Assembly: GCA_004298915.1 (NCBI GenBank) | Contig: SCTE01000249.1 | Location: 1 to 35,225, forward strand | Reading direction: 5' to 3' | DNA length: 35,225 nucleotides | DNA from: Chloroflexota bacterium | Lineage (GTDB): Bacteria; Chloroflexota; Limnocylindria; Limnocylindrales; CSP1-4 | In this document: positions 1-35,225 of the stretch, piece after piece | Position numbering within the stretch: the first letter of the stretch is position 1 | Layout: each line of letters starts with the position of its first letter | Notes under the pieces: model-generated | The model's database searches: none | What the model was told of the DNA's origin: nothing | Seen by the model: only the letters and a program-made list of their open reading frames with translations | Made by a program: the position numbers and the translations under genes

Positions 1-195
1 CCCCACCTGCTGTTCACGACGTACAACCACATGTCGGCCGTGACCGTCTCGGCCGGCCAGTCCGTTGATCGTGGCCAGCAGGTGGGCCGCGTCGGGCAAT
101 CTGGCAACGCGACCGGCCCGCACCTCCACTTCGAGGTCTGGAAGGGCCCGATCTGGAACGGCGGCTATCGGGTGAACCCGCTCGGCTACTTCTGA
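1..195 (+). CDS. M23/LytM-family metallopeptidase, C-terminal fragment (5' end outside window)
   Basis: Frame 1 reads ...HMSAVTVSAGQSVDRGQQVGRVGQSGNATGPHLHFEVWKGPIWNGGYRVNPLGYF*, with stop TGA at 193-195. The GxSGxxTGPHLHFE block is the M23 HxH zinc motif. Confidence 0.75.
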   Translation, partial: PHLLFTTYNHMSAVTVSAGQSVDRGQQVGRVGQSGNATGPHLHFEVWKGPIWNGGYRVNPLGYF

Positions 196-292
196 TCCGG
201 GCCCGCGGCCGGCGGCCGCGACAACGCCTCGCCGGATCCAGTCCTGTGCGCCCGTGGCCGTGGCGCCCCGAGCCCGTGGGAAGATAGACCCG

Positions 293-1597
293 ATGTTCCT
301 TGACAGCGTGAAGATCCTGGTTCGTGCCGGCGCCGGTGGCGATGGCGCGGCCACGTTCCGCCAGGAGGCCCATGTTCCCCGCGGCGGTCCGGACGGCGGT
401 GATGGCGGACGCGGTGGAACGATCCACCTGGCCGTCGATCCTGGGCAGACGACCTTGCGGGACTTCTCGTATCGCCATCACTTCCGAGCCGATTCCGGCG
501 GCCGTGGCTCCCGTGCCCGTCGTCATGGCAAGGCCGGGACCGACCTGGTCCTTGCCGTTCCACCCGGGACCGCGGTCTACGACGATGCCACCGGCGAGCT
601 CATCGCGGACCTCGTGGCCACTGGCCAGACGGCGATGGTTGCCCGGGGCGGCCGCGGCGGTCTTGGCAACACGCACTTCAAGACGTCCACCCACCAGGCC
701 CCGAAGCATGCCCAGAAGGGAGAGCCTGGAGAGGAGCGCTGGGTGCGCCTGGAGCTCCGGCTCATCGCCGATATCGGCCTCGTCGGCCTCCCGAACGCCG
801 GAAAGTCCACCCTCCTCGCGGCGCTGACCGCGGCCCGTCCGAAGATCGCCGACTACCCGTTCACCACCCTCGAGCCGAACCTCGGCGTCATGGATCTCGG
901 CATGGAGGACCGGCGCCTGCCGACCATTGCCGATGTCCCCGGCCTCATCGAGGGCGCCAGCGAGGGGGCCGGCCTCGGCCACGCGTTCCTGCGCCACATC
1001 GAGCGGACGCGGGTGCTCGTGCACCTCGTCGATGGCGCCGGCCGCGACCCCGAATGGGACCACCAGGTGATCCGGGACGAGCTGGAGGCACACGATCCGG
1101 CACTCCTCGAGAAACCCATGCTGATCGCGTTCAACAAGATGGACCTCCCGGCCGCGGCCGATGCATGGCCCGCCTTCCGGGCGGCCCGAGCGCGCGACGG
1201 CATTCCCACGGTTGCGATCGCCGCGGCCGCCGGCACCGGCCTTGACGAGCTCCAGGCCGCGCTCGCCACCCTCCTGCCCACGGCAGAGACGCTCGCCGAA
1301 CCACCGGAACCCACGGGCGTGGTGGTCCATCGGATCGACACGCTCGACGACGGGTTCGGGGTCGAGCGCGATGCGGATGGCGGGTACCGCGTTCGCGGGC
1401 GTCGGGTCGAACGCCTGGCCGCCCAGACGAACTTCGATGTCGAGGAATCAACCGAGCGGTTCCAGCGCGACCTGGCTCGCCTCGGCGTGGACGCCGAACT
1501 GCGACGGGCCGGCGTCGAGCCCGGCGACGTGGTCCGGTTCGGGGAGATCGAGCTCGAGTGGAGCGGCGAGGCCTGGTCGGCCGAGCGATGGGCATGA
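293..1597 (+). CDS. obg: GTPase Obg/CgtA
   Basis: The N-terminus MFLDSVKILVRAGAGGDGAATFRQEAHVPRGGPDGGDGGRGG is the Obg fold. The G-domain motifs GLPNAGKST, DVPGLIEGA and NKMD are present, and there is a C-terminal OCT-like domain. The ATG at 293 is preferred over the track start at 254. Confidence 0.95.
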   Translation: MFLDSVKILVRAGAGGDGAATFRQEAHVPRGGPDGGDGGRGGTIHLAVDPGQTTLRDFSYRHHFRADSGGRGSRARRHGKAGTDLVLAVPPGTAVYDDATGELIADLVATGQTAMVARGGRGGLGNTHFKTSTHQAPKHAQKGEPGEERWVRLELRLIADIGLVGLPNAGKSTLLAALTAARPKIADYPFTTLEPNLGVMDLGMEDRRLPTIADVPGLIEGASEGAGLGHAFLRHIERTRVLVHLVDGAGRDPEWDHQVIRDELEAHDPALLEKPMLIAFNKMDLPAAADAWPAFRAARARDGIPTVAIAAAAGTGLDELQAALATLLPTAETLAEPPEPTGVVVHRIDTLDDGFGVERDADGGYRVRGRRVERLAAQTNFDVEESTERFQRDLARLGVDAELRRAGVEPGDVVRFGEIELEWSGEAWSAERWA

Positions 1598-2292
1598 TCG
1601 TCGGCCCGGCTCCCACGGGTTCGGGCCCGCGAACCGTTGGCGTGATGGGCGGCACATTCGACCCGATTCACCTCGGCCATCTCGCGGTTGCCGAGGAGGC
1701 CCGAGAGGCGCTCGGCCTGCGGACCATCCTGTTCGTACCTGCGGGCGTCCCGCCCCACAAGCCCCAGGGAGCAGTGGCGTCGACCGAGGACCGCGTCGCC
1801 ATGGTCGCGCTGGCCATTGCCGGGAATCCCTCCTTCGCCCTGAGCCGGGTCGACGTTGATCGATCCGGGCCGTCGTATACGAGCGAGAGCATGGCCCTGC
1901 TGCGCCGGGCCATGCTCGATGACGTCGAAGCCGGCGGGGACGGATCCGCACCCTTGGAGGCGGATCCGATTCGCCTGACCCTGATCATGTCGACCGAGAC
2001 GCTCGCCGGCCTTCCCGACTGGCGCAACCCGCGGCGGCTCCTGGAGGAGTGTCGCGTCGCCGTCGTCCCACGGGAGGGGCACGCCCCGCCGAAGCGCGCC
2101 TGGCTTGCCCGGCACTTCCCGGGGCTTGAAGGCCGGTTCGACCTCCTCGCGGGACCCCGCCTCGGGATCTCGTCCACGGAAATCCGCGATCGGGTTGCCG
2201 CGGGGCGCTCCATCCGCTATCTCGTCCCGGACGCGGTCGAGCGGTATATCACCGATCATCACCTGTACGCTCGCGCCTTTGGCGCCAGCTGA
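1588..2292 (+). CDS. nadD: nicotinate-nucleotide adenylyltransferase
   Basis: GVMGGTFDPIHLGHL (HxGH nucleotidyltransferase motif), FVPAGVPPHKP and ISSTEIR. The ATG at 1588 or 1594 overlaps the obg stop (ATGA at 1594-1597). The order obg-nadD-rsfS is conserved. Confidence 0.9.
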   Translation: MGMIVGPAPTGSGPRTVGVMGGTFDPIHLGHLAVAEEAREALGLRTILFVPAGVPPHKPQGAVASTEDRVAMVALAIAGNPSFALSRVDVDRSGPSYTSESMALLRRAMLDDVEAGGDGSAPLEADPIRLTLIMSTETLAGLPDWRNPRRLLEECRVAVVPREGHAPPKRAWLARHFPGLEGRFDLLAGPRLGISSTEIRDRVAAGRSIRYLVPDAVERYITDHHLYARAFGAS

Positions 2293-2316
2293 GTTCGAGC
2301 AAAGGATCGCCCGCCC

Positions 2317-2898
2317 GTGACCGACCCGACCCCCAAGCCGACGCGCAAGCGCACCCGGACTGCCTCGACCGAGGCGGAGCAACCGGGCTCGGGCTCCGTA
2401 CCCGGCGGCGAGGCGCGAGCAGCGACGGACCTGGTCGACGAAGCCGCCGCAACCATCGACGAGGCAACGAGCCCCGCGGCGCAGACGGCGACCGCGACCG
2501 CGGGTCGTGTTCGCGCGGTGGCGAAGGCCCGCAAGGCCGCGGCCGATGCGGATCGCTCGGCGCTCGACGTGGCACGACGGATCGTCGAGCTGGCCGAGGA
2601 CAAGAAGGCCGCCGATATCGTGCTCCTCGACCTCGGTGGCCTGACGACCCTCGCCGACTACTTCGTCGTGTGCTCCGGGGGCTCCGAGCGCCAGCTCGAT
2701 GCGATCGCCAACGGGATCGTCGGTGGCATGCGCGACGAGAAGATCCGGCCCTTTGGCCGTGAAGGCACGCCGGCATCGCACTGGGTGCTCGTGGACTTCG
2801 GCATCGTGATCGTCCACATCTTCACGCCGCCGGAGCGCGAGTTCTACCAGCTCGAGAAGCACTGGTCCGAGGCGAAGACCGTCCTCCGCGTCCAGTAG
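2317..2898 (+). CDS. rsfS: ribosome silencing factor RsfS (iojap-like) with an ~85-aa Ala/Thr/Glu-rich N-terminal extension
   Basis: The C-terminal ~105 aa (ARRIVELAEDKKAADIVLLDL...ADYFVVCSGGSERQLDAIANGI...WVLVDFGIVIVHIFTPPEREFYQLEKHW) match RsfS. The start is GTG. Confidence 0.85.
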   Translation: MTDPTPKPTRKRTRTASTEAEQPGSGSVPGGEARAATDLVDEAAATIDEATSPAAQTATATAGRVRAVAKARKAAADADRSALDVARRIVELAEDKKAADIVLLDLGGLTTLADYFVVCSGGSERQLDAIANGIVGGMRDEKIRPFGREGTPASHWVLVDFGIVIVHIFTPPEREFYQLEKHWSEAKTVLRVQ

Positions 2899-2949
2899 CG
2901 GGACTGGAGCTCCCGCCGCACGTACCGGGCCACCCCGTACCAGCGGGTC

Positions 2950-3234
2950 ATGTCGTGGCCGGAAGCCGGATCGCACCATCTGGCCATGACTTCCATCCAG
3001 GAGCGCTGCCCGGCCTGCCGGCATCGCCTGATCACGACCCGGTTCGACACGGCATTCCGGATGCCGGACCAGTCCGAGCGGCTGTGCTTCAGCATCCCGG
3101 GTGGGCTGTGCGAGGACTGCCACCAGCTGTACATCGATCCGGAGCTCATCGAGCTCCTCGATCTCGGGGCCGGCCGGTGCACCTTCGCGATCGAGAGCGA
3201 TCTCGTCGTCCAGGAGCAGGCCTGGTCGGCATGA
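2950..3234 (+). CDS. hypothetical small Cys-rich (CxxC...CxxC) zinc-ribbon-like protein
   Basis: 94-aa ORF with high third-position GC. It contains CPAC (aa 20-23) and CEDC (aa 54-57) pairs. An alternative start is the ATG at 2986. I recognise no family. Confidence 0.45.
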   Translation: MSWPEAGSHHLAMTSIQERCPACRHRLITTRFDTAFRMPDQSERLCFSIPGGLCEDCHQLYIDPELIELLDLGAGRCTFAIESDLVVQEQAWSA

Positions 3235-3351
3235 CCCCCCGGCGACCGATCTCCGGTCGGATGGCCCTCGTCCGCCGCCGACCGCACATGGTCCGGGGCG
3301 AGCAGAGCGCACGACTCCCCGCCTGGCTGCGCCACCAGCTTCCGGAGCGGG

Positions 3352-4419
3352 TCAGCCGGGCGACCCGACCCGATCCGCAATCCACAGGTCAAACGCCAGC
3401 CTGACCTGTCCGTCGCCGGCCGTCGCGCCGCCGACGCCCTTGACCCGCGCGTCGAGGTCGAGCAGGCCCTCCATCGCACTCGTGAGTTCCTGGACCGTCC
3501 ACGCCTGCGCCTGACGGGCGAGCGTCTCCGCGCGAAACGGCTGCAGGTGCATCGACCGGACGAGGGACCCGGGGGTCTCGCCCCCCGACACGCGGTCGGC
3601 GATCTCGATGAGCTCGCGAAGTCGCCGATGGAGCACGGCGAGGAGGACGGGCTCGGGTGTGCCGTCGAGGAGCGGTTCCAGGAGATCGAGTGCCCGCGTT
3701 CGCTGGCGCAGCCCGACCGCATCCACGAACCCCCAGACGGTGCCCGGCACGGCCTCGGGCACGAGCGCGCGGACATCTTCGACGGTCACCGGTGACGCCG
3801 ATCCGACATCGGTCCCGGTCGACGCGTGGAGGAGGCTGAGCTTGTCGAGTTCCATGACCGCGAGGCGGCCCTGGTTGCGGCGATCGACGTCGCCCTCGCG
3901 CACGAAGCCGCCAACGCGCGTGGCAAGCTCGCGCGCCGCGCCCTGGCCGAGCGGGATCTTCCGCTCGCGGGCACGCGCCTCGATCCAGGCCGCGAGGCCG
4001 CCCTCCCGCGGCGCCTCGAATCGACGGACGTCGCCGCCGACCGCGCGAACGGCCTCGGCCAGGCTCTTCGCCGGCGGATCCTTCTTGCCCGAGTCGGTCT
4101 CCTCGGCCACGACGAGCCCATTGCCGTCGGCGATGAGCCCGATCGTCTCGATCAGGAACGCGCGATCGGTGCCCTTGCGAACGAGGGGCCCGGCGTTCGA
4201 CAGGATCGCGATCGTGCCGGCGCCGAACATCGTGCCGGTCGCGACCCGGGTCCGCAGCTCGCCAAGGAGGCGCATCGGGTCGGTGTTATCGGCCCGGATC
4301 CGCCAGCGCTCCGGGACGCCCCCGGGGAATCGCAGCGGGTCTCGGCGGAAGGTCTCGACGGCGGCATCGATCCCGTAGGCATCGTCGCCCCAGAAGTAGG
4401 CAACCGCAGTCGGGCTCAC
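3352..4419 (-). CDS. holA: DNA polymerase III delta subunit
   Basis: 355 aa. The N-terminus is YFWGDDAYGIDAAVETFRR. The size and position directly after comEC match the conserved comEA-comEC-holA order, and the AAA+-like delta architecture fits. Confidence 0.8.
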   Translation of the reverse strand: MSPTAVAYFWGDDAYGIDAAVETFRRDPLRFPGGVPERWRIRADNTDPMRLLGELRTRVATGTMFGAGTIAILSNAGPLVRKGTDRAFLIETIGLIADGNGLVVAEETDSGKKDPPAKSLAEAVRAVGGDVRRFEAPREGGLAAWIEARARERKIPLGQGAARELATRVGGFVREGDVDRRNQGRLAVMELDKLSLLHASTGTDVGSASPVTVEDVRALVPEAVPGTVWGFVDAVGLRQRTRALDLLEPLLDGTPEPVLLAVLHRRLRELIEIADRVSGGETPGSLVRSMHLQPFRAETLARQAQAWTVQELTSAMEGLLDLDARVKGVGGATAGDGQVRLAFDLWIADRVGSPG

Positions 4420-4425
4420 GCGGCC

Positions 4426-7212
4426 TCACCGCCGCCGGGCCGACGACCCGAACCGGCGCCCGGGTTCGCCGCCGGCGGCGGCGGGGAGTGCGGCGAGCGG
4501 GCGCAACGGAATCGGCGGCGGAGCATCGACTGCATCGTACCGGAGGGCCGGCCCGACCCCGGTCCACGGACGCGTCGCGATCGCGGGCTCCGATGCCGGG
4601 CTGGGACTCGCCGGTGGTGGGACCGCCACGGGCCCGGACAGTGGCAGGGCACAGAAGAAGGGGCTGGCGGCCGGCCCGGCCCAGGCCCCCGCCCCGGTCG
4701 CCGGCGGTGCGCTCGACGGCACCGGGGCCGACGCCAGGACCGCGCCGCTGGACACGGCAGTGCGGGCGCCGGTCGATCGAACGCGGACGCGGCCGATGCC
4801 GAGATCGACGGTGACCGTGCCGTCCTCGTCGGTCCGCAGCACGCGAGCGCCGGCCGCCGTGAGCCGCGCGACCGTCGCCGGCGCCGGATGGCCGTACGGA
4901 TTGCCGCGACCGGCCGAGATCACCGCGAACGACGGACGAACCGCCGCCACCAGCGCCTCCGTCGACGAAGTCCGCGACCCGTGGTGGGCGACCTTGAGCA
5001 GGTCCACGGTCGGCAGGCCCTCGGCGAGCAGGTGCGGGTCGATCTGCTCCTCGACGTCACCGGCCAGCAGCACGCGATGCCCGTCGACCTCGCCGAGCAG
5101 CACGATCGAGACGTTGTTGATGCCGGTGCCGCCGTCGGTCGGACGCTCCGGGACCGAACCGGGGTCGGGCCACATGACGCGAAACGCGAACTCGTCGATG
5201 CGGAGGCGGTCCCCGGTCGCGAGCGTGCCACGTCGAATGCCGAGCCGCGTCAACTCGGCATTGAGCGCCTGGTATCCCGGCCCCGGCCCGAACATCCCCG
5301 GTTCGTACACCTGGCCGACGGCATACCGGTCGATCAGGGCCGCGAGGCCGGCAGCGTGGTCCTCGTGGGGGTGGGACAGGATCATGACATCGATCCGTCG
5401 ATCCCAGGGTGGGAGGTGCTCATCGAGTGCCACGAGCAGGCGGCCCGGATCGGGCCCGCCATCGATCAGCAGGCGACCCCCGTGCCCGCCCTCGACGAGG
5501 ATCGCATCCCCCTGCCCGACATCGAGCACCACCACCCGGGGCGTTCCGTCCGGTTGATGGACGACGGCAACGGCCAGCCCGGCGACCGAGCCCGCGAGGC
5601 AGGCCGCGGCCAGCCGTCCGGCACGCGACCGCCACCAGGACACCGGCCCGTTGCCGCGTTGTCGGCCGGGGGACGGCCTTGTCGAGTGCGTCGCCGGAGC
5701 GCCCGGCGGCTTGACTTCCGCCGGGCGCGCATCCGACGACTCGGCGTTCAAGCGGATCGTCGCGGCGATCATCGCCATCGCGGCCGCGGCGGCAACCACG
5801 ACGGGCCACGGATCTGCGAGCTGGACGCTCGCGAACGGCACGCCGGCGCCGGCTCGAACGACGCCGACCATCAGCGAGAACAGGAGCCAGGCCGGAAGCC
5901 CGATCAGGGAGGCCGCGATCGCCGGCAGTCCGGCCATCGCCAGCAGGCCGCCACCCATCGCGACGACCCCGGCGCCCATCGCCGGCGCAACCAGCGGCAC
6001 GACGCCGAGGTTCACCACGGGCGACACCAGGGACAGCCGTCCGAACGTCAGGACGACGATCGGCAGCGTCGCCAGCTGGGCGGCGAGCGAGACGCCGAGG
6101 CTTTCCGCAAGCCACGCCCGGAGCCGCCCGGGCGCCTTGCCGGCGAGCCGCTCCGTGAACGGCGTGGCCCACGCGATGAGGCCGACGGTCGCGAGGGCCG
6201 AAAGCTGGAATCCGACATCATCGACCAGGCTCGGGTCGAGCACGAGGAGTCCGGTGCCGGCCCACCCGATCGCTGCCGCCGCGCGACTCGGGCGACCGAG
6301 CTCGCGGGCACCCATGACGACGCCGGCCATGGCCGCCGCCCGGACGACGGACGGGGAGGGACCGACGAACGCGACGTAGGCCACGATCGCGAGTGCCGTC
6401 AGCGCGACCCGGCGACGCCGCGCCACCCTGCCGGCGACGGCGGCAAGCGTGGTCGCGACGATCGCGATGTTCCAGCCCGAGATGGCGACCACATGCGTGG
6501 CCCCGACGGTCGTGAACGCGGCCGAGAGGTCACGATCAACCCGGTCCCGCAGGCCGATGAGGATCCCGCTCGCCAGGCCGGCCTGGGGTTCGGGGATCGC
6601 CCGCCGGAGGGCCTGATCCGCGCCGCGCCGGAGGGCCTCGAGCGAACGGGCGAGACTGCCTTCCTCGGGGAGGACCGACAACCCGGATGCGCGAATCGTC
6701 GCGGTGATGCCGATTCGCGCGAGGTACGCCCCATACGGATCGTCGCTCGGGGGCGCCCGGAGGGCTCCGCTGACGGTGACGCGATCTCCGGGCACGATGA
6801 TCGGGAAGCCCGGCAGGGTGCTCGCGACGCGCAGGCCGGCCGGGTCCGTGAGTTCGATGACCGCCAGCTGCTGGCCGGCCCGTGGGGGACTGATCGTGAT
6901 GACCGTGGCCGGCCAGGGACCACGGCCCGCCGGGAGCTCAGCGGCCACCGCGGGCGCTTCCGATCGCGGGATCGCGATCGAGCGTCCGGCCACGAGGAGG
7001 ACGCCGAGCACAACGAGGATCAGCCAGCGCACCACGGCCGCGGCACGGCCCCGGGATCGGCCGCTCCGGCGCACCCACTGGATCGAAGCGGCACCGGCCA
7101 GGAGGCCACTCCCGGCGCCGAGGGCGACCACCACGATGCCGCCGACTGACCGATCACGAACCAGGATCGCGCCGAGGACCGTTCCGATGACGATCCAGCC
7201 GCTGCCGGGCAC
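4426..7212 (-). CDS. comEC: ComEC/Rec2 DNA internalisation channel with C-terminal metallo-beta-lactamase domain
   Basis: The central region is polytopic membrane. The MBL motifs are VLDVGQGDAILV and ILSHPHEDHAAGL, followed by VAHHGSRTSS...GRGNPYGHP. GTG start at 7212. Confidence 0.9.
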   Translation of the reverse strand: MPGSGWIVIGTVLGAILVRDRSVGGIVVVALGAGSGLLAGAASIQWVRRSGRSRGRAAAVVRWLILVVLGVLLVAGRSIAIPRSEAPAVAAELPAGRGPWPATVITISPPRAGQQLAVIELTDPAGLRVASTLPGFPIIVPGDRVTVSGALRAPPSDDPYGAYLARIGITATIRASGLSVLPEEGSLARSLEALRRGADQALRRAIPEPQAGLASGILIGLRDRVDRDLSAAFTTVGATHVVAISGWNIAIVATTLAAVAGRVARRRRVALTALAIVAYVAFVGPSPSVVRAAAMAGVVMGARELGRPSRAAAAIGWAGTGLLVLDPSLVDDVGFQLSALATVGLIAWATPFTERLAGKAPGRLRAWLAESLGVSLAAQLATLPIVVLTFGRLSLVSPVVNLGVVPLVAPAMGAGVVAMGGGLLAMAGLPAIAASLIGLPAWLLFSLMVGVVRAGAGVPFASVQLADPWPVVVAAAAAMAMIAATIRLNAESSDARPAEVKPPGAPATHSTRPSPGRQRGNGPVSWWRSRAGRLAAACLAGSVAGLAVAVVHQPDGTPRVVVLDVGQGDAILVEGGHGGRLLIDGGPDPGRLLVALDEHLPPWDRRIDVMILSHPHEDHAAGLAALIDRYAVGQVYEPGMFGPGPGYQALNAELTRLGIRRGTLATGDRLRIDEFAFRVMWPDPGSVPERPTDGGTGINNVSIVLLGEVDGHRVLLAGDVEEQIDPHLLAEGLPTVDLLKVAHHGSRTSSTEALVAAVRPSFAVISAGRGNPYGHPAPATVARLTAAGARVLRTDEDGTVTVDLGIGRVRVRSTGARTAVSSGAVLASAPVPSSAPPATGAGAWAGPAASPFFCALPLSGPVAVPPPASPSPASEPAIATRPWTGVGPALRYDAVDAPPPIPLRPLAALPAAAGGEPGRRFGSSARRR

Positions 7213-7214
7213 GC

Positions 7215-8009
7215 TCAGCGCACGGTGACGAGCTCACGCAGCCCGTCGAACGTCTTCTGTCCGACGAGCTTGCGGCCGAGCAGGTCTTCGACCTTCGAGA
7301 ACGGTGCCGATTCCCGCGAACTGATGATCTTGGCGGCCGTCACGGGCCCGATCCCCGGAAGCGAATCGAGTTCGGCGGACGTGGCGCGGTTGAGGTCGAT
7401 GAGGGCAGCCGTGCCACCCCCGGATCCCGCGCTGGATCCGACCCCGCCGGATGCGGGCCCACCACCGCCGGTGCCGCCACTCGTCGCAGGGTCATCCCGG
7501 GACGGCACGAACAGGTGCTGGCCATCGCTCAGGGGCGCCGCCAGGTTCAACTCGAGGGCGACCCGTCGCGCGTCGACGCGCGGACCGTAGCCACCGGCAA
7601 TCGCGATCGCGTCGGCGACCCGGGAATCCGGTGGCATCCGGTAGACGCCCGGGTCCACCACGGCACCGGCGACGTCGACGATCAGCACGGCACTCGTCGT
7701 TGCCGCGGTCGTCCGCTCCGGCGAGCCGCCAGCGGATGAATCGACCTCGACCGCGGCCGTTGATGACCCCCCGCCGGCCACGACGACCGCGGCGATCACG
7801 AGGAGCGTTGTCGCGCCGACGATCGAGGCGACGATCCCGAGCGGCGGGCCCCCGGCATGCGGGGACGGCGCCTGGGAGCCATTGCTGCTCTGCGGTGCGG
7901 CGTCGTCCGGGGCCTCGAAGGCGCGCCATGGCAGCGTCGACTGGTCCACGATGTTCCTCGCCCGGCGGGTCTGCGGGCGGGGAGTGGTACGTCCCGACCG
8001 CCGGGGCAC
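7215..8009 (-). CDS. comEA: ComEA-like DNA receptor (TM anchor, SLBB-like region, C-terminal helix-hairpin-helix)
   Basis: The C-terminus LIDLNRATSAELDSLPGIGPVTAAKIISSRESAPFSKVEDLL is the ComEA HhH motif. A TM segment (GIVASIVGATTLLVIAAVVVAG) is present. The gene lies immediately upstream of comEC. Confidence 0.85.
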   Translation of the reverse strand: MPRRSGRTTPRPQTRRARNIVDQSTLPWRAFEAPDDAAPQSSNGSQAPSPHAGGPPLGIVASIVGATTLLVIAAVVVAGGGSSTAAVEVDSSAGGSPERTTAATTSAVLIVDVAGAVVDPGVYRMPPDSRVADAIAIAGGYGPRVDARRVALELNLAAPLSDGQHLFVPSRDDPATSGGTGGGGPASGGVGSSAGSGGGTAALIDLNRATSAELDSLPGIGPVTAAKIISSRESAPFSKVEDLLGRKLVGQKTFDGLRELVTVR

Positions 8010-8113
8010 ATCGTCGGACGGGACGTTCGCAAACTCTAGGATCGACGGCTTATCTGCCGCTTATCCGGGTAGCGGCGATCCGGGGGCCCGCCGGCACGCG
8101 GGGCCGGGTTTGG

Positions 8114-8536
8114 CTAGCGCGGGAGTTGCTCCCACTCGACCCAGCGCGTTCCGTCCCACCAGCGATGCCACGTCGTCTCGTCCCGGCCGAGCGCGAACAC
8201 GTCGAGCCGATCGGGTCCCCAGGACGTGGCCACCGGCGCTTCCGCGGCATCGAGATCGCCGCCGAGCGACTCCCATGCATGCCATGAGGTTCCGTCCCAG
8301 TAGCGGTTCCAGAGCTCGCCGTCCGGCATGACCCCGAAGACCTCCATCTGGTCAACGGCCCAGGCCGTGACCGCGGGAGCTGACGCCAGCGTCCCGCCCA
8401 GGGACTCGGCGGTCTGCCAGCGGCCGTCGGCAAACGCCTCGTGGATCAGGGCGCCGTCGAAGTCCACCCAGAATCGGTCGATCCGACCGGGGCCCCAGGA
8501 GACCGCTGCCATGCCGTTGCGCCGTCGATTGCTCAT
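8114..8536 (-). CDS. hypothetical Trp-rich repeat protein with three ~45-aa beta-propeller-blade-like repeats (lectin-like)
   Basis: From the ATG at 8536 there are three repeats with consensus AP.V.SWGPDR.DVF....DG.LWHR.WDG..W..WESLGG. They resemble the blade repeats of PLL/RSL-type or 'DUF346'-type propellers. That resemblance is from memory and has not been checked by a search. Confidence 0.6.
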   Translation of the reverse strand: MSNRRRNGMAAVSWGPGRIDRFWVDFDGALIHEAFADGRWQTAESLGGTLASAPAVTAWAVDQMEVFGVMPDGELWNRYWDGTSWHAWESLGGDLDAAEAPVATSWGPDRLDVFALGRDETTWHRWWDGTRWVEWEQLPR

Positions 8537-8595
8537 GGCAGCACGGTAGCGCGACGCCGGGGCCTCGTCGACCCCGGACTGCGCCGAGGCGGCCG

Positions 8596-8814
8596 TCAGA
8601 CTGCCGGATCGCAAGATGCCGGCTTCGGTCGGCCGCTGACGTCGAGCCAGGTGCGGAACCGCGCAACGCCGGCGGCGATCCGCCGGCCCAGCGACAGGCT
8701 CCGGGCCGGCCGGCGTTCGGCCGCGCGAATCAGCTTCCAGCGTCGTGCTTCATCGGCCTCCCGAAGGAGGTCCTGGAGGTGCTCGGTGGCTAGTTGCGCG
8801 AGGAACGGGTTCAT
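8596..8814 (-). CDS. hypothetical small protein (72 aa)
   Basis: The ORF begins MNPFLAQLATEHLQDLLREADEARRWKLIRAAERR. A GGAG lies 6 nt upstream of the ATG at 8814. It is co-directional with the flanking small peptide and the propeller gene. Confidence 0.4.
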   Translation of the reverse strand: MNPFLAQLATEHLQDLLREADEARRWKLIRAAERRPARSLSLGRRIAAGVARFRTWLDVSGRPKPASCDPAV

Positions 8815-8868
8815 GCGGGTCTCCACTGGGTGTCGGCTGCTTCGGGCCGTGTCGTGCGGGCGCCCGGG

Positions 8869-8997
8869 CTAGCGGGCGTGGTCGTCGCCATAGGAAGGGC
8901 GGGAATCGGCCCCCAACCCCGAGCTCATCAGGGCAAGCAGGCTGAAGCCACCGGCGATCGACGCGGCGATGAGGAAGAAGGCAAAGATGGTGATCAT
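8869..8997 (-). CDS. small hydrophobic (single-TM) peptide, 42 aa; absent from the ORF track (<60 aa)
   Basis: AGGAG lies 8 nt upstream of the ATG at 8997. The peptide is MITIFAFFLIAASIAGGFSLLALMSSGLGADSRPSYGDDHAR, ending in TAG at 8869-8871. About 36 of 42 codons end in G or C. Confidence 0.45.
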   Translation of the reverse strand: MITIFAFFLIAASIAGGFSLLALMSSGLGADSRPSYGDDHAR

Positions 8998-9020
8998 GGT
9001 GGACGCTCCTGACCCTTACA

Positions 9021-9101
9021 GTAACCTGTGTGGAGGCGATTAGTGGTTACCCGCAGCATAGTCACTTGCGCGTAACCTGTCAAGCGGTATATGGTGGTTA
9101 C
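9021..9101. promoter_or_regulatory. duplicated operator-like element GTAACCTGT-N13-GTGGTTAC (two copies, 51 bp apart)
   Basis: Copy 1 is 9021-9050 and copy 2 is 9072-9101. Each has inverted hexamers GTAACC/GGTTAC separated by exactly 18 nt. The copies share 9-nt and 8-nt identical ends. Both lie in the 108-bp divergent intergenic region. Confidence 0.5.
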
Positions 9102-9105
9102 TGCC

Positions 9106-9711
9106 ATGAAGTCCGCCGACGAATCGACCCACGCTCACGACCTCGCACTCGATGCCGCCGTCGAGTTCCTGAACACGAAGGAACTCGAATTCGGACACCT
9201 CGTGGATCACCTCCACGAGCCGGGCGACGCGCGCTCGTGGTTCGTCGAGCAGGGCGTCATCCACGGGACCGATCGCGCGGGATGGAACCAGCGCGACCTC
9301 GAGCGAGTCCGGAAGGTCCGTGATGCACTCCGGGAGGTCCTCGATGCGGTCGTCGAGGATCGGGCCCCATCTGCGGCGGCTGTCGACCTCGTCAATCGAG
9401 CCCTCGCCGACGGCCGCGTGCCCCGCCTCGAGCTCCAGGGGTCGGACGTCGCCGTCGGGCATCGCCACGGCACGAACGAGGTCGGCGACGCGCTCGCGGC
9501 CCTCGCCGGCCCGATCGTCACCGAGATCGCGACCGGTCGCCCGGATCGGTTCCGTACCTGCGCCAACGACACCTGCCGGTGGTCGTTCTACGATGCGTCA
9601 CCCACCGGGCGGCGGCGCTGGTGCGACATGCGAACATGCGGCAACCGGGCCAAGGCGGCCCGCCATCGAGAGCGCGCCAAGGGCATCGAGATCATCGATC
9701 CCGTGCCCTGA
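9106..9711 (+). CDS. CGNR zinc-finger domain protein (ABATE/DUF1470-type putative regulator)
   Basis: The C-terminus RFRTCANDTCRWSFYDASPTGRRRWCDMRTCGNRAKAARHRER is the zf-CGNR signature. An alternative start is the ATG at 9091. Confidence 0.85.
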   Translation: MKSADESTHAHDLALDAAVEFLNTKELEFGHLVDHLHEPGDARSWFVEQGVIHGTDRAGWNQRDLERVRKVRDALREVLDAVVEDRAPSAAAVDLVNRALADGRVPRLELQGSDVAVGHRHGTNEVGDALAALAGPIVTEIATGRPDRFRTCANDTCRWSFYDASPTGRRRWCDMRTCGNRAKAARHRERAKGIEIIDPVP

Positions 9712-9750
9712 CGGGTTGAGGTCCCGGCCCGAACCTCCAGTCGCGTTCGA

Positions 9751-11088
9751 TCAACGGGCGAGCCGCGCCCAGATCGGGACTTCGACGGCTTGCGCGGATT
9801 CACCGCAGCCGACCGTCGCGACGAGCAGGAACCGGTCGAGGTGGGCGTATGCCCCCCGGATTCGGGGCCATTCGGCGTCCTGCGGATCCGAAGGAGCCAT
9901 GAGCCATGACGCCCGGATCGTGTGCCCATCCCTGATCGCGGAAGGCTCGATGGCGACGGTGTATCCGCCGATGATCCCCGGCGGGAGCAGCCCCTCGCTC
10001 GGCGCCGTTGCCCCGTACCACCCGACGACGGCACCATCCAGAGTGTCCACTGGATCCTCGTTCGTGACGAGGAACCACGACTCGCCCGAGAGCTCGCTGG
10101 CCGGCTGAACCTGGTAGCCGGCGCTGTCGCCGCCCACCGGCGGATTCTCGCGGTTCATGAGGCCGAACGGAAGCAGGTCGGCCCGCCGCCAGGCGGCTTC
10201 GAGCACGAGGTGGAGGCGCTGCCGGTCGTGGGTCACGGTTCCTCCGGCGTCCACGTCGCCCCGATCGCAGGTCATGGTCCATCGAACGTCGACGTCGGCT
10301 GCGCGGGCCTGCGTGGGATCCGGCACGACGGCGAACACCGGCCCAACGAGCAACGGAAGGATGAGTGAGGACACCAGGGCGGCGGTCAGCCCGGCGCCGA
10401 TCCGGCCCGACCCGGCCGTGTACGCGCGCAGGCGTGCCCACTGCCCACTGACGGCGAGGAGGACACCGGCTCCGAGCAGCGTGCCCAGTGGGACGGTGAA
10501 GGCCCCCGGCGTCGCCGGATTCGCCACCATCCAGACGCCCGAGACGATGAAGTCGATCGCCACGGCGATCGCGTACCAGAGGGACCAGCGCTGCCCCGTG
10601 CCAAGTGCCCGGTAGGCGAGCGCGCACGCGCCGAACGCATAGAGGTAGGCAACGACCGAACTGACCGCGACAACAGGCGTTGCCGTCGCACCGAAGACGA
10701 TGGCGCCCCCAGCCATGAACAGGGCCGCGATGGCCATCATGAGCCGGAGCCAGCGGATGGCTCCAGGCCGTGGACCGTCGATCGCCACGCCGGCCAGGAG
10801 CACGCCGATGGTGCTGGCCCAGAGCGCGGAATGGAAGGTTCGGCCGAAGGCGCCCGCGAGTTCCTCGGCTCCACCGAAATCGTCGATCGCGCGCTGCGTG
10901 GCCGCCGCCACGGAGAGCCCGCTGGCCGCATGCGCACGGATCCGCTCCGCAATGTGCCCGAACAGTTCCTCGGTCAGGTCCTCACGTGCGCCGTGGGGCA
11001 CGTGCGCGCCGTCCACGATCGCCTTGACATACGCATCGACGAGGCCCTCCGCCTCAGTCGCGGGCGCAGGCTCGTCCGGTCCGGTCAT
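9751..11088 (-). CDS. PadR-associated integral membrane protein (N-terminal cytoplasmic helical domain, ~6 TM segments, ~210-aa extracytoplasmic C-terminal domain)
   Basis: The ATG at 11088 overlaps the PadR stop (ATGA, 11085-11088). The N-terminus (LVDAYVKAIVDGAHVPHGAREDLTEELFGHIAERI) resembles the DUF1700/HAAS-type domain usually paired with PadR. Hydrophobic helices follow. Confidence 0.7.
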   Translation of the reverse strand: MTGPDEPAPATEAEGLVDAYVKAIVDGAHVPHGAREDLTEELFGHIAERIRAHAASGLSVAAATQRAIDDFGGAEELAGAFGRTFHSALWASTIGVLLAGVAIDGPRPGAIRWLRLMMAIAALFMAGGAIVFGATATPVVAVSSVVAYLYAFGACALAYRALGTGQRWSLWYAIAVAIDFIVSGVWMVANPATPGAFTVPLGTLLGAGVLLAVSGQWARLRAYTAGSGRIGAGLTAALVSSLILPLLVGPVFAVVPDPTQARAADVDVRWTMTCDRGDVDAGGTVTHDRQRLHLVLEAAWRRADLLPFGLMNRENPPVGGDSAGYQVQPASELSGESWFLVTNEDPVDTLDGAVVGWYGATAPSEGLLPPGIIGGYTVAIEPSAIRDGHTIRASWLMAPSDPQDAEWPRIRGAYAHLDRFLLVATVGCGESAQAVEVPIWARLAR

Positions 11089-11417
11089 CCACCGAGCACC
11101 TGATCGGCTGCGCGCGTGAACCGGTGCCACGACTCGCGGCCTTCGGTGAGGGCCCGCTCGCCGGCCGTGGTCAGGGCGTAGTAGCGCCGGCGTGGCGCGC
11201 CTTCCACGTCGACCCAGCGCGCCCGGACGAGCCCATCCCGTTCGAGCCGGCGGAGCGCCGGGTAGACCGTACCTTCGGGCAGATCGATGACCGCGGTCGA
11301 CCGCGCGCGCAGCTCGGAGACGACTTCATACCCGTACATCTCGCGCTCGCCGAGCAGGCCGAGGAGCAGCAGCCCGTAGTCGCCGCGATCGAGTCGAGGG
11401 GCTGTCATTCGCGTCAC
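11085..11417 (-). CDS. PadR-family transcriptional regulator
   Basis: LLLLGLLGEREMYGYEVVSELRARS...LPEGTVYPALRRLERDGLVRARW...RRRYYALTTAGERAL is the canonical PadR winged helix. The start is GTG at 11417 or ATG at 11408. Confidence 0.9.
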   Translation of the reverse strand: MTRMTAPRLDRGDYGLLLLGLLGEREMYGYEVVSELRARSTAVIDLPEGTVYPALRRLERDGLVRARWVDVEGAPRRRYYALTTAGERALTEGRESWHRFTRAADQVLGG

Positions 11418-11438
11418 CTACCTAGATGTACTAGGTAG
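11418..11438. promoter_or_regulatory. perfect 8-bp inverted repeat CTACCTAG-ATGTA-CTAGGTAG, candidate PadR operator
   Basis: The arms are at 11418-11425 and 11431-11438, immediately upstream of the PadR start. It is an AT-richer island in GC-rich DNA. Confidence 0.5.
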
Positions 11439-11479
11439 TGTAGCGCACGAGGCAGACTTCGCAAGACCCCGGCCGCAGG

Positions 11480-12415
11480 TCAGCCTTCGAAGGCCGGCCT
11501 GACCTCGGTCGCAAGGCGGGTCATCGACTCCTCGTCATGCGGGCCGGGAAAGCCCGCGATGAGGTGGTGATAGCCGATCTCCGGGTACGGCGCGAGCATC
11601 GCGATCACGTCCTCGGGCGTCCCGACCGGCTGGTCCTCCCAGGGCCAGGCGTTGCCGTTCCGGGCGAACATCGCCTCGAACACCCGCCGCGCCTCGTCGC
11701 GCGAGTCGCGGATGATCACGGTCCCGACGCCGGTGGTCCGTTCGATCTCGGCCGGGTCGCGCCCGATTCGCTCGCAATGCTCGATGAGGATCGCGTCCTT
11801 GCGCTTGACCGCCTCGAGTCCGCCGCCCACGTTATTGGCATCGGCGTAGCGTGCGACCAGTTTGAGCGTCACCTTCTCGCCGCCGCCCCCGATGAGGAGC
11901 GGCAGGTGTGCCTGGATGGGCGCCGGATCGTTCCGCACCTCGAGGGCCTTGTAGCGCGGGCCCGTTGCGGTCGGCTGTTCGCCATGAAGCATGCCCCGAA
12001 TGATCGGCAGCGCCTCGCCGAGCCAGCGAAGCCGGTCCGGCGGCCCCTCGCCGAACTCGAGGCCGTAGGCCGCATGTTCGCGGGCGAACCAGGCCGCACC
12101 GATGCCGAGGATCGCCCGGCCGTTGCTCACATGATCGAGCGTCGTCGCGATCTTGGCCGTCACCGCGGGCTCCCGGAACGTGTTCGCGCCGACCATCAGC
12201 CCGATCCGGATGCGCTCCGTCGCCATGGCCCAGCCTGTGAGTACCGTCCAGCCCTCGAGGATCGGACCCTCCCACGACCCGACGATCGGATAGAGGTGAT
12301 CCCACGTCCAGAGACTTGTGTATCCAAGTTCGTCCGCCCGGATGCCAGCCTGGAGGAGCGACGGCCAGTCGGTGTACTGGTTCCAGCAGAGTGCCCCGAT
12401 CTTGACTTCACTCAA
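11480..12415 (-). CDS. LLM-class (luciferase-like) F420-dependent oxidoreductase
   Basis: 311 aa with IGALCWNQYTDWP...LWTWDHLYP...GIGAAWFAREHAAYG...LLIGGGGEKVTLKLVARYAD, typical of the LLM/F420 family. A TTG start at 12415 overlaps the upstream stop. Confidence 0.85.
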   Translation of the reverse strand: MSEVKIGALCWNQYTDWPSLLQAGIRADELGYTSLWTWDHLYPIVGSWEGPILEGWTVLTGWAMATERIRIGLMVGANTFREPAVTAKIATTLDHVSNGRAILGIGAAWFAREHAAYGLEFGEGPPDRLRWLGEALPIIRGMLHGEQPTATGPRYKALEVRNDPAPIQAHLPLLIGGGGEKVTLKLVARYADANNVGGGLEAVKRKDAILIEHCERIGRDPAEIERTTGVGTVIIRDSRDEARRVFEAMFARNGNAWPWEDQPVGTPEDVIAMLAPYPEIGYHHLIAGFPGPHDEESMTRLATEVRPAFEG

Positions 12416-12777
12416 CGTTGCGTCTCCTGTGGGTTCTGAGCGTCGTCTGCTGAAGGGCCTGACCAGGCCAACGGCTGAAGCGCCGCGACGATCTCATCGC
12501 GCAGCGCGATCTCCTGCCCTCTCTTCCAGGGGCGCAGGGCCGAAGCTCGGGTCATTGCCACGATAGCGAGGTCCTTGCGAACATCCGCCGCCTCGACCCA
12601 GTGATCGGGGCGTGTGACCGCAAGGACGACAGATGCGTCGCCGCGCGAGCATCTCAGGGCGAAGTCGAATCCACCTGACTTCGATGCGTGCGGCTCGACC
12701 TTGAGTCCGGTGTCCGCGAGGACTCGATCGATCTTCGAGGTGTCGGTCGCATGCATGACGATGTAGTCGTCACTCAC
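12412..12777 (-). CDS. hypothetical protein (121 aa), no recognisable family
   Basis: A GTG start at 12777 is preceded by AGGAG. The ORF has visibly lower GC and lower third-position GC than its neighbours. It lies between an LLM gene relic and the intact LLM gene. Confidence 0.55.
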   Translation of the reverse strand: MSDDYIVMHATDTSKIDRVLADTGLKVEPHASKSGGFDFALRCSRGDASVVLAVTRPDHWVEAADVRKDLAIVAMTRASALRPWKRGQEIALRDEIVAALQPLAWSGPSADDAQNPQETQR

Positions 12778-12813
12778 GTCCGACTCCTGGATTGAGTTCG
12801 TCGGTGGAACGGG

Positions 12814-12936
12814 TCACGAGTGGTCCCACGTCCAGAGCGTGTCGAAGCCGAGCTTGTCGGCGCGGACGCCGGCTTCGAGCATCGCGGGCCACGTGGAGTA
12901 CTGGTTCCAGCAGAGTGCGCCGAGGCGGATATCCAA
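12814..12936 (-). pseudogene. 40-codon N-terminal relic of a paralogous LLM oxidoreductase gene
   Basis: AGGAG-N9-TTG (12936) opens LDIRLGALCWNQYSTWPAMLEAGVRADKLGFDTLWTWDHS*. This aligns with residues 3-41 of the intact LLM gene (EVKIGALCWNQYTDWPSLLQAGIRADELGYTSLWTWDHL) at about 60% identity, then stops at 12814-12816. Confidence 0.6.
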
Positions 12937-13005
12937 CGAGGTGTTCTCCTGCTCCTGTGCGGGCGTACCCGGCGCCGGCCGATCAGGCCGACCGGTTCGC
13001 TGCGA

Positions 13006-13389
13006 TCACCGTTTCGGTTCGACCACGGCCAGCACGTTGCGACTCGGATCGATGAACCAGGCGGCCCACGAGTGACCCATGTCCGCGATGCCGTCCGTGG
13101 TCACCGGGTCGGGCGCCTGATACTCCTCGATCTTGACGCCTCGCGCCCGCAGGTCGGCGAGCGCCTCCCTGATGTCCGGTACGCGCCAGGCGAGCTGGGT
13201 CTGCGTGTCGGAGGTCCCCACCGTGCTCAGGGTGACCACCAGCTGGCCCCCATTGCCGCATTTGAAGACGATGCGGTCGCCCGGATCCTCGCGGAGGATC
13301 TCGAGGCCGAGCGTACCGTGATAGAAGTCCCGCGTCGCGTCGAGATCGGTCGACAGGAGGATCGGAAAGACGATGTGATTACCGAGCAT
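13006..13389 (-). CDS. VOC/glyoxalase-bleomycin resistance family protein
   Basis: AGGAGG-N5-ATG (13389). The 127-aa product reads MLGNHIVFPILLSTDLDATRDFYHGTLGLEILRED...WFIDPSRNVLAVVE, typical of the VOC fold. The 154-aa upstream extension in the track ORF is Arg-rich and not protein-like. Confidence 0.85.
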   Translation of the reverse strand: MLGNHIVFPILLSTDLDATRDFYHGTLGLEILREDPGDRIVFKCGNGGQLVVTLSTVGTSDTQTQLAWRVPDIREALADLRARGVKIEEYQAPDPVTTDGIADMGHSWAAWFIDPSRNVLAVVEPKR

Positions 13390-13905
13390 CGGTACCTCCT
13401 GCCTGTCAAGCGACGGATGCCGCCAAGTATCGATCCGATCGCCGATGGGGCGTCGGGCCGGGGTTGACCGCGCGACCCGAAGAAACGAGCCCGAAGGGCG
13501 GTTCCGCGTCCTCCGGGCTCTCCCCGCATCGCCCCTGGCTGGGGGCCATGCAAGTGGGCTTACGGTACCGCTTCCGGTCCGAGGAGGCGCGACCCAGATG
13601 GCGCGGACCCGCAGCCCGCGCGCGACAGTAGCGACGCGCGGGAACGATCCACCCAGATACGAACCCCAGTCGTGGTAGGCGCGGAACAACCACCGCATCC
13701 GCCGCGCGCACGCGCACGATGCCGGCGGTTCGTGCTCAGTGACCGCGTGCTGGGCGCGCCTCACGGCTCCGCGACCGCGAAACCGGTGCCTTACACGAAC
13801 CCGGTTCGTAGGTGGGGCGATTCGGCCCCGCAGCCGCCATACCACGAACATGGCTCGTATCCGAGGCTACAGCAGCCCGCCCTGACGGCGAACCGGCCCG
13901 ACCCG

Positions 13906-14481
13906 TCAGAGGGCCAGGCGCGCCACCACCTCGATGCCGTCCATCTCCCCGGTCGGCACGAAGCCCAGACCTCGATAGAACGGCTCGGGCCCGCCGTCGG
14001 CCGGCACCCAGCTGACGAGCAGTTCGTGTGCGTTGGGCAGCGTACGGACGAACTCGACGATCAGCCCGATGGCCGCCCGCCCGTATCCGCGACCCTGGTA
14101 GCGCGCGTCGATCATGAACCGCCACAGGTAGTACTCGGGCGCGTCGCGATCGATCGACAGCATGGCAAACCCGACCGGGGTCCCGTCCGCGTAGATGCCG
14201 CGGTACCAGGCCTTCGGCTCGAACAGCGCCTCCGCGAACGAAATGGCGTTCGGTGCCACGAACGACATCTGCCCCGGTGCCACCGCGAGCCGGCAGATCG
14301 CGCGGACATCGTCCTTCGATACCTCTCGGAGCTCGACAACCGCGCCGTCAGCCACGGACCGCGGGGTCGCCGCCGAAGCGTCAGCCGCGGCCCCGTCCTC
14401 GGGGGCCGTCATGGCCTGCCACGCTCGCCACGAAGCATCGGCCGCCGCCCACGGGTCATCGGTCGTGCCGTCCTCAGTCAC
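13906..14481 (-). CDS. GNAT-family N-acetyltransferase
   Basis: [24 protein letters not shown] is the acetyl-CoA binding motif A (Q/RxxGxG/A). The size is typical. The start overlaps the leuS stop by 8 nt. Confidence 0.85.
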
Positions 14482-17029
14482 GGACGACGAGGTTCACGAG
14501 GCGGCCGCCGCCCGCGACCACGACCCGGTCCGGCGTCCGGCCGCCGAGCGCCGCCACGACGCGCGGCGCGGCAACCGCGAGCCCCTCGAGCTCGGCGTCA
14601 CTGATCCCGGCGGGGACGACGATCTTGTCGCGAACCTTGCCGTTGACCTGGACGGGGACCTCGCGCGTGTCCTCGACGACGGCGGTCGGATCGACCTCGG
14701 GCCATCGCTCCGTGTGGATCGACGACCATGTGATGCCCGCCGCGCCCAGGCGTCGAGACCAGAGCTCCTCGGTGATGTGGGGGGCCGCCGGCGCGAGCAT
14801 CAGGAGCAGCATGCGCACGGCTTCGTCCCACGCAGACCCGCCGGCCGCCGGCGTCCCTCGATACCGGTACAGGACGTTCGACAGCTCCATGAGCTTCGCG
14901 ACCATCGTGTTGAACCGGAAGCCCTCGTAGTCGGCCGTCACGTCCCGCAGCGTTCGATGCGCGGCCGTCCGCATCGCCGCATCGGCCGTGGCCTCGTCCT
15001 GGCCAGGCGGGAGCTTGCCCGCATCCTGGTCGCCCGGATCCGAACCATGGGGGTCGGTGGCGATCGCCCAGACGCGGTTCAGGAATCGGTGCACGCCCCC
15101 GATCCCACTCTCGCTCCACGGACCGCCCTGGTCCCACGGGCCCATGAACATGAGGAACAGGCGGACCGTGTCCGCGCCGTATCGGGCCACCAGCTGGTCC
15201 GGGTCCTGGACGTTGCCCCGCGACTTGCTCATCCGCTCGCCGTCGGCGCCCAGGATCTGGCCCTGGTTGAACAGCCGCTTGAACGGCTCGTCCTCGTGCA
15301 CGAGGCCGATGTCCCGCATCGCCTTGGTGAAGAAGCGGCTGTAGAGGAGATGCATGACCGCGTGCTCGGCGCCGCCGGTGTACTGGTCCACGGGGGTCCA
15401 TCGGTCGGTCATCGAGGTATCGAGCGGACCATCGGTCTTGCCGGGCGACAGGTAGCGATACCAGTACCAGCTCGAATCGATGAACGTGTCGAGGGTATCG
15501 GTCTCGCGCCGGGCAGGACCATCGCAGTTCGGGCAGGTGACCCGGAGGAACGCCTCGTCGTGGGCGAGGGGATTCTCGCCGCTGCCCCGATAGTCGACCG
15601 TGTCCGGGAGGAGGACCGGCAGCTGATCCTCGGGGACGGGCACGGCCCCGCAGCGATCGCAGTGGATGATCGGGATGGGTGTGCCCCAGTAGCGCTGGCG
15701 GCTGATGAGCCAGTCGCGGACCCGGTACGTGATGGCGGGCTGTCCCGCGGCGCGCTCGGACAGCGCAGCGACGATGGCGCTGCCGCCGGCGTCGGCGGTC
15801 ATCCCGGTGAACGGACCACTGTTGACGAGGCGCTCGTCCGCGGCGTGGCTGACGAACGCGGCGTCGAGCGGCTCGTGTTCGGTACCGGGCGCCGCCACGA
15901 CCCGTCGGATCGGCAGGCCGAACTGGGTCGCGAACGCGAAGTCCCGTTCGTCGTGCGCGGGCACGGCCATGATCGCGCCGGTTCCGTAGCCGGCGAGCAC
16001 GTAGTCGGCGATGTAGATCGGGATCCGCTCGTCGTTGATCGGGTTGATGACCTCGGCGCCGATGGCCACGCCGGTCTTCTCACGGTCCGTGGACAGTCGC
16101 TCGATCTCGGTCGCGTCGCGGGCACGAGCCACGTAGGCATCCACTTCGGCTCGTCGCTCCGGGGCGGTCAGCGTCGCGACGAGGGGGTGTTCCGGCGCGA
16201 GGACCATGAACGTCGCCCCGAACAGCGTGTCAGGCCGGGTCGTGAAGGCGCGGAGCTCCTGTCCGCCGGCATGGTGGGCCGATGGCGCCGTGGTGAAGAC
16301 GATCTCGCCACCCTCGGATCGACCGATCCAGTTGGTCTGCATCAGCCGGATCGGGTCCGGCCAGTCGATGGTTCGGAAGTCAAGCAGCTCGTCCGCGTAG
16401 TTCGTGGTCCGGAACCACCACTGGGCCAGGTCGCGCTTCTCGACTTTGGCGCCACACCGCCAGCACCGACGATCCGTCCCCTCGACCTGCTCGCGGGCCA
16501 GCGTGCCGTCGTTGGGGCACCAGTCCACGGCGGCGGTCGCGCGATAGGCGAGGCCCGCCTTCAGGAACTGGAGGAACAGCCACTGGTTCCAGCGGTAGTA
16601 GGACGGGTCGCAGGTCACGACCTCGGCCTCCCAGTCGAACGCCGCCCCCATCGTCCGCAACTGGCGTCGCATGATGTCGATGTTCTGCATCGTCCAGGCG
16701 CGCGGATTGACCTTGTTCTTGATCGCAGCGTTCTCGGCCGGCAGGCCGAAGGCATCGAAGCCGACCGGGAAGAACACGTTCTGTCCGAGCATCCGGTGGT
16801 AGCGGGCGATCGCGTCGGTCGGCGTCTTCACGTACCAGTGCCCGATGTGCAGGTTGCCCGACGGGTAGTCGTACATCGTCAACAGGTAGAACTTGGGTCG
16901 CGATTCGTCAGCGAGGTCGGTCTGGTAAAGGCGCATCTCGTCCCAGCGCGCCTGCCAGCCAGCCTCGATCGAGCCGGCGTCGTAGCGCTCGGCTCGGGTC
17001 CGTTCGATCGGCTCGCTCGTCCTGGTCAC
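14474..17029 (-). CDS. leuS: leucine--tRNA ligase
   Basis: 851 aa. The HIGH motif is SGNLHIGH and the KMSKS motif is MSKSRGN. The CP1 editing domain and bacterial LeuS blocks are present throughout. GTG start at 17029. Confidence 0.97.
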
Positions 17030-17054
17030 GGGTGCGTCCTGCTTCCGATGTCCC

Positions 17055-17074
17055 GCCGCGCCGGGTGGCGCGGC
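17055..17074 (-). other. perfect 8-bp GC hairpin (GCCGCGCC-N4-GGCGCGGC) in the tRNA-Ala/leuS spacer
   Basis: Seen directly in the sequence, 26 nt upstream of the leuS GTG. No U-tract follows. It could be a processing or attenuation structure or a factor-dependent terminator. Confidence 0.3.
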
Positions 17075-17141
17075 AGCCTGGTTACCGAAGACCCCCCGCC
17101 GTACCGGCGAGGGGTCGCAGAGGCCGGCGGTCTCGGTGTAG

Positions 17142-17217
<76 letters not shown>

Positions 17218-17310
17218 GCGCCGGAGCGGGAGTATAGCAGGGGCCACCGTTCGTCCCGAGTGGCCGGGAGCCCGACGCGGCGAAGCTGGAACCGCCCGGG
17301 TCGGCCCCCG

Positions 17311-18861
17311 TTACGGTGACGCGAGGACGGTCAGGAAGACCACCACCGTCGCCGTGGTTCCGTTGCGTTCCGCCTGGACGAAGAGTCGGACGAGGGGTCC
17401 CGTGGTTCGAGGCAGGAACACAGCGGGCCCGGGGATCGGGACGAGGCCGCTGGCAAACCATCCGCCGAGGTCACACCCGTTGACGCTCAGCATCTGGCCG
17501 TTCGCCGCGGGATCCAGGCGGCCACAGGAGCCTCCCCAGGTCCGGATGGTCCACCCGGGTGCCTCGATGCGGAGCGGCGTTTCGGGCGGGACCGACAGGA
17601 CGGGCAGGCCGTCCGGGACCTCGCTGGCACCGCAGAACTCGAACCCGCTCGCGCCGACGTCGAAGGCCCAGGTGGCACCACAGAGCGATTGAATCGCCGG
17701 TACGGTCGTGCCGGTCGGCGTCGCGATGCGGATCGACGGAACGTCGGCACCGGCCACGTCGATGAGCCACCGGCGCGTTATTGATACGTCGGCCGAAAAC
17801 CGAATCGTGGCACCGACCGTGACCCGTCCCGTCGGGAGGTCGTGCAGGGCCCATCGATTCTGGGCGTACAGGAACGGATTGTTGGCGGTGTTCTGCTCCT
17901 GGTCGAACTGTGTGTCGAATCCCGTTTCGGGCTGGGAACCGGTCAGGGTCCATCCGATCGCACAGGCATCGCCGACCACCCGAATCTCGAGCGGTTCCCC
18001 GATGCGCACCGCCACCAGCGGTGGGGTCGCGGCCCCCGGCGTGCCCTCGACCGGACCGCCACGAGCCCCGGCGAGGACGAGGGAGGGAGGCACCCCGCCG
18101 GGAGGTGGCGGGGCACAGGCGACGGCGGGCGTCGCGAGCGGGCTCGGGATCGGCACGGGAGCGGCCGAGTTGATGACCCGGAAGTAGCGCTCCAGCACCG
18201 TGCCGCCGTCGTCGCCCGACGACCCGGTCGAGAAGTAGGCCACGACGCGCACGACCCAGTCGCCACTCGGCAGCTGGCCAAGGGGCAGGATGGATCGAGG
18301 CGGGCTGATGTTCACGGTCCGGAATGCGACCGGGTAGGGAAGCGTGACGCCGGGAGCTCCGGGCAGGTATTCGGCGACGACGTACCGCATGCACGCGTCC
18401 TGATCGGCAAGCACCGAGATCGTGGTCCCGGCCGAGAGGCGCAGGGCACCGGCGGCGCCCGGGGTCGGCCATGCGGGTGCGTCGGTGCCGGTGCCGGTCG
18501 CGGTCGCCGGCGTGCCGCGGATCGATCGCGGATCGCCCGGCTCGAGCCCGAGCAGGATCTCCGGCGGCACGCCGAGGCGAACCGGCGTGCAGCCGAGGCC
18601 GGTGTTCTGCGTGGGCGGCGGCAGCGTGCCCGACGTGCCCGACGGACCCGCCGATGCCGACGCGACGGCACCACTCGTCGCCGAGGTCCGTGGCGATGGC
18701 GATGGCGCGGGGCTGGTAAATCCGTGGCCTGCGAGCCCGATCCCGACCCCGACGACCACGACGGCCGCCGCTCCGACCAGCGCGATCCGCGCCCGATCCC
18801 GCGCCCGGCGCGGGGTGCCGAGGACGGGCCCGACGGGCGCCTCGACGCCGTCCGGCTTCAT
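17311..18861 (-). CDS. hypothetical membrane-anchored exported protein, paralog B (516 aa; three Cys-containing modules)
   Basis: The ATG at 18861 overlaps the stop of the upstream paralog (ATGA). The N-terminus MKPDG...RRARDRARIALVGAAAVVVVGVGIGLAG is a signal anchor. There are 8 Cys. It is collinear with paralog A (AQNRW, PGWTIRTWGGSCG, GCDLGG). The 151-aa track extension is Arg-rich and overlaps gene A. Confidence 0.7.
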   Translation of the reverse strand: MKPDGVEAPVGPVLGTPRRARDRARIALVGAAAVVVVGVGIGLAGHGFTSPAPSPSPRTSATSGAVASASAGPSGTSGTLPPPTQNTGLGCTPVRLGVPPEILLGLEPGDPRSIRGTPATATGTGTDAPAWPTPGAAGALRLSAGTTISVLADQDACMRYVVAEYLPGAPGVTLPYPVAFRTVNISPPRSILPLGQLPSGDWVVRVVAYFSTGSSGDDGGTVLERYFRVINSAAPVPIPSPLATPAVACAPPPPGGVPPSLVLAGARGGPVEGTPGAATPPLVAVRIGEPLEIRVVGDACAIGWTLTGSQPETGFDTQFDQEQNTANNPFLYAQNRWALHDLPTGRVTVGATIRFSADVSITRRWLIDVAGADVPSIRIATPTGTTVPAIQSLCGATWAFDVGASGFEFCGASEVPDGLPVLSVPPETPLRIEAPGWTIRTWGGSCGRLDPAANGQMLSVNGCDLGGWFASGLVPIPGPAVFLPRTTGPLVRLFVQAERNGTTATVVVFLTVLASP

Positions 18862-20417
18862 CGGGCGACCACGTGCGCGTAGTACGTCACGGTGAACTGG
18901 TTCCCGCCCGGGTCGACGGCGGTCAGGCCGATCTGCACGATGGTGTCGCCCCGAGGCAGGACGAATGCCGGTGGGTCGGGCAGGGCCCCGCCACCGTCGG
19001 ACGCGCCGCCCCCGAGCCCGCACCCGCCGGGCGAGTCGAATTGCGGCACGTCGGCCACGATGATCTGCCCACACGTCGCGCCCCAACTGACGATCGACCA
19101 GCCGGGCAGGTCCAGGTGGATCACCCGGTAGGCGACGACCCGGAGCGCTTCGTCGGTGGGCACGTAGCCGATCGAGCCGCAGTCGTCGCTCGCCTCGTAG
19201 CCGTTGGACAGGCGCAGCGACAGGCCGCAGCCCGGTGATGCCGCGAACCGGCTTCCGTCCGGACCGACGAGGACGAGCGTTGGCACGACGAATGGATCGA
19301 TGAACAGTCGCCACTCGCGACGGATCGAGACGGCGCCCGGGAACTCGAGCGTGGCGACGACGAGCTGCTCGCCATTGGCGACGATCGGCCAGCGATTCTG
19401 CGCGGCGTAGGTCGGATCATCGGCCGGGTCGTTGAACTCGTCGATGACCGATGTCGTGCCCGACGTCCGGTCGGTCAGCTCGATCCGCCAGCGGGTTGCG
19501 CACACTTCGCCGTCGGTAATGAGCTCGATCGGATCGCCGAGGCGGGCGTGGACGTCGGACGCCACGGCCTCACCCCCCGGCGATCCCGGGATCGCGGATC
19601 CGCCACCGACGACCATCGTCATCCCGAGGTCCGGCGTCGGCTGGCCGGTGCCGCACGGGACGGCCGGGCTGATCACCGGCGCACGCCCGGGCGTTGCCGA
19701 CGGCGGATCGGTGAGGAACGGACCGGCCCCGGCCAGGACCCGGAAGAAGGTCACCGTGACGACATCGTCGCTCACGGTACCGAGCGTCTCGAAGTGGGCG
19801 GTTACTCGAACGGTCCAGTCCCCATCCGGAAGGCCGGTGAGGCCGACCTCCGCTGCTGCCGGCGCAACGGGACCCTTGAAGAGCGGGACGACACTCGCCC
19901 TGGGCACGTCCGAGGTCGACCCGTAGTCGACGACCAGGTGCCGGATGCACACGCCCCGGGCGACACGGACCATGAGGCGGGCGCCCTCCCCCGCGATGAG
20001 CCCCTGACTCGCGCGCGGCACCTGCCATCCGGGCGCCTGCGACTGCTGACCAAACCCCGAGCCGAATCCGAACAAGCCGCCGACCTGGCGACGGCTGCCC
20101 TCGATCCCCATCAGGACCTCGGGAAACTGGCCCCGGGGCGGGGGCGTGCACGCCTGCGCGACACCGGACCCGGAGGGCTCGACCGACGAACCCGCCGAAG
20201 TCCCCGGGGATACAGAGGGATCAGGTGACGGCGACGGGCTGCCGACCACGATGCCGACGACGAGGAGGGCAAGCGCGGCGGCCACGGCACCCGCGCCGCG
20301 CCCAGGGCCGAGCGGCCGCCGACCTGAGCCCGGAATTGCCCCTCGGACGTCACCGCTTCGCGGCTCGATCGCATCGAAGACCGGCAGATCGTCGCCGCGC
20401 TCGGGCTCCCGCATCAC
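18858..20417 (-). CDS. hypothetical membrane-anchored exported protein, paralog A (519 aa; three Cys-containing modules)
   Basis: A ~43-aa N-terminal cytoplasmic tail precedes the TM segment GAGAVAAALALLVVGIVVG. There are 8 Cys at positions aligned with paralog B. Shared motifs are LPDGDWTVRVTAHF, AQNRW, PGWSIVSWGATCG and GCGLGG. Confidence 0.7.
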   Translation of the reverse strand: MMREPERGDDLPVFDAIEPRSGDVRGAIPGSGRRPLGPGRGAGAVAAALALLVVGIVVGSPSPSPDPSVSPGTSAGSSVEPSGSGVAQACTPPPRGQFPEVLMGIEGSRRQVGGLFGFGSGFGQQSQAPGWQVPRASQGLIAGEGARLMVRVARGVCIRHLVVDYGSTSDVPRASVVPLFKGPVAPAAAEVGLTGLPDGDWTVRVTAHFETLGTVSDDVVTVTFFRVLAGAGPFLTDPPSATPGRAPVISPAVPCGTGQPTPDLGMTMVVGGGSAIPGSPGGEAVASDVHARLGDPIELITDGEVCATRWRIELTDRTSGTTSVIDEFNDPADDPTYAAQNRWPIVANGEQLVVATLEFPGAVSIRREWRLFIDPFVVPTLVLVGPDGSRFAASPGCGLSLRLSNGYEASDDCGSIGYVPTDEALRVVAYRVIHLDLPGWSIVSWGATCGQIIVADVPQFDSPGGCGLGGGASDGGGALPDPPAFVLPRGDTIVQIGLTAVDPGGNQFTVTYYAHVVAR

Positions 20418-20514
20418 CCGACCCGACTCGTCACGCGAACGCGTCCATCAAGCACATCGCCATCGCCCCACCATCATGCCCGGCTGACGCCGGATCGTCG
20501 CCATTCGTTACGGC

Positions 20515-21384
20515 GTGGCACCATCGATCGCCATGGCCACCCCGGGTTCACTCGAAACGCATCGGTTGCGGCTGTCCGGCGGCGAGCTGACGTATCTGCT
20601 CAGGAGATCGGCTCGATCGAGGGCGCTTCGGGTGACGATCGATCCCAGGCGCGGGGTCATCGTCACGGTCCCCCTCGCTTCCCGTCGCGGCTGGGCTCAT
20701 CCGGAGCGCGAGGTCGAACGGTTCCTGGTGGCCCGGGAGCCATGGCTTCGACGCCACCTCGCGAAGTTCGAGGGCCAGCGATCGGTCATCGAGGCCCGCG
20801 GAGGGATCGTCGACGGCGGGACGTTCCGGTATCTCGGGGAGCTCCATCGATTGCGGTTCCTTCCGGCGGCCGCGGGCGTCCGTCGATCCACCGTTGCCAG
20901 GCTCGGCGCGGACGACGGCGACGAGATCCACCTGTCGCTCATCCAGCGCGACCTGGGAGCCGCGATCGAGCGCGAGGTGCCCGCGGCGGTGCTGAAGGCG
21001 TGGCTGCGGGCGCGCGCGGCGGTCGCGATCGATCGAGCCGTCGCGACGCATGCGCCGGCACTCGGCGTAAAGCCCGGCCGGATCACCTTGCGCGACACGC
21101 GCTCGCGCTGGGGGAGTGCCTCGAGGAAGGGCAGCATCTCCCTGTCGTGGCGGCTCATCCTGGCGCCACCCGAGGCCCTTGAGACGGTCGTCATCCACGA
21201 GCTCGCCCACCTGCGCGAGTTCGGCCACGGCCCGCGGTTCTGGGCCCTGGTCGCGTCCCGCCGGCCGGATCACCAGGCCTGGCGGCGCTGGCTGCGGGCG
21301 CATTCGATGGAGCTGCACGCTGCACTCGATCCGCCGGCCGCGCGGGACTCGCTGCTCCCCGACGATGGCATCGACGTCGAATGA
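20515..21384 (+). CDS. YgjP-like (DUF45/M48-related) zinc metallopeptidase
   Basis: RSRWGSASRKGSISLSWRLILAPPEALETVVIHELAHLREFGHGPRFWALV contains the HExxH motif in the typical DUF45 context. The start is GTG at 20515 or ATG at 20533. Confidence 0.8.
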   Translation: MAPSIAMATPGSLETHRLRLSGGELTYLLRRSARSRALRVTIDPRRGVIVTVPLASRRGWAHPEREVERFLVAREPWLRRHLAKFEGQRSVIEARGGIVDGGTFRYLGELHRLRFLPAAAGVRRSTVARLGADDGDEIHLSLIQRDLGAAIEREVPAAVLKAWLRARAAVAIDRAVATHAPALGVKPGRITLRDTRSRWGSASRKGSISLSWRLILAPPEALETVVIHELAHLREFGHGPRFWALVASRRPDHQAWRRWLRAHSMELHAALDPPAARDSLLPDDGIDVE

Positions 21385-21408
21385 CCGCATGCGGCGATCA
21401 CCGGAACT

Positions 21409-21493
21409 TGGTGGGCCGGGGCGGAATCGAACCGCCACAGTCGAAGACGAGGGTTTTACAGACCCTTGGGCTCACCACCTGCCCGACCGACCC
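21409..21493 (-). tRNA. tRNA-Tyr (anticodon GTA), class II long variable arm, CCA encoded
   Basis: 85 nt, folded by hand: acceptor GGGTCGG/CCGGCCC, anticodon arm AGGGT-CTGTAAA-ACCCT, a 13-nt variable arm, and T-arm GGCGG-TTCGATT-CCGCC. Confidence 0.9.
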
Positions 21494-21669
21494 ATGTGGG
21501 TGACCTTGCCGAGGCCGATCGGGGAACCCGGCGGCTCGGAGCGGCCGCTATCTTGCCAGACTCGGCCACGCCGCGCCCGTCTGCACGTCCCGACCTCCGC
21601 GGCTCCCTTCTCATCTGATTCTCATCTCGGAGTTCGACGATGGATGCCTGAGCGTCCGCGGCGGCGCTG

Positions 21670-22776
21670 ATGAAAGGACCGTCTGTGACCAAGCGCCGCA
21701 TCGTCGCGAACGTGCTCATCGCGTCCGCCATCGCCGTCACGCTCGTCGGCATCGGGCTCATCTCGAAGAACCGAGATGCGCTCACGGCCCAGGCCACCGG
21801 CTCGCCCGGCGTACCCACGGACTCGACGTCCGTCCCGACGCCCAGCCTGACTGCCACCGCGTCCGGATCACCGCTCGAGACGCCGAGTTCCACGTCGAGT
21901 GCGGGCGAGCCGACCTCGCCACCCGAAACCACGAAGCCGGGTCGGACGCCCGGTCCCACGCCGCCGCCAACACCGAAGCCCGCGGCATGGCCGGCGATCG
22001 GCCACATCTACACGATCGTCATGGAGAACGAGGAGGCAACCTCGATCATCGGCAGCGCCAAGGCGCCGTACATCAACAGCCTTGCGGCCACCTACGGGCT
22101 CGCGGCGAACTTCACGGCCGTGGCGCATCCGTCCGAACCGAACTACGTCGCGATGTTCTCGGGCTCGACGCAGGGTGTGACCGACGACGCCACGCACACG
22201 TTCACCAAGGTGGCCAACCTCGCCGACCAGATCGAGGCCTCCGGGCGCGACTGGCATGTCGCGGCGCAGAACGTGAAGCTCGAGTGCTTCGCCGGGACCT
22301 CGTCGTCGGGCGGAGCGGACGGCGCCGGAACGTACGTTCGCAAGCACGAGCCGGCCATCATGTTCAGCCAGATCGCCTCGAACCCTGGCCGCTGCGCCAA
22401 GATCACCGACTTCACCCACTTCGATCCGAACCTGGGCAACTACTGGTTCATCGCCCCGAACCTGTGCAACGACATGCATGACTGTCCGATTGCAACGGGC
22501 GACGCCTTCCTGAGGTCGTTCCTGCCGACGATCCTCGACTCGGCCGCGTTCAGGAAGGACGGCCTGATCTTCCTGACCTTCGACGAGGGGTCGTCGAAGA
22601 AGGGCGGCGGCGGCGAGGTCGTCACGGTCGTCATCAGCCCGAAGGGCAAGGCCGGGTACGTCTCGAACGTCGCCTACAACCACTACTCGGTGCTGCGAAC
22701 GATCGAGACGCTCTGGAAGATGCCCTGCCTCGCCAACGCCTGCAAGGCCGCGCCCATGCGGGACATGTTCCGCTGA
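21670..22776 (+). CDS. phosphoesterase-family protein (acid phosphatase / phospholipase C-like), membrane-anchored with a Pro/Thr linker
   Basis: An N-terminal TM segment and PT-rich linker are followed by IYTIVMENEEA...APYINSLA...HPSEPNYVAMFSGSTQG...FIAPNLCNDMHDC...LTFDEG, typical of the phosphoesterase family. An alternative start is GTG at 21685. Confidence 0.75.
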   Translation: MKGPSVTKRRIVANVLIASAIAVTLVGIGLISKNRDALTAQATGSPGVPTDSTSVPTPSLTATASGSPLETPSSTSSAGEPTSPPETTKPGRTPGPTPPPTPKPAAWPAIGHIYTIVMENEEATSIIGSAKAPYINSLAATYGLAANFTAVAHPSEPNYVAMFSGSTQGVTDDATHTFTKVANLADQIEASGRDWHVAAQNVKLECFAGTSSSGGADGAGTYVRKHEPAIMFSQIASNPGRCAKITDFTHFDPNLGNYWFIAPNLCNDMHDCPIATGDAFLRSFLPTILDSAAFRKDGLIFLTFDEGSSKKGGGGEVVTVVISPKGKAGYVSNVAYNHYSVLRTIETLWKMPCLANACKAAPMRDMFR

Positions 22777-22785
22777 GCGGTTGGG

Positions 22786-22861
22786 TGGTGGAGATGAGGG
22801 GACTCGAACCCCTGACCCCCGCGATGCGAACGCGGTGCTCTTCCAGCTGAGCTACATCCCC
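22786..22861 (-). tRNA. tRNA-Ala (anticodon CGC), CCA encoded
   Basis: 76 nt: acceptor GGGGATG/CATCTCC with G3:U70, anticodon loop TTCGCAT, and T-loop GGTTCGAGTCC. Confidence 0.93.
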
Positions 22862-22978
22862 ACGGGGGCGTCGCAGCACGCTGAACGGCTGGACGGGCCG
22901 AGAGTGTAGCACGAGGTCGGGCGAATTCCGGGTGGCTGCCCTGCCCGAACGGATCCGGAGACCGGGTCGATTTGGCCA

Positions 22979-23007
22979 TTGATTCATTCGAACAGATGTT
23001 CGATACT
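22979..23007 (+). promoter_or_regulatory. LexA (SOS) box TCGAACAGATGTTCGA inside the imuA' promoter (-35 TTGATT, 17-bp spacer, -10 GATACT)
   Basis: The box at 22988-23003 is a perfect palindrome matching the actinobacterial consensus TCGAAC-N4-GTTCGA. The -10 ends 9 nt before the ATG at 23017, so the mRNA is leaderless or nearly so. Confidence 0.8.
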
Positions 23008-23016
23008 TACCATCTC

Positions 23017-24192
23017 ATGGCAACCCTGTCCGCGGATGTGACGACCGCCCTCGCGACCCTGCAATCGCGCTGGGGAGCGGCCGCGCCGCGCCCCGGGGAA
23101 GTGATGGGAGCACTCGCGCTGGCGCCTGCCGTCCTGCCGGATGCGGCCACGAACCCGGACCCGACGCCCGACCTCGCGCGCGTCTACTCCACCGGGTTCC
23201 CGGCGCTGGATGCCATCCTCGGGCCGGGGGGCCTGCCACGCGGGATGGGCCTTTCGCTGCGGGGCGAGCTCTCGAGCGGGCGGACGACGATCGCCCTCCG
23301 GCTCGCTGCCGAGGCGCAGGCGAGTGGCGCCATCGTGGCCTGGCTTGATCTCGCGGAGGCCTTCGATCCGGTCGAAGCCGCGGCCCGCGGCATGCAGCTG
23401 GAGTGGCTGGTAGTGCTCACCCCGGCTGGCCCGGAGGAGGGCCTCGCGATCGCGGGGTCGCTCCTGTCCGGCCGGACCGTGGACCTGCTCGTCATGGACC
23501 TGCCGCCTCGTCCGGACGGAGCGTCGCGCTTTGCCGATCGACTCGGGCGGCTCGCCGCCCTGGCTCGCCGGGCGGGTATCTCGCTGCTCATCCTCGAACC
23601 GCCGGGCCTCGTGAACTCGGTGGCGGCCGCGGTCGGGGAGGGCACGGGCATCCGCCTCGAACTCGAGCGACGGTCATGGATCCGGCTTGGCCGCGATGTC
23701 GTCGGGCAGGCCGCCGATGTCGTCGTCGCGCGGAGCCGGGCCGGCCCACCCGGGCGGCGGACCACGCTCCGGATCCTCTATGCCGACGGCGGGGATCGGG
23801 ATGCGTGCCTCCGCCAGGAGGCCCTCCTCAGGGAAGGCTTGCCGGCCGAGGTCGTGCCCATCCGGGCCAACCCCCGCGCCGGCAGTACCACCGACCGATC
23901 CACCCGATTCGCCGCCCCAATTCATGCCCCCGTTCCAGTGCCCGGGACGACCCATGCAACTCCTTCATTGCTATCGCCCGCATCTCCTCCTCGACCTGAC
24001 CAGGCAGCGCCGGGCCTCCGGCTCGTGGCCGGCGGGCCCGATCGTCCTCGGGGGCCAGCCATGGGGCGCGGGGACCGTGCTGGACGCGGATCCCGCGGCC
24101 CGGCACCTCGGCGTCCGGCGCGGGATGCCGCTCGGGTCGGCTCACCGGCTGGCACCGGAGGCAACCTTCCTCGATCCGGAACCGGAGGCTGA
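23017..24192 (+). CDS. imuA: ImuA/ImuA'-type RecA-fold SOS mutasome protein
   Basis: GFPALDAILGPGGLPRGMGLSLRGELSSGRTTIALRLAAEAQASGAIVAWLDLAEAFDP...VDLLVMDL parallels the RecA core. The gene is preceded by a LexA box and followed by imuB. The conserved part ends near aa 275, but the frame stays open to 24192. Confidence 0.75.
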   Translation: MATLSADVTTALATLQSRWGAAAPRPGEVMGALALAPAVLPDAATNPDPTPDLARVYSTGFPALDAILGPGGLPRGMGLSLRGELSSGRTTIALRLAAEAQASGAIVAWLDLAEAFDPVEAAARGMQLEWLVVLTPAGPEEGLAIAGSLLSGRTVDLLVMDLPPRPDGASRFADRLGRLAALARRAGISLLILEPPGLVNSVAAAVGEGTGIRLELERRSWIRLGRDVVGQAADVVVARSRAGPPGRRTTLRILYADGGDRDACLRQEALLREGLPAEVVPIRANPRAGSTTDRSTRFAAPIHAPVPVPGTTHATPSLLSPASPPRPDQAAPGLRLVAGGPDRPRGPAMGRGDRAGRGSRGPAPRRPARDAARVGSPAGTGGNLPRSGTGG

Positions 24193-25213
24193 TCGGGCGT
24201 CCATCGAGGCCGCCTTCGAGGCGCTCGCGACGTTCAGCCCGGCGATTGCCGGATCAGCCGATCCCGCGGACCAGGCATTCGGCCTGCTCGAGGCCCAGAT
24301 CGACGGCCTCGAGCTCCTGTGGGGCCCGGAGCCGGTCCTCGTCGAACGGATCGGCGCGAAGCTGGCGCCGATCCTCGCCGGGCGGCCCCGCAACGGCATT
24401 GCCGGGACGCGCTTCGCGGCGATGGTCGCGGCGGCGACCGCGGAGCCCGGGGCGTTGATGTCCGTGCCCCCCGGCGGGGAAGCAGCCTTCCTGGCGCCGA
24501 TGCCGACCGGGCTGCTGACCCAGGATGCCGAGATCCGGGCCCGCCTGCGGCGCTTCGGGCTGCGCCGGATCGGGCAGGTTGCCGAGCTCGCCGCGTCCGC
24601 GCTCGTGGCCAGGTTCGGGGAGGAAGGCGCCCGGATCGGGGCCCGGGCCCGGGGCGAGGAGACCGATCCCTTCCGGCCGCGCCGGGCCCCCGAGCGATTG
24701 CTCCTGGCCCTCCCGATCGAGCCGCCGGTCGCGGAGCTGGAGGCCGTCCGGTTCGTGCTGCGACGGATCGCCACCGCGCTTGCCGCGAACCTCGCGGCCC
24801 GCGGCCTTGCGGCCGCGCGCGGGCAGGTCCGCCTGGAGCTGGATCTCGCCTTCGCCCGCGCGGGGACACGCGGCGAGGTGATCATCCAGGCGCGGTTCCC
24901 CGAGCCGACCGCCGATGCGGAGGCGATCGAGCGGCTGCTCCTGGCGCACCTCGAGCGGACCCCACCCCCGGCCCCGGTCGCCCGCCTGGAGCTCGAGCTG
25001 TCCGGTGCCGAGCCGGCCGAGGGTCAGCAGCTGCCGCTGTTCATCCCGCAGGCCCTGCGCGGCGCACGGCTGCGCTGGCAACTTGCCCGATTGGCGATGA
25101 CCTATGGCGAGGATCGCGTTCGCAGCGTGGTCATCACGGACCCGGAAGCGCCGCTGTCCGAGAATCGCTGGGCCTGGCGGGCGGTGGCAGGCGCGGGCGG
25201 GCCCCTCCGATGA
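23954..25213 (+). CDS. imuB: ImuB, Y-family-polymerase-like mutasome subunit
   Basis: MQLLHCYRPHLLLDL...VLDADPAARHLGVRRGMPLGSA...LEAQIDGLELLWG resembles the DinB fold but lacks the catalytic acidic N-terminal motif. The position is typical for imuB. Confidence 0.85.
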   Translation: MQLLHCYRPHLLLDLTRQRRASGSWPAGPIVLGGQPWGAGTVLDADPAARHLGVRRGMPLGSAHRLAPEATFLDPEPEADRASIEAAFEALATFSPAIAGSADPADQAFGLLEAQIDGLELLWGPEPVLVERIGAKLAPILAGRPRNGIAGTRFAAMVAAATAEPGALMSVPPGGEAAFLAPMPTGLLTQDAEIRARLRRFGLRRIGQVAELAASALVARFGEEGARIGARARGEETDPFRPRRAPERLLLALPIEPPVAELEAVRFVLRRIATALAANLAARGLAAARGQVRLELDLAFARAGTRGEVIIQARFPEPTADAEAIERLLLAHLERTPPPAPVARLELELSGAEPAEGQQLPLFIPQALRGARLRWQLARLAMTYGEDRVRSVVITDPEAPLSENRWAWRAVAGAGGPLR

Positions 25214-25458
25214 CGAGGCTCCTTCATGCGCACCCGGCCATCGAGCCGGAACTCGATGGTGGTGGTGCGCTCGTGGCCATCCGCTGGGCGGGTCGCCGGG
25301 AGCCCGTCGAGGTCTGCAATCGCTGGCGGGTCGAGGAGACCTGGTGGCGCGAGCCGATCGCGCGGGACTATTTCAAGGTCGTCGGAACGCGCTGGCTCGC
25401 GCTCATCTACTACGACCGCGTCAGCGGCTCATGGCACCTGGAGCGGCTCTACGACTGA
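25210..25458 (+). CDS. small Trp/Arg-rich conserved-looking protein (82 aa) translationally coupled to imuB
   Basis: The ATG at 25210 overlaps the imuB TGA (ATGA). The product is MTRLLHAHPAIEPELDGGGALVAIRWAGRREPVEVCNRWRVEETWWREPIARDYFKVVGTRWLALIYYDRVSGSWHLERLYD. It may belong to a catalogued DUF (I recall DUF6504). That assignment is unverified. Confidence 0.65.
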   Translation: MTRLLHAHPAIEPELDGGGALVAIRWAGRREPVEVCNRWRVEETWWREPIARDYFKVVGTRWLALIYYDRVSGSWHLERLYD

Positions 25459-25503
25459 ATCGTCCAGTCGTCGGGTCCGCCCGGTGGCCTTGCCGCCGCG
25501 CCC

Positions 25504-25602
25504 TCAGTGGGTCGGCACGAGCACCGTCGTCAGGAACAGCATCACGAACAACCCGACCACGAACACCAACGCCCCGACATCGCGCGGCTGAGCCGTCTGC
25601 AC
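25504..25602 (-). CDS. small single-TM peptide (32 aa); not in the ORF track
   Basis: GGAG-N7-GTG (25602). The peptide is MQTAQPRDVGALVFVVGLFVMLFLTTVLVPTH*. About 30 of 32 codons end in G or C. It shares an RD[VI].GA[LV] start-of-TM motif with the 25742-25846 peptide. Confidence 0.4.
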   Translation of the reverse strand: MQTAQPRDVGALVFVVGLFVMLFLTTVLVPTH

Positions 25603-25741
25603 CAAACATCTCCCCGATCGCCGTCGAACCGGTCCCGGTCGGTTCGCCCGAAGGAGTGTAGCTGCGAATCGCACATCGTGCGAGCGAAAAATTCAGCCGA
25701 TGGAACGCCCGTTCGAAGTCTCGAGGTCCGATGCCCCTCCG

Positions 25742-25846
25742 TCAGGCCGCTGCCTGCCAGGCCGAGTAGAAGAGGATGGCCACCAGGCCGATCAACACGG
25801 CCGTCAGGAGCACAGCGCCGATGATGTCCCTGGCCCTGATTTCCAA
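25742..25846 (-). CDS. small single-TM peptide (34 aa); not in the ORF track
   Basis: GAGGAG-N7-TTG (25846), 18 nt after the lipoprotein stop. The peptide is MEIRARDIIGAVLLTAVLIGLVAILFYSAWQAAA*. About 31 of 34 codons end in G or C. Confidence 0.45.
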   Translation of the reverse strand: MEIRARDIIGAVLLTAVLIGLVAILFYSAWQAAA

Positions 25847-25864
25847 TGCGGATCTCCTCTGCGA

Positions 25865-26461
25865 TCAGCCCGTGAACGGACACCCGGCGCCGTACAGGAT
25901 CGACACGATCGTACTGCTCCCGAGGGGCATGACCGTGACCCGCACCTGGCAGGCGGGATGGATGTCGACCCCCGAGAGTTCGAGGCTGCCGTCCTCGCGA
26001 GGCCCAGACGCGCCCACGATGATCCAGCCGGCCCCCTGGAGCGCGGTCTGGTAGAAGTTCATGACGGCACCGGGCTCGGCCGCTCCCGCGTCGAGTGTCG
26101 CGCTGGCCGGGCCGGCTCCGGTCTCGGTCGGATGCGCACCCGGGTACGTCGGAAAGCCCGTCGGGAGTCCGTCCCAGATGCGTCCCCAATCGGTATCCGT
26201 CTGTCCGGGCATCGTCGGCGCGGCGGTGGCGCCGGGCTCCGTCGGGACGGGCGTGAGCTCGGCCGTGGGTTCCGCGAGCGACGGCACCGGCGATAGCGAC
26301 TGGGTCGACGTCGGCCCAGGGGTGCCCTGCACGGTGGAACAGCCGGCGACCAGGCACGCCGTCAGGCCGATGACCGCAAGGGCGTGGACAGCGCTGGGCC
26401 GGGGGCGTCGCCTCGCCGCCTGCGCGGACAGGCGAGGACTGATCGGGTAGGGCGGCTGCAC
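25865..26461 (-). CDS. hypothetical lipoprotein
   Basis: A signal peptide with a positive n-region and lipobox (RRRPRPSAVHALAVIGLTACLVAGCS) is followed by a Pro/Thr linker and a ~110-aa domain (MNFYQTALQGAGWIIVG...). Confidence 0.7.
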   Translation of the reverse strand: MQPPYPISPRLSAQAARRRPRPSAVHALAVIGLTACLVAGCSTVQGTPGPTSTQSLSPVPSLAEPTAELTPVPTEPGATAAPTMPGQTDTDWGRIWDGLPTGFPTYPGAHPTETGAGPASATLDAGAAEPGAVMNFYQTALQGAGWIIVGASGPREDGSLELSGVDIHPACQVRVTVMPLGSSTIVSILYGAGCPFTG

Positions 26462-26627
26462 GGGGGAATCCTACCCCGAGCGTGGCAGGACCCCGCCGCC
26501 CCCAGATGCGACGGGGTCCTGTGCGTGGTCCGATCACCTGCTCACCAGGTGCCGGCCGATCGGTGACCGGCGTGGTACCGATCCCCGAGCCTCACCCCGG
26601 CTCTGCGCCGGAGCGGTGCTTTCGAGT

Positions 26628-26759
26628 TCAGGTTCCGGTCTGGGCTGCCAGGGCCGCCGGGAGGAGGACGAGGATCAGGAGACTCACGATGGCGATCATC
26701 GCGACGATCCTCGTCAGGACGGCGGCAAGGCTGCGAAACGAACGGAAGCCTGTTTCCAC
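26628..26759 (-). CDS. small single-TM peptide (43 aa from GTG 26759; up to 61 aa if GTG 26813)
   Basis: METGFRSFRSLAAVLTRIVAMIAIVSLLILVLLPAALAAQTGT*. About 36 of 43 codons end in G or C. It is transcribed divergently from dnaE2. The start codon is uncertain and the SD is weak. Confidence 0.35.
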   Translation of the reverse strand: METGFRSFRSLAAVLTRIVAMIAIVSLLILVLLPAALAAQTGT

Positions 26760-26808
26760 GGCCCTTCTGACGCCACCGGGCGACAAGTTGTTGCGTCGCC
26801 GGGCGAAC

Positions 26809-26837
26809 TTCACGGTATCGAACAGATGTTCTATACT
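26809..26837 (+). promoter_or_regulatory. LexA (SOS) box TCGAACAGATGTTCTA inside the dnaE2 promoter (-35 TTCACG, 17-bp spacer, -10 TATACT)
   Basis: The box is at 26818-26833. The 20-nt stretch TCGAACAGATGTTC[G/T]ATACT is 19/20 identical to the imuA' promoter element, and the box sits at the same position relative to the -10. Confidence 0.75.
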
Positions 26838-26874
26838 GCCCGTTCATCTGCCCCCCCCGACACCGGGACCTGCC

Positions 26875-29800
26875 GTGGCTCAATTCCCGTACGCGGAGCT
26901 CCACTGTCACTCCAACTTCTCGTTCCTCGACGGGGCGTCGCCGGTCGAGGACCTGGTGGCACGGGCAGTCGAGCTCGGCCTGACCGGCCTCGGGATCACC
27001 GACCACCTCGGCCTGTATGGCGTGGTCCGATTTGCGGCGGCAGCCGAGGCGGCAGGCCTCCACCCGGTCATCGGAGTGGAAGTCGAGCTGCTCGACGCCG
27101 TCGTCGCCGATCCCTCAGGGGTCGTGGTCCCGGGTCGCCGGGCTGCGCGCCGCGGACGCCCGCCTGCAACCACGTCGATGGCTCCGTTCGACGTGATCGG
27201 TGCGGCCGGGGCCGTCGAGGGCCTGCCTGCGCGGCGGCGACCGGAGCGTGCCAGGCCCCCCGGCCATCGAGCGATCGTGAAGGAGGACCTGCGAGGGATC
27301 GGGGAACGCCAGCGGGGCCCGCATCTCGTGCTGCTGGCCCGGGACGCGACCGGGTACCGGAGCCTGTGCCGTCTCGTGTCCCATGCCAACCTGGCCGGCA
27401 CCAAGCGCGTGCCGCGGTTCAGCCAGGCGCTCCTCGCCGAGCATGCCGAGGGTCTCGTGGCGCTGTCCGGCTGCCGGGACGGCGAGATCGCCCGGCGACT
27501 CCTGGTGGGAGACCGCGCGGGGGCACGGGCGGCGGCGGAGCGGTATGCGAGGATCTTCGGGGGGAGCGGCGGCTCGCGTGTCCGGGCCGGCACTTCCGGG
27601 GACGGGCCCGCCACGAGCGGCTTCTTCCTCGAGCTGTCCCATCACCTGCTCCCCGACGACGACTGGCTCGTCGCCGAGACGGCGTCGCTCGCCGCCGACA
27701 TCGGGCTGCCCGTCGTCACCACGAACGACGTCCACCACGCCCGGGCCGAGGATCGCGAGCTCGGCGACGTCCTGACGGCCATCGCGCATGGGCGGACGCT
27801 CGACACGCTCGCCGACCTGCGCCGGCCGAACGGGGAATCGCACCTCAAGTCGGGTGCGGACCTCATGGCGATGCCGCCGGGGGACGCGGCCTTCGCGCGG
27901 GCGGACCCTGCGACGGCCAGGGCCTGGGTCGAGGGGATGGGCAATGCCGTCGAGGTCGCGGCCTCGTGCACCGTCGACCTCGGGTTCGAGCGGTATCGCT
28001 TCCCGGGCTTCCCGGTGCCCGCCGGGGAGACGGCGTTCAGCTATCTCGTCGAGCTCTGCCAGGCCGGCGTCCGTCGCCGCTACCACCCGGTCTCGCCGCC
28101 GGTCGTCCGGCAGCTCGCCCACGAGCTCGATGTCGTCGAGAAGACCGGGCTCGCCGAGTTCTTCCTGATCTGCTGGGACCTGATGCGCTTCGCGAAGGAG
28201 CGGGGGATCCCGGCCCAGGGCCGGGGCAGCGCCGCGGATTCGATCATCGCCTATGCCCTCGGGATCACCCGGGTCGATCCGATCCGCCACAACCTGCTGT
28301 TCGAGCGGTTCATCAACGAGGGCCGGACGACGTACCCGGACGTGGACATCGACTTCTCCTCGGAGCGGCGGGAGGAGGTCATCCAGTACGTCTATCAGCG
28401 CTACGGCCCGGAGCACACGGGGATGGTCTGCAACCTCGTCACGTACCGGGCGCGATCCGCCGTCCGCGAGGTCGGCTATGCGCTGGGGTTCCCGCGGCCG
28501 CTGGTCGATCGGGTGGCCAAGGCGCTCGAGACGTACGACAGCGTGATGGTGCGGCGGGACCTCGAGGCGGATGGGGGATTCGCGGACTTCTTCCGTCGAC
28601 CGGGGGACGAGGGGAGTGGCGGCGCCGCTGGCGAGGCGGTCGCGGCAGCAGCGGCACGAACCGGGGAGCGCGGCCTGACCGATCGGATGGGCCAACTCAA
28701 CGTGCGACGCGGTGGAGTGCCCCGTCCGGCCGGCGCGGGGAGCGGCGGGCGTGCCGTGCCCGGGGCCGTGCCGAGGGGCCGGCCCGAGGTTGTGCCCGGG
28801 GCCGTGCCGGTGGGCCGACCCGAAGTTGTGCCCGGGGCCGTGCCGGGTCGCCGGCCCGAGGGCGTGCCCGGGGCCGTGCCGGGTCGCCGGCCCGGACTTG
28901 GCCAAACGAACATCCCCGGATTACTGGGCAGCGAACAGGCGGCAACCAGGCCCGGCAGCTCCCCGGGCCTGGCCGAAATCATCCCGGCGGGAGCGTGGCT
29001 CGGGACAAATCCTGCCGGGCAGGACGGGGAGTCGGGGCACGGTGGGGGCTCGGTGCTGCCCAGCGATCCCCCGGTGGTAGTACGGCAGGAAGTTGCGGCC
29101 CAGATCGCTCCTACCACGGCCGCGGCCCCCGCCTCGCCGTCCCGGGCCGGCCCGGGGCCGCCGGTTGCCGCCGGCAGCGGCCACCGCGGCGGCACTTGGG
29201 CCATGGCCGCGGGATCCAAGCCGTCCATTCGAGCGGGTGGCGTGTCGGACGACAAGGGTGGCCCGGGCGATTCGCCGGCGAGCGTGGCGTGGCTGGAGTC
29301 GGGGCGTGGCACGGGATACGGGTCGGGTAGCGGGGATGGCCGCGGAGCGGGGCCGGCGTCCGTGGCGCCCGGCACGGTCGATGGCCGCGCGATCGATCCC
29401 GAATCGGGAGCAGTGGCGCCGCCCACGAGGCGCACGGATCGCCTGGGGCGGCCGCATCGCTGGGACCCGCCCGCGCCGCCGACGCACGGGATGGGCCGCG
29501 GGGGAGCGGGCCCTGGTGCCGCCGCGAGTGCCGCGGCCGGCGCGCCGCAGAGTTCCGTGGCGCGCGTGGAGCCCGAAGTGCCGGCCCACCCCCGTGGCGG
29601 GAGCACGATCGGGATGTCCGACTGGGAGCGCTGGCTCGAGTTCTGCGCCCGGATCGACGGGTTCCCGCGGCACCTCAGCATCCATTCCGGCGGGATGCTC
29701 GTGACGGCTGCCCCGCTCATCGACATCGCACCGCTGGAGCGCGCGACGATGAAGGACCGCGTCGTCGTCCAATTCGACAAGCGCGACGTCGAGACGCTCA

Positions 29801-31629
29801 AGCTGATCAAGCTCGACCTGCTCGGGCTCGGCATGCTCGCGGCCATCGACGAGACGCTCCAGCTCATCGAGAGCGACTGCGCGACCTGCATCGACCTCGA
29901 CGCCATTCCCGAGGAGATCCCCGAGGTCTTCGCGATGCTCCAGGCCGCCGACACCGTCGGCGTGTTCCAGGTGGAAAGCCGGGCCCAGATGCAGACCCTG
30001 CCGAAATCGAGGCCCGCCAGCCTGGACGATCTCGTCGTGGAGGTCGCGATCATCCGCCCAGGCCCGATCCAGGGCAACGCCGTCCACCCGTACCTGCGAC
30101 GCAAGCAGGGGCTCGAACCCGTGACCTATCTCCATCCGAGCCTCGAGCCGATCCTCGCCGAGACCCTTGGCGTGATCCTGTACCAGGAGCAGGTCATGAA
30201 GGTCGCGATCGAGGTCGCCGGGTTCACGCCGGCCGATTCGGACGGGTTCCGGCGGGCGATGGGCACGTGGCGATCGACCGGCGAGATGGAGAAGCTCCAT
30301 CGCCAGTTCGTGGACGGCTGCCTGCGCCAGCCCGGCATGACCGCGGAGGTCGCCGAGGAGCTGTTCGGCAAGGTGGCGGCGTTCGCGAGCTTCGGGTTCG
30401 CCAAGAGCCACGCGGCGGCGTTCGCGCGGACGGCCTATGAATCGAGCTTCCTCAAGCTGTTCTATCCCGCCCAGTTCCTGGTCGGGCTCATCAACGCCCA
30501 GCCGATGGGCTTCTACCCGGTCGAGGTCCTGATCAACGACGCCAAGCGCCACGGGGTGGCGATCCTGCCGGTCGACATCAACGCCTCGCGCTACAAGACG
30601 ACGACCGAGTGGGCGGGCCGGCCCGGCTGGGCCATCGCGGGCACGGCCGGAGACCCGCCGGCACCCGGGGCCGAGGGGCCACACGACGGCGATGAGGGCG
30701 AGCCGATCCCCGAGGGCGCCGGGATCACGAGCCGACCGGTCCCGGTCCGGTCCTCGGCGTGCTTCAACCCGATGAGCGCGGCACGCGATCGATGGGCGGC
30801 CGGGGATGCCGTGGGCTGGGGCGTGCGCCTCGGGCTGCATCTGGTCAAGGGGATCGGAGAGCAGCACGAGACGCTGCTCGACCGGGAGCTTGCGCGGGGC
30901 CCGTACGCCTCGCTGGCCGATGTCGTCGAACGGACCGGGCTGCCCGAGGAGGTCATCGAGCGGCTGATCCGGACCGGGGCGCTCGATTCGCTGGGGCGGC
31001 CCCGGCGCGAACTGCTGTGGCAACTGCGCGAGGTGGCGGGGGCGTCGCGGGGCCGGGTCGATGGCCAGGCACTCAGGGTCGCGAAGCAGGCCCGCGGCAG
31101 GAAGTCCGCGTCGGCGGGCCGCCCGATGGACCTGCGATTGCCCGCGACGGAGGCACCGGACCTGCCGCCCATCACGGAATCGGAGCGGGTCGGCGATGCC
31201 TACGCGGTGGTGGGGCTCGACGCGAGGCGACAGGTCGTGTCCCTGTTCCGGCCGGCGCTGGACCGGTTGGGCGCCGTCACGAACGGCTCACTTGCCGATC
31301 GGAAGCAGGGGCCGGTGCGGATCGGCGGGCTGGTCGTGACCCGCCAGCACCCGATGACCGCGAAGGGCACGGTCTTCCTCGCGGTCGAGGACGAGACGGG
31401 CATGGTCAACGTCACGCTATGGCCGGATACGTGGGCGCGGCTGCGAGGTGTCGTCCGGCGTCACGCGCTGCTCCTGATCGACGGCGACCTCCAGCGAGAG
31501 TCGTCGGTCGTGAACGTCGTGGCGCGCGATGTCAGGCCGTTGCCGGAGCTTGCCGTCGAGACGGCCGGACCGGGCGGCCCGGAGGGCGTCCGCCAGCTCG
31601 GCCATGCCGGCATGCGCCGGCTGGGCTGA
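26875..31629 (+). CDS. dnaE2: error-prone DNA polymerase III alpha-type subunit DnaE2, unusually long (~1584 aa)
   Basis: A GTG at 26875 opens VAQFPYAELHCHSNFSFLDGASPVEDLV (PHP domain). Downstream blocks are PRHLSIHSGGMLV, LKLDLLGLGML, VFQVESRAQM, IIRPGPIQG, ILYQEQVM and FGFAKSHAAAFA, followed by an OB-fold tail. The gene is LexA-boxed and pairs with imuA/imuB. The upstream part of the track ORF (26482-26874) holds the promoter. Confidence 0.9.
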   Translation: MAQFPYAELHCHSNFSFLDGASPVEDLVARAVELGLTGLGITDHLGLYGVVRFAAAAEAAGLHPVIGVEVELLDAVVADPSGVVVPGRRAARRGRPPATTSMAPFDVIGAAGAVEGLPARRRPERARPPGHRAIVKEDLRGIGERQRGPHLVLLARDATGYRSLCRLVSHANLAGTKRVPRFSQALLAEHAEGLVALSGCRDGEIARRLLVGDRAGARAAAERYARIFGGSGGSRVRAGTSGDGPATSGFFLELSHHLLPDDDWLVAETASLAADIGLPVVTTNDVHHARAEDRELGDVLTAIAHGRTLDTLADLRRPNGESHLKSGADLMAMPPGDAAFARADPATARAWVEGMGNAVEVAASCTVDLGFERYRFPGFPVPAGETAFSYLVELCQAGVRRRYHPVSPPVVRQLAHELDVVEKTGLAEFFLICWDLMRFAKERGIPAQGRGSAADSIIAYALGITRVDPIRHNLLFERFINEGRTTYPDVDIDFSSERREEVIQYVYQRYGPEHTGMVCNLVTYRARSAVREVGYALGFPRPLVDRVAKALETYDSVMVRRDLEADGGFADFFRRPGDEGSGGAAGEAVAAAAARTGERGLTDRMGQLNVRRGGVPRPAGAGSGGRAVPGAVPRGRPEVVPGAVPVGRPEVVPGAVPGRRPEGVPGAVPGRRPGLGQTNIPGLLGSEQAATRPGSSPGLAEIIPAGAWLGTNPAGQDGESGHGGGSVLPSDPPVVVRQEVAAQIAPTTAAAPASPSRAGPGPPVAAGSGHRGGTWAMAAGSKPSIRAGGVSDDKGGPGDSPASVAWLESGRGTGYGSGSGDGRGAGPASVAPGTVDGRAIDPESGAVAPPTRRTDRLGRPHRWDPPAPPTHGMGRGGAGPGAAASAAAGAPQSSVARVEPEVPAHPRGGSTIGMSDWERWLEFCARIDGFPRHLSIHSGGMLVTAAPLIDIAPLERATMKDRVVVQFDKRDVETLKLIKLDLLGLGMLAAIDETLQLIESDCATCIDLDAIPEEIPEVFAMLQAADTVGVFQVESRAQMQTLPKSRPASLDDLVVEVAIIRPGPIQGNAVHPYLRRKQGLEPVTYLHPSLEPILAETLGVILYQEQVMKVAIEVAGFTPADSDGFRRAMGTWRSTGEMEKLHRQFVDGCLRQPGMTAEVAEELFGKVAAFASFGFAKSHAAAFARTAYESSFLKLFYPAQFLVGLINAQPMGFYPVEVLINDAKRHGVAILPVDINASRYKTTTEWAGRPGWAIAGTAGDPPAPGAEGPHDGDEGEPIPEGAGITSRPVPVRSSACFNPMSAARDRWAAGDAVGWGVRLGLHLVKGIGEQHETLLDRELARGPYASLADVVERTGLPEEVIERLIRTGALDSLGRPRRELLWQLREVAGASRGRVDGQALRVAKQARGRKSASAGRPMDLRLPATEAPDLPPITESERVGDAYAVVGLDARRQVVSLFRPALDRLGAVTNGSLADRKQGPVRIGGLVVTRQHPMTAKGTVFLAVEDETGMVNVTLWPDTWARLRGVVRRHALLLIDGDLQRESSVVNVVARDVRPLPELAVETAGPGGPEGVRQLGHAGMRRLG
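28756..28899 (+). repeat. 4 x 36-bp in-frame tandem repeat inside dnaE2 (12-aa unit VPGAVPxGRPEV)
   Basis: The units are 28756-28791, 28792-28827, 28828-28863 and 28864-28899. All begin with the identical 18-mer GTGCCCGGGGCCGTGCCG. Confidence 0.95.
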
Positions 31630-32337
31630 TCAGCGGCCGGTGGCGCGCTTTCCCTTCGGGCGTGCACCGGCTCGCTGCCGCGCCCGCTGCGCGCTCGAGA
31701 ACGCGAGGAACCGGCGATACCACGCGGCCCCGGCCGCGAAGAAGATGCCCGACAACGGCCCGACGACGATCGCCGAGTAGATCAGCTCCTGCTGCCTCGC
31801 TGCGCTCAACACGCCCCCGGTCAGCTCTGGAACGGCACTCGTGATGAAGATCGCGTAACCGATGACATCGATGACCGCCACGATGAACCCGAGCAGGTAG
31901 CTCGCGCGCTTGGCGAAGAACCCGGCGATGAAGATCGGGGCCATCGCCGGCGGCAGGACCATGAGCTGGAAGAACAGCGCCGCGGCCGGATTGGTCGGGG
32001 CGACGATCAGCGACGCGACCCCGGCGATGACCAGCGCCGCCGGCACGAGGAACGCCCGCGTCCGAAGCAGCCAGGGGAGTGCCGCAAGGTCGGCACGGAT
32101 ATCCGGCCGATGAAACGACGTTCGGATCGAATCGGCAAAGCCGAGGGGACGGGCGGCCGTCGCGGGCCGGGTCGCGCCCCGGGGAGTTGCCGTGGCACGC
32201 GGCGATGAGCTCGTGCCGGACAGCGTGTTCGGGACGGCCATGCCTTCCTCGAGCTCGTTGGCATCGAACTCGGTGTCGTGGGTCATGCGATACCGGCGAC
32301 GGGCGTCGGCGCGGTCGGTGCGCTTGGCACGGGCCAC
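31630..32337 (-). CDS. hypothetical polytopic membrane protein (~235 aa)
   Basis: GAGGAG-N5-GTG (32337) opens VARAKRTDRADARRRYRMTHDTEFDANELEEG. Four to five TM helices follow (LVPAALVIAGVASLIV, LMVLPPAMAPIFIAGFF, LLGFIVAVIDVIGYAIFI, IYSAIVVGPLSGIFFAAGAAW). An alternative start is the ATG at 32286. The longer track ORF is Arg-rich. Confidence 0.65.
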   Translation of the reverse strand: MARAKRTDRADARRRYRMTHDTEFDANELEEGMAVPNTLSGTSSSPRATATPRGATRPATAARPLGFADSIRTSFHRPDIRADLAALPWLLRTRAFLVPAALVIAGVASLIVAPTNPAAALFFQLMVLPPAMAPIFIAGFFAKRASYLLGFIVAVIDVIGYAIFITSAVPELTGGVLSAARQQELIYSAIVVGPLSGIFFAAGAAWYRRFLAFSSAQRARQRAGARPKGKRATGR

Positions 32338-32596
32338 GGGCTCTCCTCGATGTGGTGCTCGAACCGGCGGCGGGCCGCGGTCGGTTGCTGGCGGTGGGTT
32401 GCTGGGCATCGTACGCGGATCGTCTCGTGCCTGCCGAACACGATGATCGGCCGATCCTCGGGCGGCAACTGCCCGGCAGGTAGCGGCACCATCGCTGGTG
32501 ATCCCCAGGTGATCGGCAAGCCACCGACTGTTGAGCGAGGTCCGGTACAACGTTGCGACCGCGTCCGCCCCCCGCGCCGCGGGACCGCGGAGAGCG

Positions 32597-32666
32597 GCCG
32601 CCCGCCAAGCCGCCCGCCCGCGAAGCCGCCCAGCCCGCCCACATCGCCCGCCATGCCGCCCGCCCG
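32597..32666. repeat. C-rich degenerate repeat tract (GCCGCCCGCCCG-type units); the complementary strand is G-rich with >=9 GGG runs
   Basis: GCCGCCCGCCCG occurs exactly at 32609-32620 and 32655-32666, with variants at 32597-32606 and 32625-32640. The tract ends at the GGAGG Shine-Dalgarno of the downstream gene. Confidence 0.8.
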
Positions 32667-32677
32667 GAGGTCGATCG

Positions 32678-35225
32678 GTGGAACGAGTTCGTGGTGTGCT
32701 GGCCGCTGCCGTCGGCGTGGCCCTGCTGGCAACAACGGTGACCCTGGGCCTGGCGACCCCGATGTTCCAGGCCGCCGGGACGGCCGCCGTCGTCGCGTGG
32801 CCGCCGTCGACCCTGGTCATGTCCGAAGTCCAGACCGGTGGTGCATCGGCGTCGGATGAGTTCGCCGAGATCGCCAACGTCGGGCCGATCGGCGTCGACC
32901 TCAACGGGCTCGAACTCGTCTATGTGACCTCGACGGGTGGCACGGTCACGCGGAAGGCAAGCTGGTCGGCGCCGCTGATCCTCGGGCCGGGACGGCACCT
33001 GCTCATCGCGAATTCGTCGGGCGTCTTCGGATCGGTCGCGGATTCGGTCTACTCGGGCGGATTCGCCGCCACTGGCGGCGCCGTCGTGCTGCGGGCCATC
33101 GGCGGCGCGCCGATCGACGCCGTCGGATGGGGCGATGCCTCGAACAGCTTCGTGGAGGGTTTCCCGGTTCCTGCGCCTGCCGCAGGTCAGTCCGTGGAGC
33201 GCCGTCCCGGTGGCATCGGCGGGAACGGGATCGACACCAACGACAACGCCGCGGACTGGATGGTCCAGTCCGTGCCGAACCCGCAGAACCTCGCGGCTCC
33301 CCCAGTGCCCGTTCCGGCCTCATCGCCAACGCCGGGAGCGTCGCCGGGGCCCACGGCTAGCACGACGCCGTCGGCGACTCCAGGCCAGAGCCCGGTCCCA
33401 ACTCCGGACGTGACGCCCGAGCCGACACCGACGGGCACACCGGACCCGACGGCCGACCCGGGACCGTCCGCCTCGCCATCCGCATCGGCTGACGTGACGC
33501 CGGGCCCATCGTCGCCGCCGACGCCAACACCCGGTGCGACGGACAACCCGTCGCCAATCCCAACCTCCTCGCCAACGCCAACGCCAACGTCAGCGCCGAC
33601 ACCGACAGCGACGGCGACACCCGGACCGACATCCGCACCCACACCCGCACCGACGGCGGAGCCAACGGCCACCCCGTCGCCGACCCCGACCCCGAGCGCC
33701 TCCCCGTCCGCGACCCCGACGTCGACGGCGGCGCCCATCGCCATCAGCGCAGCACGGCAGCTCCCGATCGGGAGCAGCGCGATCATCGAAGGGACGCTGA
33801 CGACCGACCTCGGCGCGCTCGAGTCGGGGCGAGCCGGGTTCGTCCAGGACGCGACCGGAGGCATCGCGATCTATCTCGACGCGGCACCTGCCGCCCCAAT
33901 CCCCGCCGCGACCGTCGTCAGGCTCGTGGGGACCATCGATGAGCGCTATGCCGCTCGAACCCTTCGCGTCACGGTGGCGACCGTCGAGGTGATCGGCGCA
34001 GCGGCGCTGCCCGATGCGGCGGCGGGATCGACGGGCGCGATCGGGGAGGCGGTGGAGGGACTCCGGGTCTCGATCACCGGCACGACCGTCGGTTCGGCAA
34101 CGACCTACGCCGACGGCCTCGGCTACCTCGTCGATGACGGCTCGGGCCAGGTCCGGGTGATCGCCAGCTCGATCGCGCTCGGCACCGCGACGGTGGCGTC
34201 CGGGACCACGGTGAACGTGATCGGGCCCGTCGGCCAGCGCGACAGCACCGGAACAGGGACCGGCGGCTATCGGATCCATGCAACGCTGGAAGGTGAGTTC
34301 GTTGTCGTGCCGCCGCCGGCGCCGACTCCCGGCCCGACCTCGCCACCGAGCCCCTCACCGTCCTCGACGCCGACGCCGACGCCCTTGCCGACCCCGGCAG
34401 GGACTCCCGTTCCGAGCAGCAGTGCACCCACGACCACGCCCGACCCAACGCCTGCCCCGACCCCGGTCTCGACGCCCGGCGCGAGCCCGTCGGCGTCGCC
34501 GACACCAGGGGCGACACCGGACGTCCTGTCCATTGCCGAAGCGCGCCGTCGGCCGATCGGGTCGGTCGTGACGGTCAGTGGCGTCGTGACGGCCGAAGCG
34601 GGTCGCATCGGCATTCCATCGGTCATCGTCGTTGCGGATGGATCTGGTGGCGTCGCGGTCCGGCTGCCGGCCGGGACAGGTTCGCCATCGCGAGGCCGGC
34701 AGGTCCTCGTGACCGGCGTCACGGCCGCGCCCTACGGGCAACTCGAGATCCGCCCGTCGAGCGGCCACGTCGCCGACCTTGGGAGCGGAACGCTTCCGAG
34801 CCCCATCGTAACGTCGGGTGCCGGCCTCGGCGAGGCGACGGAAGCGCGACTGGTCGTCCTCGTCGGGACGCAGAAGGGCGTGGCCCGCAAGAGCGTGACC
34901 GGCGACCTCACGGTCGACGTCGTCGACGGCAGCGGTGCCAAGGTCCGGATCATGGTCGATGCCTCGAGCGGGATCACGACCGCCGATCTGCGAGCGACCA
35001 TCCGGTACCGACTGACCGGGATCGTGGGCCAGCGCGCAACGCGGACCGGCGCGCTCGATGGCTATCGCATCTGGCTCCGCGATCGTGCCGATATCGCCCT
35101 CGAGCCTATGACCGGAGGCCAGTCACCGGGCCCCGACCCGTCGGACGGACCCGCGGCGACCCAGGAAGCCGGCCCGATCCTGACCATCGCAGTGGCTCGA
35201 GGGCTCGTCGATGCCCCGGCGAGCG
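32678..35225 (+). CDS. secreted lamin-tail-domain (LTD) protein with repeated OB-like modules separated by Pro/Thr linkers (3' end outside window)
   Basis: GGAGG-N7-GTG opens the signal peptide VERVRGVLAAAVGVALLATTVTLGLATPMFQA. The LTD follows (VMSEVQTGGASASDEFAEIANVG...GRHLLIANS...VVLRAIGG.PIDAVGWG...TNDNAADW). PT linkers (about 33295-33735 and 34307-34522) then alternate with modules starting I(S/A)xAR(Q/R)xPIGS. The frame is open to the window end, and the ORF is not in the track because it has no stop. Confidence 0.8.
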   Translation, partial: MERVRGVLAAAVGVALLATTVTLGLATPMFQAAGTAAVVAWPPSTLVMSEVQTGGASASDEFAEIANVGPIGVDLNGLELVYVTSTGGTVTRKASWSAPLILGPGRHLLIANSSGVFGSVADSVYSGGFAATGGAVVLRAIGGAPIDAVGWGDASNSFVEGFPVPAPAAGQSVERRPGGIGGNGIDTNDNAADWMVQSVPNPQNLAAPPVPVPASSPTPGASPGPTASTTPSATPGQSPVPTPDVTPEPTPTGTPDPTADPGPSASPSASADVTPGPSSPPTPTPGATDNPSPIPTSSPTPTPTSAPTPTATATPGPTSAPTPAPTAEPTATPSPTPTPSASPSATPTSTAAPIAISAARQLPIGSSAIIEGTLTTDLGALESGRAGFVQDATGGIAIYLDAAPAAPIPAATVVRLVGTIDERYAARTLRVTVATVEVIGAAALPDAAAGSTGAIGEAVEGLRVSITGTTVGSATTYADGLGYLVDDGSGQVRVIASSIALGTATVASGTTVNVIGPVGQRDSTGTGTGGYRIHATLEGEFVVVPPPAPTPGPTSPPSPSPSSTPTPTPLPTPAGTPVPSSSAPTTTPDPTPAPTPVSTPGASPSASPTPGATPDVLSIAEARRRPIGSVVTVSGVVTAEAGRIGIPSVIVVADGSGGVAVRLPAGTGSPSRGRQVLVTGVTAAPYGQLEIRPSSGHVADLGSGTLPSPIVTSGAGLGEATEARLVVLVGTQKGVARKSVTGDLTVDVVDGSGAKVRIMVDASSGITTADLRATIRYRLTGIVGQRATRTGALDGYRIWLRDRADIALEPMTGGQSPGPDPSDGPAATQEAGPILTIAVARGLVDAPAS

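Follow-up and report, generated by a model that had tools for sequence, protein, structure and literature searches.

A translationally coupled pair of paralogous, membrane-anchored beta-sandwich proteins represents a previously undescribed family of Limnocylindria-type Chloroflexota

Soils and fresh water harbour abundant Limnocylindria-type Chloroflexota, but these bacteria are uncultured and, to our knowledge, their cell envelope is almost undescribed. Among described systems, bitopic ECF anti-sigma factors carry extracytoplasmic beta-sandwich sensors, as in the clostridial RsgI type with its CBM-like sensors. These factors have in common with the two proteins described here (A and B) a short cytoplasmic N-terminus, one transmembrane (TM) helix and an extracytoplasmic beta sandwich; A and B differ from them in forming a paralogue pair, in having no neighbouring sigma gene and in lacking a recognisable anti-sigma domain. 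SiiE-type fibrillar adhesins, bacterial alpha-2-macroglobulin MG domains, PorU and phage Hoc/tail decoration proteins are alike as strings of beta sandwiches; unlike such tandem Ig/FnIII surface arrays, however, A and B have an N-terminal TM anchor, no sortase/LPXTG signal and no repeat array. A further likeness is to PF18998 (Flg_new_2; kin of the Listeria InlB B-repeat PF09479), which shares with the core of module 3 the pattern G(W/Y)xIxSW(G/S)xxCG ... xC and the arrangement of strands, both being found in extracytoplasmic parts of surface proteins. Module 3 nevertheless is present as a single copy without a tandem repeat array, aligns with the repeat over only about 45 columns, and sets this core within a larger unit of 142 aa, which adds a Cys pair and three strands at the C-terminal end.

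The window analysed here is a 35,225-nt stretch of Chloroflexota DNA in which A and B lie next to each other on the minus strand (Table 1). The original prediction had described them, from their reading frames, as translationally coupled tandem paralogues of 519 and 516 aa, and its observation proved right in every detail checked: positions, lengths and the stop/start overlap were recovered from the sequence, and BLASTP aligned A and B collinearly with 29% identity over 489 aa (E = 1e-40). The minus strand at the junction reads cgcccgATGAagccg, the ATG of B overlapping the TGA of A, and the 20 nt upstream of this overlap contain no Shine-Dalgarno-like purine run. For gene A, both a GTG start at 20417 and an ATG start at 20414 are possible. 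Given the GC3-rich coding signature of each frame and the dozens of full-length orthologues found for each protein, A and B are genuine genes rather than chance open reading frames. A single gene broken by a frameshift was rejected as an explanation, since B starts with a conserved tail, TM helix and stalk of its own. No third family member was found elsewhere in the window.

Table 1 Features of the A/B locus, in window coordinates
Feature	Position	Strand	Description
Gene A, 519 aa	18858-20417	minus	Predicted bitopic N-in/C-out; three beta-sandwich modules
A cytoplasmic tail, aa 1-40	20298-20417	minus	Nearly invariant motif DDLPVFDA(I/L)EP ... LGPxRGAG; identity 0.49, 21 orthologues
A TM helix, aa ~41-59	20241-20297	minus	GIVVG (GxxxG motif); identity 0.66
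A Pro/Ser-rich flexible stalk, aa 60-88	20154-20240	minus	pLDDT about 30; identity 0.36
A module 1, aa 89-235	19713-20153	minus	Beta sandwich; Cys90/Cys157; LPDGDWTVRV
A module 2, aa 251-377	19287-19667	minus	9-strand Ig-like sandwich; Cys255/Cys306; AQNRW
A module 3, aa 378-519	18861-19286	minus	Four Cys
A module 3 core, aa ~426-470	19008-19142	minus	GWSIVSWGATCG...GGCGLG; putative remote homology to PF18998
A/B ATGA stop/start overlap	18858-18861	minus	Kept in 9/10 orthologous loci
Gene B, 516 aa	17311-18861	minus	Collinear paralogue of A; EPO00_05555, NCBI product 'hypothetical protein'
B cytoplasmic tail, aa 1-24	18790-18861	minus	M(K/R)PDG(I/V)EAPxxPVLGxPRRSRDRARIA; identity 0.67
B TM helix, aa ~25-45	18727-18789	minus	GVGIGLAG, GxxxG-type motif
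B module 1, aa 90-229	18175-18594	minus	Collinear with A
B module 2, aa 245-371	17749-18129	minus	Collinear with A
B module 3, aa 372-516	17314-17748	minus	Collinear with A
tRNA-Ala(GGC)	17142-17217	minus	Directly downstream of B
leuS	14474-17029	minus	Conserved downstream neighbour
YgjP-like (PF01863) putative zinc metallopeptidase	20515-21384	plus	HELAH motif; divergent, conserved neighbour
Conserved non-coding element, 43 nt	20472-20514		GCCGTAACG...GACGATCCGGCGTC...GCATGATG; A/YgjP divergent intergenic region

The proposed topology, a short cytoplasmic tail followed by a single signal-anchor helix and a Pro/Ser linker, was supported both by hydrophobicity and by structure prediction. Each protein has one hydrophobic segment (residues ~41-59 in A, ~25-45 in B) with a P/S-rich stretch next to it, and the AF2 model of A (pLDDT 80.8 overall, mostly >90 in the ectodomain) shows a helix at residues 43-56, disorder at 54-87 and an all-beta ectodomain. 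In both proteins, most of the ectodomain modules do not exceed the tails and the GxxxG-bearing TM helices in conservation; in B, tail and helix are jointly the most conserved regions, with a tail identity of 0.67 against 0.43-0.56 for the modules. The DDLPVFDA segment of the A tail may be similar to the FtsZ C-terminal peptide in its D-(I/V)-P-x-F core.

The eight cysteines, predicted to align between the paralogues in a 2+2+4 distribution, do so at residues 90 and 157, 255 and 306, and 397, 413, 449 and 466 of A and at residues 91 and 157, 249 and 300, and 394, 410, 446 and 463 of B. In an alignment of 64 family members, six of them are invariant and two are conserved in at least 90%. The C449/C466 pair moreover shows the pattern expected of disulfide-bonded residues: 18 relatives lack both, and only about 3 lack just one. 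The sequence motifs singled out earlier (LPxGDWxVRV, AQNRW, PGWxIxxWGxxCG and GCxLGG) are all present in the family consensus, and the three modules behave as evolutionary units, with relatives built of modules 1+2+3, 2+3 or 1+2; module 2 has the widest distribution. Modules 1 and 2 probably arose by duplication, judging from a weak relatedness in which their cysteines align (hhalign E = 1e-4). When modelled alone, module 2 forms 9 strands (pLDDT 90.9, pTM 0.85), and module 3 is all-strand by DSSP in the AF2 model. The invariant residues of the family are C, W, G and P, a few Y/F/R/A and the Q-N-R-W loop, and no catalytic-type residues are conserved.

The original prediction had assigned the modules to no recognisable family, and this stands insofar as neither A and B nor their relatives matched anything in Pfam, NCBIfam or PADLOC, and PDB sequence-profile searches with the whole-family and module 2 profiles returned only noise. 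It does not stand for the core of module 3. Profiles of this module and of the PF18998 repeats of two giant proteins, P0118 and P0145, aligned by hhalign with 93.7% probability over 45 columns (E = 1.9e-7). The family profile matched 30/36 of the repeats in P0118 and 17/17 in P0145, at up to 21.6 bits per repeat, and the reverse HMM, built from the repeats, matched the same module 3 site in 134/237 family proteins. The Pfam model itself gave no match to A or B at E <= 10, its gathering threshold of 23.6 bits not being reached, and across 64 family members none passed and one was touched (E = 0.15). By profile comparison, the module 3 core is thus putatively and remotely related to the divergent InlB B-repeat, at a level below the Pfam threshold; literature searches on the InlB B-repeat turned up no pointer to function.

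Structural comparison placed all modules in a generic Ig/FnIII-like class. Foldseek searches of PDB and BFVD with the full model recovered only generic tandem Ig/FnIII arrays (TM 0.1-0.25), namely adhesin Ig/FnIII arrays, complement MG domains and phage decoration proteins. Foldseek probabilities to FnIII, MG, PKD, SoxYZ and CopC sandwiches were 0.98-1.0, but none of the matches of module 2 alone was significant (best E = 6e-3, TM <=0.47). As modelled, the modules fit the Ig-like/FnIII-like sandwich fold class and no specific family within it. Several named candidates were rejected: an alpha-2-macroglobulin-like protein, with no CGEQ/CLEQ thioester motif at any of the eight cysteines and no A2M Pfam domains; the T7SS-associated Rv3446c family (TIGR03931; 16.6 bits, E = 0.0079, against a cut-off of 47.6); and a defence system, with no PADLOC match and a housekeeping context. 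A match to the CU044_5270 family (NF038083; 13.1 bits against a cut-off of 100) was judged noise. Both weak family matches, TIGR03931 and NF038083, are N-terminal only, covering the TM helix and the low-complexity linker.

The family is real, conserved and previously undescribed, and has so far been seen only in Limnocylindria-type Chloroflexota: it comprises 296 cluster representatives in high-GC MAGs of this type. A further word-indexed homology search seeded with 19 distant relatives yielded 2 proteins, both already known. In a comparison spanning at least 10 genomes, A and B each form a clade of their own, an arrangement that argues for an old split rather than a local duplication. The possibility raised earlier, that homologues might be single-copy and scattered and the pairing merely local, is therefore refuted as to local duplication, although more distant relatives are indeed single-copy. 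Roughly 20 genomes carry both paralogues, which occur together in every locus of sufficient length. A second tandem pair, independent of A/B, occurs in locus L018, so that duplication into coupled pairs has taken place at least twice in the family. The identity of A is 36-72% where that of LeuS is 75-94%.

As originally noted, tRNA-Ala and leuS follow the pair. The conserved slot runs from the divergent YgjP-like metallopeptidase gene through A and B to leuS, and in relatives the same slot can carry a single two-module gene. In 10/10 A/B loci the divergent neighbour is the YgjP-like gene, and the same holds for 4/4 looked-up loci of other members (the two-module P0166, P0173 and P0139, and the independent-pair P0140), the adjacency persisting where other neighbours differ. 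Other paralogue classes (L015, L020) lie elsewhere and without YgjP, and the adjacency could be inherited synteny of one lineage, LeuS identity being 73-94% across all loci. Literature searches on YgjP/DUF45/COG1451 turned up no pointer to function. The 43-nt element between A and the YgjP-like gene matched no Rfam family and gave no covariation-supported RNA structure on either strand, and neither a sigma-70-like promoter nor a terminator was found in this intergenic region. Separately, one independent-pair relative adjoins a glycosyltransferase/pyruvyl-transferase cluster, an arrangement seen at one locus only.

A possible regulatory connection comes from relatives composed of modules 1+2: in P0199 and P0197, ECF sigma genes overlap the start of the family gene and are translationally coupled to it. 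At the A/B locus itself, the scanned ORFs of the window included no sigma-70 r2/r4 gene, neither a sigma factor nor a regulator adjoins the pair, and neither protein matched an anti-sigma domain (zf-HC2, RskA or similar) in Pfam or NCBIfam, their tails being only 24-40 aa long.

Our best reading, to which we give a probability of roughly 45%, is that A and B make up an envelope module, probably heteromeric, that binds or senses and has no enzymatic activity. Each protein would be inserted N-in/C-out through its single signal-anchor helix, exposing outside the membrane a flexible Pro/Ser stalk and then three disulfide-stapled Ig-like beta-sandwich modules. B would be made by termination-reinitiation at the ATGA overlap, so that roughly equimolar amounts of A and B are expected, and the two would associate, most likely 1:1, through their GxxxG TM helices and/or their ectodomains. 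The case for a putative obligate A-B heteromer is circumstantial, consisting of the conserved coupling, the constant retention of both paralogues and the GxxxG helices. Since no catalytic-type residues are conserved, A and B are predicted to be binding or scaffold proteins rather than enzymes; they would bind a putative extracytoplasmic ligand or envelope polymer and couple this to a cytoplasmic partner. The conserved tails and the ECF-coupled module 1+2 relatives make a sensor or scaffold the most likely role, as opposed to passive surface decoration, and synteny makes the YgjP-like metallopeptidase gene a candidate for a functional partner or for co-regulation with the pair. Against this reading we counted the missing sigma factor and anti-sigma domain at A/B, the possible lineage inheritance of the YgjP synteny together with the YgjP-free L015 and L020 classes, and the failure of the PF18998 link at Pfam's own threshold.

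A rival account, which we consider somewhat unlikely, is that A and B act independently, with partial redundancy, as structural or adhesive surface proteins, comparable in their stalk and Ig-like array to fibrillar adhesins or S-layer-associated proteins, that form no specific complex, take no part in signalling and are adjacent through an old tandem duplication. The exclusively array-like Foldseek matches (tandem Ig/FnIII arrays, MG domains and phage decoration proteins) agree with this account, as do an InlB-B-repeat-like core typical of surface proteins, ectodomains that evolve fast relative to LeuS, and a plastic locus, occupied by one two-module gene in some cases and by a pair of three-module genes in others. 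A passive anchor, however, would not need tails and TM helices conserved at least as strongly as the ectodomain modules; both paralogues are moreover kept in every genome with a conserved 4-nt overlap, and relatives are wired to ECF sigma factors. That same wiring, with module 1+2 relatives directly behind ECF sigma genes, would also fit a role for A and B as sensors or substrates of regulated proteolysis, modelled on anti-sigma or RIP (regulated intramembrane proteolysis) pathways, in which the ectodomains would perceive a cue from the envelope or the surroundings and the tails would then be bound or cleaved by a cytoplasmic factor, the YgjP-like metallopeptidase being the candidate. Across subfamilies no other neighbour is as constant as the YgjP-like gene, the tail motifs are conserved, and the 43-nt element of the divergent intergenic region is strongly so. 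We nonetheless regard this role as improbable: PF01863 proteins are widespread in bacteria without the A/B family, no sigma factor or regulator adjoins A/B, and the synteny may be purely historical.

It is also conceivable, if quite doubtful, that A and B bind carbohydrate or cell wall and tether peptidoglycan, S-layer or exopolysaccharide to the membrane, with the Q-N-R-W loop and conserved Trp of module 2 making a glycan-binding face. The conserved surface-type residues (W, Q, N, R, Y) would suit such a face, and module 2 shows weak structural similarity to, among others, LPMO cores and CBM-like glycoside hydrolase sandwiches, but all of its Foldseek matches are non-significant and no CBM profile matched; the glycosyltransferase/pyruvyl-transferase cluster beside the independent-pair relative fits as well, but that neighbourhood is confined to a single locus. 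Less likely again is a new type of heterodimeric trans-membrane receptor whose short, strongly conserved cytoplasmic peptides (in A, DDLPVFDA; in B, PDGIEAPxxPVLGxPRRSRDRARIA) would recruit a conserved cytoplasmic machine, candidate partners being divisome/elongasome adaptors or the neighbouring YgjP-like metallopeptidase. Cell-wall state would then be sensed by the Ig-like/InlB-B-repeat-like ectodomains and, if the proposal is true, these monoderm Chloroflexota would link it to their growth, division or ECF-type transcription.

Taken together, the housekeeping neighbourhood, the two or more duplications into coupled pairs, the constrained tails and the reuse of modules behind ECF sigma genes point to a lineage-specific core envelope function. 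The family would supply domain databases with two new extracytoplasmic domain families, one comprising modules 1 and 2 and the other the extended module 3. If the sensing or coupling role that we prefer is false, A and B would represent a well-delimited, ordinary lineage-specific family of surface proteins; if it is true, they would offer a handle on how Limnocylindria-type Chloroflexota monitor their envelope.

The coupling claimed in the original prediction was confirmed in the 35,225-bp window (~70% GC, from the contig of a Chloroflexota MAG), where gene A runs into gene B (EPO00_05555 in the NCBI annotation, where it is a "hypothetical protein") through the minus-strand junction cgcccgATGAagccg, the TGA of A and the ATG of B sharing nucleotides. 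Sequence inspection found no purine-rich Shine-Dalgarno in the 20 nt upstream of the B ATG, which fits termination-reinitiation coupling. The proteins are indeed collinear paralogues (29% identity across 489 aa, E = 1e-40), each with a single hydrophobic segment (A ~41-59, B ~25-45) that comes after a charged tail and leads into a P/S-rich stretch. The eight Cys of A all have counterparts in B, in the predicted 2+2+4 pattern (six invariant and two at least 90% conserved in a 64-sequence alignment), and the motifs originally quoted are present in the consensus of that alignment.

The accompanying claim of no recognisable family held only in part: searches of Pfam, NCBIfam, PADLOC and PDB sequences with the A/B family returned no matches, but module 3, the last ectodomain unit, has a remote known relative. 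An exhaustive profile search (E <= 1e-3) recovered 296 cluster representatives, among them two giant proteins with 30 and 17 matches each, by profile positions ~386-469, and the repeats matched in both are the Pfam "divergent InlB B-repeat", PF18998. When repeats excised independently of the family profile were compared by hhalign, module 3 matched (93.7% probability, E = 1.9e-7; "GWSIVSWGATCG...GGCGLG" against "GYQIASWSGTCG...KDCSIS") and modules 1 and 2 did not; the reverse HMM matched the same module 3 site in 134/237 family proteins. These bridging giants, P0118 (3013 aa) and P0145 (1552 aa), consist of 17-36 PF18998 repeats plus DUF285 and come from unrelated lower-GC organisms. Modules 1 and 2 are probably an old internal duplication, since their mutual alignment (111 columns, E = 1e-4, probability 58%) keeps the Cys in register. 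Joint loss of C449 and C466 of A module 3 in 18 relatives, against single loss in about 3, supports a predicted disulfide between them.

An AlphaFold2 model built from the 64-sequence alignment (pLDDT 80.8) comprised a helix (43-56), a disordered stalk (54-87) and an all-beta ectodomain of three strand clusters, mostly at pLDDT > 90; module 2 modelled alone gave nine strands (pLDDT 90.9, pTM 0.85). Full-chain Foldseek matches were exclusively tandem Ig/FnIII/MG arrays (complement C3, A2M, PorU, fibronectin, SiiE, phage tail or Hoc proteins), with high probabilities but TM-scores of 0.1-0.25, and module 2 alone had no significant neighbour (best E = 6e-3, TM <= 0.47; nearest SoxYZ, AA10 cores, CopC and PKD). 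Because only such low-TM or non-significant matches were obtained, the modules are, as modelled, Ig-like sandwiches of a generic type that lack a close relative among solved structures.

All named family matches belong to Chloroflexota or Candidatus Limnocylindrales MAGs, and distant-relative loci fall in the same broad lineage judging by their GC (67-74%) and LeuS (73-76% identical to that of the window). Every sufficiently long locus has the order YgjP-like (divergent), A, B, leuS, with identities to the window proteins of 36-72% for A, 36-68% for B, 67-83% for YgjP-like and, across A/B loci, 75-94% for LeuS. Of 10 loci, 9 retain the (A/G)TGA overlap, and A and B form separate neighbour-joining clades. 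Other subfamilies comprise two-module (2+3) proteins (about 360-440 aa), a class of 550-580 aa, module 1+2 proteins (about 370-410 aa), a fusion of 1000 aa and, in L018, an independent tandem pair. The slot upstream of leuS is plastic, since a single two-module gene replaces the A/B pair between YgjP and leuS in L017 and immediately upstream of leuS in L021. These two genomes are about as distant as A/B-bearing ones (LeuS 73-76% identical), and L017 has a VanW-domain gene inserted ahead of leuS. The fusion, P0174, carries modules 1+2 behind a 565-aa N-terminal region without Pfam match. Its gene adjoins a serpin fragment and an rve-type transposase, and an ECF sigma gene lies 7 kb upstream.

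The reading frames of two module 1+2 relatives begin within the stop region of an ECF sigma gene, P0199 overlapping a Sigma70_r2 + r4_2 gene by 4 nt and P0197 a region 4.2 C-terminus by 8 nt, an anti-sigma-like arrangement. The intergenic region between A and the YgjP-like gene contains a ~43-nt block (GCCGTAACG..GACGATCCGGCGTC..GCATGATG) with an imperfect palindrome, nearly invariant although A drops to 36% identity across loci. As it has neither an Rfam match nor covariation support for RNA structure, the block may act as an operator or promoter common to both genes.

Coordinates of features in the window and at loci of relatives
Feature	Sequence	Position	Strand	Product or content
Gene A	window	18858-20417	-	519 aa
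Gene B	window	17311-18861	-	516 aa
Stop/start overlap	window	18858-18861	-	A TGA, B ATG
~43-nt block	window	20472-20514		non-coding, between YgjP-like start codon and A
YgjP-like gene	window	20515-21384	+	PF01863, putative zinc metallopeptidase
leuS	window	14474-17029		LeuS
GNAT gene	window	13906-14481		acetyltransferase
Phosphoesterase-family gene	window	21670-22776		PF04185
Mutagenesis cassette	window	22972-31629		imuA-like (RecA-fold), imuB (IMS), dnaE2
ABATE/CGNR gene	window	9091-9711		zinc-finger regulator
Unannotated ORF	window	9751-11130		459 aa, permease prefix domain 1 (NF038403)
Two-module gene	L017	8001-9143		
Two-module gene	L021	658-1755		
P0174 gene	L020	8001-11003		1000 aa
ECF sigma gene	L019	2-454		Sigma70_r2 + r4_2
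ECF sigma gene	L022	1-162		region 4.2 C-terminus

Elsewhere in the window, the GNAT gene starts 8 nt within the end of leuS, an order also found in L001, and the ABATE/CGNR gene adjoins the NF038403 ORF. The very long dnaE2 ORF (up to 1715 aa, against 1476 aa for the homologue in L001) has Pfam PHP and HHH_6 matches spanning far more residues than their models, suggesting insertions; its domain matches included no intein. The phosphoesterase-family protein, encoded in the region of lowest GC (0.646) flanked by tRNA-Tyr and tRNA-Ala genes, has an N-terminal TM helix and a long P/S/T-rich linker in the anchor style of A and B, which may be the organism's general mode of exoprotein display.

The best-supported reading is that A and B are a membrane-anchored pair, produced in equal amounts, with a binding, sensing or scaffold role rather than an enzymatic one; we infer a heteromer with an extracytoplasmic ligand and a cytoplasmic partner. 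The invariant positions of the 64-sequence alignment (C, W, G, P, Y, F, R, A and the QNRW loop) include no catalytic residue set. Mean pairwise identity, calculated among B and A orthologues separately, is high in the tails (0.67 and 0.49) and TM helices (0.67 and 0.66), set beside 0.43-0.56 and 0.48-0.58 in the modules and 0.36 in both stalks. Both helices carry GxxxG-type motifs, DDLPVFDA is near-invariant in the A tail, and other subfamilies bear acidic N-terminal motifs (ELVDLGE, VELEELPxQ).

A rival reading takes A and B as two independent surface proteins; the conserved tails and helices and the retained overlap speak against it. Another places them in a YgjP-linked signalling or proteolysis pathway: every A/B locus has the YgjP-like gene as its divergent neighbour, as do 4/4 two-module or independent-pair loci, although the remaining neighbours vary there. 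Glycan or cell-wall tethering is a third rival. The bitopic architecture with an Ig-like ectodomain is of a familiar kind; the A/B family itself is undescribed and lineage-restricted, with, by profile comparison, a remote known relative for one of its modules.

Follow-up and report, generated by a model that had tools for sequence, protein, structure and literature searches.

The ImuB-C domain was named in 2013 by Aravind, Anand and Iyer, who recognized it as the C-terminal domain of ImuB and also as a standalone protein, and who proposed a DNA-binding, damage-sensing role for it (PMC3765255). Free-standing ImuB-C proteins and "split ImuB" have been discussed in later surveys (PMC6511836; PMC12926913). 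The latter term applies to the DnaE2X-iPolY-ImuB-C-RecA systems (Timinskas & Venclovas 2019, PMC6511836; NAR 2026, PMC12926913), exemplified by Sphaerobacter thermophilus (ACZ39476) and Dehalogenimonas lykanthroporepellens (ADJ25744). These systems are reported to lack imuA in both operon and genome, and to use RecA (PMC12926913). [quoted passage not shown] The RecA-NT motif was defined in PMC6511836 and tested in PMC11791113; the clamp-binding motif of Mycobacterium smegmatis ImuB is 352-QLPLW-356 (PMC11791113).

We analyzed a 35,225-nt stretch of Chloroflexota DNA, referred to here as the window, which carries a small gene, ORF82, immediately after imuB. The preliminary description of this DNA took ORF82 for an extra, functionally unexplored fourth component of the mutasome. 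We propose instead, with a probability of roughly 0.8, that ORF82 is a free-standing ImuB-C and that this lineage encodes its ImuB as two polypeptides.

Gene content of the locus

ORF82 is preceded by a RecA-like gene and then a Y-family gene with IMS and IMS_C domains, and is followed by a gene for a DnaE-type polymerase. The features of the region are:

22988..23003, no strand assigned: perfect LexA-box-like palindrome TCGAACAGATGTTCGA (TCGAAC-N4-GTTCGA), just 5' of the imuA' start, found by motif search
23017..24192, + strand: imuA'-like gene, a divergent RecA paralogue (Pfam RecA, 82 bits, over part of the model only)
23954..25213, + strand: imuB lacking its C-terminal domain (ImuB-ΔC, 419 aa, ATG at 23954; Pfam IMS and IMS_C)
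25028..25042, + strand: β-clamp-binding-like motif QLPLF (ImuB residues 359-363), from alignment with fused ImuBs
25055..25135, + strand: RecA-NT-like motif LRGARLRWQLARLAMTYGEDRVRSVVI, a predicted ImuA'-binding element, from alignment only
25210..25458, + strand: standalone ImuB-C domain gene (82 aa; ORF82), as judged by homology, conservation, selection and fold model
26482..31629, + strand: dnaE2, given as the longest ORF (Pfam PHP, DNA_pol3_alpha, finger, HHH_6 and OB)
26818..26833, no strand assigned: second LexA-box-like palindrome TCGAACAGATGTTCTA, with 1 mismatch, in a promoter-like site 5' of dnaE2

The frame from 25210 to 25458 on the + strand gives a stop-free translation of 82 residues, and its ATG (25210-25212) overlaps the TGA of imuB (25211-25213) as a 4-nt ATGA. 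Coordinates and translation thus confirm the ORF and the overlap that had been described. The earlier remarks on composition also hold: the protein is of mixed composition with six Trp residues (W26, W39, W45, W46, W62 and W75), and GC content at the three codon positions is 70/49/85%, a third-position bias in the gene's own frame. We found 663 homologues; the 120 listed share 74-96% identity and are nearly all exactly 82 aa long. Among 15 genomes of the same family, the median dN/dS was 0.21 in the ORF82 frame versus 1.49 and 2.09 in the other frames, and variable columns numbered 40/36/69 at the first, second and third codon positions. ORF82 is under purifying selection, and the homologues together with the low in-frame dN/dS support the original view that it is a real gene and not a high-GC artefact.

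The imuA'-like gene was assigned an ATG at 23017, in frame with the longest ORF (start 22972). Its product scores 82 bits on TIGR02012 (cut-off 325) and between 67 and 82 bits across recA models, with a sub-threshold match to ImuA_translesion. The true recA lies on another contig (C587) and scores 548.6 bits. In relatives, the genes at this upstream position are likewise RecA paralogues; they reach 31-89 bits on the recA model (cut-off 325), and their ImuA matches stay below threshold. By these scores, the window is predicted to encode a dedicated ImuA-like protein that is distinct from RecA.

Homology between the window's ImuB and full-length ImuBs starts at residue one. Aligned by HMMER to DinB structures from E. 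coli, the protein has A and F opposite the DE of SLDEAYLD (D103/E104 of DinB), and the first catalytic Asp, read by eye, is lost as well. This ImuB is accordingly predicted to be an inactive protein of Y-family fold with its catalytic acidic residues replaced. In fused Chloroflexota ImuBs, the sequences aligned with QLPLF are EQLELF, KQMGLF and EQLGLF, and the RecA-NT-like motif lines up with the helix-Gly-strand stretch (…AEELFGNGTIGP…) that fused ImuBs contain. The window's protein ends about 25 residues past these two motifs.

Four LexA-box matches with at most one mismatch occur in the window, versus 0.09 expected by chance, and 34 of 68 related loci have a similar box at 2.2-2.5 kb upstream of their small ORF. 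The genome also encodes LexA (194 bits, above the cut-off). With a perfect palindrome ahead of the cassette, the LexA control claimed at the outset appears sound as a prediction. The dnaE2 gene probably starts after the box at 26818-26833. It lies about 1.4 kb from imuB and ORF82, behind ORFs on the opposite strand and with its own box, so production of DnaE2 in equal amounts is not implied. DnaE2 is the expected polymerase partner for ImuB-C.

Homology of ORF82 to the C-terminal domain of ImuB

The ORF82 protein had no match in Pfam or NCBIfam even at E ≤ 10. The preliminary description had named DUF6504 as a possible family and suggested a HMMER search of Pfam, and the family named proved close without being exact. 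DUF6504 (PF20114; gathering threshold 24.2 bits) matched neither the ORF82 protein nor anything else in the window's genome, but it is the only Pfam family matched by any ORF82 homologue, at 18 of 100 Chloroflexota homologues; the homologues P0163, P0222 and P0261 match it too. The tie between ORF82 and DUF6504 therefore runs only through intermediate homologues. The same model left ten fused Chloroflexota ImuBs unmatched. We rejected the idea that DUF6504 corresponds to the ImuA-less standalone group, just 5 of whose 24 members match; the model catches scattered members and not one clean branch. A tblastn search of plasmids for an annotated ImuB or DUF6504 record gave DinB-like matches only, or none.

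Profile comparisons connect ORF82 directly to ImuB. The 82-aa family profile matches the extreme C-termini of two proteins with IMS and IMS_C domains, at residues 437-501 of P0242 (501 aa) and residues 466-538 of P0264 (538 aa). When the family was compared by hhalign with the C-termini of 17 fused ImuBs, the probability of homology was 99.5% (E 1e-22, 75 columns). The corresponding values were 98.7% (E 4e-16) for the ImuA-less standalone ImuB-C group and 89% (E 2e-6) for the single Dehalogenimonas ImuB-C ADJ25744, the sequence of which was taken from the supplement of PMC12926913. In alignments, ORF82 matches the domain lying after the clamp and RecA-NT motifs of fused ImuBs, such that the split falls where ImuB-C begins.

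In the 100 sequences compared, W45 and W75 never vary, and W39, W46, R52 and Y54 are at least 90% conserved. The wide alignment of the family contains no conserved set of acidic, Cys or His residues suggestive of catalysis. These features agree with the ImuB-C description of 2013, in which a C-terminal Trp and basic residues are conserved and no catalytic pattern is seen.

An AlphaFold2 model of ORF82, built on a shallow alignment of 20 sequences with 74-96% identity, is all-β with eight strands and no helix (pLDDT 91, pTM 0.79), and bears out the compact β-rich domain envisaged earlier. Foldseek comparison of the model with the PDB returned nothing significant (best E 1.3, TM ≤ 0.44), and searching PDB sequences with the family profile yielded ribosomal matches at chance level only. 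The PDB holds no ImuB.

The domain is common in the phylum, being carried by 100 of 301 sampled Chloroflexota genomes. Among 101 ImuB-C loci, 77 are split with an adjoining Y-family gene and 17 are fused. Close relatives resemble the window in gene order: of the 70 with enough flanking sequence, 69 have an ImuA-like gene upstream, and dnaE2 lies downstream in 65 of 78 split loci. In two genomes (L063 and L081), an in-frame fusion joins ImuB-C to the N-terminus of DnaE2, immediately ahead of the PHP domain, in agreement with the ImuB-C/PHP interface of the published models (PMC12926913). A Y-family tree places the window's ImuB body among the ImuA-associated ImuBs, outside the ImuA-less clade; the tree is unrooted and gives no order of the split and fused states. 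Together, these results argue against the fourth component first proposed: ORF82 corresponds to the C-terminal part of canonical ImuB, and the cassette comprises the canonical mutasome parts on four polypeptides instead of three.

Function and translation of the separate domain

We envisage that imuA', imuB-ΔC and ORF82 would be transcribed together from the LexA-box promoter. The ImuB body, with its dead Y-family fold, clamp motif and RecA-NT-like motif, would bind the clamp, and would contact ImuA' through RecA-NT. ORF82 most likely does the job that ImuB-C performs in fused ImuB. From published models and the fusions, its likely role is that of an adaptor joining the PHP domain of DnaE2 to ImuA'/ImuB; the physical contacts proposed here all rely on AlphaFold models in the literature and on mycobacterial studies of a fused ImuB.

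The same ImuB-C identity could also support a different activity, in which the free domain binds damaged DNA or stalled forks and guides polymerases, as opposed to serving as a protein adaptor. The 2013 proposal was built on conserved basic residues and on association with many different repair systems, and R40 is conserved in the ORF82 family beside R52 and several Trp residues. We nevertheless consider a DNA sensor rather unlikely, because the AlphaFold models set ImuB-C on the PHP domain and ImuA, because its removal in M. smegmatis weakens, without abolishing, the ImuA'-ImuB complex, and because the in-frame ImuB-C-DnaE2 fusions fit a protein partner. The sensor and adaptor roles are compatible and not mutually exclusive.

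The junction itself bears on whether the two polypeptides are real. ORF82 would be a product of normal imuB if the assembly contained a frameshift, or if a programmed -1 ribosomal frameshift yielded fused ImuB. ORF82 does lie in the -1 frame relative to imuB, and in the assembly of one close relative (L127) imuB reads in frame into the domain, so the split and fused states are one indel apart. However, the preliminary description's suggestion to tabulate the gene after imuB, carried out in Chloroflexota, showed homologues present, with the ORF82 gene in a separate frame in 78 of the 80 nearest species-level genomes. Of these 78 genes, 68 begin with ATG and 10 with GTG, and 75 encode 82 aa. The 4-nt overlap is common to 67 of the 78 split close relatives, where an [A/G]TGA overlap and an M/V-T-R-L-L start recur in many independent assemblies. 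The nucleotides before the overlap are variable and include no conserved slippery heptamer, several genomes have spacers of 4-151 nt between the two ORFs that frameshifting could not bridge, and in a second lineage the overlap is 52 nt long, with a ribosome-binding site of its own (GGAGGT). Given the variable junction context, the inter-ORF spacers and the conserved start, we rejected programmed frameshifting and assembly error, to which we assign very little probability.

ORF82 is probably translated through termination-reinitiation where its start overlaps the imuB stop (ATGA). The ORF82 ATG lacks a clear Shine-Dalgarno sequence ahead of it, which fits reinitiation and is no proof of it. The translational coupling to imuB that was claimed initially is consistent with the start/stop overlap, and reinitiation there would keep ImuB-ΔC and ORF82 in step.

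Finally, an additional accessory factor with its own function, unrelated to the canonical ImuA'-ImuB-DnaE2 parts, is highly improbable even though ORF82 is a separate conserved cistron with no name in Pfam or NCBIfam: the family has its 99.5% profile-profile homology to ImuB C-termini, the domain missing from the window's ImuB is exactly ImuB-C, related Y-family clades alternate between the fused and the split form, and the window's ImuB contains no second ImuB-C-like domain, the genome as a whole giving a single match.

Comparison with described mutasomes

Our identification of ORF82 as ImuB-C has several implications. The hold of ImuB-C on DnaE2 and ImuA' is known so far from models alone. 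The natural fusions lend independent support to the predicted ImuB-C/PHP contact. A naturally soluble 9-kDa ImuB-C also offers a handle that could be produced by itself for structural and binding studies. For annotation, hundreds of "hypothetical protein" entries from Chloroflexota MAGs could be named as ImuB-C, and truncated-looking imuB genes beside a free ImuB-C need no pseudogene label.

Tentatively, and with more doubt than confidence, we suggest that imuA' - imuB-ΔC - imuB-C … dnaE2 may represent a separate class of mutasome with four subunits, one that is widespread in Limnocylindria and in several further Chloroflexota families and uses ImuB-C as a free, exchangeable adaptor. Such a class might bridge, as a missing intermediate, the ImuA-less iPolY-ImuB-C-DnaE2X-RecA systems and the three-protein canonical mutasome. 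In that case, attachment of the domain to ImuB, DnaE2 or (possibly) ImuA across lineages would map contacts within the complex.

As a member of the ImuB-C superfamily, ORF82 shares profile homology, a length of about 80 residues, an all-β fold, a conserved C-terminal Trp together with conserved basic residues but no catalytic motif, and an SOS-type gene neighbourhood that includes DnaE2 and a homologue of Y-family polymerases. It differs in belonging to a lineage-specific branch (82 aa, with an MTRLL… start and a …WHLERLYD end) that escapes the Pfam DUF6504 model.

The DnaE2X-iPolY-ImuB-C-RecA systems, which also occur in Chloroflexota, have in common with the window an inactive Y-family protein with RecA-NT, a free ImuB-C directly downstream and DnaE2. 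Unlike those systems, the window carries a dedicated ImuA-like gene immediately upstream, and its junction is a 4-nt overlap, whereas theirs is a 52-nt overlap with its own Shine-Dalgarno sequence.

The canonical mutasome of Mycobacterium, Caulobacter and Pseudomonas is built from the same modules, namely a RecA-like ImuA', a dead Y-family body with clamp motif, RecA-NT and ImuB-C, and DnaE2, and likewise has a LexA-box promoter. In the window, however, ImuB-C is a separate polypeptide and dnaE2 stands apart from imuA'-imuB (by about 1.4 kb) behind a box of its own. The natural split matches the engineered M. smegmatis ImuB-ΔC433 truncation, which still binds ImuA'. What may be new here is the combination of a dedicated ImuA-like gene, a split ImuB and DnaE2 behind LexA boxes.

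Reality and identity of the small gene behind imuB

The gene directly upstream of the small open reading frame encodes Y-family IMS and IMS_C domains. The imuB TGA and the small-ORF ATG have three bases in common to form ATGA, an overlap that had been described correctly from the sequence.

25210-25458, + strand: small ORF, open, 82 residues, MTRLLHAHPAIEPELDGGGALVAIRWAGRREPVEVCNRWRVEETWWREPIARDYFKVVGTRWLALIYYDRVSGSWHLERLYD

This frame is open for 379 codons in all in the GC-rich window. Because chance-open frames are common in GC-rich DNA, openness is uninformative, and the case for the gene rests on conservation. A word-indexed search returned 663 homologues of the 82-aa protein; among the 120 matches listed, identity was 74–96% and nearly all were exactly 82 aa. 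An alignment of 20 homologues contained 45 invariant columns. Across 15 genomes of the same family, the variable columns were mostly at third positions, and the median pairwise dN/dS was 0.21 in the small-ORF frame versus 1.49 and 2.09 in the other two. The preliminary description had named a dN/dS near 1 as grounds for doubt; the value is far from 1, and low in the proposed frame only. Together with the homologues, these results show that the small ORF is a real gene.

The same description suggested that the protein is an extra, fourth component of the ImuA/ImuA'–ImuB–DnaE2 mutasome. With a profile of the family, HMMER was run exhaustively over 1.84 billion representative proteins and gave 536 matches at E ≤ 0.001, most of them stand-alone proteins of 82–86 aa. 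In the few long matches, the domain was at the extreme C-terminus, as in the library proteins P0242 (501 aa, residues 437–501) and P0264 (538 aa, residues 466–538). Both also carry IMS and IMS_C domains, indicating that they are full-length ImuB-type Y-family proteins. In profile-profile comparison, the 82-aa family matched the C-termini of 17 fused ImuBs with 99.5% probability (E 1e-22, 75 columns). This homology rules out a new mutasome component: the protein corresponds to ImuB-C, the domain defined by Aravind, Anand and Iyer in 2013 (PMC3765255). ImuB-C is known both at the ImuB C-terminus and free-standing in operons linked to SOS, and was described as an all-beta domain that conserves a C-terminal Trp as well as basic residues and has no catalytic pattern (PMC3765255). 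In agreement with that description, W45 and W75 were invariant and W39, W46, R52 and Y54 nearly so in a wide alignment of 100 sequences. Two Chloroflexota standalone ImuB-C proteins, Sphaerobacter ACZ39476 and Dehalogenimonas ADJ25744, are printed in supplementary material to a survey from 2026 (PMC12926913). The 82-aa family matched ADJ25744 with 89% probability (E 2e-6), and the corresponding group of Chloroflexota homologues with 98.7% (E 4e-16). We conclude with good confidence that the 82-aa protein is ImuB-C in standalone form and makes up half of a split ImuB.

The suggested Pfam search gave no match for the 82-aa protein in Pfam or NCBIfam, even at E ≤ 10. The tentative suggestion of DUF6504 was nevertheless close. 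PF20114 (DUF6504) is the sole Pfam family matched by any member of the 82-aa family, including 18 of 100 Chloroflexota homologues, 5 of 24 members of a group lacking ImuA, and the library proteins P0163, P0222 and P0261, but it does not match the window protein. It also found no match in ten fused ImuBs. Matches to the Pfam model are thus scattered over the ImuB-C superfamily and do not extend to the window's branch. The predicted compact beta-rich domain was borne out by an AlphaFold2 model from the 20-sequence alignment (pLDDT 91, pTM 0.79), which has eight beta strands and no helix. Foldseek against the PDB, which holds no ImuB entry, returned nothing meaningful for this model (best E 1.3, TM ≤ 0.44), in agreement with the published account of ImuB-C as a novel-fold beta-barrel (PMC12926913).

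The split point and the ImuA-like partner

We aligned the window ImuB tail and the 82-aa protein with fused ImuBs. QQLPLF of the window ImuB, a beta-clamp-type motif, lies opposite EQLELF, KQMGLF and EQLGLF, and the helix-Gly-strand segment LRWQLARLAMTYGEDRVRSVVI aligns with the RecA-NT-like motif. The window ImuB ends approximately 25 residues past this segment, and the 82-aa protein aligns with the domain that follows the motif in fused proteins. M. smegmatis ImuB has the order clamp motif (352–356), RecA-NT (360–387), linker (388–421) and ImuB-C (422–525) (PMC11791113), which places the natural cut of the window ImuB in the linker. The cut resembles the engineered deltaC433 truncation of M. 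smegmatis ImuB, which still pulls down with ImuA' (PMC11791113). The Y-family body looks catalytically dead from its residues: the catalytic DE of SLDEAYLD is opposite A and F in a HMMER alignment with E. coli DinB structures, and the first catalytic Asp, judged by eye, is also replaced.

The gene preceding imuB is RecA-like. It scores 67–82 bits on recA models with a cut-off of 325, and the true recA of the genome (548.6 bits) is on another contig; by these scores the gene is an ImuA-type paralogue, and RecA was rejected. RecA-like genes beside split and fused ImuBs of other families score 31–89 bits on recA and 30–64 on the ImuA model. The imuA' frame remains open over the first 239 nt of imuB (23954-24192), and homology of the window imuB to full-length ImuBs begins at the ATG at 23954.

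A quick-search tree of 91 Y-family bodies placed the window's class in an all-split clade (28 rows, support 98), adjoined with weak support (85) by a clade of 11 rows that are all fused and ImuA-associated. The split group without ImuA forms a clade of its own (support 99). Well-supported branches require that the state switched between split and fused two to three times at the least; the direction of these changes cannot be read from this unrooted tree.

Distribution, junctions and regulation

The family profile matched 100 of 301 evenly sampled Chloroflexota genomes, including 15/15 of the window's family and 14/15 of another family of the same class. All 101 matching loci were fetched and classified.

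Junction of ImuB-C with the Y-family gene in 101 Chloroflexota loci
77 loci: frame of its own, immediately 3' of the Y-family gene
17 loci: fused ImuB, in frame with the Y-family gene, 450–670 aa
5 loci: Y-family gene not found in the fetched stretch; several at contig ends
1 locus: ImuB-C 1.1 kb from the Y-family gene
1 locus: ambiguous state

Two split junctions recur. The 4-nt [A/G]TGA overlap seen in the window is found mostly at loci with an upstream RecA-like gene. The 52-nt overlap, with GGAGGT 5–6 bases ahead of the start codon, occurs at loci without that gene, a group that holds the published Dehalogenimonas-type proteins. In these ImuA-less split loci (L018-L020, L027, L030, L060, L071, L074-L076, L079, L088, L091, L093), the ImuB-C gene begins 52 nt inside the Y-family gene end behind a conserved GGAGGT-N5-6-[A/G]TG, a pattern repeated over about ten families.

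All of the 80 nearest species-level genomes are MAGs from Chloroflexota, and many carry the label Limnocylindria or Limnocylindrales. Tabulating the gene downstream of imuB, as had been proposed, showed a separate small ORF in 78 of the 80, with the 4-nt overlap in 67 of those 78. Seventy-five small ORFs have exactly 82 codons, 69 of the 70 loci whose flank was long enough have an ImuA-like gene upstream, and dnaE2 lies downstream in 65 of the 78 split loci (median distance 1.2 kb). At L009:1400-1500 (G277, of the window's genus), 97 nt separate the imuB stop from the small ORF; this spacer opens with an apparent remnant of the common junction (ATGACCCGCCTC…), and the start in use has GGAGGGG ahead of it.

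Palindromes and polymerase gene of the window
22988-23003: perfect TCGAAC-N4-GTTCGA palindrome just ahead of the imuA' start
25701-25716: one-mismatch SOS-box-like palindrome TGGAACGCCCGTTCGA, in the opposite-strand stretch from the small ORF to dnaE2
26818-26833: one-mismatch palindrome copy inside a promoter-like site before dnaE2
About 1 kb downstream of the small ORF: DnaE-type polymerase gene with PHP, alpha, finger, HhH and OB domains

The window has four palindrome matches at ≤1 mismatch versus 0.09 expected, and 34 of 68 related loci have a similar box at the equivalent upstream position. In several relatives a box lies 480–650 nt downstream of the small-ORF start. The genome encodes LexA, and the stretch from imuA' to the small-ORF end yielded no promoter-like or terminator-like site. 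Co-transcription, LexA control and reinitiation at the ATGA are reasonable inferences from this arrangement.

Natural fusions and known systems

In two genomes of different families, ImuB-C is fused in frame to the DnaE2 N-terminus.

L063:2946-5708 (G203:C284): ImuB-C–DnaE2 fusion
L081:2935-6201 (G026:C61): ImuB-C–DnaE2 fusion

A linker of 30–40 residues joins ImuB-C to the PHP domain, which begins at residue 119 or 123, and each fusion gene is directly 3' of the Y-family gene with an overlap of 8 or 28 nt. These fusions agree with the contacts in an AlphaFold model of the M. tuberculosis mutasome, in which the largest ImuB-C interface is with the DnaE2 PHP domain and ImuA is also touched (PMC12926913). 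From the published models and the natural fusions, we infer that ImuB-C would act as an adaptor; a DNA-binding role is possible.

In the representative protein P0253 (371 aa), the N-terminal part is RecA-like (ImuA-like) and residues 290–370 form an ImuB-C-like domain; P0253 could be an ImuA–ImuB-C fusion or a gene-calling artefact. In the assembly of a close relative with 82% identity (L127:2700-3246, CAVZTK010000021.1), imuB continues in frame straight into the small domain of 82 aa (…VDRSVPSMTRLL…). A single indel thus separates the split state from the fused one, and L127 may represent either a genuine re-fusion or an indel error in the assembly.

ImuB-C is kept even in the most reduced ImuBs, and the pair iPolY and ImuB-C (with RecA) has been termed "split ImuB"; only the DnaE2A group was linked with ImuA and ImuB (PMC12926913). 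For systems with standalone ImuB-C, no imuA was found in the operon or genome (Timinskas and Venclovas 2019, PMC6511836), whereas the window has a dedicated ImuA-like gene together with a split ImuB. This combination is not among the types described in PMC6511836 or PMC12926913. We therefore regard it, conserved throughout a class and in several further families of Chloroflexota, as modestly new, and the natural ImuB-C–DnaE2 fusions likewise.

Follow-up and report, generated by a model that had tools for sequence, protein, structure and literature searches.

Conserved membrane microproteins and a structured RNA within the ImuA'-ImuB-DnaE2 mutasome locus of Limnocylindrales

Gene content and synteny of the locus

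Limnocylindrales Chloroflexota are abundant uncultured bacteria of soil and freshwater. The window analysed here, a 35,225-nt stretch of DNA from a Limnocylindrales MAG (Chloroflexota), carries a mutagenesis cassette in which four minus-strand ORFs separate imuA'-imuB-DUF from dnaE2, and all four were found where a preliminary description of this DNA had placed them. Nearest to dnaE2 lies pep43 (26628..26759), a predicted 43-aa single-pass membrane microprotein with an Arg-rich N-terminus, a helix ending in LLILVLLPAALAA and a four-residue tail. It is followed by a lipoprotein gene (25865..26461) and by two further putative single-pass membrane microproteins, pep34 (34 aa; 25742..25846) and pep32 (32 aa; 25504..25602). 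The latter is convergent with an 82-aa ORF coupled to imuB, for which searches of Pfam and NCBIfam returned no significant match.

In almost all of the ~40 loci examined, which represent more than 12 genera of one family, the minus-strand cluster is flanked by imuA'-imuB-DUF and dnaE2, and this position inside the cassette is ancestral to that Limnocylindrales family as a whole. The same cluster was found in genus g3. Among 20 loci sampled from other genera, pep43 mostly adjoins dnaE2 across a LexA box (a GH18 gene intervenes in three of them), while the lipoprotein gene and pep32 usually lie between pep43 and the imuB-coupled ORF. The distance from pep32 to pep43 is 1-2.6 kb in every genome that has both. 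Comparison of loci also shows that the components have been gained or lost independently of each other: pep43 stands alone in two loci (L012 and L017), it is accompanied by pep34 and pep32 in the absence of the lipoprotein gene in L005, and by pep34 without the lipoprotein gene in L016, L019 and L045, while two loci (L006 and L022) have the lipoprotein gene without pep43.

Coding potential of the small frames

At 71% GC, an open frame is by itself weak evidence for a gene. The three small frames nevertheless remain open, beginning and ending at identical positions, in 20 (pep43), 10 (pep34) and 11 (pep32) species of the genus, and they are intact in other genera too. Conservation of the frames and a synonymous substitution pattern were among the checks proposed in the preliminary description, and the second gives a concordant result, with pooled pN/pS ratios of 0.79, 0.61 and 0.42 for pep43, pep34 and pep32, respectively, versus 0.97-2.0 in shifted frames. 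In six-frame comparisons, amino-acid identity is highest, and replacements are most conservative, in the proposed frame. GC content at third codon positions, previously put at 84-94% for the peptides, was measured at 0.80, 0.86, 0.89 and 0.91 for the four ORFs, the earlier range being slightly high for pep43. The conserved start choice corresponds to the short versions of 43, 34 and 32 aa. Longer versions of 61 and 56 aa were ruled out as conserved products, since in relatives the short starts are closely preceded by stop codons, or by frame changes.

The best 19-residue hydropathy windows of the three peptides range from 2.87 to 2.96, as for small proteins (<~60 aa) with a single membrane helix. 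These sequence comparisons support the view that all three are real membrane microproteins of the single-pass type, maintained by conservation. Pfam yielded nothing significant for the four proteins (three sub-threshold matches, for pep34 only, at E 0.04-0.38), and NCBIfam yielded no match for any of them at E up to 1.

The pep43 start and stop positions are kept in ~35 loci and its helix is nearly invariant across genera, several invariant residues varying only synonymously; in addition, a longer paralogue carries the same helix. We detected at least 899 metagenomic homologues, all labelled hypothetical (most are 39-45 aa long among the 120 best listed), and pep43 was not found outside the single family. 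Indel lengths in the nucleotide alignment are suggestive of a coding frame, as 47% are multiples of three inside the ORF versus 13-17% outside, in an alignment that is noisy. The core codons are also conserved at the nucleotide level which, together with a pN/pS of only 0.79, indicates that the RNA may account for some of the constraint. With a helix so strongly conserved across genera, pep43 resembles a regulator, or a subunit that binds a partner, more than it does a pore-forming toxin. A relationship between pep43 and pep32 was also considered, and the comparison shows that they are unrelated.

The pep43 promoter-like motif

A bipartite promoter-like motif, CGCAACA-N14-GGCGTCAG (26767..26795, minus strand), comprises a -35-like GCAACA and a -10-like CGTCAG and stops 7 nt short of the GTG of pep43. 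It recurs as (C/T)G(C/A)AACA-N16-(C/G)GTC(T/A) (CGMAACA-N16-SGTCW) upstream of pep43 in 34 (87%) of the 39 loci, 4-8 nt from the start codon. Its spacing is constant and the sequence of its spacer is free, as expected of a two-part protein-binding site. Where a GH18 gene lies between pep43 and the LexA box, the motif stays with pep43, and the same motif is found upstream of pep32 in five loci. The N-terminal extension offered by the longer pep43 ORF contains this motif.

Validated target promoters of Streptomyces coelicolor sigE have the format xGxAAC-N17-CGTCTx (PMC6767563). The pep43 motif similarly combines a -35 AAC with a -10 CGT(C), 16-17 nt apart and close to the gene. This is the format of ECF-sigma (envelope-stress) promoters, and we infer a sigma factor of that class. 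Its location 4-8 nt from the pep43 start would imply an mRNA with no leader or almost none. In some bacteria, GTG serves only weakly as a start codon when translation is leaderless. A cognate ECF sigma gene would usually be autoregulated and carry the same motif; the motif is absent within 500 nt upstream of all 24 sigma-70-family genes of this genome, which is fragmented and 80% complete. A strict search of the genome returned pep43 as the sole site, while a loose version gave 17 matches versus 16 in the control, so that the motif is not enriched and no ECF regulon was detected by motif search. The motif could instead bind another regulator. Another candidate -10 element of pep43, a TAnnnT immediately beside the LexA box, occurs in roughly half of the genus. 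It was not relied on, because it partly belongs to the extended LexA palindrome and is missing in other genera.

A structured RNA downstream of pep43

Directly after the pep43 stop codon, ~150 nt of the minus strand (26477..26627) form a conserved RNA with four hairpins that is absent from the preliminary description: P1 (26626-26584), P2 (26583-26558), P3 (26557-26527) and P4 (26521-26486). The apical CCUGGUGAGCRGG of P3 is near-invariant, with an invariant GGUGAGC core, and P4 is terminator-like, without a U-run. Covariation is strong: in the alignment, 93% of cells are paired, 16 of the 24 pairs show compensatory changes, and none of 500 shuffles attains the score observed. The strand is fixed by a U-G pair present in 22 of the 27 sequences, and the fold z-score is -5.3 on the minus strand versus -3.1 on the plus strand. 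The RNA is single-copy and lies just 3' of pep43 wherever pep43 coordinates are also available. Two g6 genomes (G046 and G067) possess the RNA where the peptide profile found nothing; in G046, the pep43 ORF has decayed to 12 codons and the hairpins persist.

Rfam covariance models identified no family (three chance-level matches at E up to 5, none of them at the hairpins). The complement of the invariant P3 loop has 35 matches in the genome versus 39 in the control, hence no target enrichment. The RNA after pep43 is thus a well-supported new RNA motif and, together with the three microproteins and the lipoprotein, it belongs to a set of genuine conserved genes in the mutagenesis locus.

Lipoprotein, pep34 and pep32

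The lipoprotein combines a lipobox, a linker rich in Pro and Thr, and an alpha/beta domain of 110 aa in which two cysteines are conserved. The lipobox noted earlier is borne out: LVAGC, which conforms to a bacterial lipoprotein signal peptide ending in [LVI][ASTVI][GAS]C, ends at Cys41 of the 198-aa ORF, and at least 90% of 47 homologues retain this cysteine. The domain weakly matches small envelope lipoproteins of the Flpp3, MTC28, LpqN and DcrB types and PsbP-like domains; as the best E value is 0.007, no function could be assigned from these fold matches. A -10-like hexamer, TAGGAT (26468..26473, minus strand), lies after the P4 hairpin and 6 nt before the lipoprotein start, suggesting a leaderless mRNA. 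Several relatives have TAGGAT, TAGCAT or TACGAT 6-7 nt before the start, and some show a longer or unclear spacing.

The start of pep34 lies 18 nt past the lipoprotein stop codon, in the context GAGGAG-N7-TTG, as previously described (Shine-Dalgarno GAGGAG at 25859-25854); pep34 is probably co-transcribed with the lipoprotein gene. The GGAG-N7-GTG described for pep32 is likewise present, within a GGGGAG at 25615-25610. Upstream of pep32, a -10 element TACACT (25660-25655) is followed by a 5' stem-loop formed by GCGAACCG and CGGTTCGAC (25647-25623), the whole promoter and leader region spanning 25623..25660 on the minus strand. The 70 nt conserved upstream of pep32, which contain this -10 element and hairpin, were rejected as coding sequence, being read in different frames among species. 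Finally, pep34 and pep32 were proposed to be likely paralogues on the basis of a shared RD..GA motif. The motif is real and requires a one-residue gap to be aligned, and profile comparison gives a probability of 53%, leaving paralogy possible rather than demonstrated.

LexA boxes

The dnaE2 promoter, TTCACG-17-TATACT (26809..26837, plus strand; dnaE2 GTG at 26875), has its spacer filled by the LexA box GAACAGATGTTC (26820-26831), which reads as the 12-mer GAACATCTGTTC on the minus strand (26831->26820). This box is conserved in nearly all relatives, and we regard control of dnaE2 by LexA as certain. It lies 60 nt upstream of the pep43 GTG (the earlier figure was 59 nt) and 25 nt upstream of the pep43 -35-like element. 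Within the genus, a box was found upstream of pep43 in 17 loci, in most of which it stands at a fixed distance of either 47-48 or 58-60 nt. This distance is variable in other genera, reaching 1.7 kb in three, so that LexA control of pep43 is not a conserved feature.

A second LexA-type box, GAACGGGCGTTC (25703..25714), is located 112 nt upstream of the pep32 GTG. It occurs as an exact match at -111 to -113 in five species of the genus, with three different spacers. Seven of 14 species of the genus lack it, as do all other genera sampled. It stands ~42 nt upstream of the pep32 -10 element and ~60 nt upstream of the predicted start site. Both boxes are upstream of the predicted -35 regions rather than over the promoters, whereas a TisB/DinQ-type toxin would be expected to have a LexA operator overlapping its promoter.

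The genome encodes lexA, whose own start carries a GAAC-N4-GTTC box, and contains 54 exact LexA-type boxes (~1 per 48 kb), three of which, at 22990, 25703 and 26820, fall within a 3.8-kb stretch at this cassette. No exact box was found within the 4-kb recA locus, where only two single-mismatch matches, at about chance level, were detected.

Interpretation of the module

Our preferred reading, to which we assign a probability of roughly one half, is that the cluster consists of three independent transcription units for cell-envelope products, with an ECF-type promoter core at pep43 and LexA as a lineage-specific overlay. Separate units are suggested by the terminator-like P4 hairpin, by TAGGAT before the lipoprotein, by TACACT and the leader before pep32, and by the independent gain and loss of components. 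The first unit would be pep43, a membrane microprotein of 39-45 aa with a cytoplasmic N-terminus, transcribed from an ECF-sigma-type promoter as a leaderless or near-leaderless mRNA, the ~150-nt 3' part of which would fold into the four hairpins, the last one acting as terminator. The second would be a leaderless-type lipoprotein gene with pep34 coupled behind it, and the third pep32, with its own promoter, 5' stem-loop and strong ribosome-binding site. Small regulatory membrane proteins usually act by binding and modulating other membrane proteins. The near-invariant pep43 helix would most likely do the same with a conserved membrane protein, and pep32 and pep34 may be similar small membrane modulators. 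In this genus, the LexA operators near pep43 and pep32 may add some damage-dependence, as an overlay rather than as the core logic.

The preliminary description raised the possibility of SOS-linked membrane effectors. Under this hypothesis, LexA would repress pep43 through the operator shared with dnaE2, and pep32 through its own box; after damage, the peptides would enter the membrane and either block division in the manner of SidA, SosA or YneA or depolarise the cell in the manner of TisB or DinQ. We regard it as the strongest competitor, yet as rather unlikely. Many bacteria rely on a small inhibitor bound to the membrane as their damage checkpoint (PMC6051672, PMC6851548), and no other candidate inhibitor was seen here. 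Conserved microproteins in a mutasome cassette, a lexA gene with its own box, the fixed box-to-pep43 distance in most loci of the genus, the pep32 box shared by five species and the clustering of boxes all fit; the three boxes within 3.8 kb mean that damage control could matter more than our preferred reading allows. Against this, it is the ECF-type motif that always adjoins pep43, whereas the distance to the box varies among genera; the pep32 box is restricted to few species; both boxes lie outside the predicted promoters; Pfam and NCBIfam reveal no homology to known SOS peptides; and nothing points to an antisense partner. As a rule, type I toxins show poor conservation, unlike the pep43 helix. 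Taken as a whole, the SOS link of the module is plausible but weak.

A more speculative proposal, which we consider improbable, is that pep43 and the four-hairpin RNA constitute a dual-function stress module whose back-to-back arrangement with the dnaE2 promoter would couple an ECF-mediated response to envelope stress with a LexA-mediated response to DNA damage. During error-prone synthesis by the polymerase, the microprotein would arrest division or reshape the membrane, and the RNA would be a separate regulatory small RNA, a role that would explain its persistence where the ORF has decayed.

Slightly less probable still is the alternative of lipoprotein accessory peptides, also raised earlier, in which all three peptides would serve the lipoprotein as membrane partners (for its anchoring, its maturation or in signalling) and would not function apart from it. 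The tight spacing and good ribosome-binding site of pep34, the co-occurrence of all four genes in many loci and the weak resemblance of the lipoprotein domain to envelope lipoproteins are in its favour, but such dependence is not a rule, as each peptide occurs in loci without the lipoprotein and vice versa, and the terminator-like hairpin and separate promoter elements split the units. Least probable, and in our view quite unlikely, is that the pep43 region is mainly an RNA gene (a conserved ~280-nt RNA, dual-function at most, with an incidental or secondary frame): nucleotide-level conservation of the core codons, the modest pN/pS and the g6 genomes point that way, while the maintained start and stop positions, the best-conserved in-frame translation with conservative hydrophobic replacements, the synonymous-only variation at several invariant residues and the longer paralogue sharing the helix speak against it.

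The locus yields three unannotated microprotein families and a new RNA motif, constantly associated with the ImuA'-ImuB-DnaE2 mutasome. Were any of the peptides damage-responsive, the phylum would gain its first candidate checkpoint effector; were the ECF reading true, envelope-stress genes would be embedded in a mutagenesis cassette.

Comparison with known systems

One close parallel is with the SOS-induced membrane division inhibitors SidA (Caulobacter), SosA (Staphylococcus aureus) and YneA (Bacillus subtilis) which, like pep43, are very small single-pass membrane proteins beside a LexA-controlled gene. Inhibitors of this type are induced upon LexA cleavage and prevent septation by binding the FtsW/FtsI/FtsN machinery. 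The strongly conserved pep43 helix would suit binding to a membrane partner, and the Limnocylindrales lineage is without a recognised division inhibitor. However, the peptides described here have no sequence similarity to these proteins and pep43 lacks an extracellular domain. In the Gram-positive type, the inhibitor gene is divergent from lexA, a position occupied here by a DUF1232 protein gene (contig C208) rather than by pep43. The LexA box lies outside the predicted pep43 promoter, and pep43 differs further by its ECF-type promoter and structured 3' RNA.

The preliminary description drew a parallel with TisB and DinQ, the toxins of the LexA-controlled type I pairs TisB/IstR-1 and DinQ/AgrB of E. 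coli. These are likewise hydrophobic peptides of ~30-40 aa near an SOS box, with highly structured mRNAs. The parallel does not hold in other respects: there is no similarity to TisB or DinQ, the pep43 mRNA appears leaderless-like instead of having a long 5' leader, the conserved hairpins lie on the sense strand with no antisense or divergent small RNA indicated, and the module is family-wide and single-copy.

Small membrane proteins and lipoproteins dominate ECF envelope-stress regulons, and the products encoded here are of the same kinds. Examples of such regulons are those of sigE in S. coelicolor and of sigW and sigM in B. subtilis. The promoter format is also alike, as judged from the S. 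coelicolor sigE targets (PMC6767563), although motif search revealed no regulon in this genome and a mutasome location is unusual. Finally, AcrZ, KdpF, CydX and MgtS are small regulatory membrane proteins that bind larger complexes. The peptides of this locus resemble them in size, in having a single helix and in the concentration of conservation within that helix, but share no homology with them and have no candidate partner gene nearby. The locus is best described as a new microprotein and RNA module.

A conserved set of minus-strand ORFs at an imuA'-imuB-dnaE2 locus

Contig C519, which makes up the window, comes from a metagenome-assembled genome of 2.58 Mb that is 80% complete and has a G+C content of 71%; going by the names given to homologues, it falls within Chloroflexota (Candidatus Limnocylindrales). 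Its plus strand carries, in this order, imuA' (RecA-like), imuB, a Trp-rich 82-aa ORF overlapping the imuB stop (25210-25458), and dnaE2 (GTG start at 26875). The 82-aa ORF has no Pfam or NCBIfam match at E-values up to 1; its identity within the genus is 72-94%, and nearly all family loci examined contain it. Between this ORF and dnaE2, the preliminary description had reported four minus-strand ORFs, an observation that is confirmed, as all four were recovered at exactly the same coordinates: a 43-aa transmembrane (TM) peptide (pep43, 26759->26628), a 198-aa lipoprotein (26461->25865) with the lipobox LVAGC, and TM peptides of 34 aa (pep34, 25846->25742) and 32 aa (pep32, 25602->25504). The sequence also bears out the position of pep34, 18 nt past the lipoprotein stop, with its start context GAGGAG-N7-TTG, as well as the GGAG-N7-GTG context of pep32. 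The SOS box, said to lie 59 nt upstream of the pep43 GTG, is the 12-mer GAACATCTGTTC, which ends 60 nt before it. G/C content at third codon positions is high, as claimed, but ranges from 0.80 to 0.91 instead of 84-94%.

As a 40-codon open frame is expected about half the time at 71% G+C (an estimate from base composition), comparative evidence is required. A DNA search of 40 relatives, together with fetched loci, provided 24 same-genus loci, among which pep43 is intact in 20, pep34 in 10, and pep32 in 11, with starts (GTG, ATG, or TTG) and stops at identical aligned positions. A stop lies directly upstream of the short start in several relatives, and the region upstream of pep32 is read in a different frame in several others; the 43- and 32-aa versions are therefore the conserved ones, and longer versions of 61 and 56 aa were ruled out. 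Frame conservation and synonymous substitution patterns in relatives had been proposed as a check on the three peptides: the frames are kept, and pooled pN/pS ratios are 0.79 (pep43), 0.61 (pep34), and 0.42 (pep32), versus 0.97-2.0 when the same alignments are shifted by one or two bases. For each peptide, the proposed frame is the best of six: identity is highest in it and replacements are mildest (mean BLOSUM62 of -0.18, -0.22, and +0.27, whereas the five alternatives give -0.25 to -1.66). Many invariant residues show codon variation that is synonymous only. A single hydrophobic stretch, whose best 19-residue window has a hydropathy of 2.9-3.0, is present in each peptide, with Arg-rich residues on its N-terminal side. 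A pep43 profile search returned at least 899 predicted metagenome proteins; the 120 best matches listed are mostly 39-45 aa long, are all unnamed or 'hypothetical', and include no Pfam domain.

Eight pep43 residues (R17, L28, I29, L30, V31, L33, P34, and A35) are invariant across the genus. Because conservation is centred on the helix, we infer that docking onto a conserved membrane protein would be a better fit than a pore-forming toxin. The pep43 helix also ends a 46-65-aa paralogue (..ILVLLPAAIAAQ..) in some species of the genus (L072-L075; for example, G012:C43:148660-148752), which in at least L072 lies just upstream of the gene for a YGGT-like membrane protein (Pfam E-value of 1.4e-4, below the cut-off). 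Two of the peptides had been considered likely paralogues: pep34 and pep32 do share an RD motif, (R)xRD(V/I)(x)GA, where the helix begins, but comparing their profiles yields a probability of only 53%; pep43 is related to neither. The lipoprotein has 179 homologues, almost all of them unnamed. Its structural model (pLDDT of 81, and above 90 for a 110-aa domain) weakly resembles Flpp3, MTC28, LpqN, DcrB, and PsbP-like folds (best E-value of 0.007), and it is a predicted envelope lipoprotein.

Distribution and modularity

Within the family, 80 of 158 sampled genomes, from 18 of 32 genera, contain pep43. The sister family, whose genomes are ~1.1 Mb in size, yielded no match in 42 genomes, nor did any other family among 301 Chloroflexota genomes, except for one weak match inside a 716-aa frame. 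Among 20 loci fetched around pep43 matches in other genera, 16 contain dnaE2, and in most of these pep43 is directly opposite dnaE2 across a GAAC-N4-GTTC (LexA) box, usually followed by the lipoprotein and pep32, then by the 82-aa ORF and imuB. The exceptions are three loci in which the box lies ~1.7 kb off, behind a GH18 gene, and L044, with ~200 nt intervening. Pep32 is present in 77 of the 158 family genomes, always 1-2.6 kb from pep43 where both occur. Even in genus g3, in which the pep43 profile mostly fails, the same flanks enclose the lipoprotein, pep34, pep32, and a diverged pep43-like tail.

The cluster is modular. Pep43 stands alone in a 350-nt gap in L012 and L017, all three peptides occur without the lipoprotein in L005, only pep43 and pep34 remain in L016, L019, and L045, and the lipoprotein lacks pep43 in L006 and L022. 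In L020 (G003:C65), pep43 is cut to a 24-codon in-frame remnant without the helix core, and the promoter motif is retained. In L013 and L014 (G004 and G017), pep34 and pep32 are replaced by a ~150-aa multi-pass protein; located between the lipoprotein and the 82-aa ORF, it has several predicted membrane helices and no Pfam match. Given these family-wide loci with the same flanks and modular parts, the cluster is ancestral to the family and the peptides need not be accompanied by the lipoprotein; the alternative that they are lipoprotein accessory peptides is not supported, as each of the three is found in loci without it.

A structured RNA behind pep43

The 150 nt directly behind the pep43 stop, which the preliminary description had not noted, are conserved family-wide. 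The window sequence folds into four hairpins in a row (-91.6 kcal/mol, z of -5.3, versus -79.1 kcal/mol and z of -3.1 for the opposite strand). Across 27 sequences representing 10 genera, the two hairpins at the 3' side have 93% of cells paired and both-side changes in 16 of 24 pairs, with a covariation score of 0.44 (0.06-0.07 when partners are slid) that was reached in none of 500 shuffles. One pair is U-G in 22 of the 27 sequences and another alternates between U-A and U-G, which fixes the element to the pep43 strand. The third hairpin has the apical sequence CCUGGUGAGCRGG, whose core GGUGAGC is invariant and the rest near-invariant. The fourth (GGACCCCGUCGC...GCGRCGGGGUCC) is terminator-like but has no U-run.

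In this genome, a covariance model recovers a single copy. Of 44 family members sampled, 23 contain the element, just 3' of pep43 wherever pep43 coordinates are also available, and elsewhere in the class the model gives only two weak matches. There is no Rfam match, and a search of the genome for complements of the invariant loop found nothing. As the element persists in G046 (L070, G046:C6), where the pep43 frame has decayed to 12 codons, it may have a role of its own. L071 (G067:C89) likewise carries it without a recognisable pep43 ORF, and no LexA box was found there in the 5 kb fetched.

Promoter-like motifs and the LexA question

The minus strand probably comprises three transcription units: pep43, the lipoprotein together with pep34, and pep32. 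In 34 of 39 loci, pep43 is directly preceded by (C/T)G(C/A)AACA-N16-(C/G)GTC(T/A), which reads CGCAACA-N14-GGCGTCAG in the window (26795->26767, minus strand). Its span is constant (28 nt), its spacer sequence is unconstrained, and 4-8 nt separate it from the start codon. Fixed spacing around a free spacer is what marks a two-part protein-binding site. Since so little lies between the -10-like element and the start codon, the pep43 mRNA would be leaderless or nearly so, which would account for the lack of a consistent Shine-Dalgarno sequence across loci. The same motif precedes pep32 in five loci (L004, L018, L035, L042, and L046). Behind the pep43 unit, one of three hexamers (TAGGAT, TAGCAT, or TACGAT) stands 6-7 nt ahead of the lipoprotein start in several relatives, and pep34, 18 nt past the lipoprotein, has a good ribosome-binding site. 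Upstream of the pep32 GTG, itself preceded by GGGGAG, the minus strand carries a conserved TAnnnT hexamer (TACACT in the window, 25660-25655) and a stem-loop (25647-25623). A generic sigma-70 scan recovered a single promoter, that of dnaE2 (TTCACG-17-TATACT), whose spacer holds the LexA box, and no canonical terminator.

The genome encodes lexA, with GAACACCCGTTC at its start, and contains 54 exact GAAC-N4-GTTC boxes in 2.58 Mb, three of them within 3.8 kb: at 22990 (upstream of imuA'), 25703 (upstream of pep32), and 26820 (dnaE2). Another exact box (GAACGTACGTTC, 22328-22339) lies within a 368-aa ORF (21670-22776), upstream of a tRNA-like stretch and imuA'. In the window, the dnaE2 box is 25 nt upstream of the pep43 -35-like element. 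The box is 47-60 nt from the pep43 start in most loci of the genus (the distance to the -35-like element being smaller or similar), tens of nt further in other genera, and ~1.7 kb away in three (L047, L051, and L052, from g5, g26, and g14), with the GH18 glycosidase gene (PF00704, E-value of 2e-25) between them on the pep43 strand. Judging from these distances, LexA could repress pep43 in this genus, but given how widely they vary, such repression cannot be the conserved logic of pep43. The GH18 protein itself (~505-550 aa, secreted, encoded directly after the box) could be an SOS-linked cell-wall hydrolase.

Five species have an exact box upstream of pep32, at -111 to -113 relative to the GTG. 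Its central tetramer comes in three forms (GGGC, ACTC, and GATC), which speaks for selection on its half-sites. Two species carry the box with one mismatch, and it is missing from seven other species of the genus and from every other genus examined. At ~42 nt upstream of the -10 hexamer, its position is not a classical repressing one. Direct SOS control would be plausible for this genome, but not ancestral. That the peptides might be SOS-induced membrane toxins had been raised as a possibility; with a variable box distance for pep43, a pep32 box in few species, and no operator over the promoter, this is not supported as stated. A weaker SOS link is plausible for this genus.

Comparison with known systems

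In Gram-positive bacteria, the slot divergent from lexA is usually occupied by an SOS division inhibitor. Here, the corresponding gene (contig C208 of the same genome, L055, ~1430-1862, plus strand) encodes a DUF1232 (YkvA-like) membrane protein (Pfam E-value of 8e-10), and the exact GAACACCCGTTC box is located between it and lexA.

The best formal match of the locus is to ECF-sigma envelope-stress promoters: the pep43 motif has the format of validated S. coelicolor sigE target promoters, such as CGCAAC-N17-GGTCTA and GGCAAC-N17-CGTCTA (PMC6767563). However, neither a cognate sigma gene nor a wider regulon was found in this fragmented genome. SOS-induced small membrane division inhibitors (PMC6051672, PMC6851548, PMC4211646, PMC13396833) are similar to the peptides in size, topology, and neighbourhood, but differ in that here no operator overlies the promoter, lexA is not the divergent neighbour, and homology is lacking. 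TisB and DinQ resemble the peptides only in small size, hydrophobicity, and nearness to an SOS box; here the long leader is missing and nothing points to an antisense RNA. Overall, the locus constitutes a conserved microprotein-plus-RNA module not described before.

Follow-up and report, generated by a model that had tools for sequence, protein, structure and literature searches.

DnaE2 mutasomes are a source of damage-induced mutagenesis and, in pathogens, of drug resistance, and the recruitment and restraint of DnaE2 have, to our knowledge, yet to be explained. General statistics over ~2000 genomes traced the variation in DnaE2 length to the thumb and PHP domains and found a correlation between core length and GC content (rho 0.58), the functional importance being called not obvious (PMC3919608). 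The thumb helix-loop-helix, corresponding to Taq 513–552, touches duplex DNA, and PolC, Thermotogae DnaE3 and Bacteroidetes DnaE2 have a reduced thumb that lacks it (PMC3919608). In the sections of this survey considered here, Chloroflexi are mentioned only as a phylum with both DnaE1 and DnaE2, and no thumb insertion of 144–466 aa with conserved motifs is described (PMC3919608). In contrast to the reduced-thumb polymerases, the same element varies in the opposite direction in the Chloroflexota DnaE2 analyzed here, with the loop expanded up to ~100-fold.

The window, positions 1–35,225 of contig SCTE01000249.1 of assembly GCA_004298915.1 (genome GC ~71%), contains the dnaE2 (imuC) coding sequence at 26875–31629 on the plus strand (1584 aa plus stop), enclosed by an ORF spanning 26482–31629 (+). 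Translation from the GTG at 26875 opens with VAQFPYAELHCHS, homologues share this start position, and a LexA-type box followed by TATACT 44 nt upstream further supports it, in agreement with the initial annotation, which had read a ~1584-aa ORF from the same codon and named the gene dnaE2. The name is borne out by the NCBIfam model NF004225 ‘error-prone DNA polymerase’, to which the 1584-aa protein scored 1024.3 bits (cutoff 939), and DnaE1 equivalog models scored it below their own cutoffs. Pfam domains follow the order PHP (aa 8–230), DNA_pol3_alpha (split in two), finger (987–1151), HHH_6 (1227–1380) and OB (1481–1556), with only 28 residues C-terminal to the OB fold and no DnaE1-type C-terminal domain. 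The palm catalytic motifs PDVDIDF (aa 488) and IKLDLLGLG (aa 978) are invariant within the clade, and both the catalytic and the PHP motifs of the window's protein are intact. Judged by family model and domain order, the product is thus assigned to DnaE2/ImuC, the error-prone C-family polymerase. Three minus-strand ORFs antisense to it (27115–28905, 28476–30104 and 28921–31023) were treated as high-GC artefacts; comparative frame conservation and codon analysis favor the plus frame.

By its upstream neighbors, dnaE2 belongs to an imuA-imuB-dnaE2 cassette. An imuA-like gene with a RecA-fold core (23017–24192, +; Pfam RecA, 82 bits), the product of which matched RecA and, weakly, ImuA_translesion in NCBIfam, is accompanied by a Y-family imuB ORF with Pfam IMS and IMS_C domains (23687–25213, +), the true start of which probably lies downstream of 23687. 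ImuB carries a QLPLF clamp-binding motif at aa 449–453 of the ORF; in a simple pattern search, QL[SD]LF- and QLxLxL-type clamp motifs matched only ImuB and were not found in DnaE2, in which the conserved GQLNVRR stretch (part of island A, described below) lacks the terminal hydrophobic residues of such a motif. A conserved 82-aa ORF (25210–25458, +) overlaps the imuB stop codon by 4 nt, an arrangement identical in the related loci L001 and L002, and has 663 homologues, the best 120 of which are almost all 82 aa long (81–128) and 74–96% identical. Searches against Pfam and NCBIfam assigned it to no family, and tblastn against plasmids, Pfam and NCBIfam gave no link to a detached ImuB-C domain. 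Identical LexA-type boxes, GAACAGATGTTC, precede imuA (22990–23007, +; then GATACT; kept in L001 and L002) and dnaE2 (26820–26837, +; an exact palindromic match of the LexA/Cheo type, then the −10-like TATACT; kept in front of dnaE2 in L001 and, in variant form, in L002), and both overlap −10-like hexamers. DnaE2 is, by these putative LexA-type boxes, probably SOS-regulated. The locus has in common with other DnaE2/ImuC systems the family model, the PHP-palm/thumb/fingers-HhH-OB order with a short tail after OB, imuA and imuB neighbors, QLPLF on ImuB, putative LexA-type operators and the absence of a detected clamp motif of its own.

Despite this similarity, the window's protein is ~450–550 aa longer than other DnaE2/ImuC, consistent with the excess of ~500 aa estimated initially, with full-length DnaE2 outside the clade measuring ~1030–1140 aa. 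Alignment to Taq Pol III alpha pairs query residue 551 with Taq 525 and query 920 with Taq 558, and between these equivalents lies an insertion of 343 aa (28594–29622, +; aa 574–916), flanked on the left by the anchor DGGFADFF (up to nt 28593) and on the right by the anchor WERWLEF (from nt 29623). By this alignment, the insertion sits inside the loop of the thumb helix-loop-helix. The initial annotation had placed a ~340-aa Gly/Pro/Ala/Ser/Arg-rich block at 28590–29613, in the polymerase core ahead of PRHxSxHxGG; its bounds were only a few codons off, its location is now narrowed to the thumb loop, and its composition was correctly described, these five residues making up 67% of the insertion and 43% of the remaining protein. 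Sequence entropy and hydropathy are lower within the insertion than in the rest of the protein, and GC3 is 0.80 compared with 0.91 elsewhere in the gene. The frame is indeed open over more than 1 kb, as had been pointed out, but this carries no weight alone because the other five frames across the block, at 73% GC, contain just 0–3 stops; the significance of the block rests on comparative data rather than on the open frame.

The protein also carries two expansions of ~70 aa, one within the PHP domain and one past the fingers, near the positions suggested at first (27110–27290 and 30610–30790). The former (27091–27309, +; aa 73–145) comprises 73 aa where non-clade representatives have a median of 10, extends query 70–148 against Taq 73–93, and has pLDDT below 50 with a consensus conserved across the clade. 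The latter, between the fingers and HhH domains (30604–30801, +; aa 1244–1309), comprises 66 aa against a median of 7, with query 1240–1313 corresponding to Taq 878–883.

An insertion of 145–428 aa occupies the same site in all 120 closest homologues, which are 1362–1687 aa long, and the module is encoded by at least 309 genomes at species level, almost all of them Chloroflexota/Limnocylindria metagenome-assembled genomes (MAGs); the matching genome records are all MAGs, with no cultured host among them. Of 73 species-level genomes that could be evaluated, 67 have an intact frame, with insertions of 144–466 aa, and among the six frame-shifted cases five belong to a single series of MFD MAG assemblies; in assemblies of this kind, imuB is split in L002 and dnaE2 is fragmented in L003. 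By contrast, the median length at this site is 4 aa (IQR 2–12.5, maximum 148) among 111 DnaE2-like representatives of other lineages. The maximum belongs to a distant DnaE2, P0237, with an unrelated 148-aa insertion in the same thumb loop, which shows that junk is tolerated in this loop. P0198, an outgroup sequence 55% identical, retains RIDPESG of the conserved island E (below) at the same site. A profile of ten short insertions matched no Pfam family at E ≤ 1 and gave a single insignificant match (E = 0.67) among PDB sequences at E ≤ 10; against an index of 5.8 billion proteins, it retrieved only 65 short DnaE2 gene fragments and no other protein type. One of these is the fragmented dnaE2 of L003, on a long-read MAG contig, and we read the 65 fragments as assembly indels rather than as split genes. 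The contigs bearing homologous insertions carry NODE_, k141_ and contig_ name styles, which points to different projects and assembly pipelines. On these comparisons, the insertion is a trait of a whole lineage, the abundant and uncultured Limnocylindria-type Chloroflexota of soil and freshwater, and not a one-off. Comparable insertions are thus ubiquitous within the lineage, but no description of the insertion was found in the searchable literature on DnaE2 insertions, Chloroflexi, mutasomes and Limnocylindria polymerases.

The description of the insertion as one uninterrupted low-complexity block does not hold. Aligned across the clade, it is a mosaic, in which ~150 of the 343 residues fall in conserved islands, named A, D, E and F, split by variable spacers, with ten invariant and ~50 near-invariant positions. 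The N-terminal conserved part consists of RRPGDE (28594–28611) and island A (AAARTGERGLTDRMGQLNVRRG; 28648–28713, +; occupancy above 0.9), with near-invariant G600, D603, M605, G606, L608 and R612. Island D (29185–29325, +; aa 771–817) has the core DDKGGPGDSPASVAWLESGRGTGY (29248–29319), the motif of which, DDEGGPGDxPASVAWLRAGRGTGY, is almost invariant and equals the catalytic core in conservation; D793, G795, G796, P797, G798, D799, S803, W806, G810 and G812 do not vary across 121 sequences. Island E (VDGRAIDPESG...TDRLGRPHRWDPP; 29368–29493, +; aa 832–873) is near-invariant at G837, R838, D841–G845, R852, D855, L857–P860 and W863, and island F (SSVARVEPE...PRGGSTIGMSD; 29551–29622, +; aa 893–916), near-invariant at S893–R897, P900, R907–T911, G913 and D916, runs into the returning helix of the thumb. 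Hydrophobic residues are scarce in the islands and Gly and Pro abundant. The shortest natural insertions, of 144–145 aa, contain little besides the islands, and the conserved core of the insertion amounts to 144–152 residues.

The spacers are rich in Gly, Pro, Ala and Arg and differ in sequence and length in nearly every species. Compared with two relatives, dN/dS was 0.11–0.13 in the polymerase core, 0.14–0.16 in the islands and 0.41–0.54 in the spacers, and across 34 independent pairs it was 0.085, 0.233 and 0.447, respectively, the spacer estimates having poor alignments underneath. These ratios indicate that the islands are under purifying selection. One spacer of the window contains an in-frame 36-nt tandem repeat of 3.9 copies (VPGAVPGRRPEV units; 28756–28894, +; aa 628–673; TRF score 208, 89% matches) that is not present in the closest homologues, and the spacers of other species hold similar but unrelated in-frame repeats with species-specific units. 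Tandem repeats cover 4.9% of insertion DNA compared with 1.6% of flanking DNA, and the period is divisible by 3 in 41 of 52 arrays. This pattern indicates that the spacers lengthen and shorten via in-frame tandem duplication in very GC-rich DNA, of which the window's repeat is one recent case.

A first AlphaFold run on aa 1–1200 with a clade-only alignment modeled the PHP and palm domains well and the insertion with low scores, which are not interpretable alone because the known fingers fold also fell below pLDDT 50. In a second run, on aa 500–1000 with a more diverse alignment, the flanks exceeded 90 and aa 612–829, including island D, stayed below 50. A helix is predicted in the island A region (aa 582–598, pLDDT 62–76), and the order of this helix followed by GERGLTDxMGQL bears, by eye, a possible resemblance to the RecA-NT motif. 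Island E (pLDDT 74–82, with short strands) and island F (70–86) may be ordered. Island D, although almost invariant, scored below 50 with a short helix at 801–808; either folding requires a partner, or the prediction may simply be wrong here. The composition, the pLDDT below 50, the length range of 144–466 aa and the embedded islands are features of a disordered linker with short linear motifs, as far as disorder is predicted.

The initial annotation had offered two options, a disordered loop that is tolerated or functional and a gene decaying before it acquires stops, and the former is the right one of the two. In its strictest form, this option would make the whole insertion functionless, a permissive surface loop filled by GC-driven low-complexity sequence through replication slippage and merely tolerated. 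The 67% content of Gly, Pro, Ala, Ser and Arg, the enrichment of in-frame tandem repeats, the spread of lengths from 144 to 466 aa, the low pLDDT over most of the block, the unrelated insertion at the same site in P0237 and the reported correlation of DnaE2 core length with GC (PMC3919608) all fit such a loop, which we nonetheless judge unlikely as an account of the whole: ~150 residues, ten of them invariant, are kept clade-wide, island D matches the catalytic core in conservation, island dN/dS is 0.14–0.23, and natural versions never fall below ~144 aa, the sum of the islands. A functionless loop probably describes the spacers, not the islands. Less likely still is that the islands jointly form a small new folded thumb domain, so that the block is not mainly disordered and AlphaFold misses the fold owing to a shallow alignment. 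The conserved core is domain-sized at 144–152 residues, islands E and F reach pLDDT 74–86 with short strands, and the first model under-predicted the known fingers fold too; however, the spacers between islands differ greatly in length and can run to hundreds of residues, hydrophobics are scarce in the islands and Gly and Pro plentiful, island D remains below 50 despite flanks above 90, and no relative was found in Pfam or the PDB.

Decay of dnaE2, a pseudogene in the making with its frame still open by chance, is highly improbable. At 73% GC an open frame costs little, the other frames having 0–3 stops, GC3 drops from 0.91 to 0.80 in the insertion, and gene calls on some MAG contigs are fragmented, but the frame has been kept in 67 of 73 species through many independent length changes, the catalytic and PHP motifs are intact, core dN/dS is 0.09–0.13 against 0.14–0.23 in the islands, the LexA boxes and imuAB partners are conserved, and five of the six frame-shifted cases belong to the single MFD MAG series, with imuB (L002) and dnaE2 (L003) also broken in assemblies of that type. 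An assembly artefact or chimera is scarcely credible either: the DNA is repeat-rich and very GC-rich, and assembly could have got the number of 36-nt repeat copies wrong, yet the same islands recur in the homologous insertions of genomes assembled independently, in their hundreds. Inteins are known from C-family polymerases, and the insertion is clean and in-frame, but a remnant of an intein or other mobile insertion is just as implausible. The block starts with Arg (RRPGDE) instead of Cys, Ser or Thr and ends with GMSD before Trp, without a C-terminal His-Asn plus nucleophile; neither the protein nor the ten insertion sequences matched a Hint, intein or endonuclease family in Pfam, flanking repeats are absent, and in composition the block does not resemble inteins. 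Given the wrong junction residues and absent Hint matches, we rejected the intein reading.

Taking these observations together, we lean towards the reading that the insertion is a real, lineage-wide and selectively maintained extension of the thumb loop, the islands of which would serve as a binding arm and the spacers as tolerated tethers. Conservation, location and predicted disorder together make a binding arm the likeliest role. Small structural additions that fold back against the thumb would be formed by islands E and F, and perhaps by the island A helix, whereas the acidic/aromatic island D would stay unstructured alone and act as a binding motif on a flexible arm leaving the DNA-contacting tip of the thumb, beside the primer-template duplex and the clamp. 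Candidate partners of island D are the beta clamp, ImuA/RecA, ImuB, the clade-specific 82-aa protein and the polymerase's own DNA groove; the spacers would be tethers with no functional sequence. More tentatively, we speculate that the thumb-arm motifs, above all island D, might be a clade-specific docking or autoregulatory element that rewires the mutasome, for instance by tethering DnaE2 directly to the clamp, RecA/ImuA or the 82-aa protein, or by sitting in the DNA groove of the polymerase itself, as an acidic mimic of DNA, until recruitment. If true, the architecture of the Limnocylindria mutasome would differ from the mycobacterial ImuA'-ImuB-DnaE2 model.

The insertion makes this DnaE2 a new variant, shared across the clade, of a known polymerase. 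One parallel, the PolC insert, is likewise large, in-frame, inside a C-family polymerase domain and kept by a whole lineage (PMC3919608). The PolC insert is a folded enzymatic domain in PHP, whereas the insertion reported here is in the thumb loop, mostly predicted to be disordered, and of no recognizable family. Inteins in DnaE genes likewise interrupt a Pol III alpha homologue with an in-frame block, but the window's block differs in its site and has no splice-junction residues or intein blocks. The loop, at 343 aa against a median of 4, and the PHP expansion place extra length in the same two domains in which DnaE2 length is reported to vary, and the genome GC of ~71% fits the published trend (PMC3919608). 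The correlation of core length with GC also agrees with a partly neutral origin of the insertion, which provides a concrete case behind the unexplained thumb and PHP length variation tracking GC. For annotation, the 1360–1690-aa DnaE2 genes in these MAGs are neither mis-assemblies nor pseudogenes. As a natural DnaE2 variant with a long thumb-tip arm bearing nearly invariant motifs, this polymerase could reveal an extra contact or control point.

The long dnaE2 ORF spans 26482-31629 on the forward strand, and translation from the GTG at 26875 gives a 1584-aa protein with the N-terminus VAQFPYAELHCHS. This start is supported by the orthologues, which begin at the equivalent residue, and by a perfectly palindromic GAACAGATGTTC box that, with the TATACT after it, occupies 26820-26837, 44 nt upstream. 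The family model, domain order, catalytic residues and linkage to imuAB all identified the gene as dnaE2/imuC, and the catalytic core is intact. The anchor segments DGGFADFF and WERWLEF, quoted in the initial annotation, were both found in the protein; because the former ends at nt 28593 and the latter begins at nt 29623, the insertion between them comprises 343 aa (aa 574-916, nt 28594-29622, forward strand). The Pfam DNA_pol3_alpha match was broken into two stretches around this segment, and the NCBIfam DnaE2 model resumed at residue 917 (profile position 479).

When the protein was aligned with Thermus aquaticus Pol III alpha, residue 551 matched Taq 525 and residue 920 matched Taq 558; E. 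coli residue 495 aligned with residue 921. Taq 513-552 is described as a thumb helix-loop-helix making extra contacts to duplex DNA (Timinskas et al., PMC3919608), and both structure models placed helices (aa 556-565/569-572 and 916-926) on either side of the insertion. Together, the alignment, the published element and the predicted helices indicate that the insertion enlarges the loop of this helix-loop-helix, at the tip of the thumb that contacts DNA.

To compare sizes, the C-terminal 668 aa without the insertion were searched against 1.84 billion cluster representatives, and loop lengths were taken as the distance between flanking anchors in each representative having both. Against the 343 aa of the window protein, the thumb loop of representatives from outside the Limnocylindria-type clade had a median of 4 aa (IQR 2-12.5, maximum 148, n=111). 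The two smaller expansions also proved real, with 73 aa in the PHP domain (aa 73-145, nt 27091-27309) versus a non-clade median of 10, and 66 aa downstream of the fingers domain (aa 1244-1309, nt 30604-30801) versus 7. Full-length non-clade relatives measured ~1030-1140 aa, in agreement with the estimate of about 500 extra residues. Gly, Pro, Ala, Ser and Arg made up 67% of the insertion versus 43% of the remaining protein, and its local sequence entropy and hydropathy were also lower.

The initial annotation had left open whether such an insertion is tolerated or functional, marks a decaying gene or arises from misassembly. The open frame by itself means little, because at such GC content the other five frames also carry only 0-3 stops. 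All 120 best homologues (1362-1687 aa; those named being Chloroflexota, Candidatus Limnocylindria or Limnocylindrales) carried an insertion at the thumb-loop site, 145-428 aa long with a median of 273. When a profile built from ten short insertions was run against a single genome for each GTDB species, the module was found in at least 309 genomes, nearly all Chloroflexota/Limnocylindria MAGs, from many projects and assembly pipelines. Among 80 retrieved loci, in which the insertion ranged from 144 to 466 aa (median 249), the frame was intact in 67 and changed in six, and seven lacked an identifiable anchor, several of them because the locus breaks off near a contig end. Five of the six frame-changing loci came from one series of MFD MAG assemblies, and assemblies of this kind also showed a split imuB (locus L002) and a fragmented dnaE2 (L003). 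On several MAG contigs (L003 4395-6673, L023, L029, L062, L069, L077 and L081) dnaE2 was called in pieces or shifted frame within the insertion; the most likely cause is indel errors where repeats are very GC-rich, rather than genuine splitting of the gene. The clade-wide presence and the maintained frame therefore lead us to reject both assembly artefact and gene decay, and the insertion is a trait of the clade, not a peculiarity of this genome.

We realigned the insertion with a method for conserved blocks between unalignable stretches and also aligned all 121 proteins. In both alignments conserved islands were visible: island A (aa 574-579 and 592-613; RRPGDE and ERGLTDxMGQLNxRRG), island D (aa 771-817; core DDKGGPGDSPASVAWLESGRGTGY, clade consensus DDEGGPGDxPASVAWLRAGRGTGY), island E (aa 832-873; VDGRxIDPESG...TDRLGRPxxWDPP) and island F (aa 893-916; SSVARVEPE...PRGGSTxGMSD). 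Ten insertion positions (D793, G795, G796, P797, G798, D799, S803, W806, G810 and G812) were invariant in 121/121 sequences, and ~50 more were at least 90% conserved. Natural insertions at the short end of the range, 144-145 aa, contain almost nothing but islands, 152 insertion columns of a 68-sequence alignment had at least 85% occupancy, and some sublineages carry extra motifs missing from the window, such as VPLVGKVPPWRQPPKPxDPxAPRPFAWL. The insertion is thus a mosaic of conserved islands and variable spacers and not a block of uniform low complexity.

Comparing the window with two relatives (~85-87% identity), dN/dS was 0.11-0.13 in the core, 0.14-0.16 in the islands and 0.41-0.54 in the spacers; medians over 34 phylogenetically independent species pairs were 0.085, 0.233 and 0.447, respectively. 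These ratios clearly point to purifying selection on the islands and to much more relaxed spacers, for which dN/dS is least reliable because they align poorly. The observation itself holds, and its initial interpretation is supported in part: the tolerated-or-functional option stands, decay does not, and the insertion is not of uniform low complexity.

A 36-nt tandem repeat of 3.9 copies lies in frame at 28756-28894 (forward strand), encoding VPGAVPGRRPEV-like units, and is missing from the closest relatives. In 68 insertion segments, the window's and those of 67 retrieved loci, tandem repeats covered 4.9% of insertion DNA versus 1.6% of the flanks; the period was divisible by three in 41 of 52 arrays, and units and positions varied between species. 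Repeated in-frame slippage or duplication is thus the visible mechanism of spacer length change.

Two more distant DnaE2 proteins also bear long insertions at this site. P0198 (55% identity) carries 214 aa (aa ~530-745) that keep RIDPESG and an IGIWQ motif, lack island D and contain their own (AAPAD)x5 repeat, and P0237 (45% identity) carries an unrelated 148 aa (aa ~469-618). Since RIDPESG is shared in the first case and no relationship is seen in the second, the thumb loop is a permissive, recurrent insertion hot spot, and the module of the Limnocylindria seems to have been built up around a core of greater age.

A first structure prediction (aa 1-1200, clade-only alignment) scored the PHP and palm highly and the insertion below 50; since the known fingers fold also scored below 50, it says nothing firm about the insertion. 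In a second run, restricted to aa 500-1000 and using an alignment widened by 49 diverse DnaE2, pLDDT exceeded 90 in the insertion flanks and was 62-76 in a helix at aa 582-598, below 50 across aa 612-829, a stretch that takes in island D and its short helix at 801-808, 74-82 in island E, which has short strands, and 70-86 in island F. We read the spacers as predicted disorder; islands E and F are probably packed against the thumb, and island D may either be disordered until bound or simply have been missed by the model.

Upstream of dnaE2 lie an ImuA-like RecA-fold gene (23017-24192, ORF 22972-24192) and a Y-family imuB (ORF 23687-25213), both on the forward strand. The ImuA-like ORF scored 82 bits for the RecA core versus 21.7 bits for the ImuA_translesion model, and its long Pro/Arg/Gly-rich C-terminal tail overlaps the imuB ORF; the boundaries of both genes are approximate. 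ImuB contains QLPLF (within ORF aa 449-484), a motif of the clamp-binding type reported in ImuB of mycobacteria (PMC11791113); a simple pattern search found no such motif in the window DnaE2. After QLPLF, a RecA-NT-like segment, ARLRWQLARLAMTYGEDRVRSVVI, was recognized by eye, and the ORF then ends, leaving a shorter C-terminus than that of mycobacterial ImuB (PMC11791113). An 82-aa ORF (25210-25458, forward strand) overlaps the imuB stop codon by 4 nt (ATGA), an arrangement identical in L001 and L002, two related loci. It had 663 homologues, of which the best 120 were nearly all 82 aa long (81-128) at 74-96% identity, and matched no Pfam or NCBIfam family. Its place after imuB, where ImuB-C follows the RecA-NT motif in mycobacterial ImuB, makes it a candidate for an ImuB-C that has become separate, or for a mutasome subunit of a new kind. 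Identical LexA/Cheo-type GAACAGATGTTC boxes precede imuA (22990-23001) and dnaE2 (26820-26831) on the forward strand, with a -10-like hexamer immediately after each (GATACT to 23007 and TATACT to 26837), and L001 and L002 retain both boxes. From these neighbours and boxes, this is an intact imuA-imuB-dnaE2 cassette with predicted SOS-type regulation. Two more exact GAAC-N4-GTTC sites occur at 22328-22339 and 25703-25714, and a reverse-strand ORF (25865-26461) with a lipoprotein-signal-like N-terminus (…GLTACLVAGCSTV…) and no Pfam match lies between the imuAB operon and dnaE2.

In Pol III holoenzyme structures, the thumb tip lies near the clamp side. The insertion would leave the thumb tip, itself located beside the duplex, as an arm, with islands E and F as small structural additions and island D as a flexibly tethered binding motif. 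We are highly confident of the description itself, namely the site, clade-wide presence, island/spacer mosaic, purifying selection on islands, turnover by tandem duplication, intact core and mutasome context. The binding-arm role is a tentative proposal that may well be wrong, and the description and this role taken jointly we consider somewhat favoured.

Timinskas et al. [quoted passage not shown] We found no description of the thumb insertion or its motifs in that study, nor, within the open-access literature, in a 2026 bacterial polymerase survey (PMC12926913), recent mutasome papers or a 2026 Limnocylindria genomics paper. The insertion is a clean, clade-defining elaboration of a polymerase, DnaE2/ImuC, that is itself well known, and it presents a nearly invariant motif that is now open to direct test.
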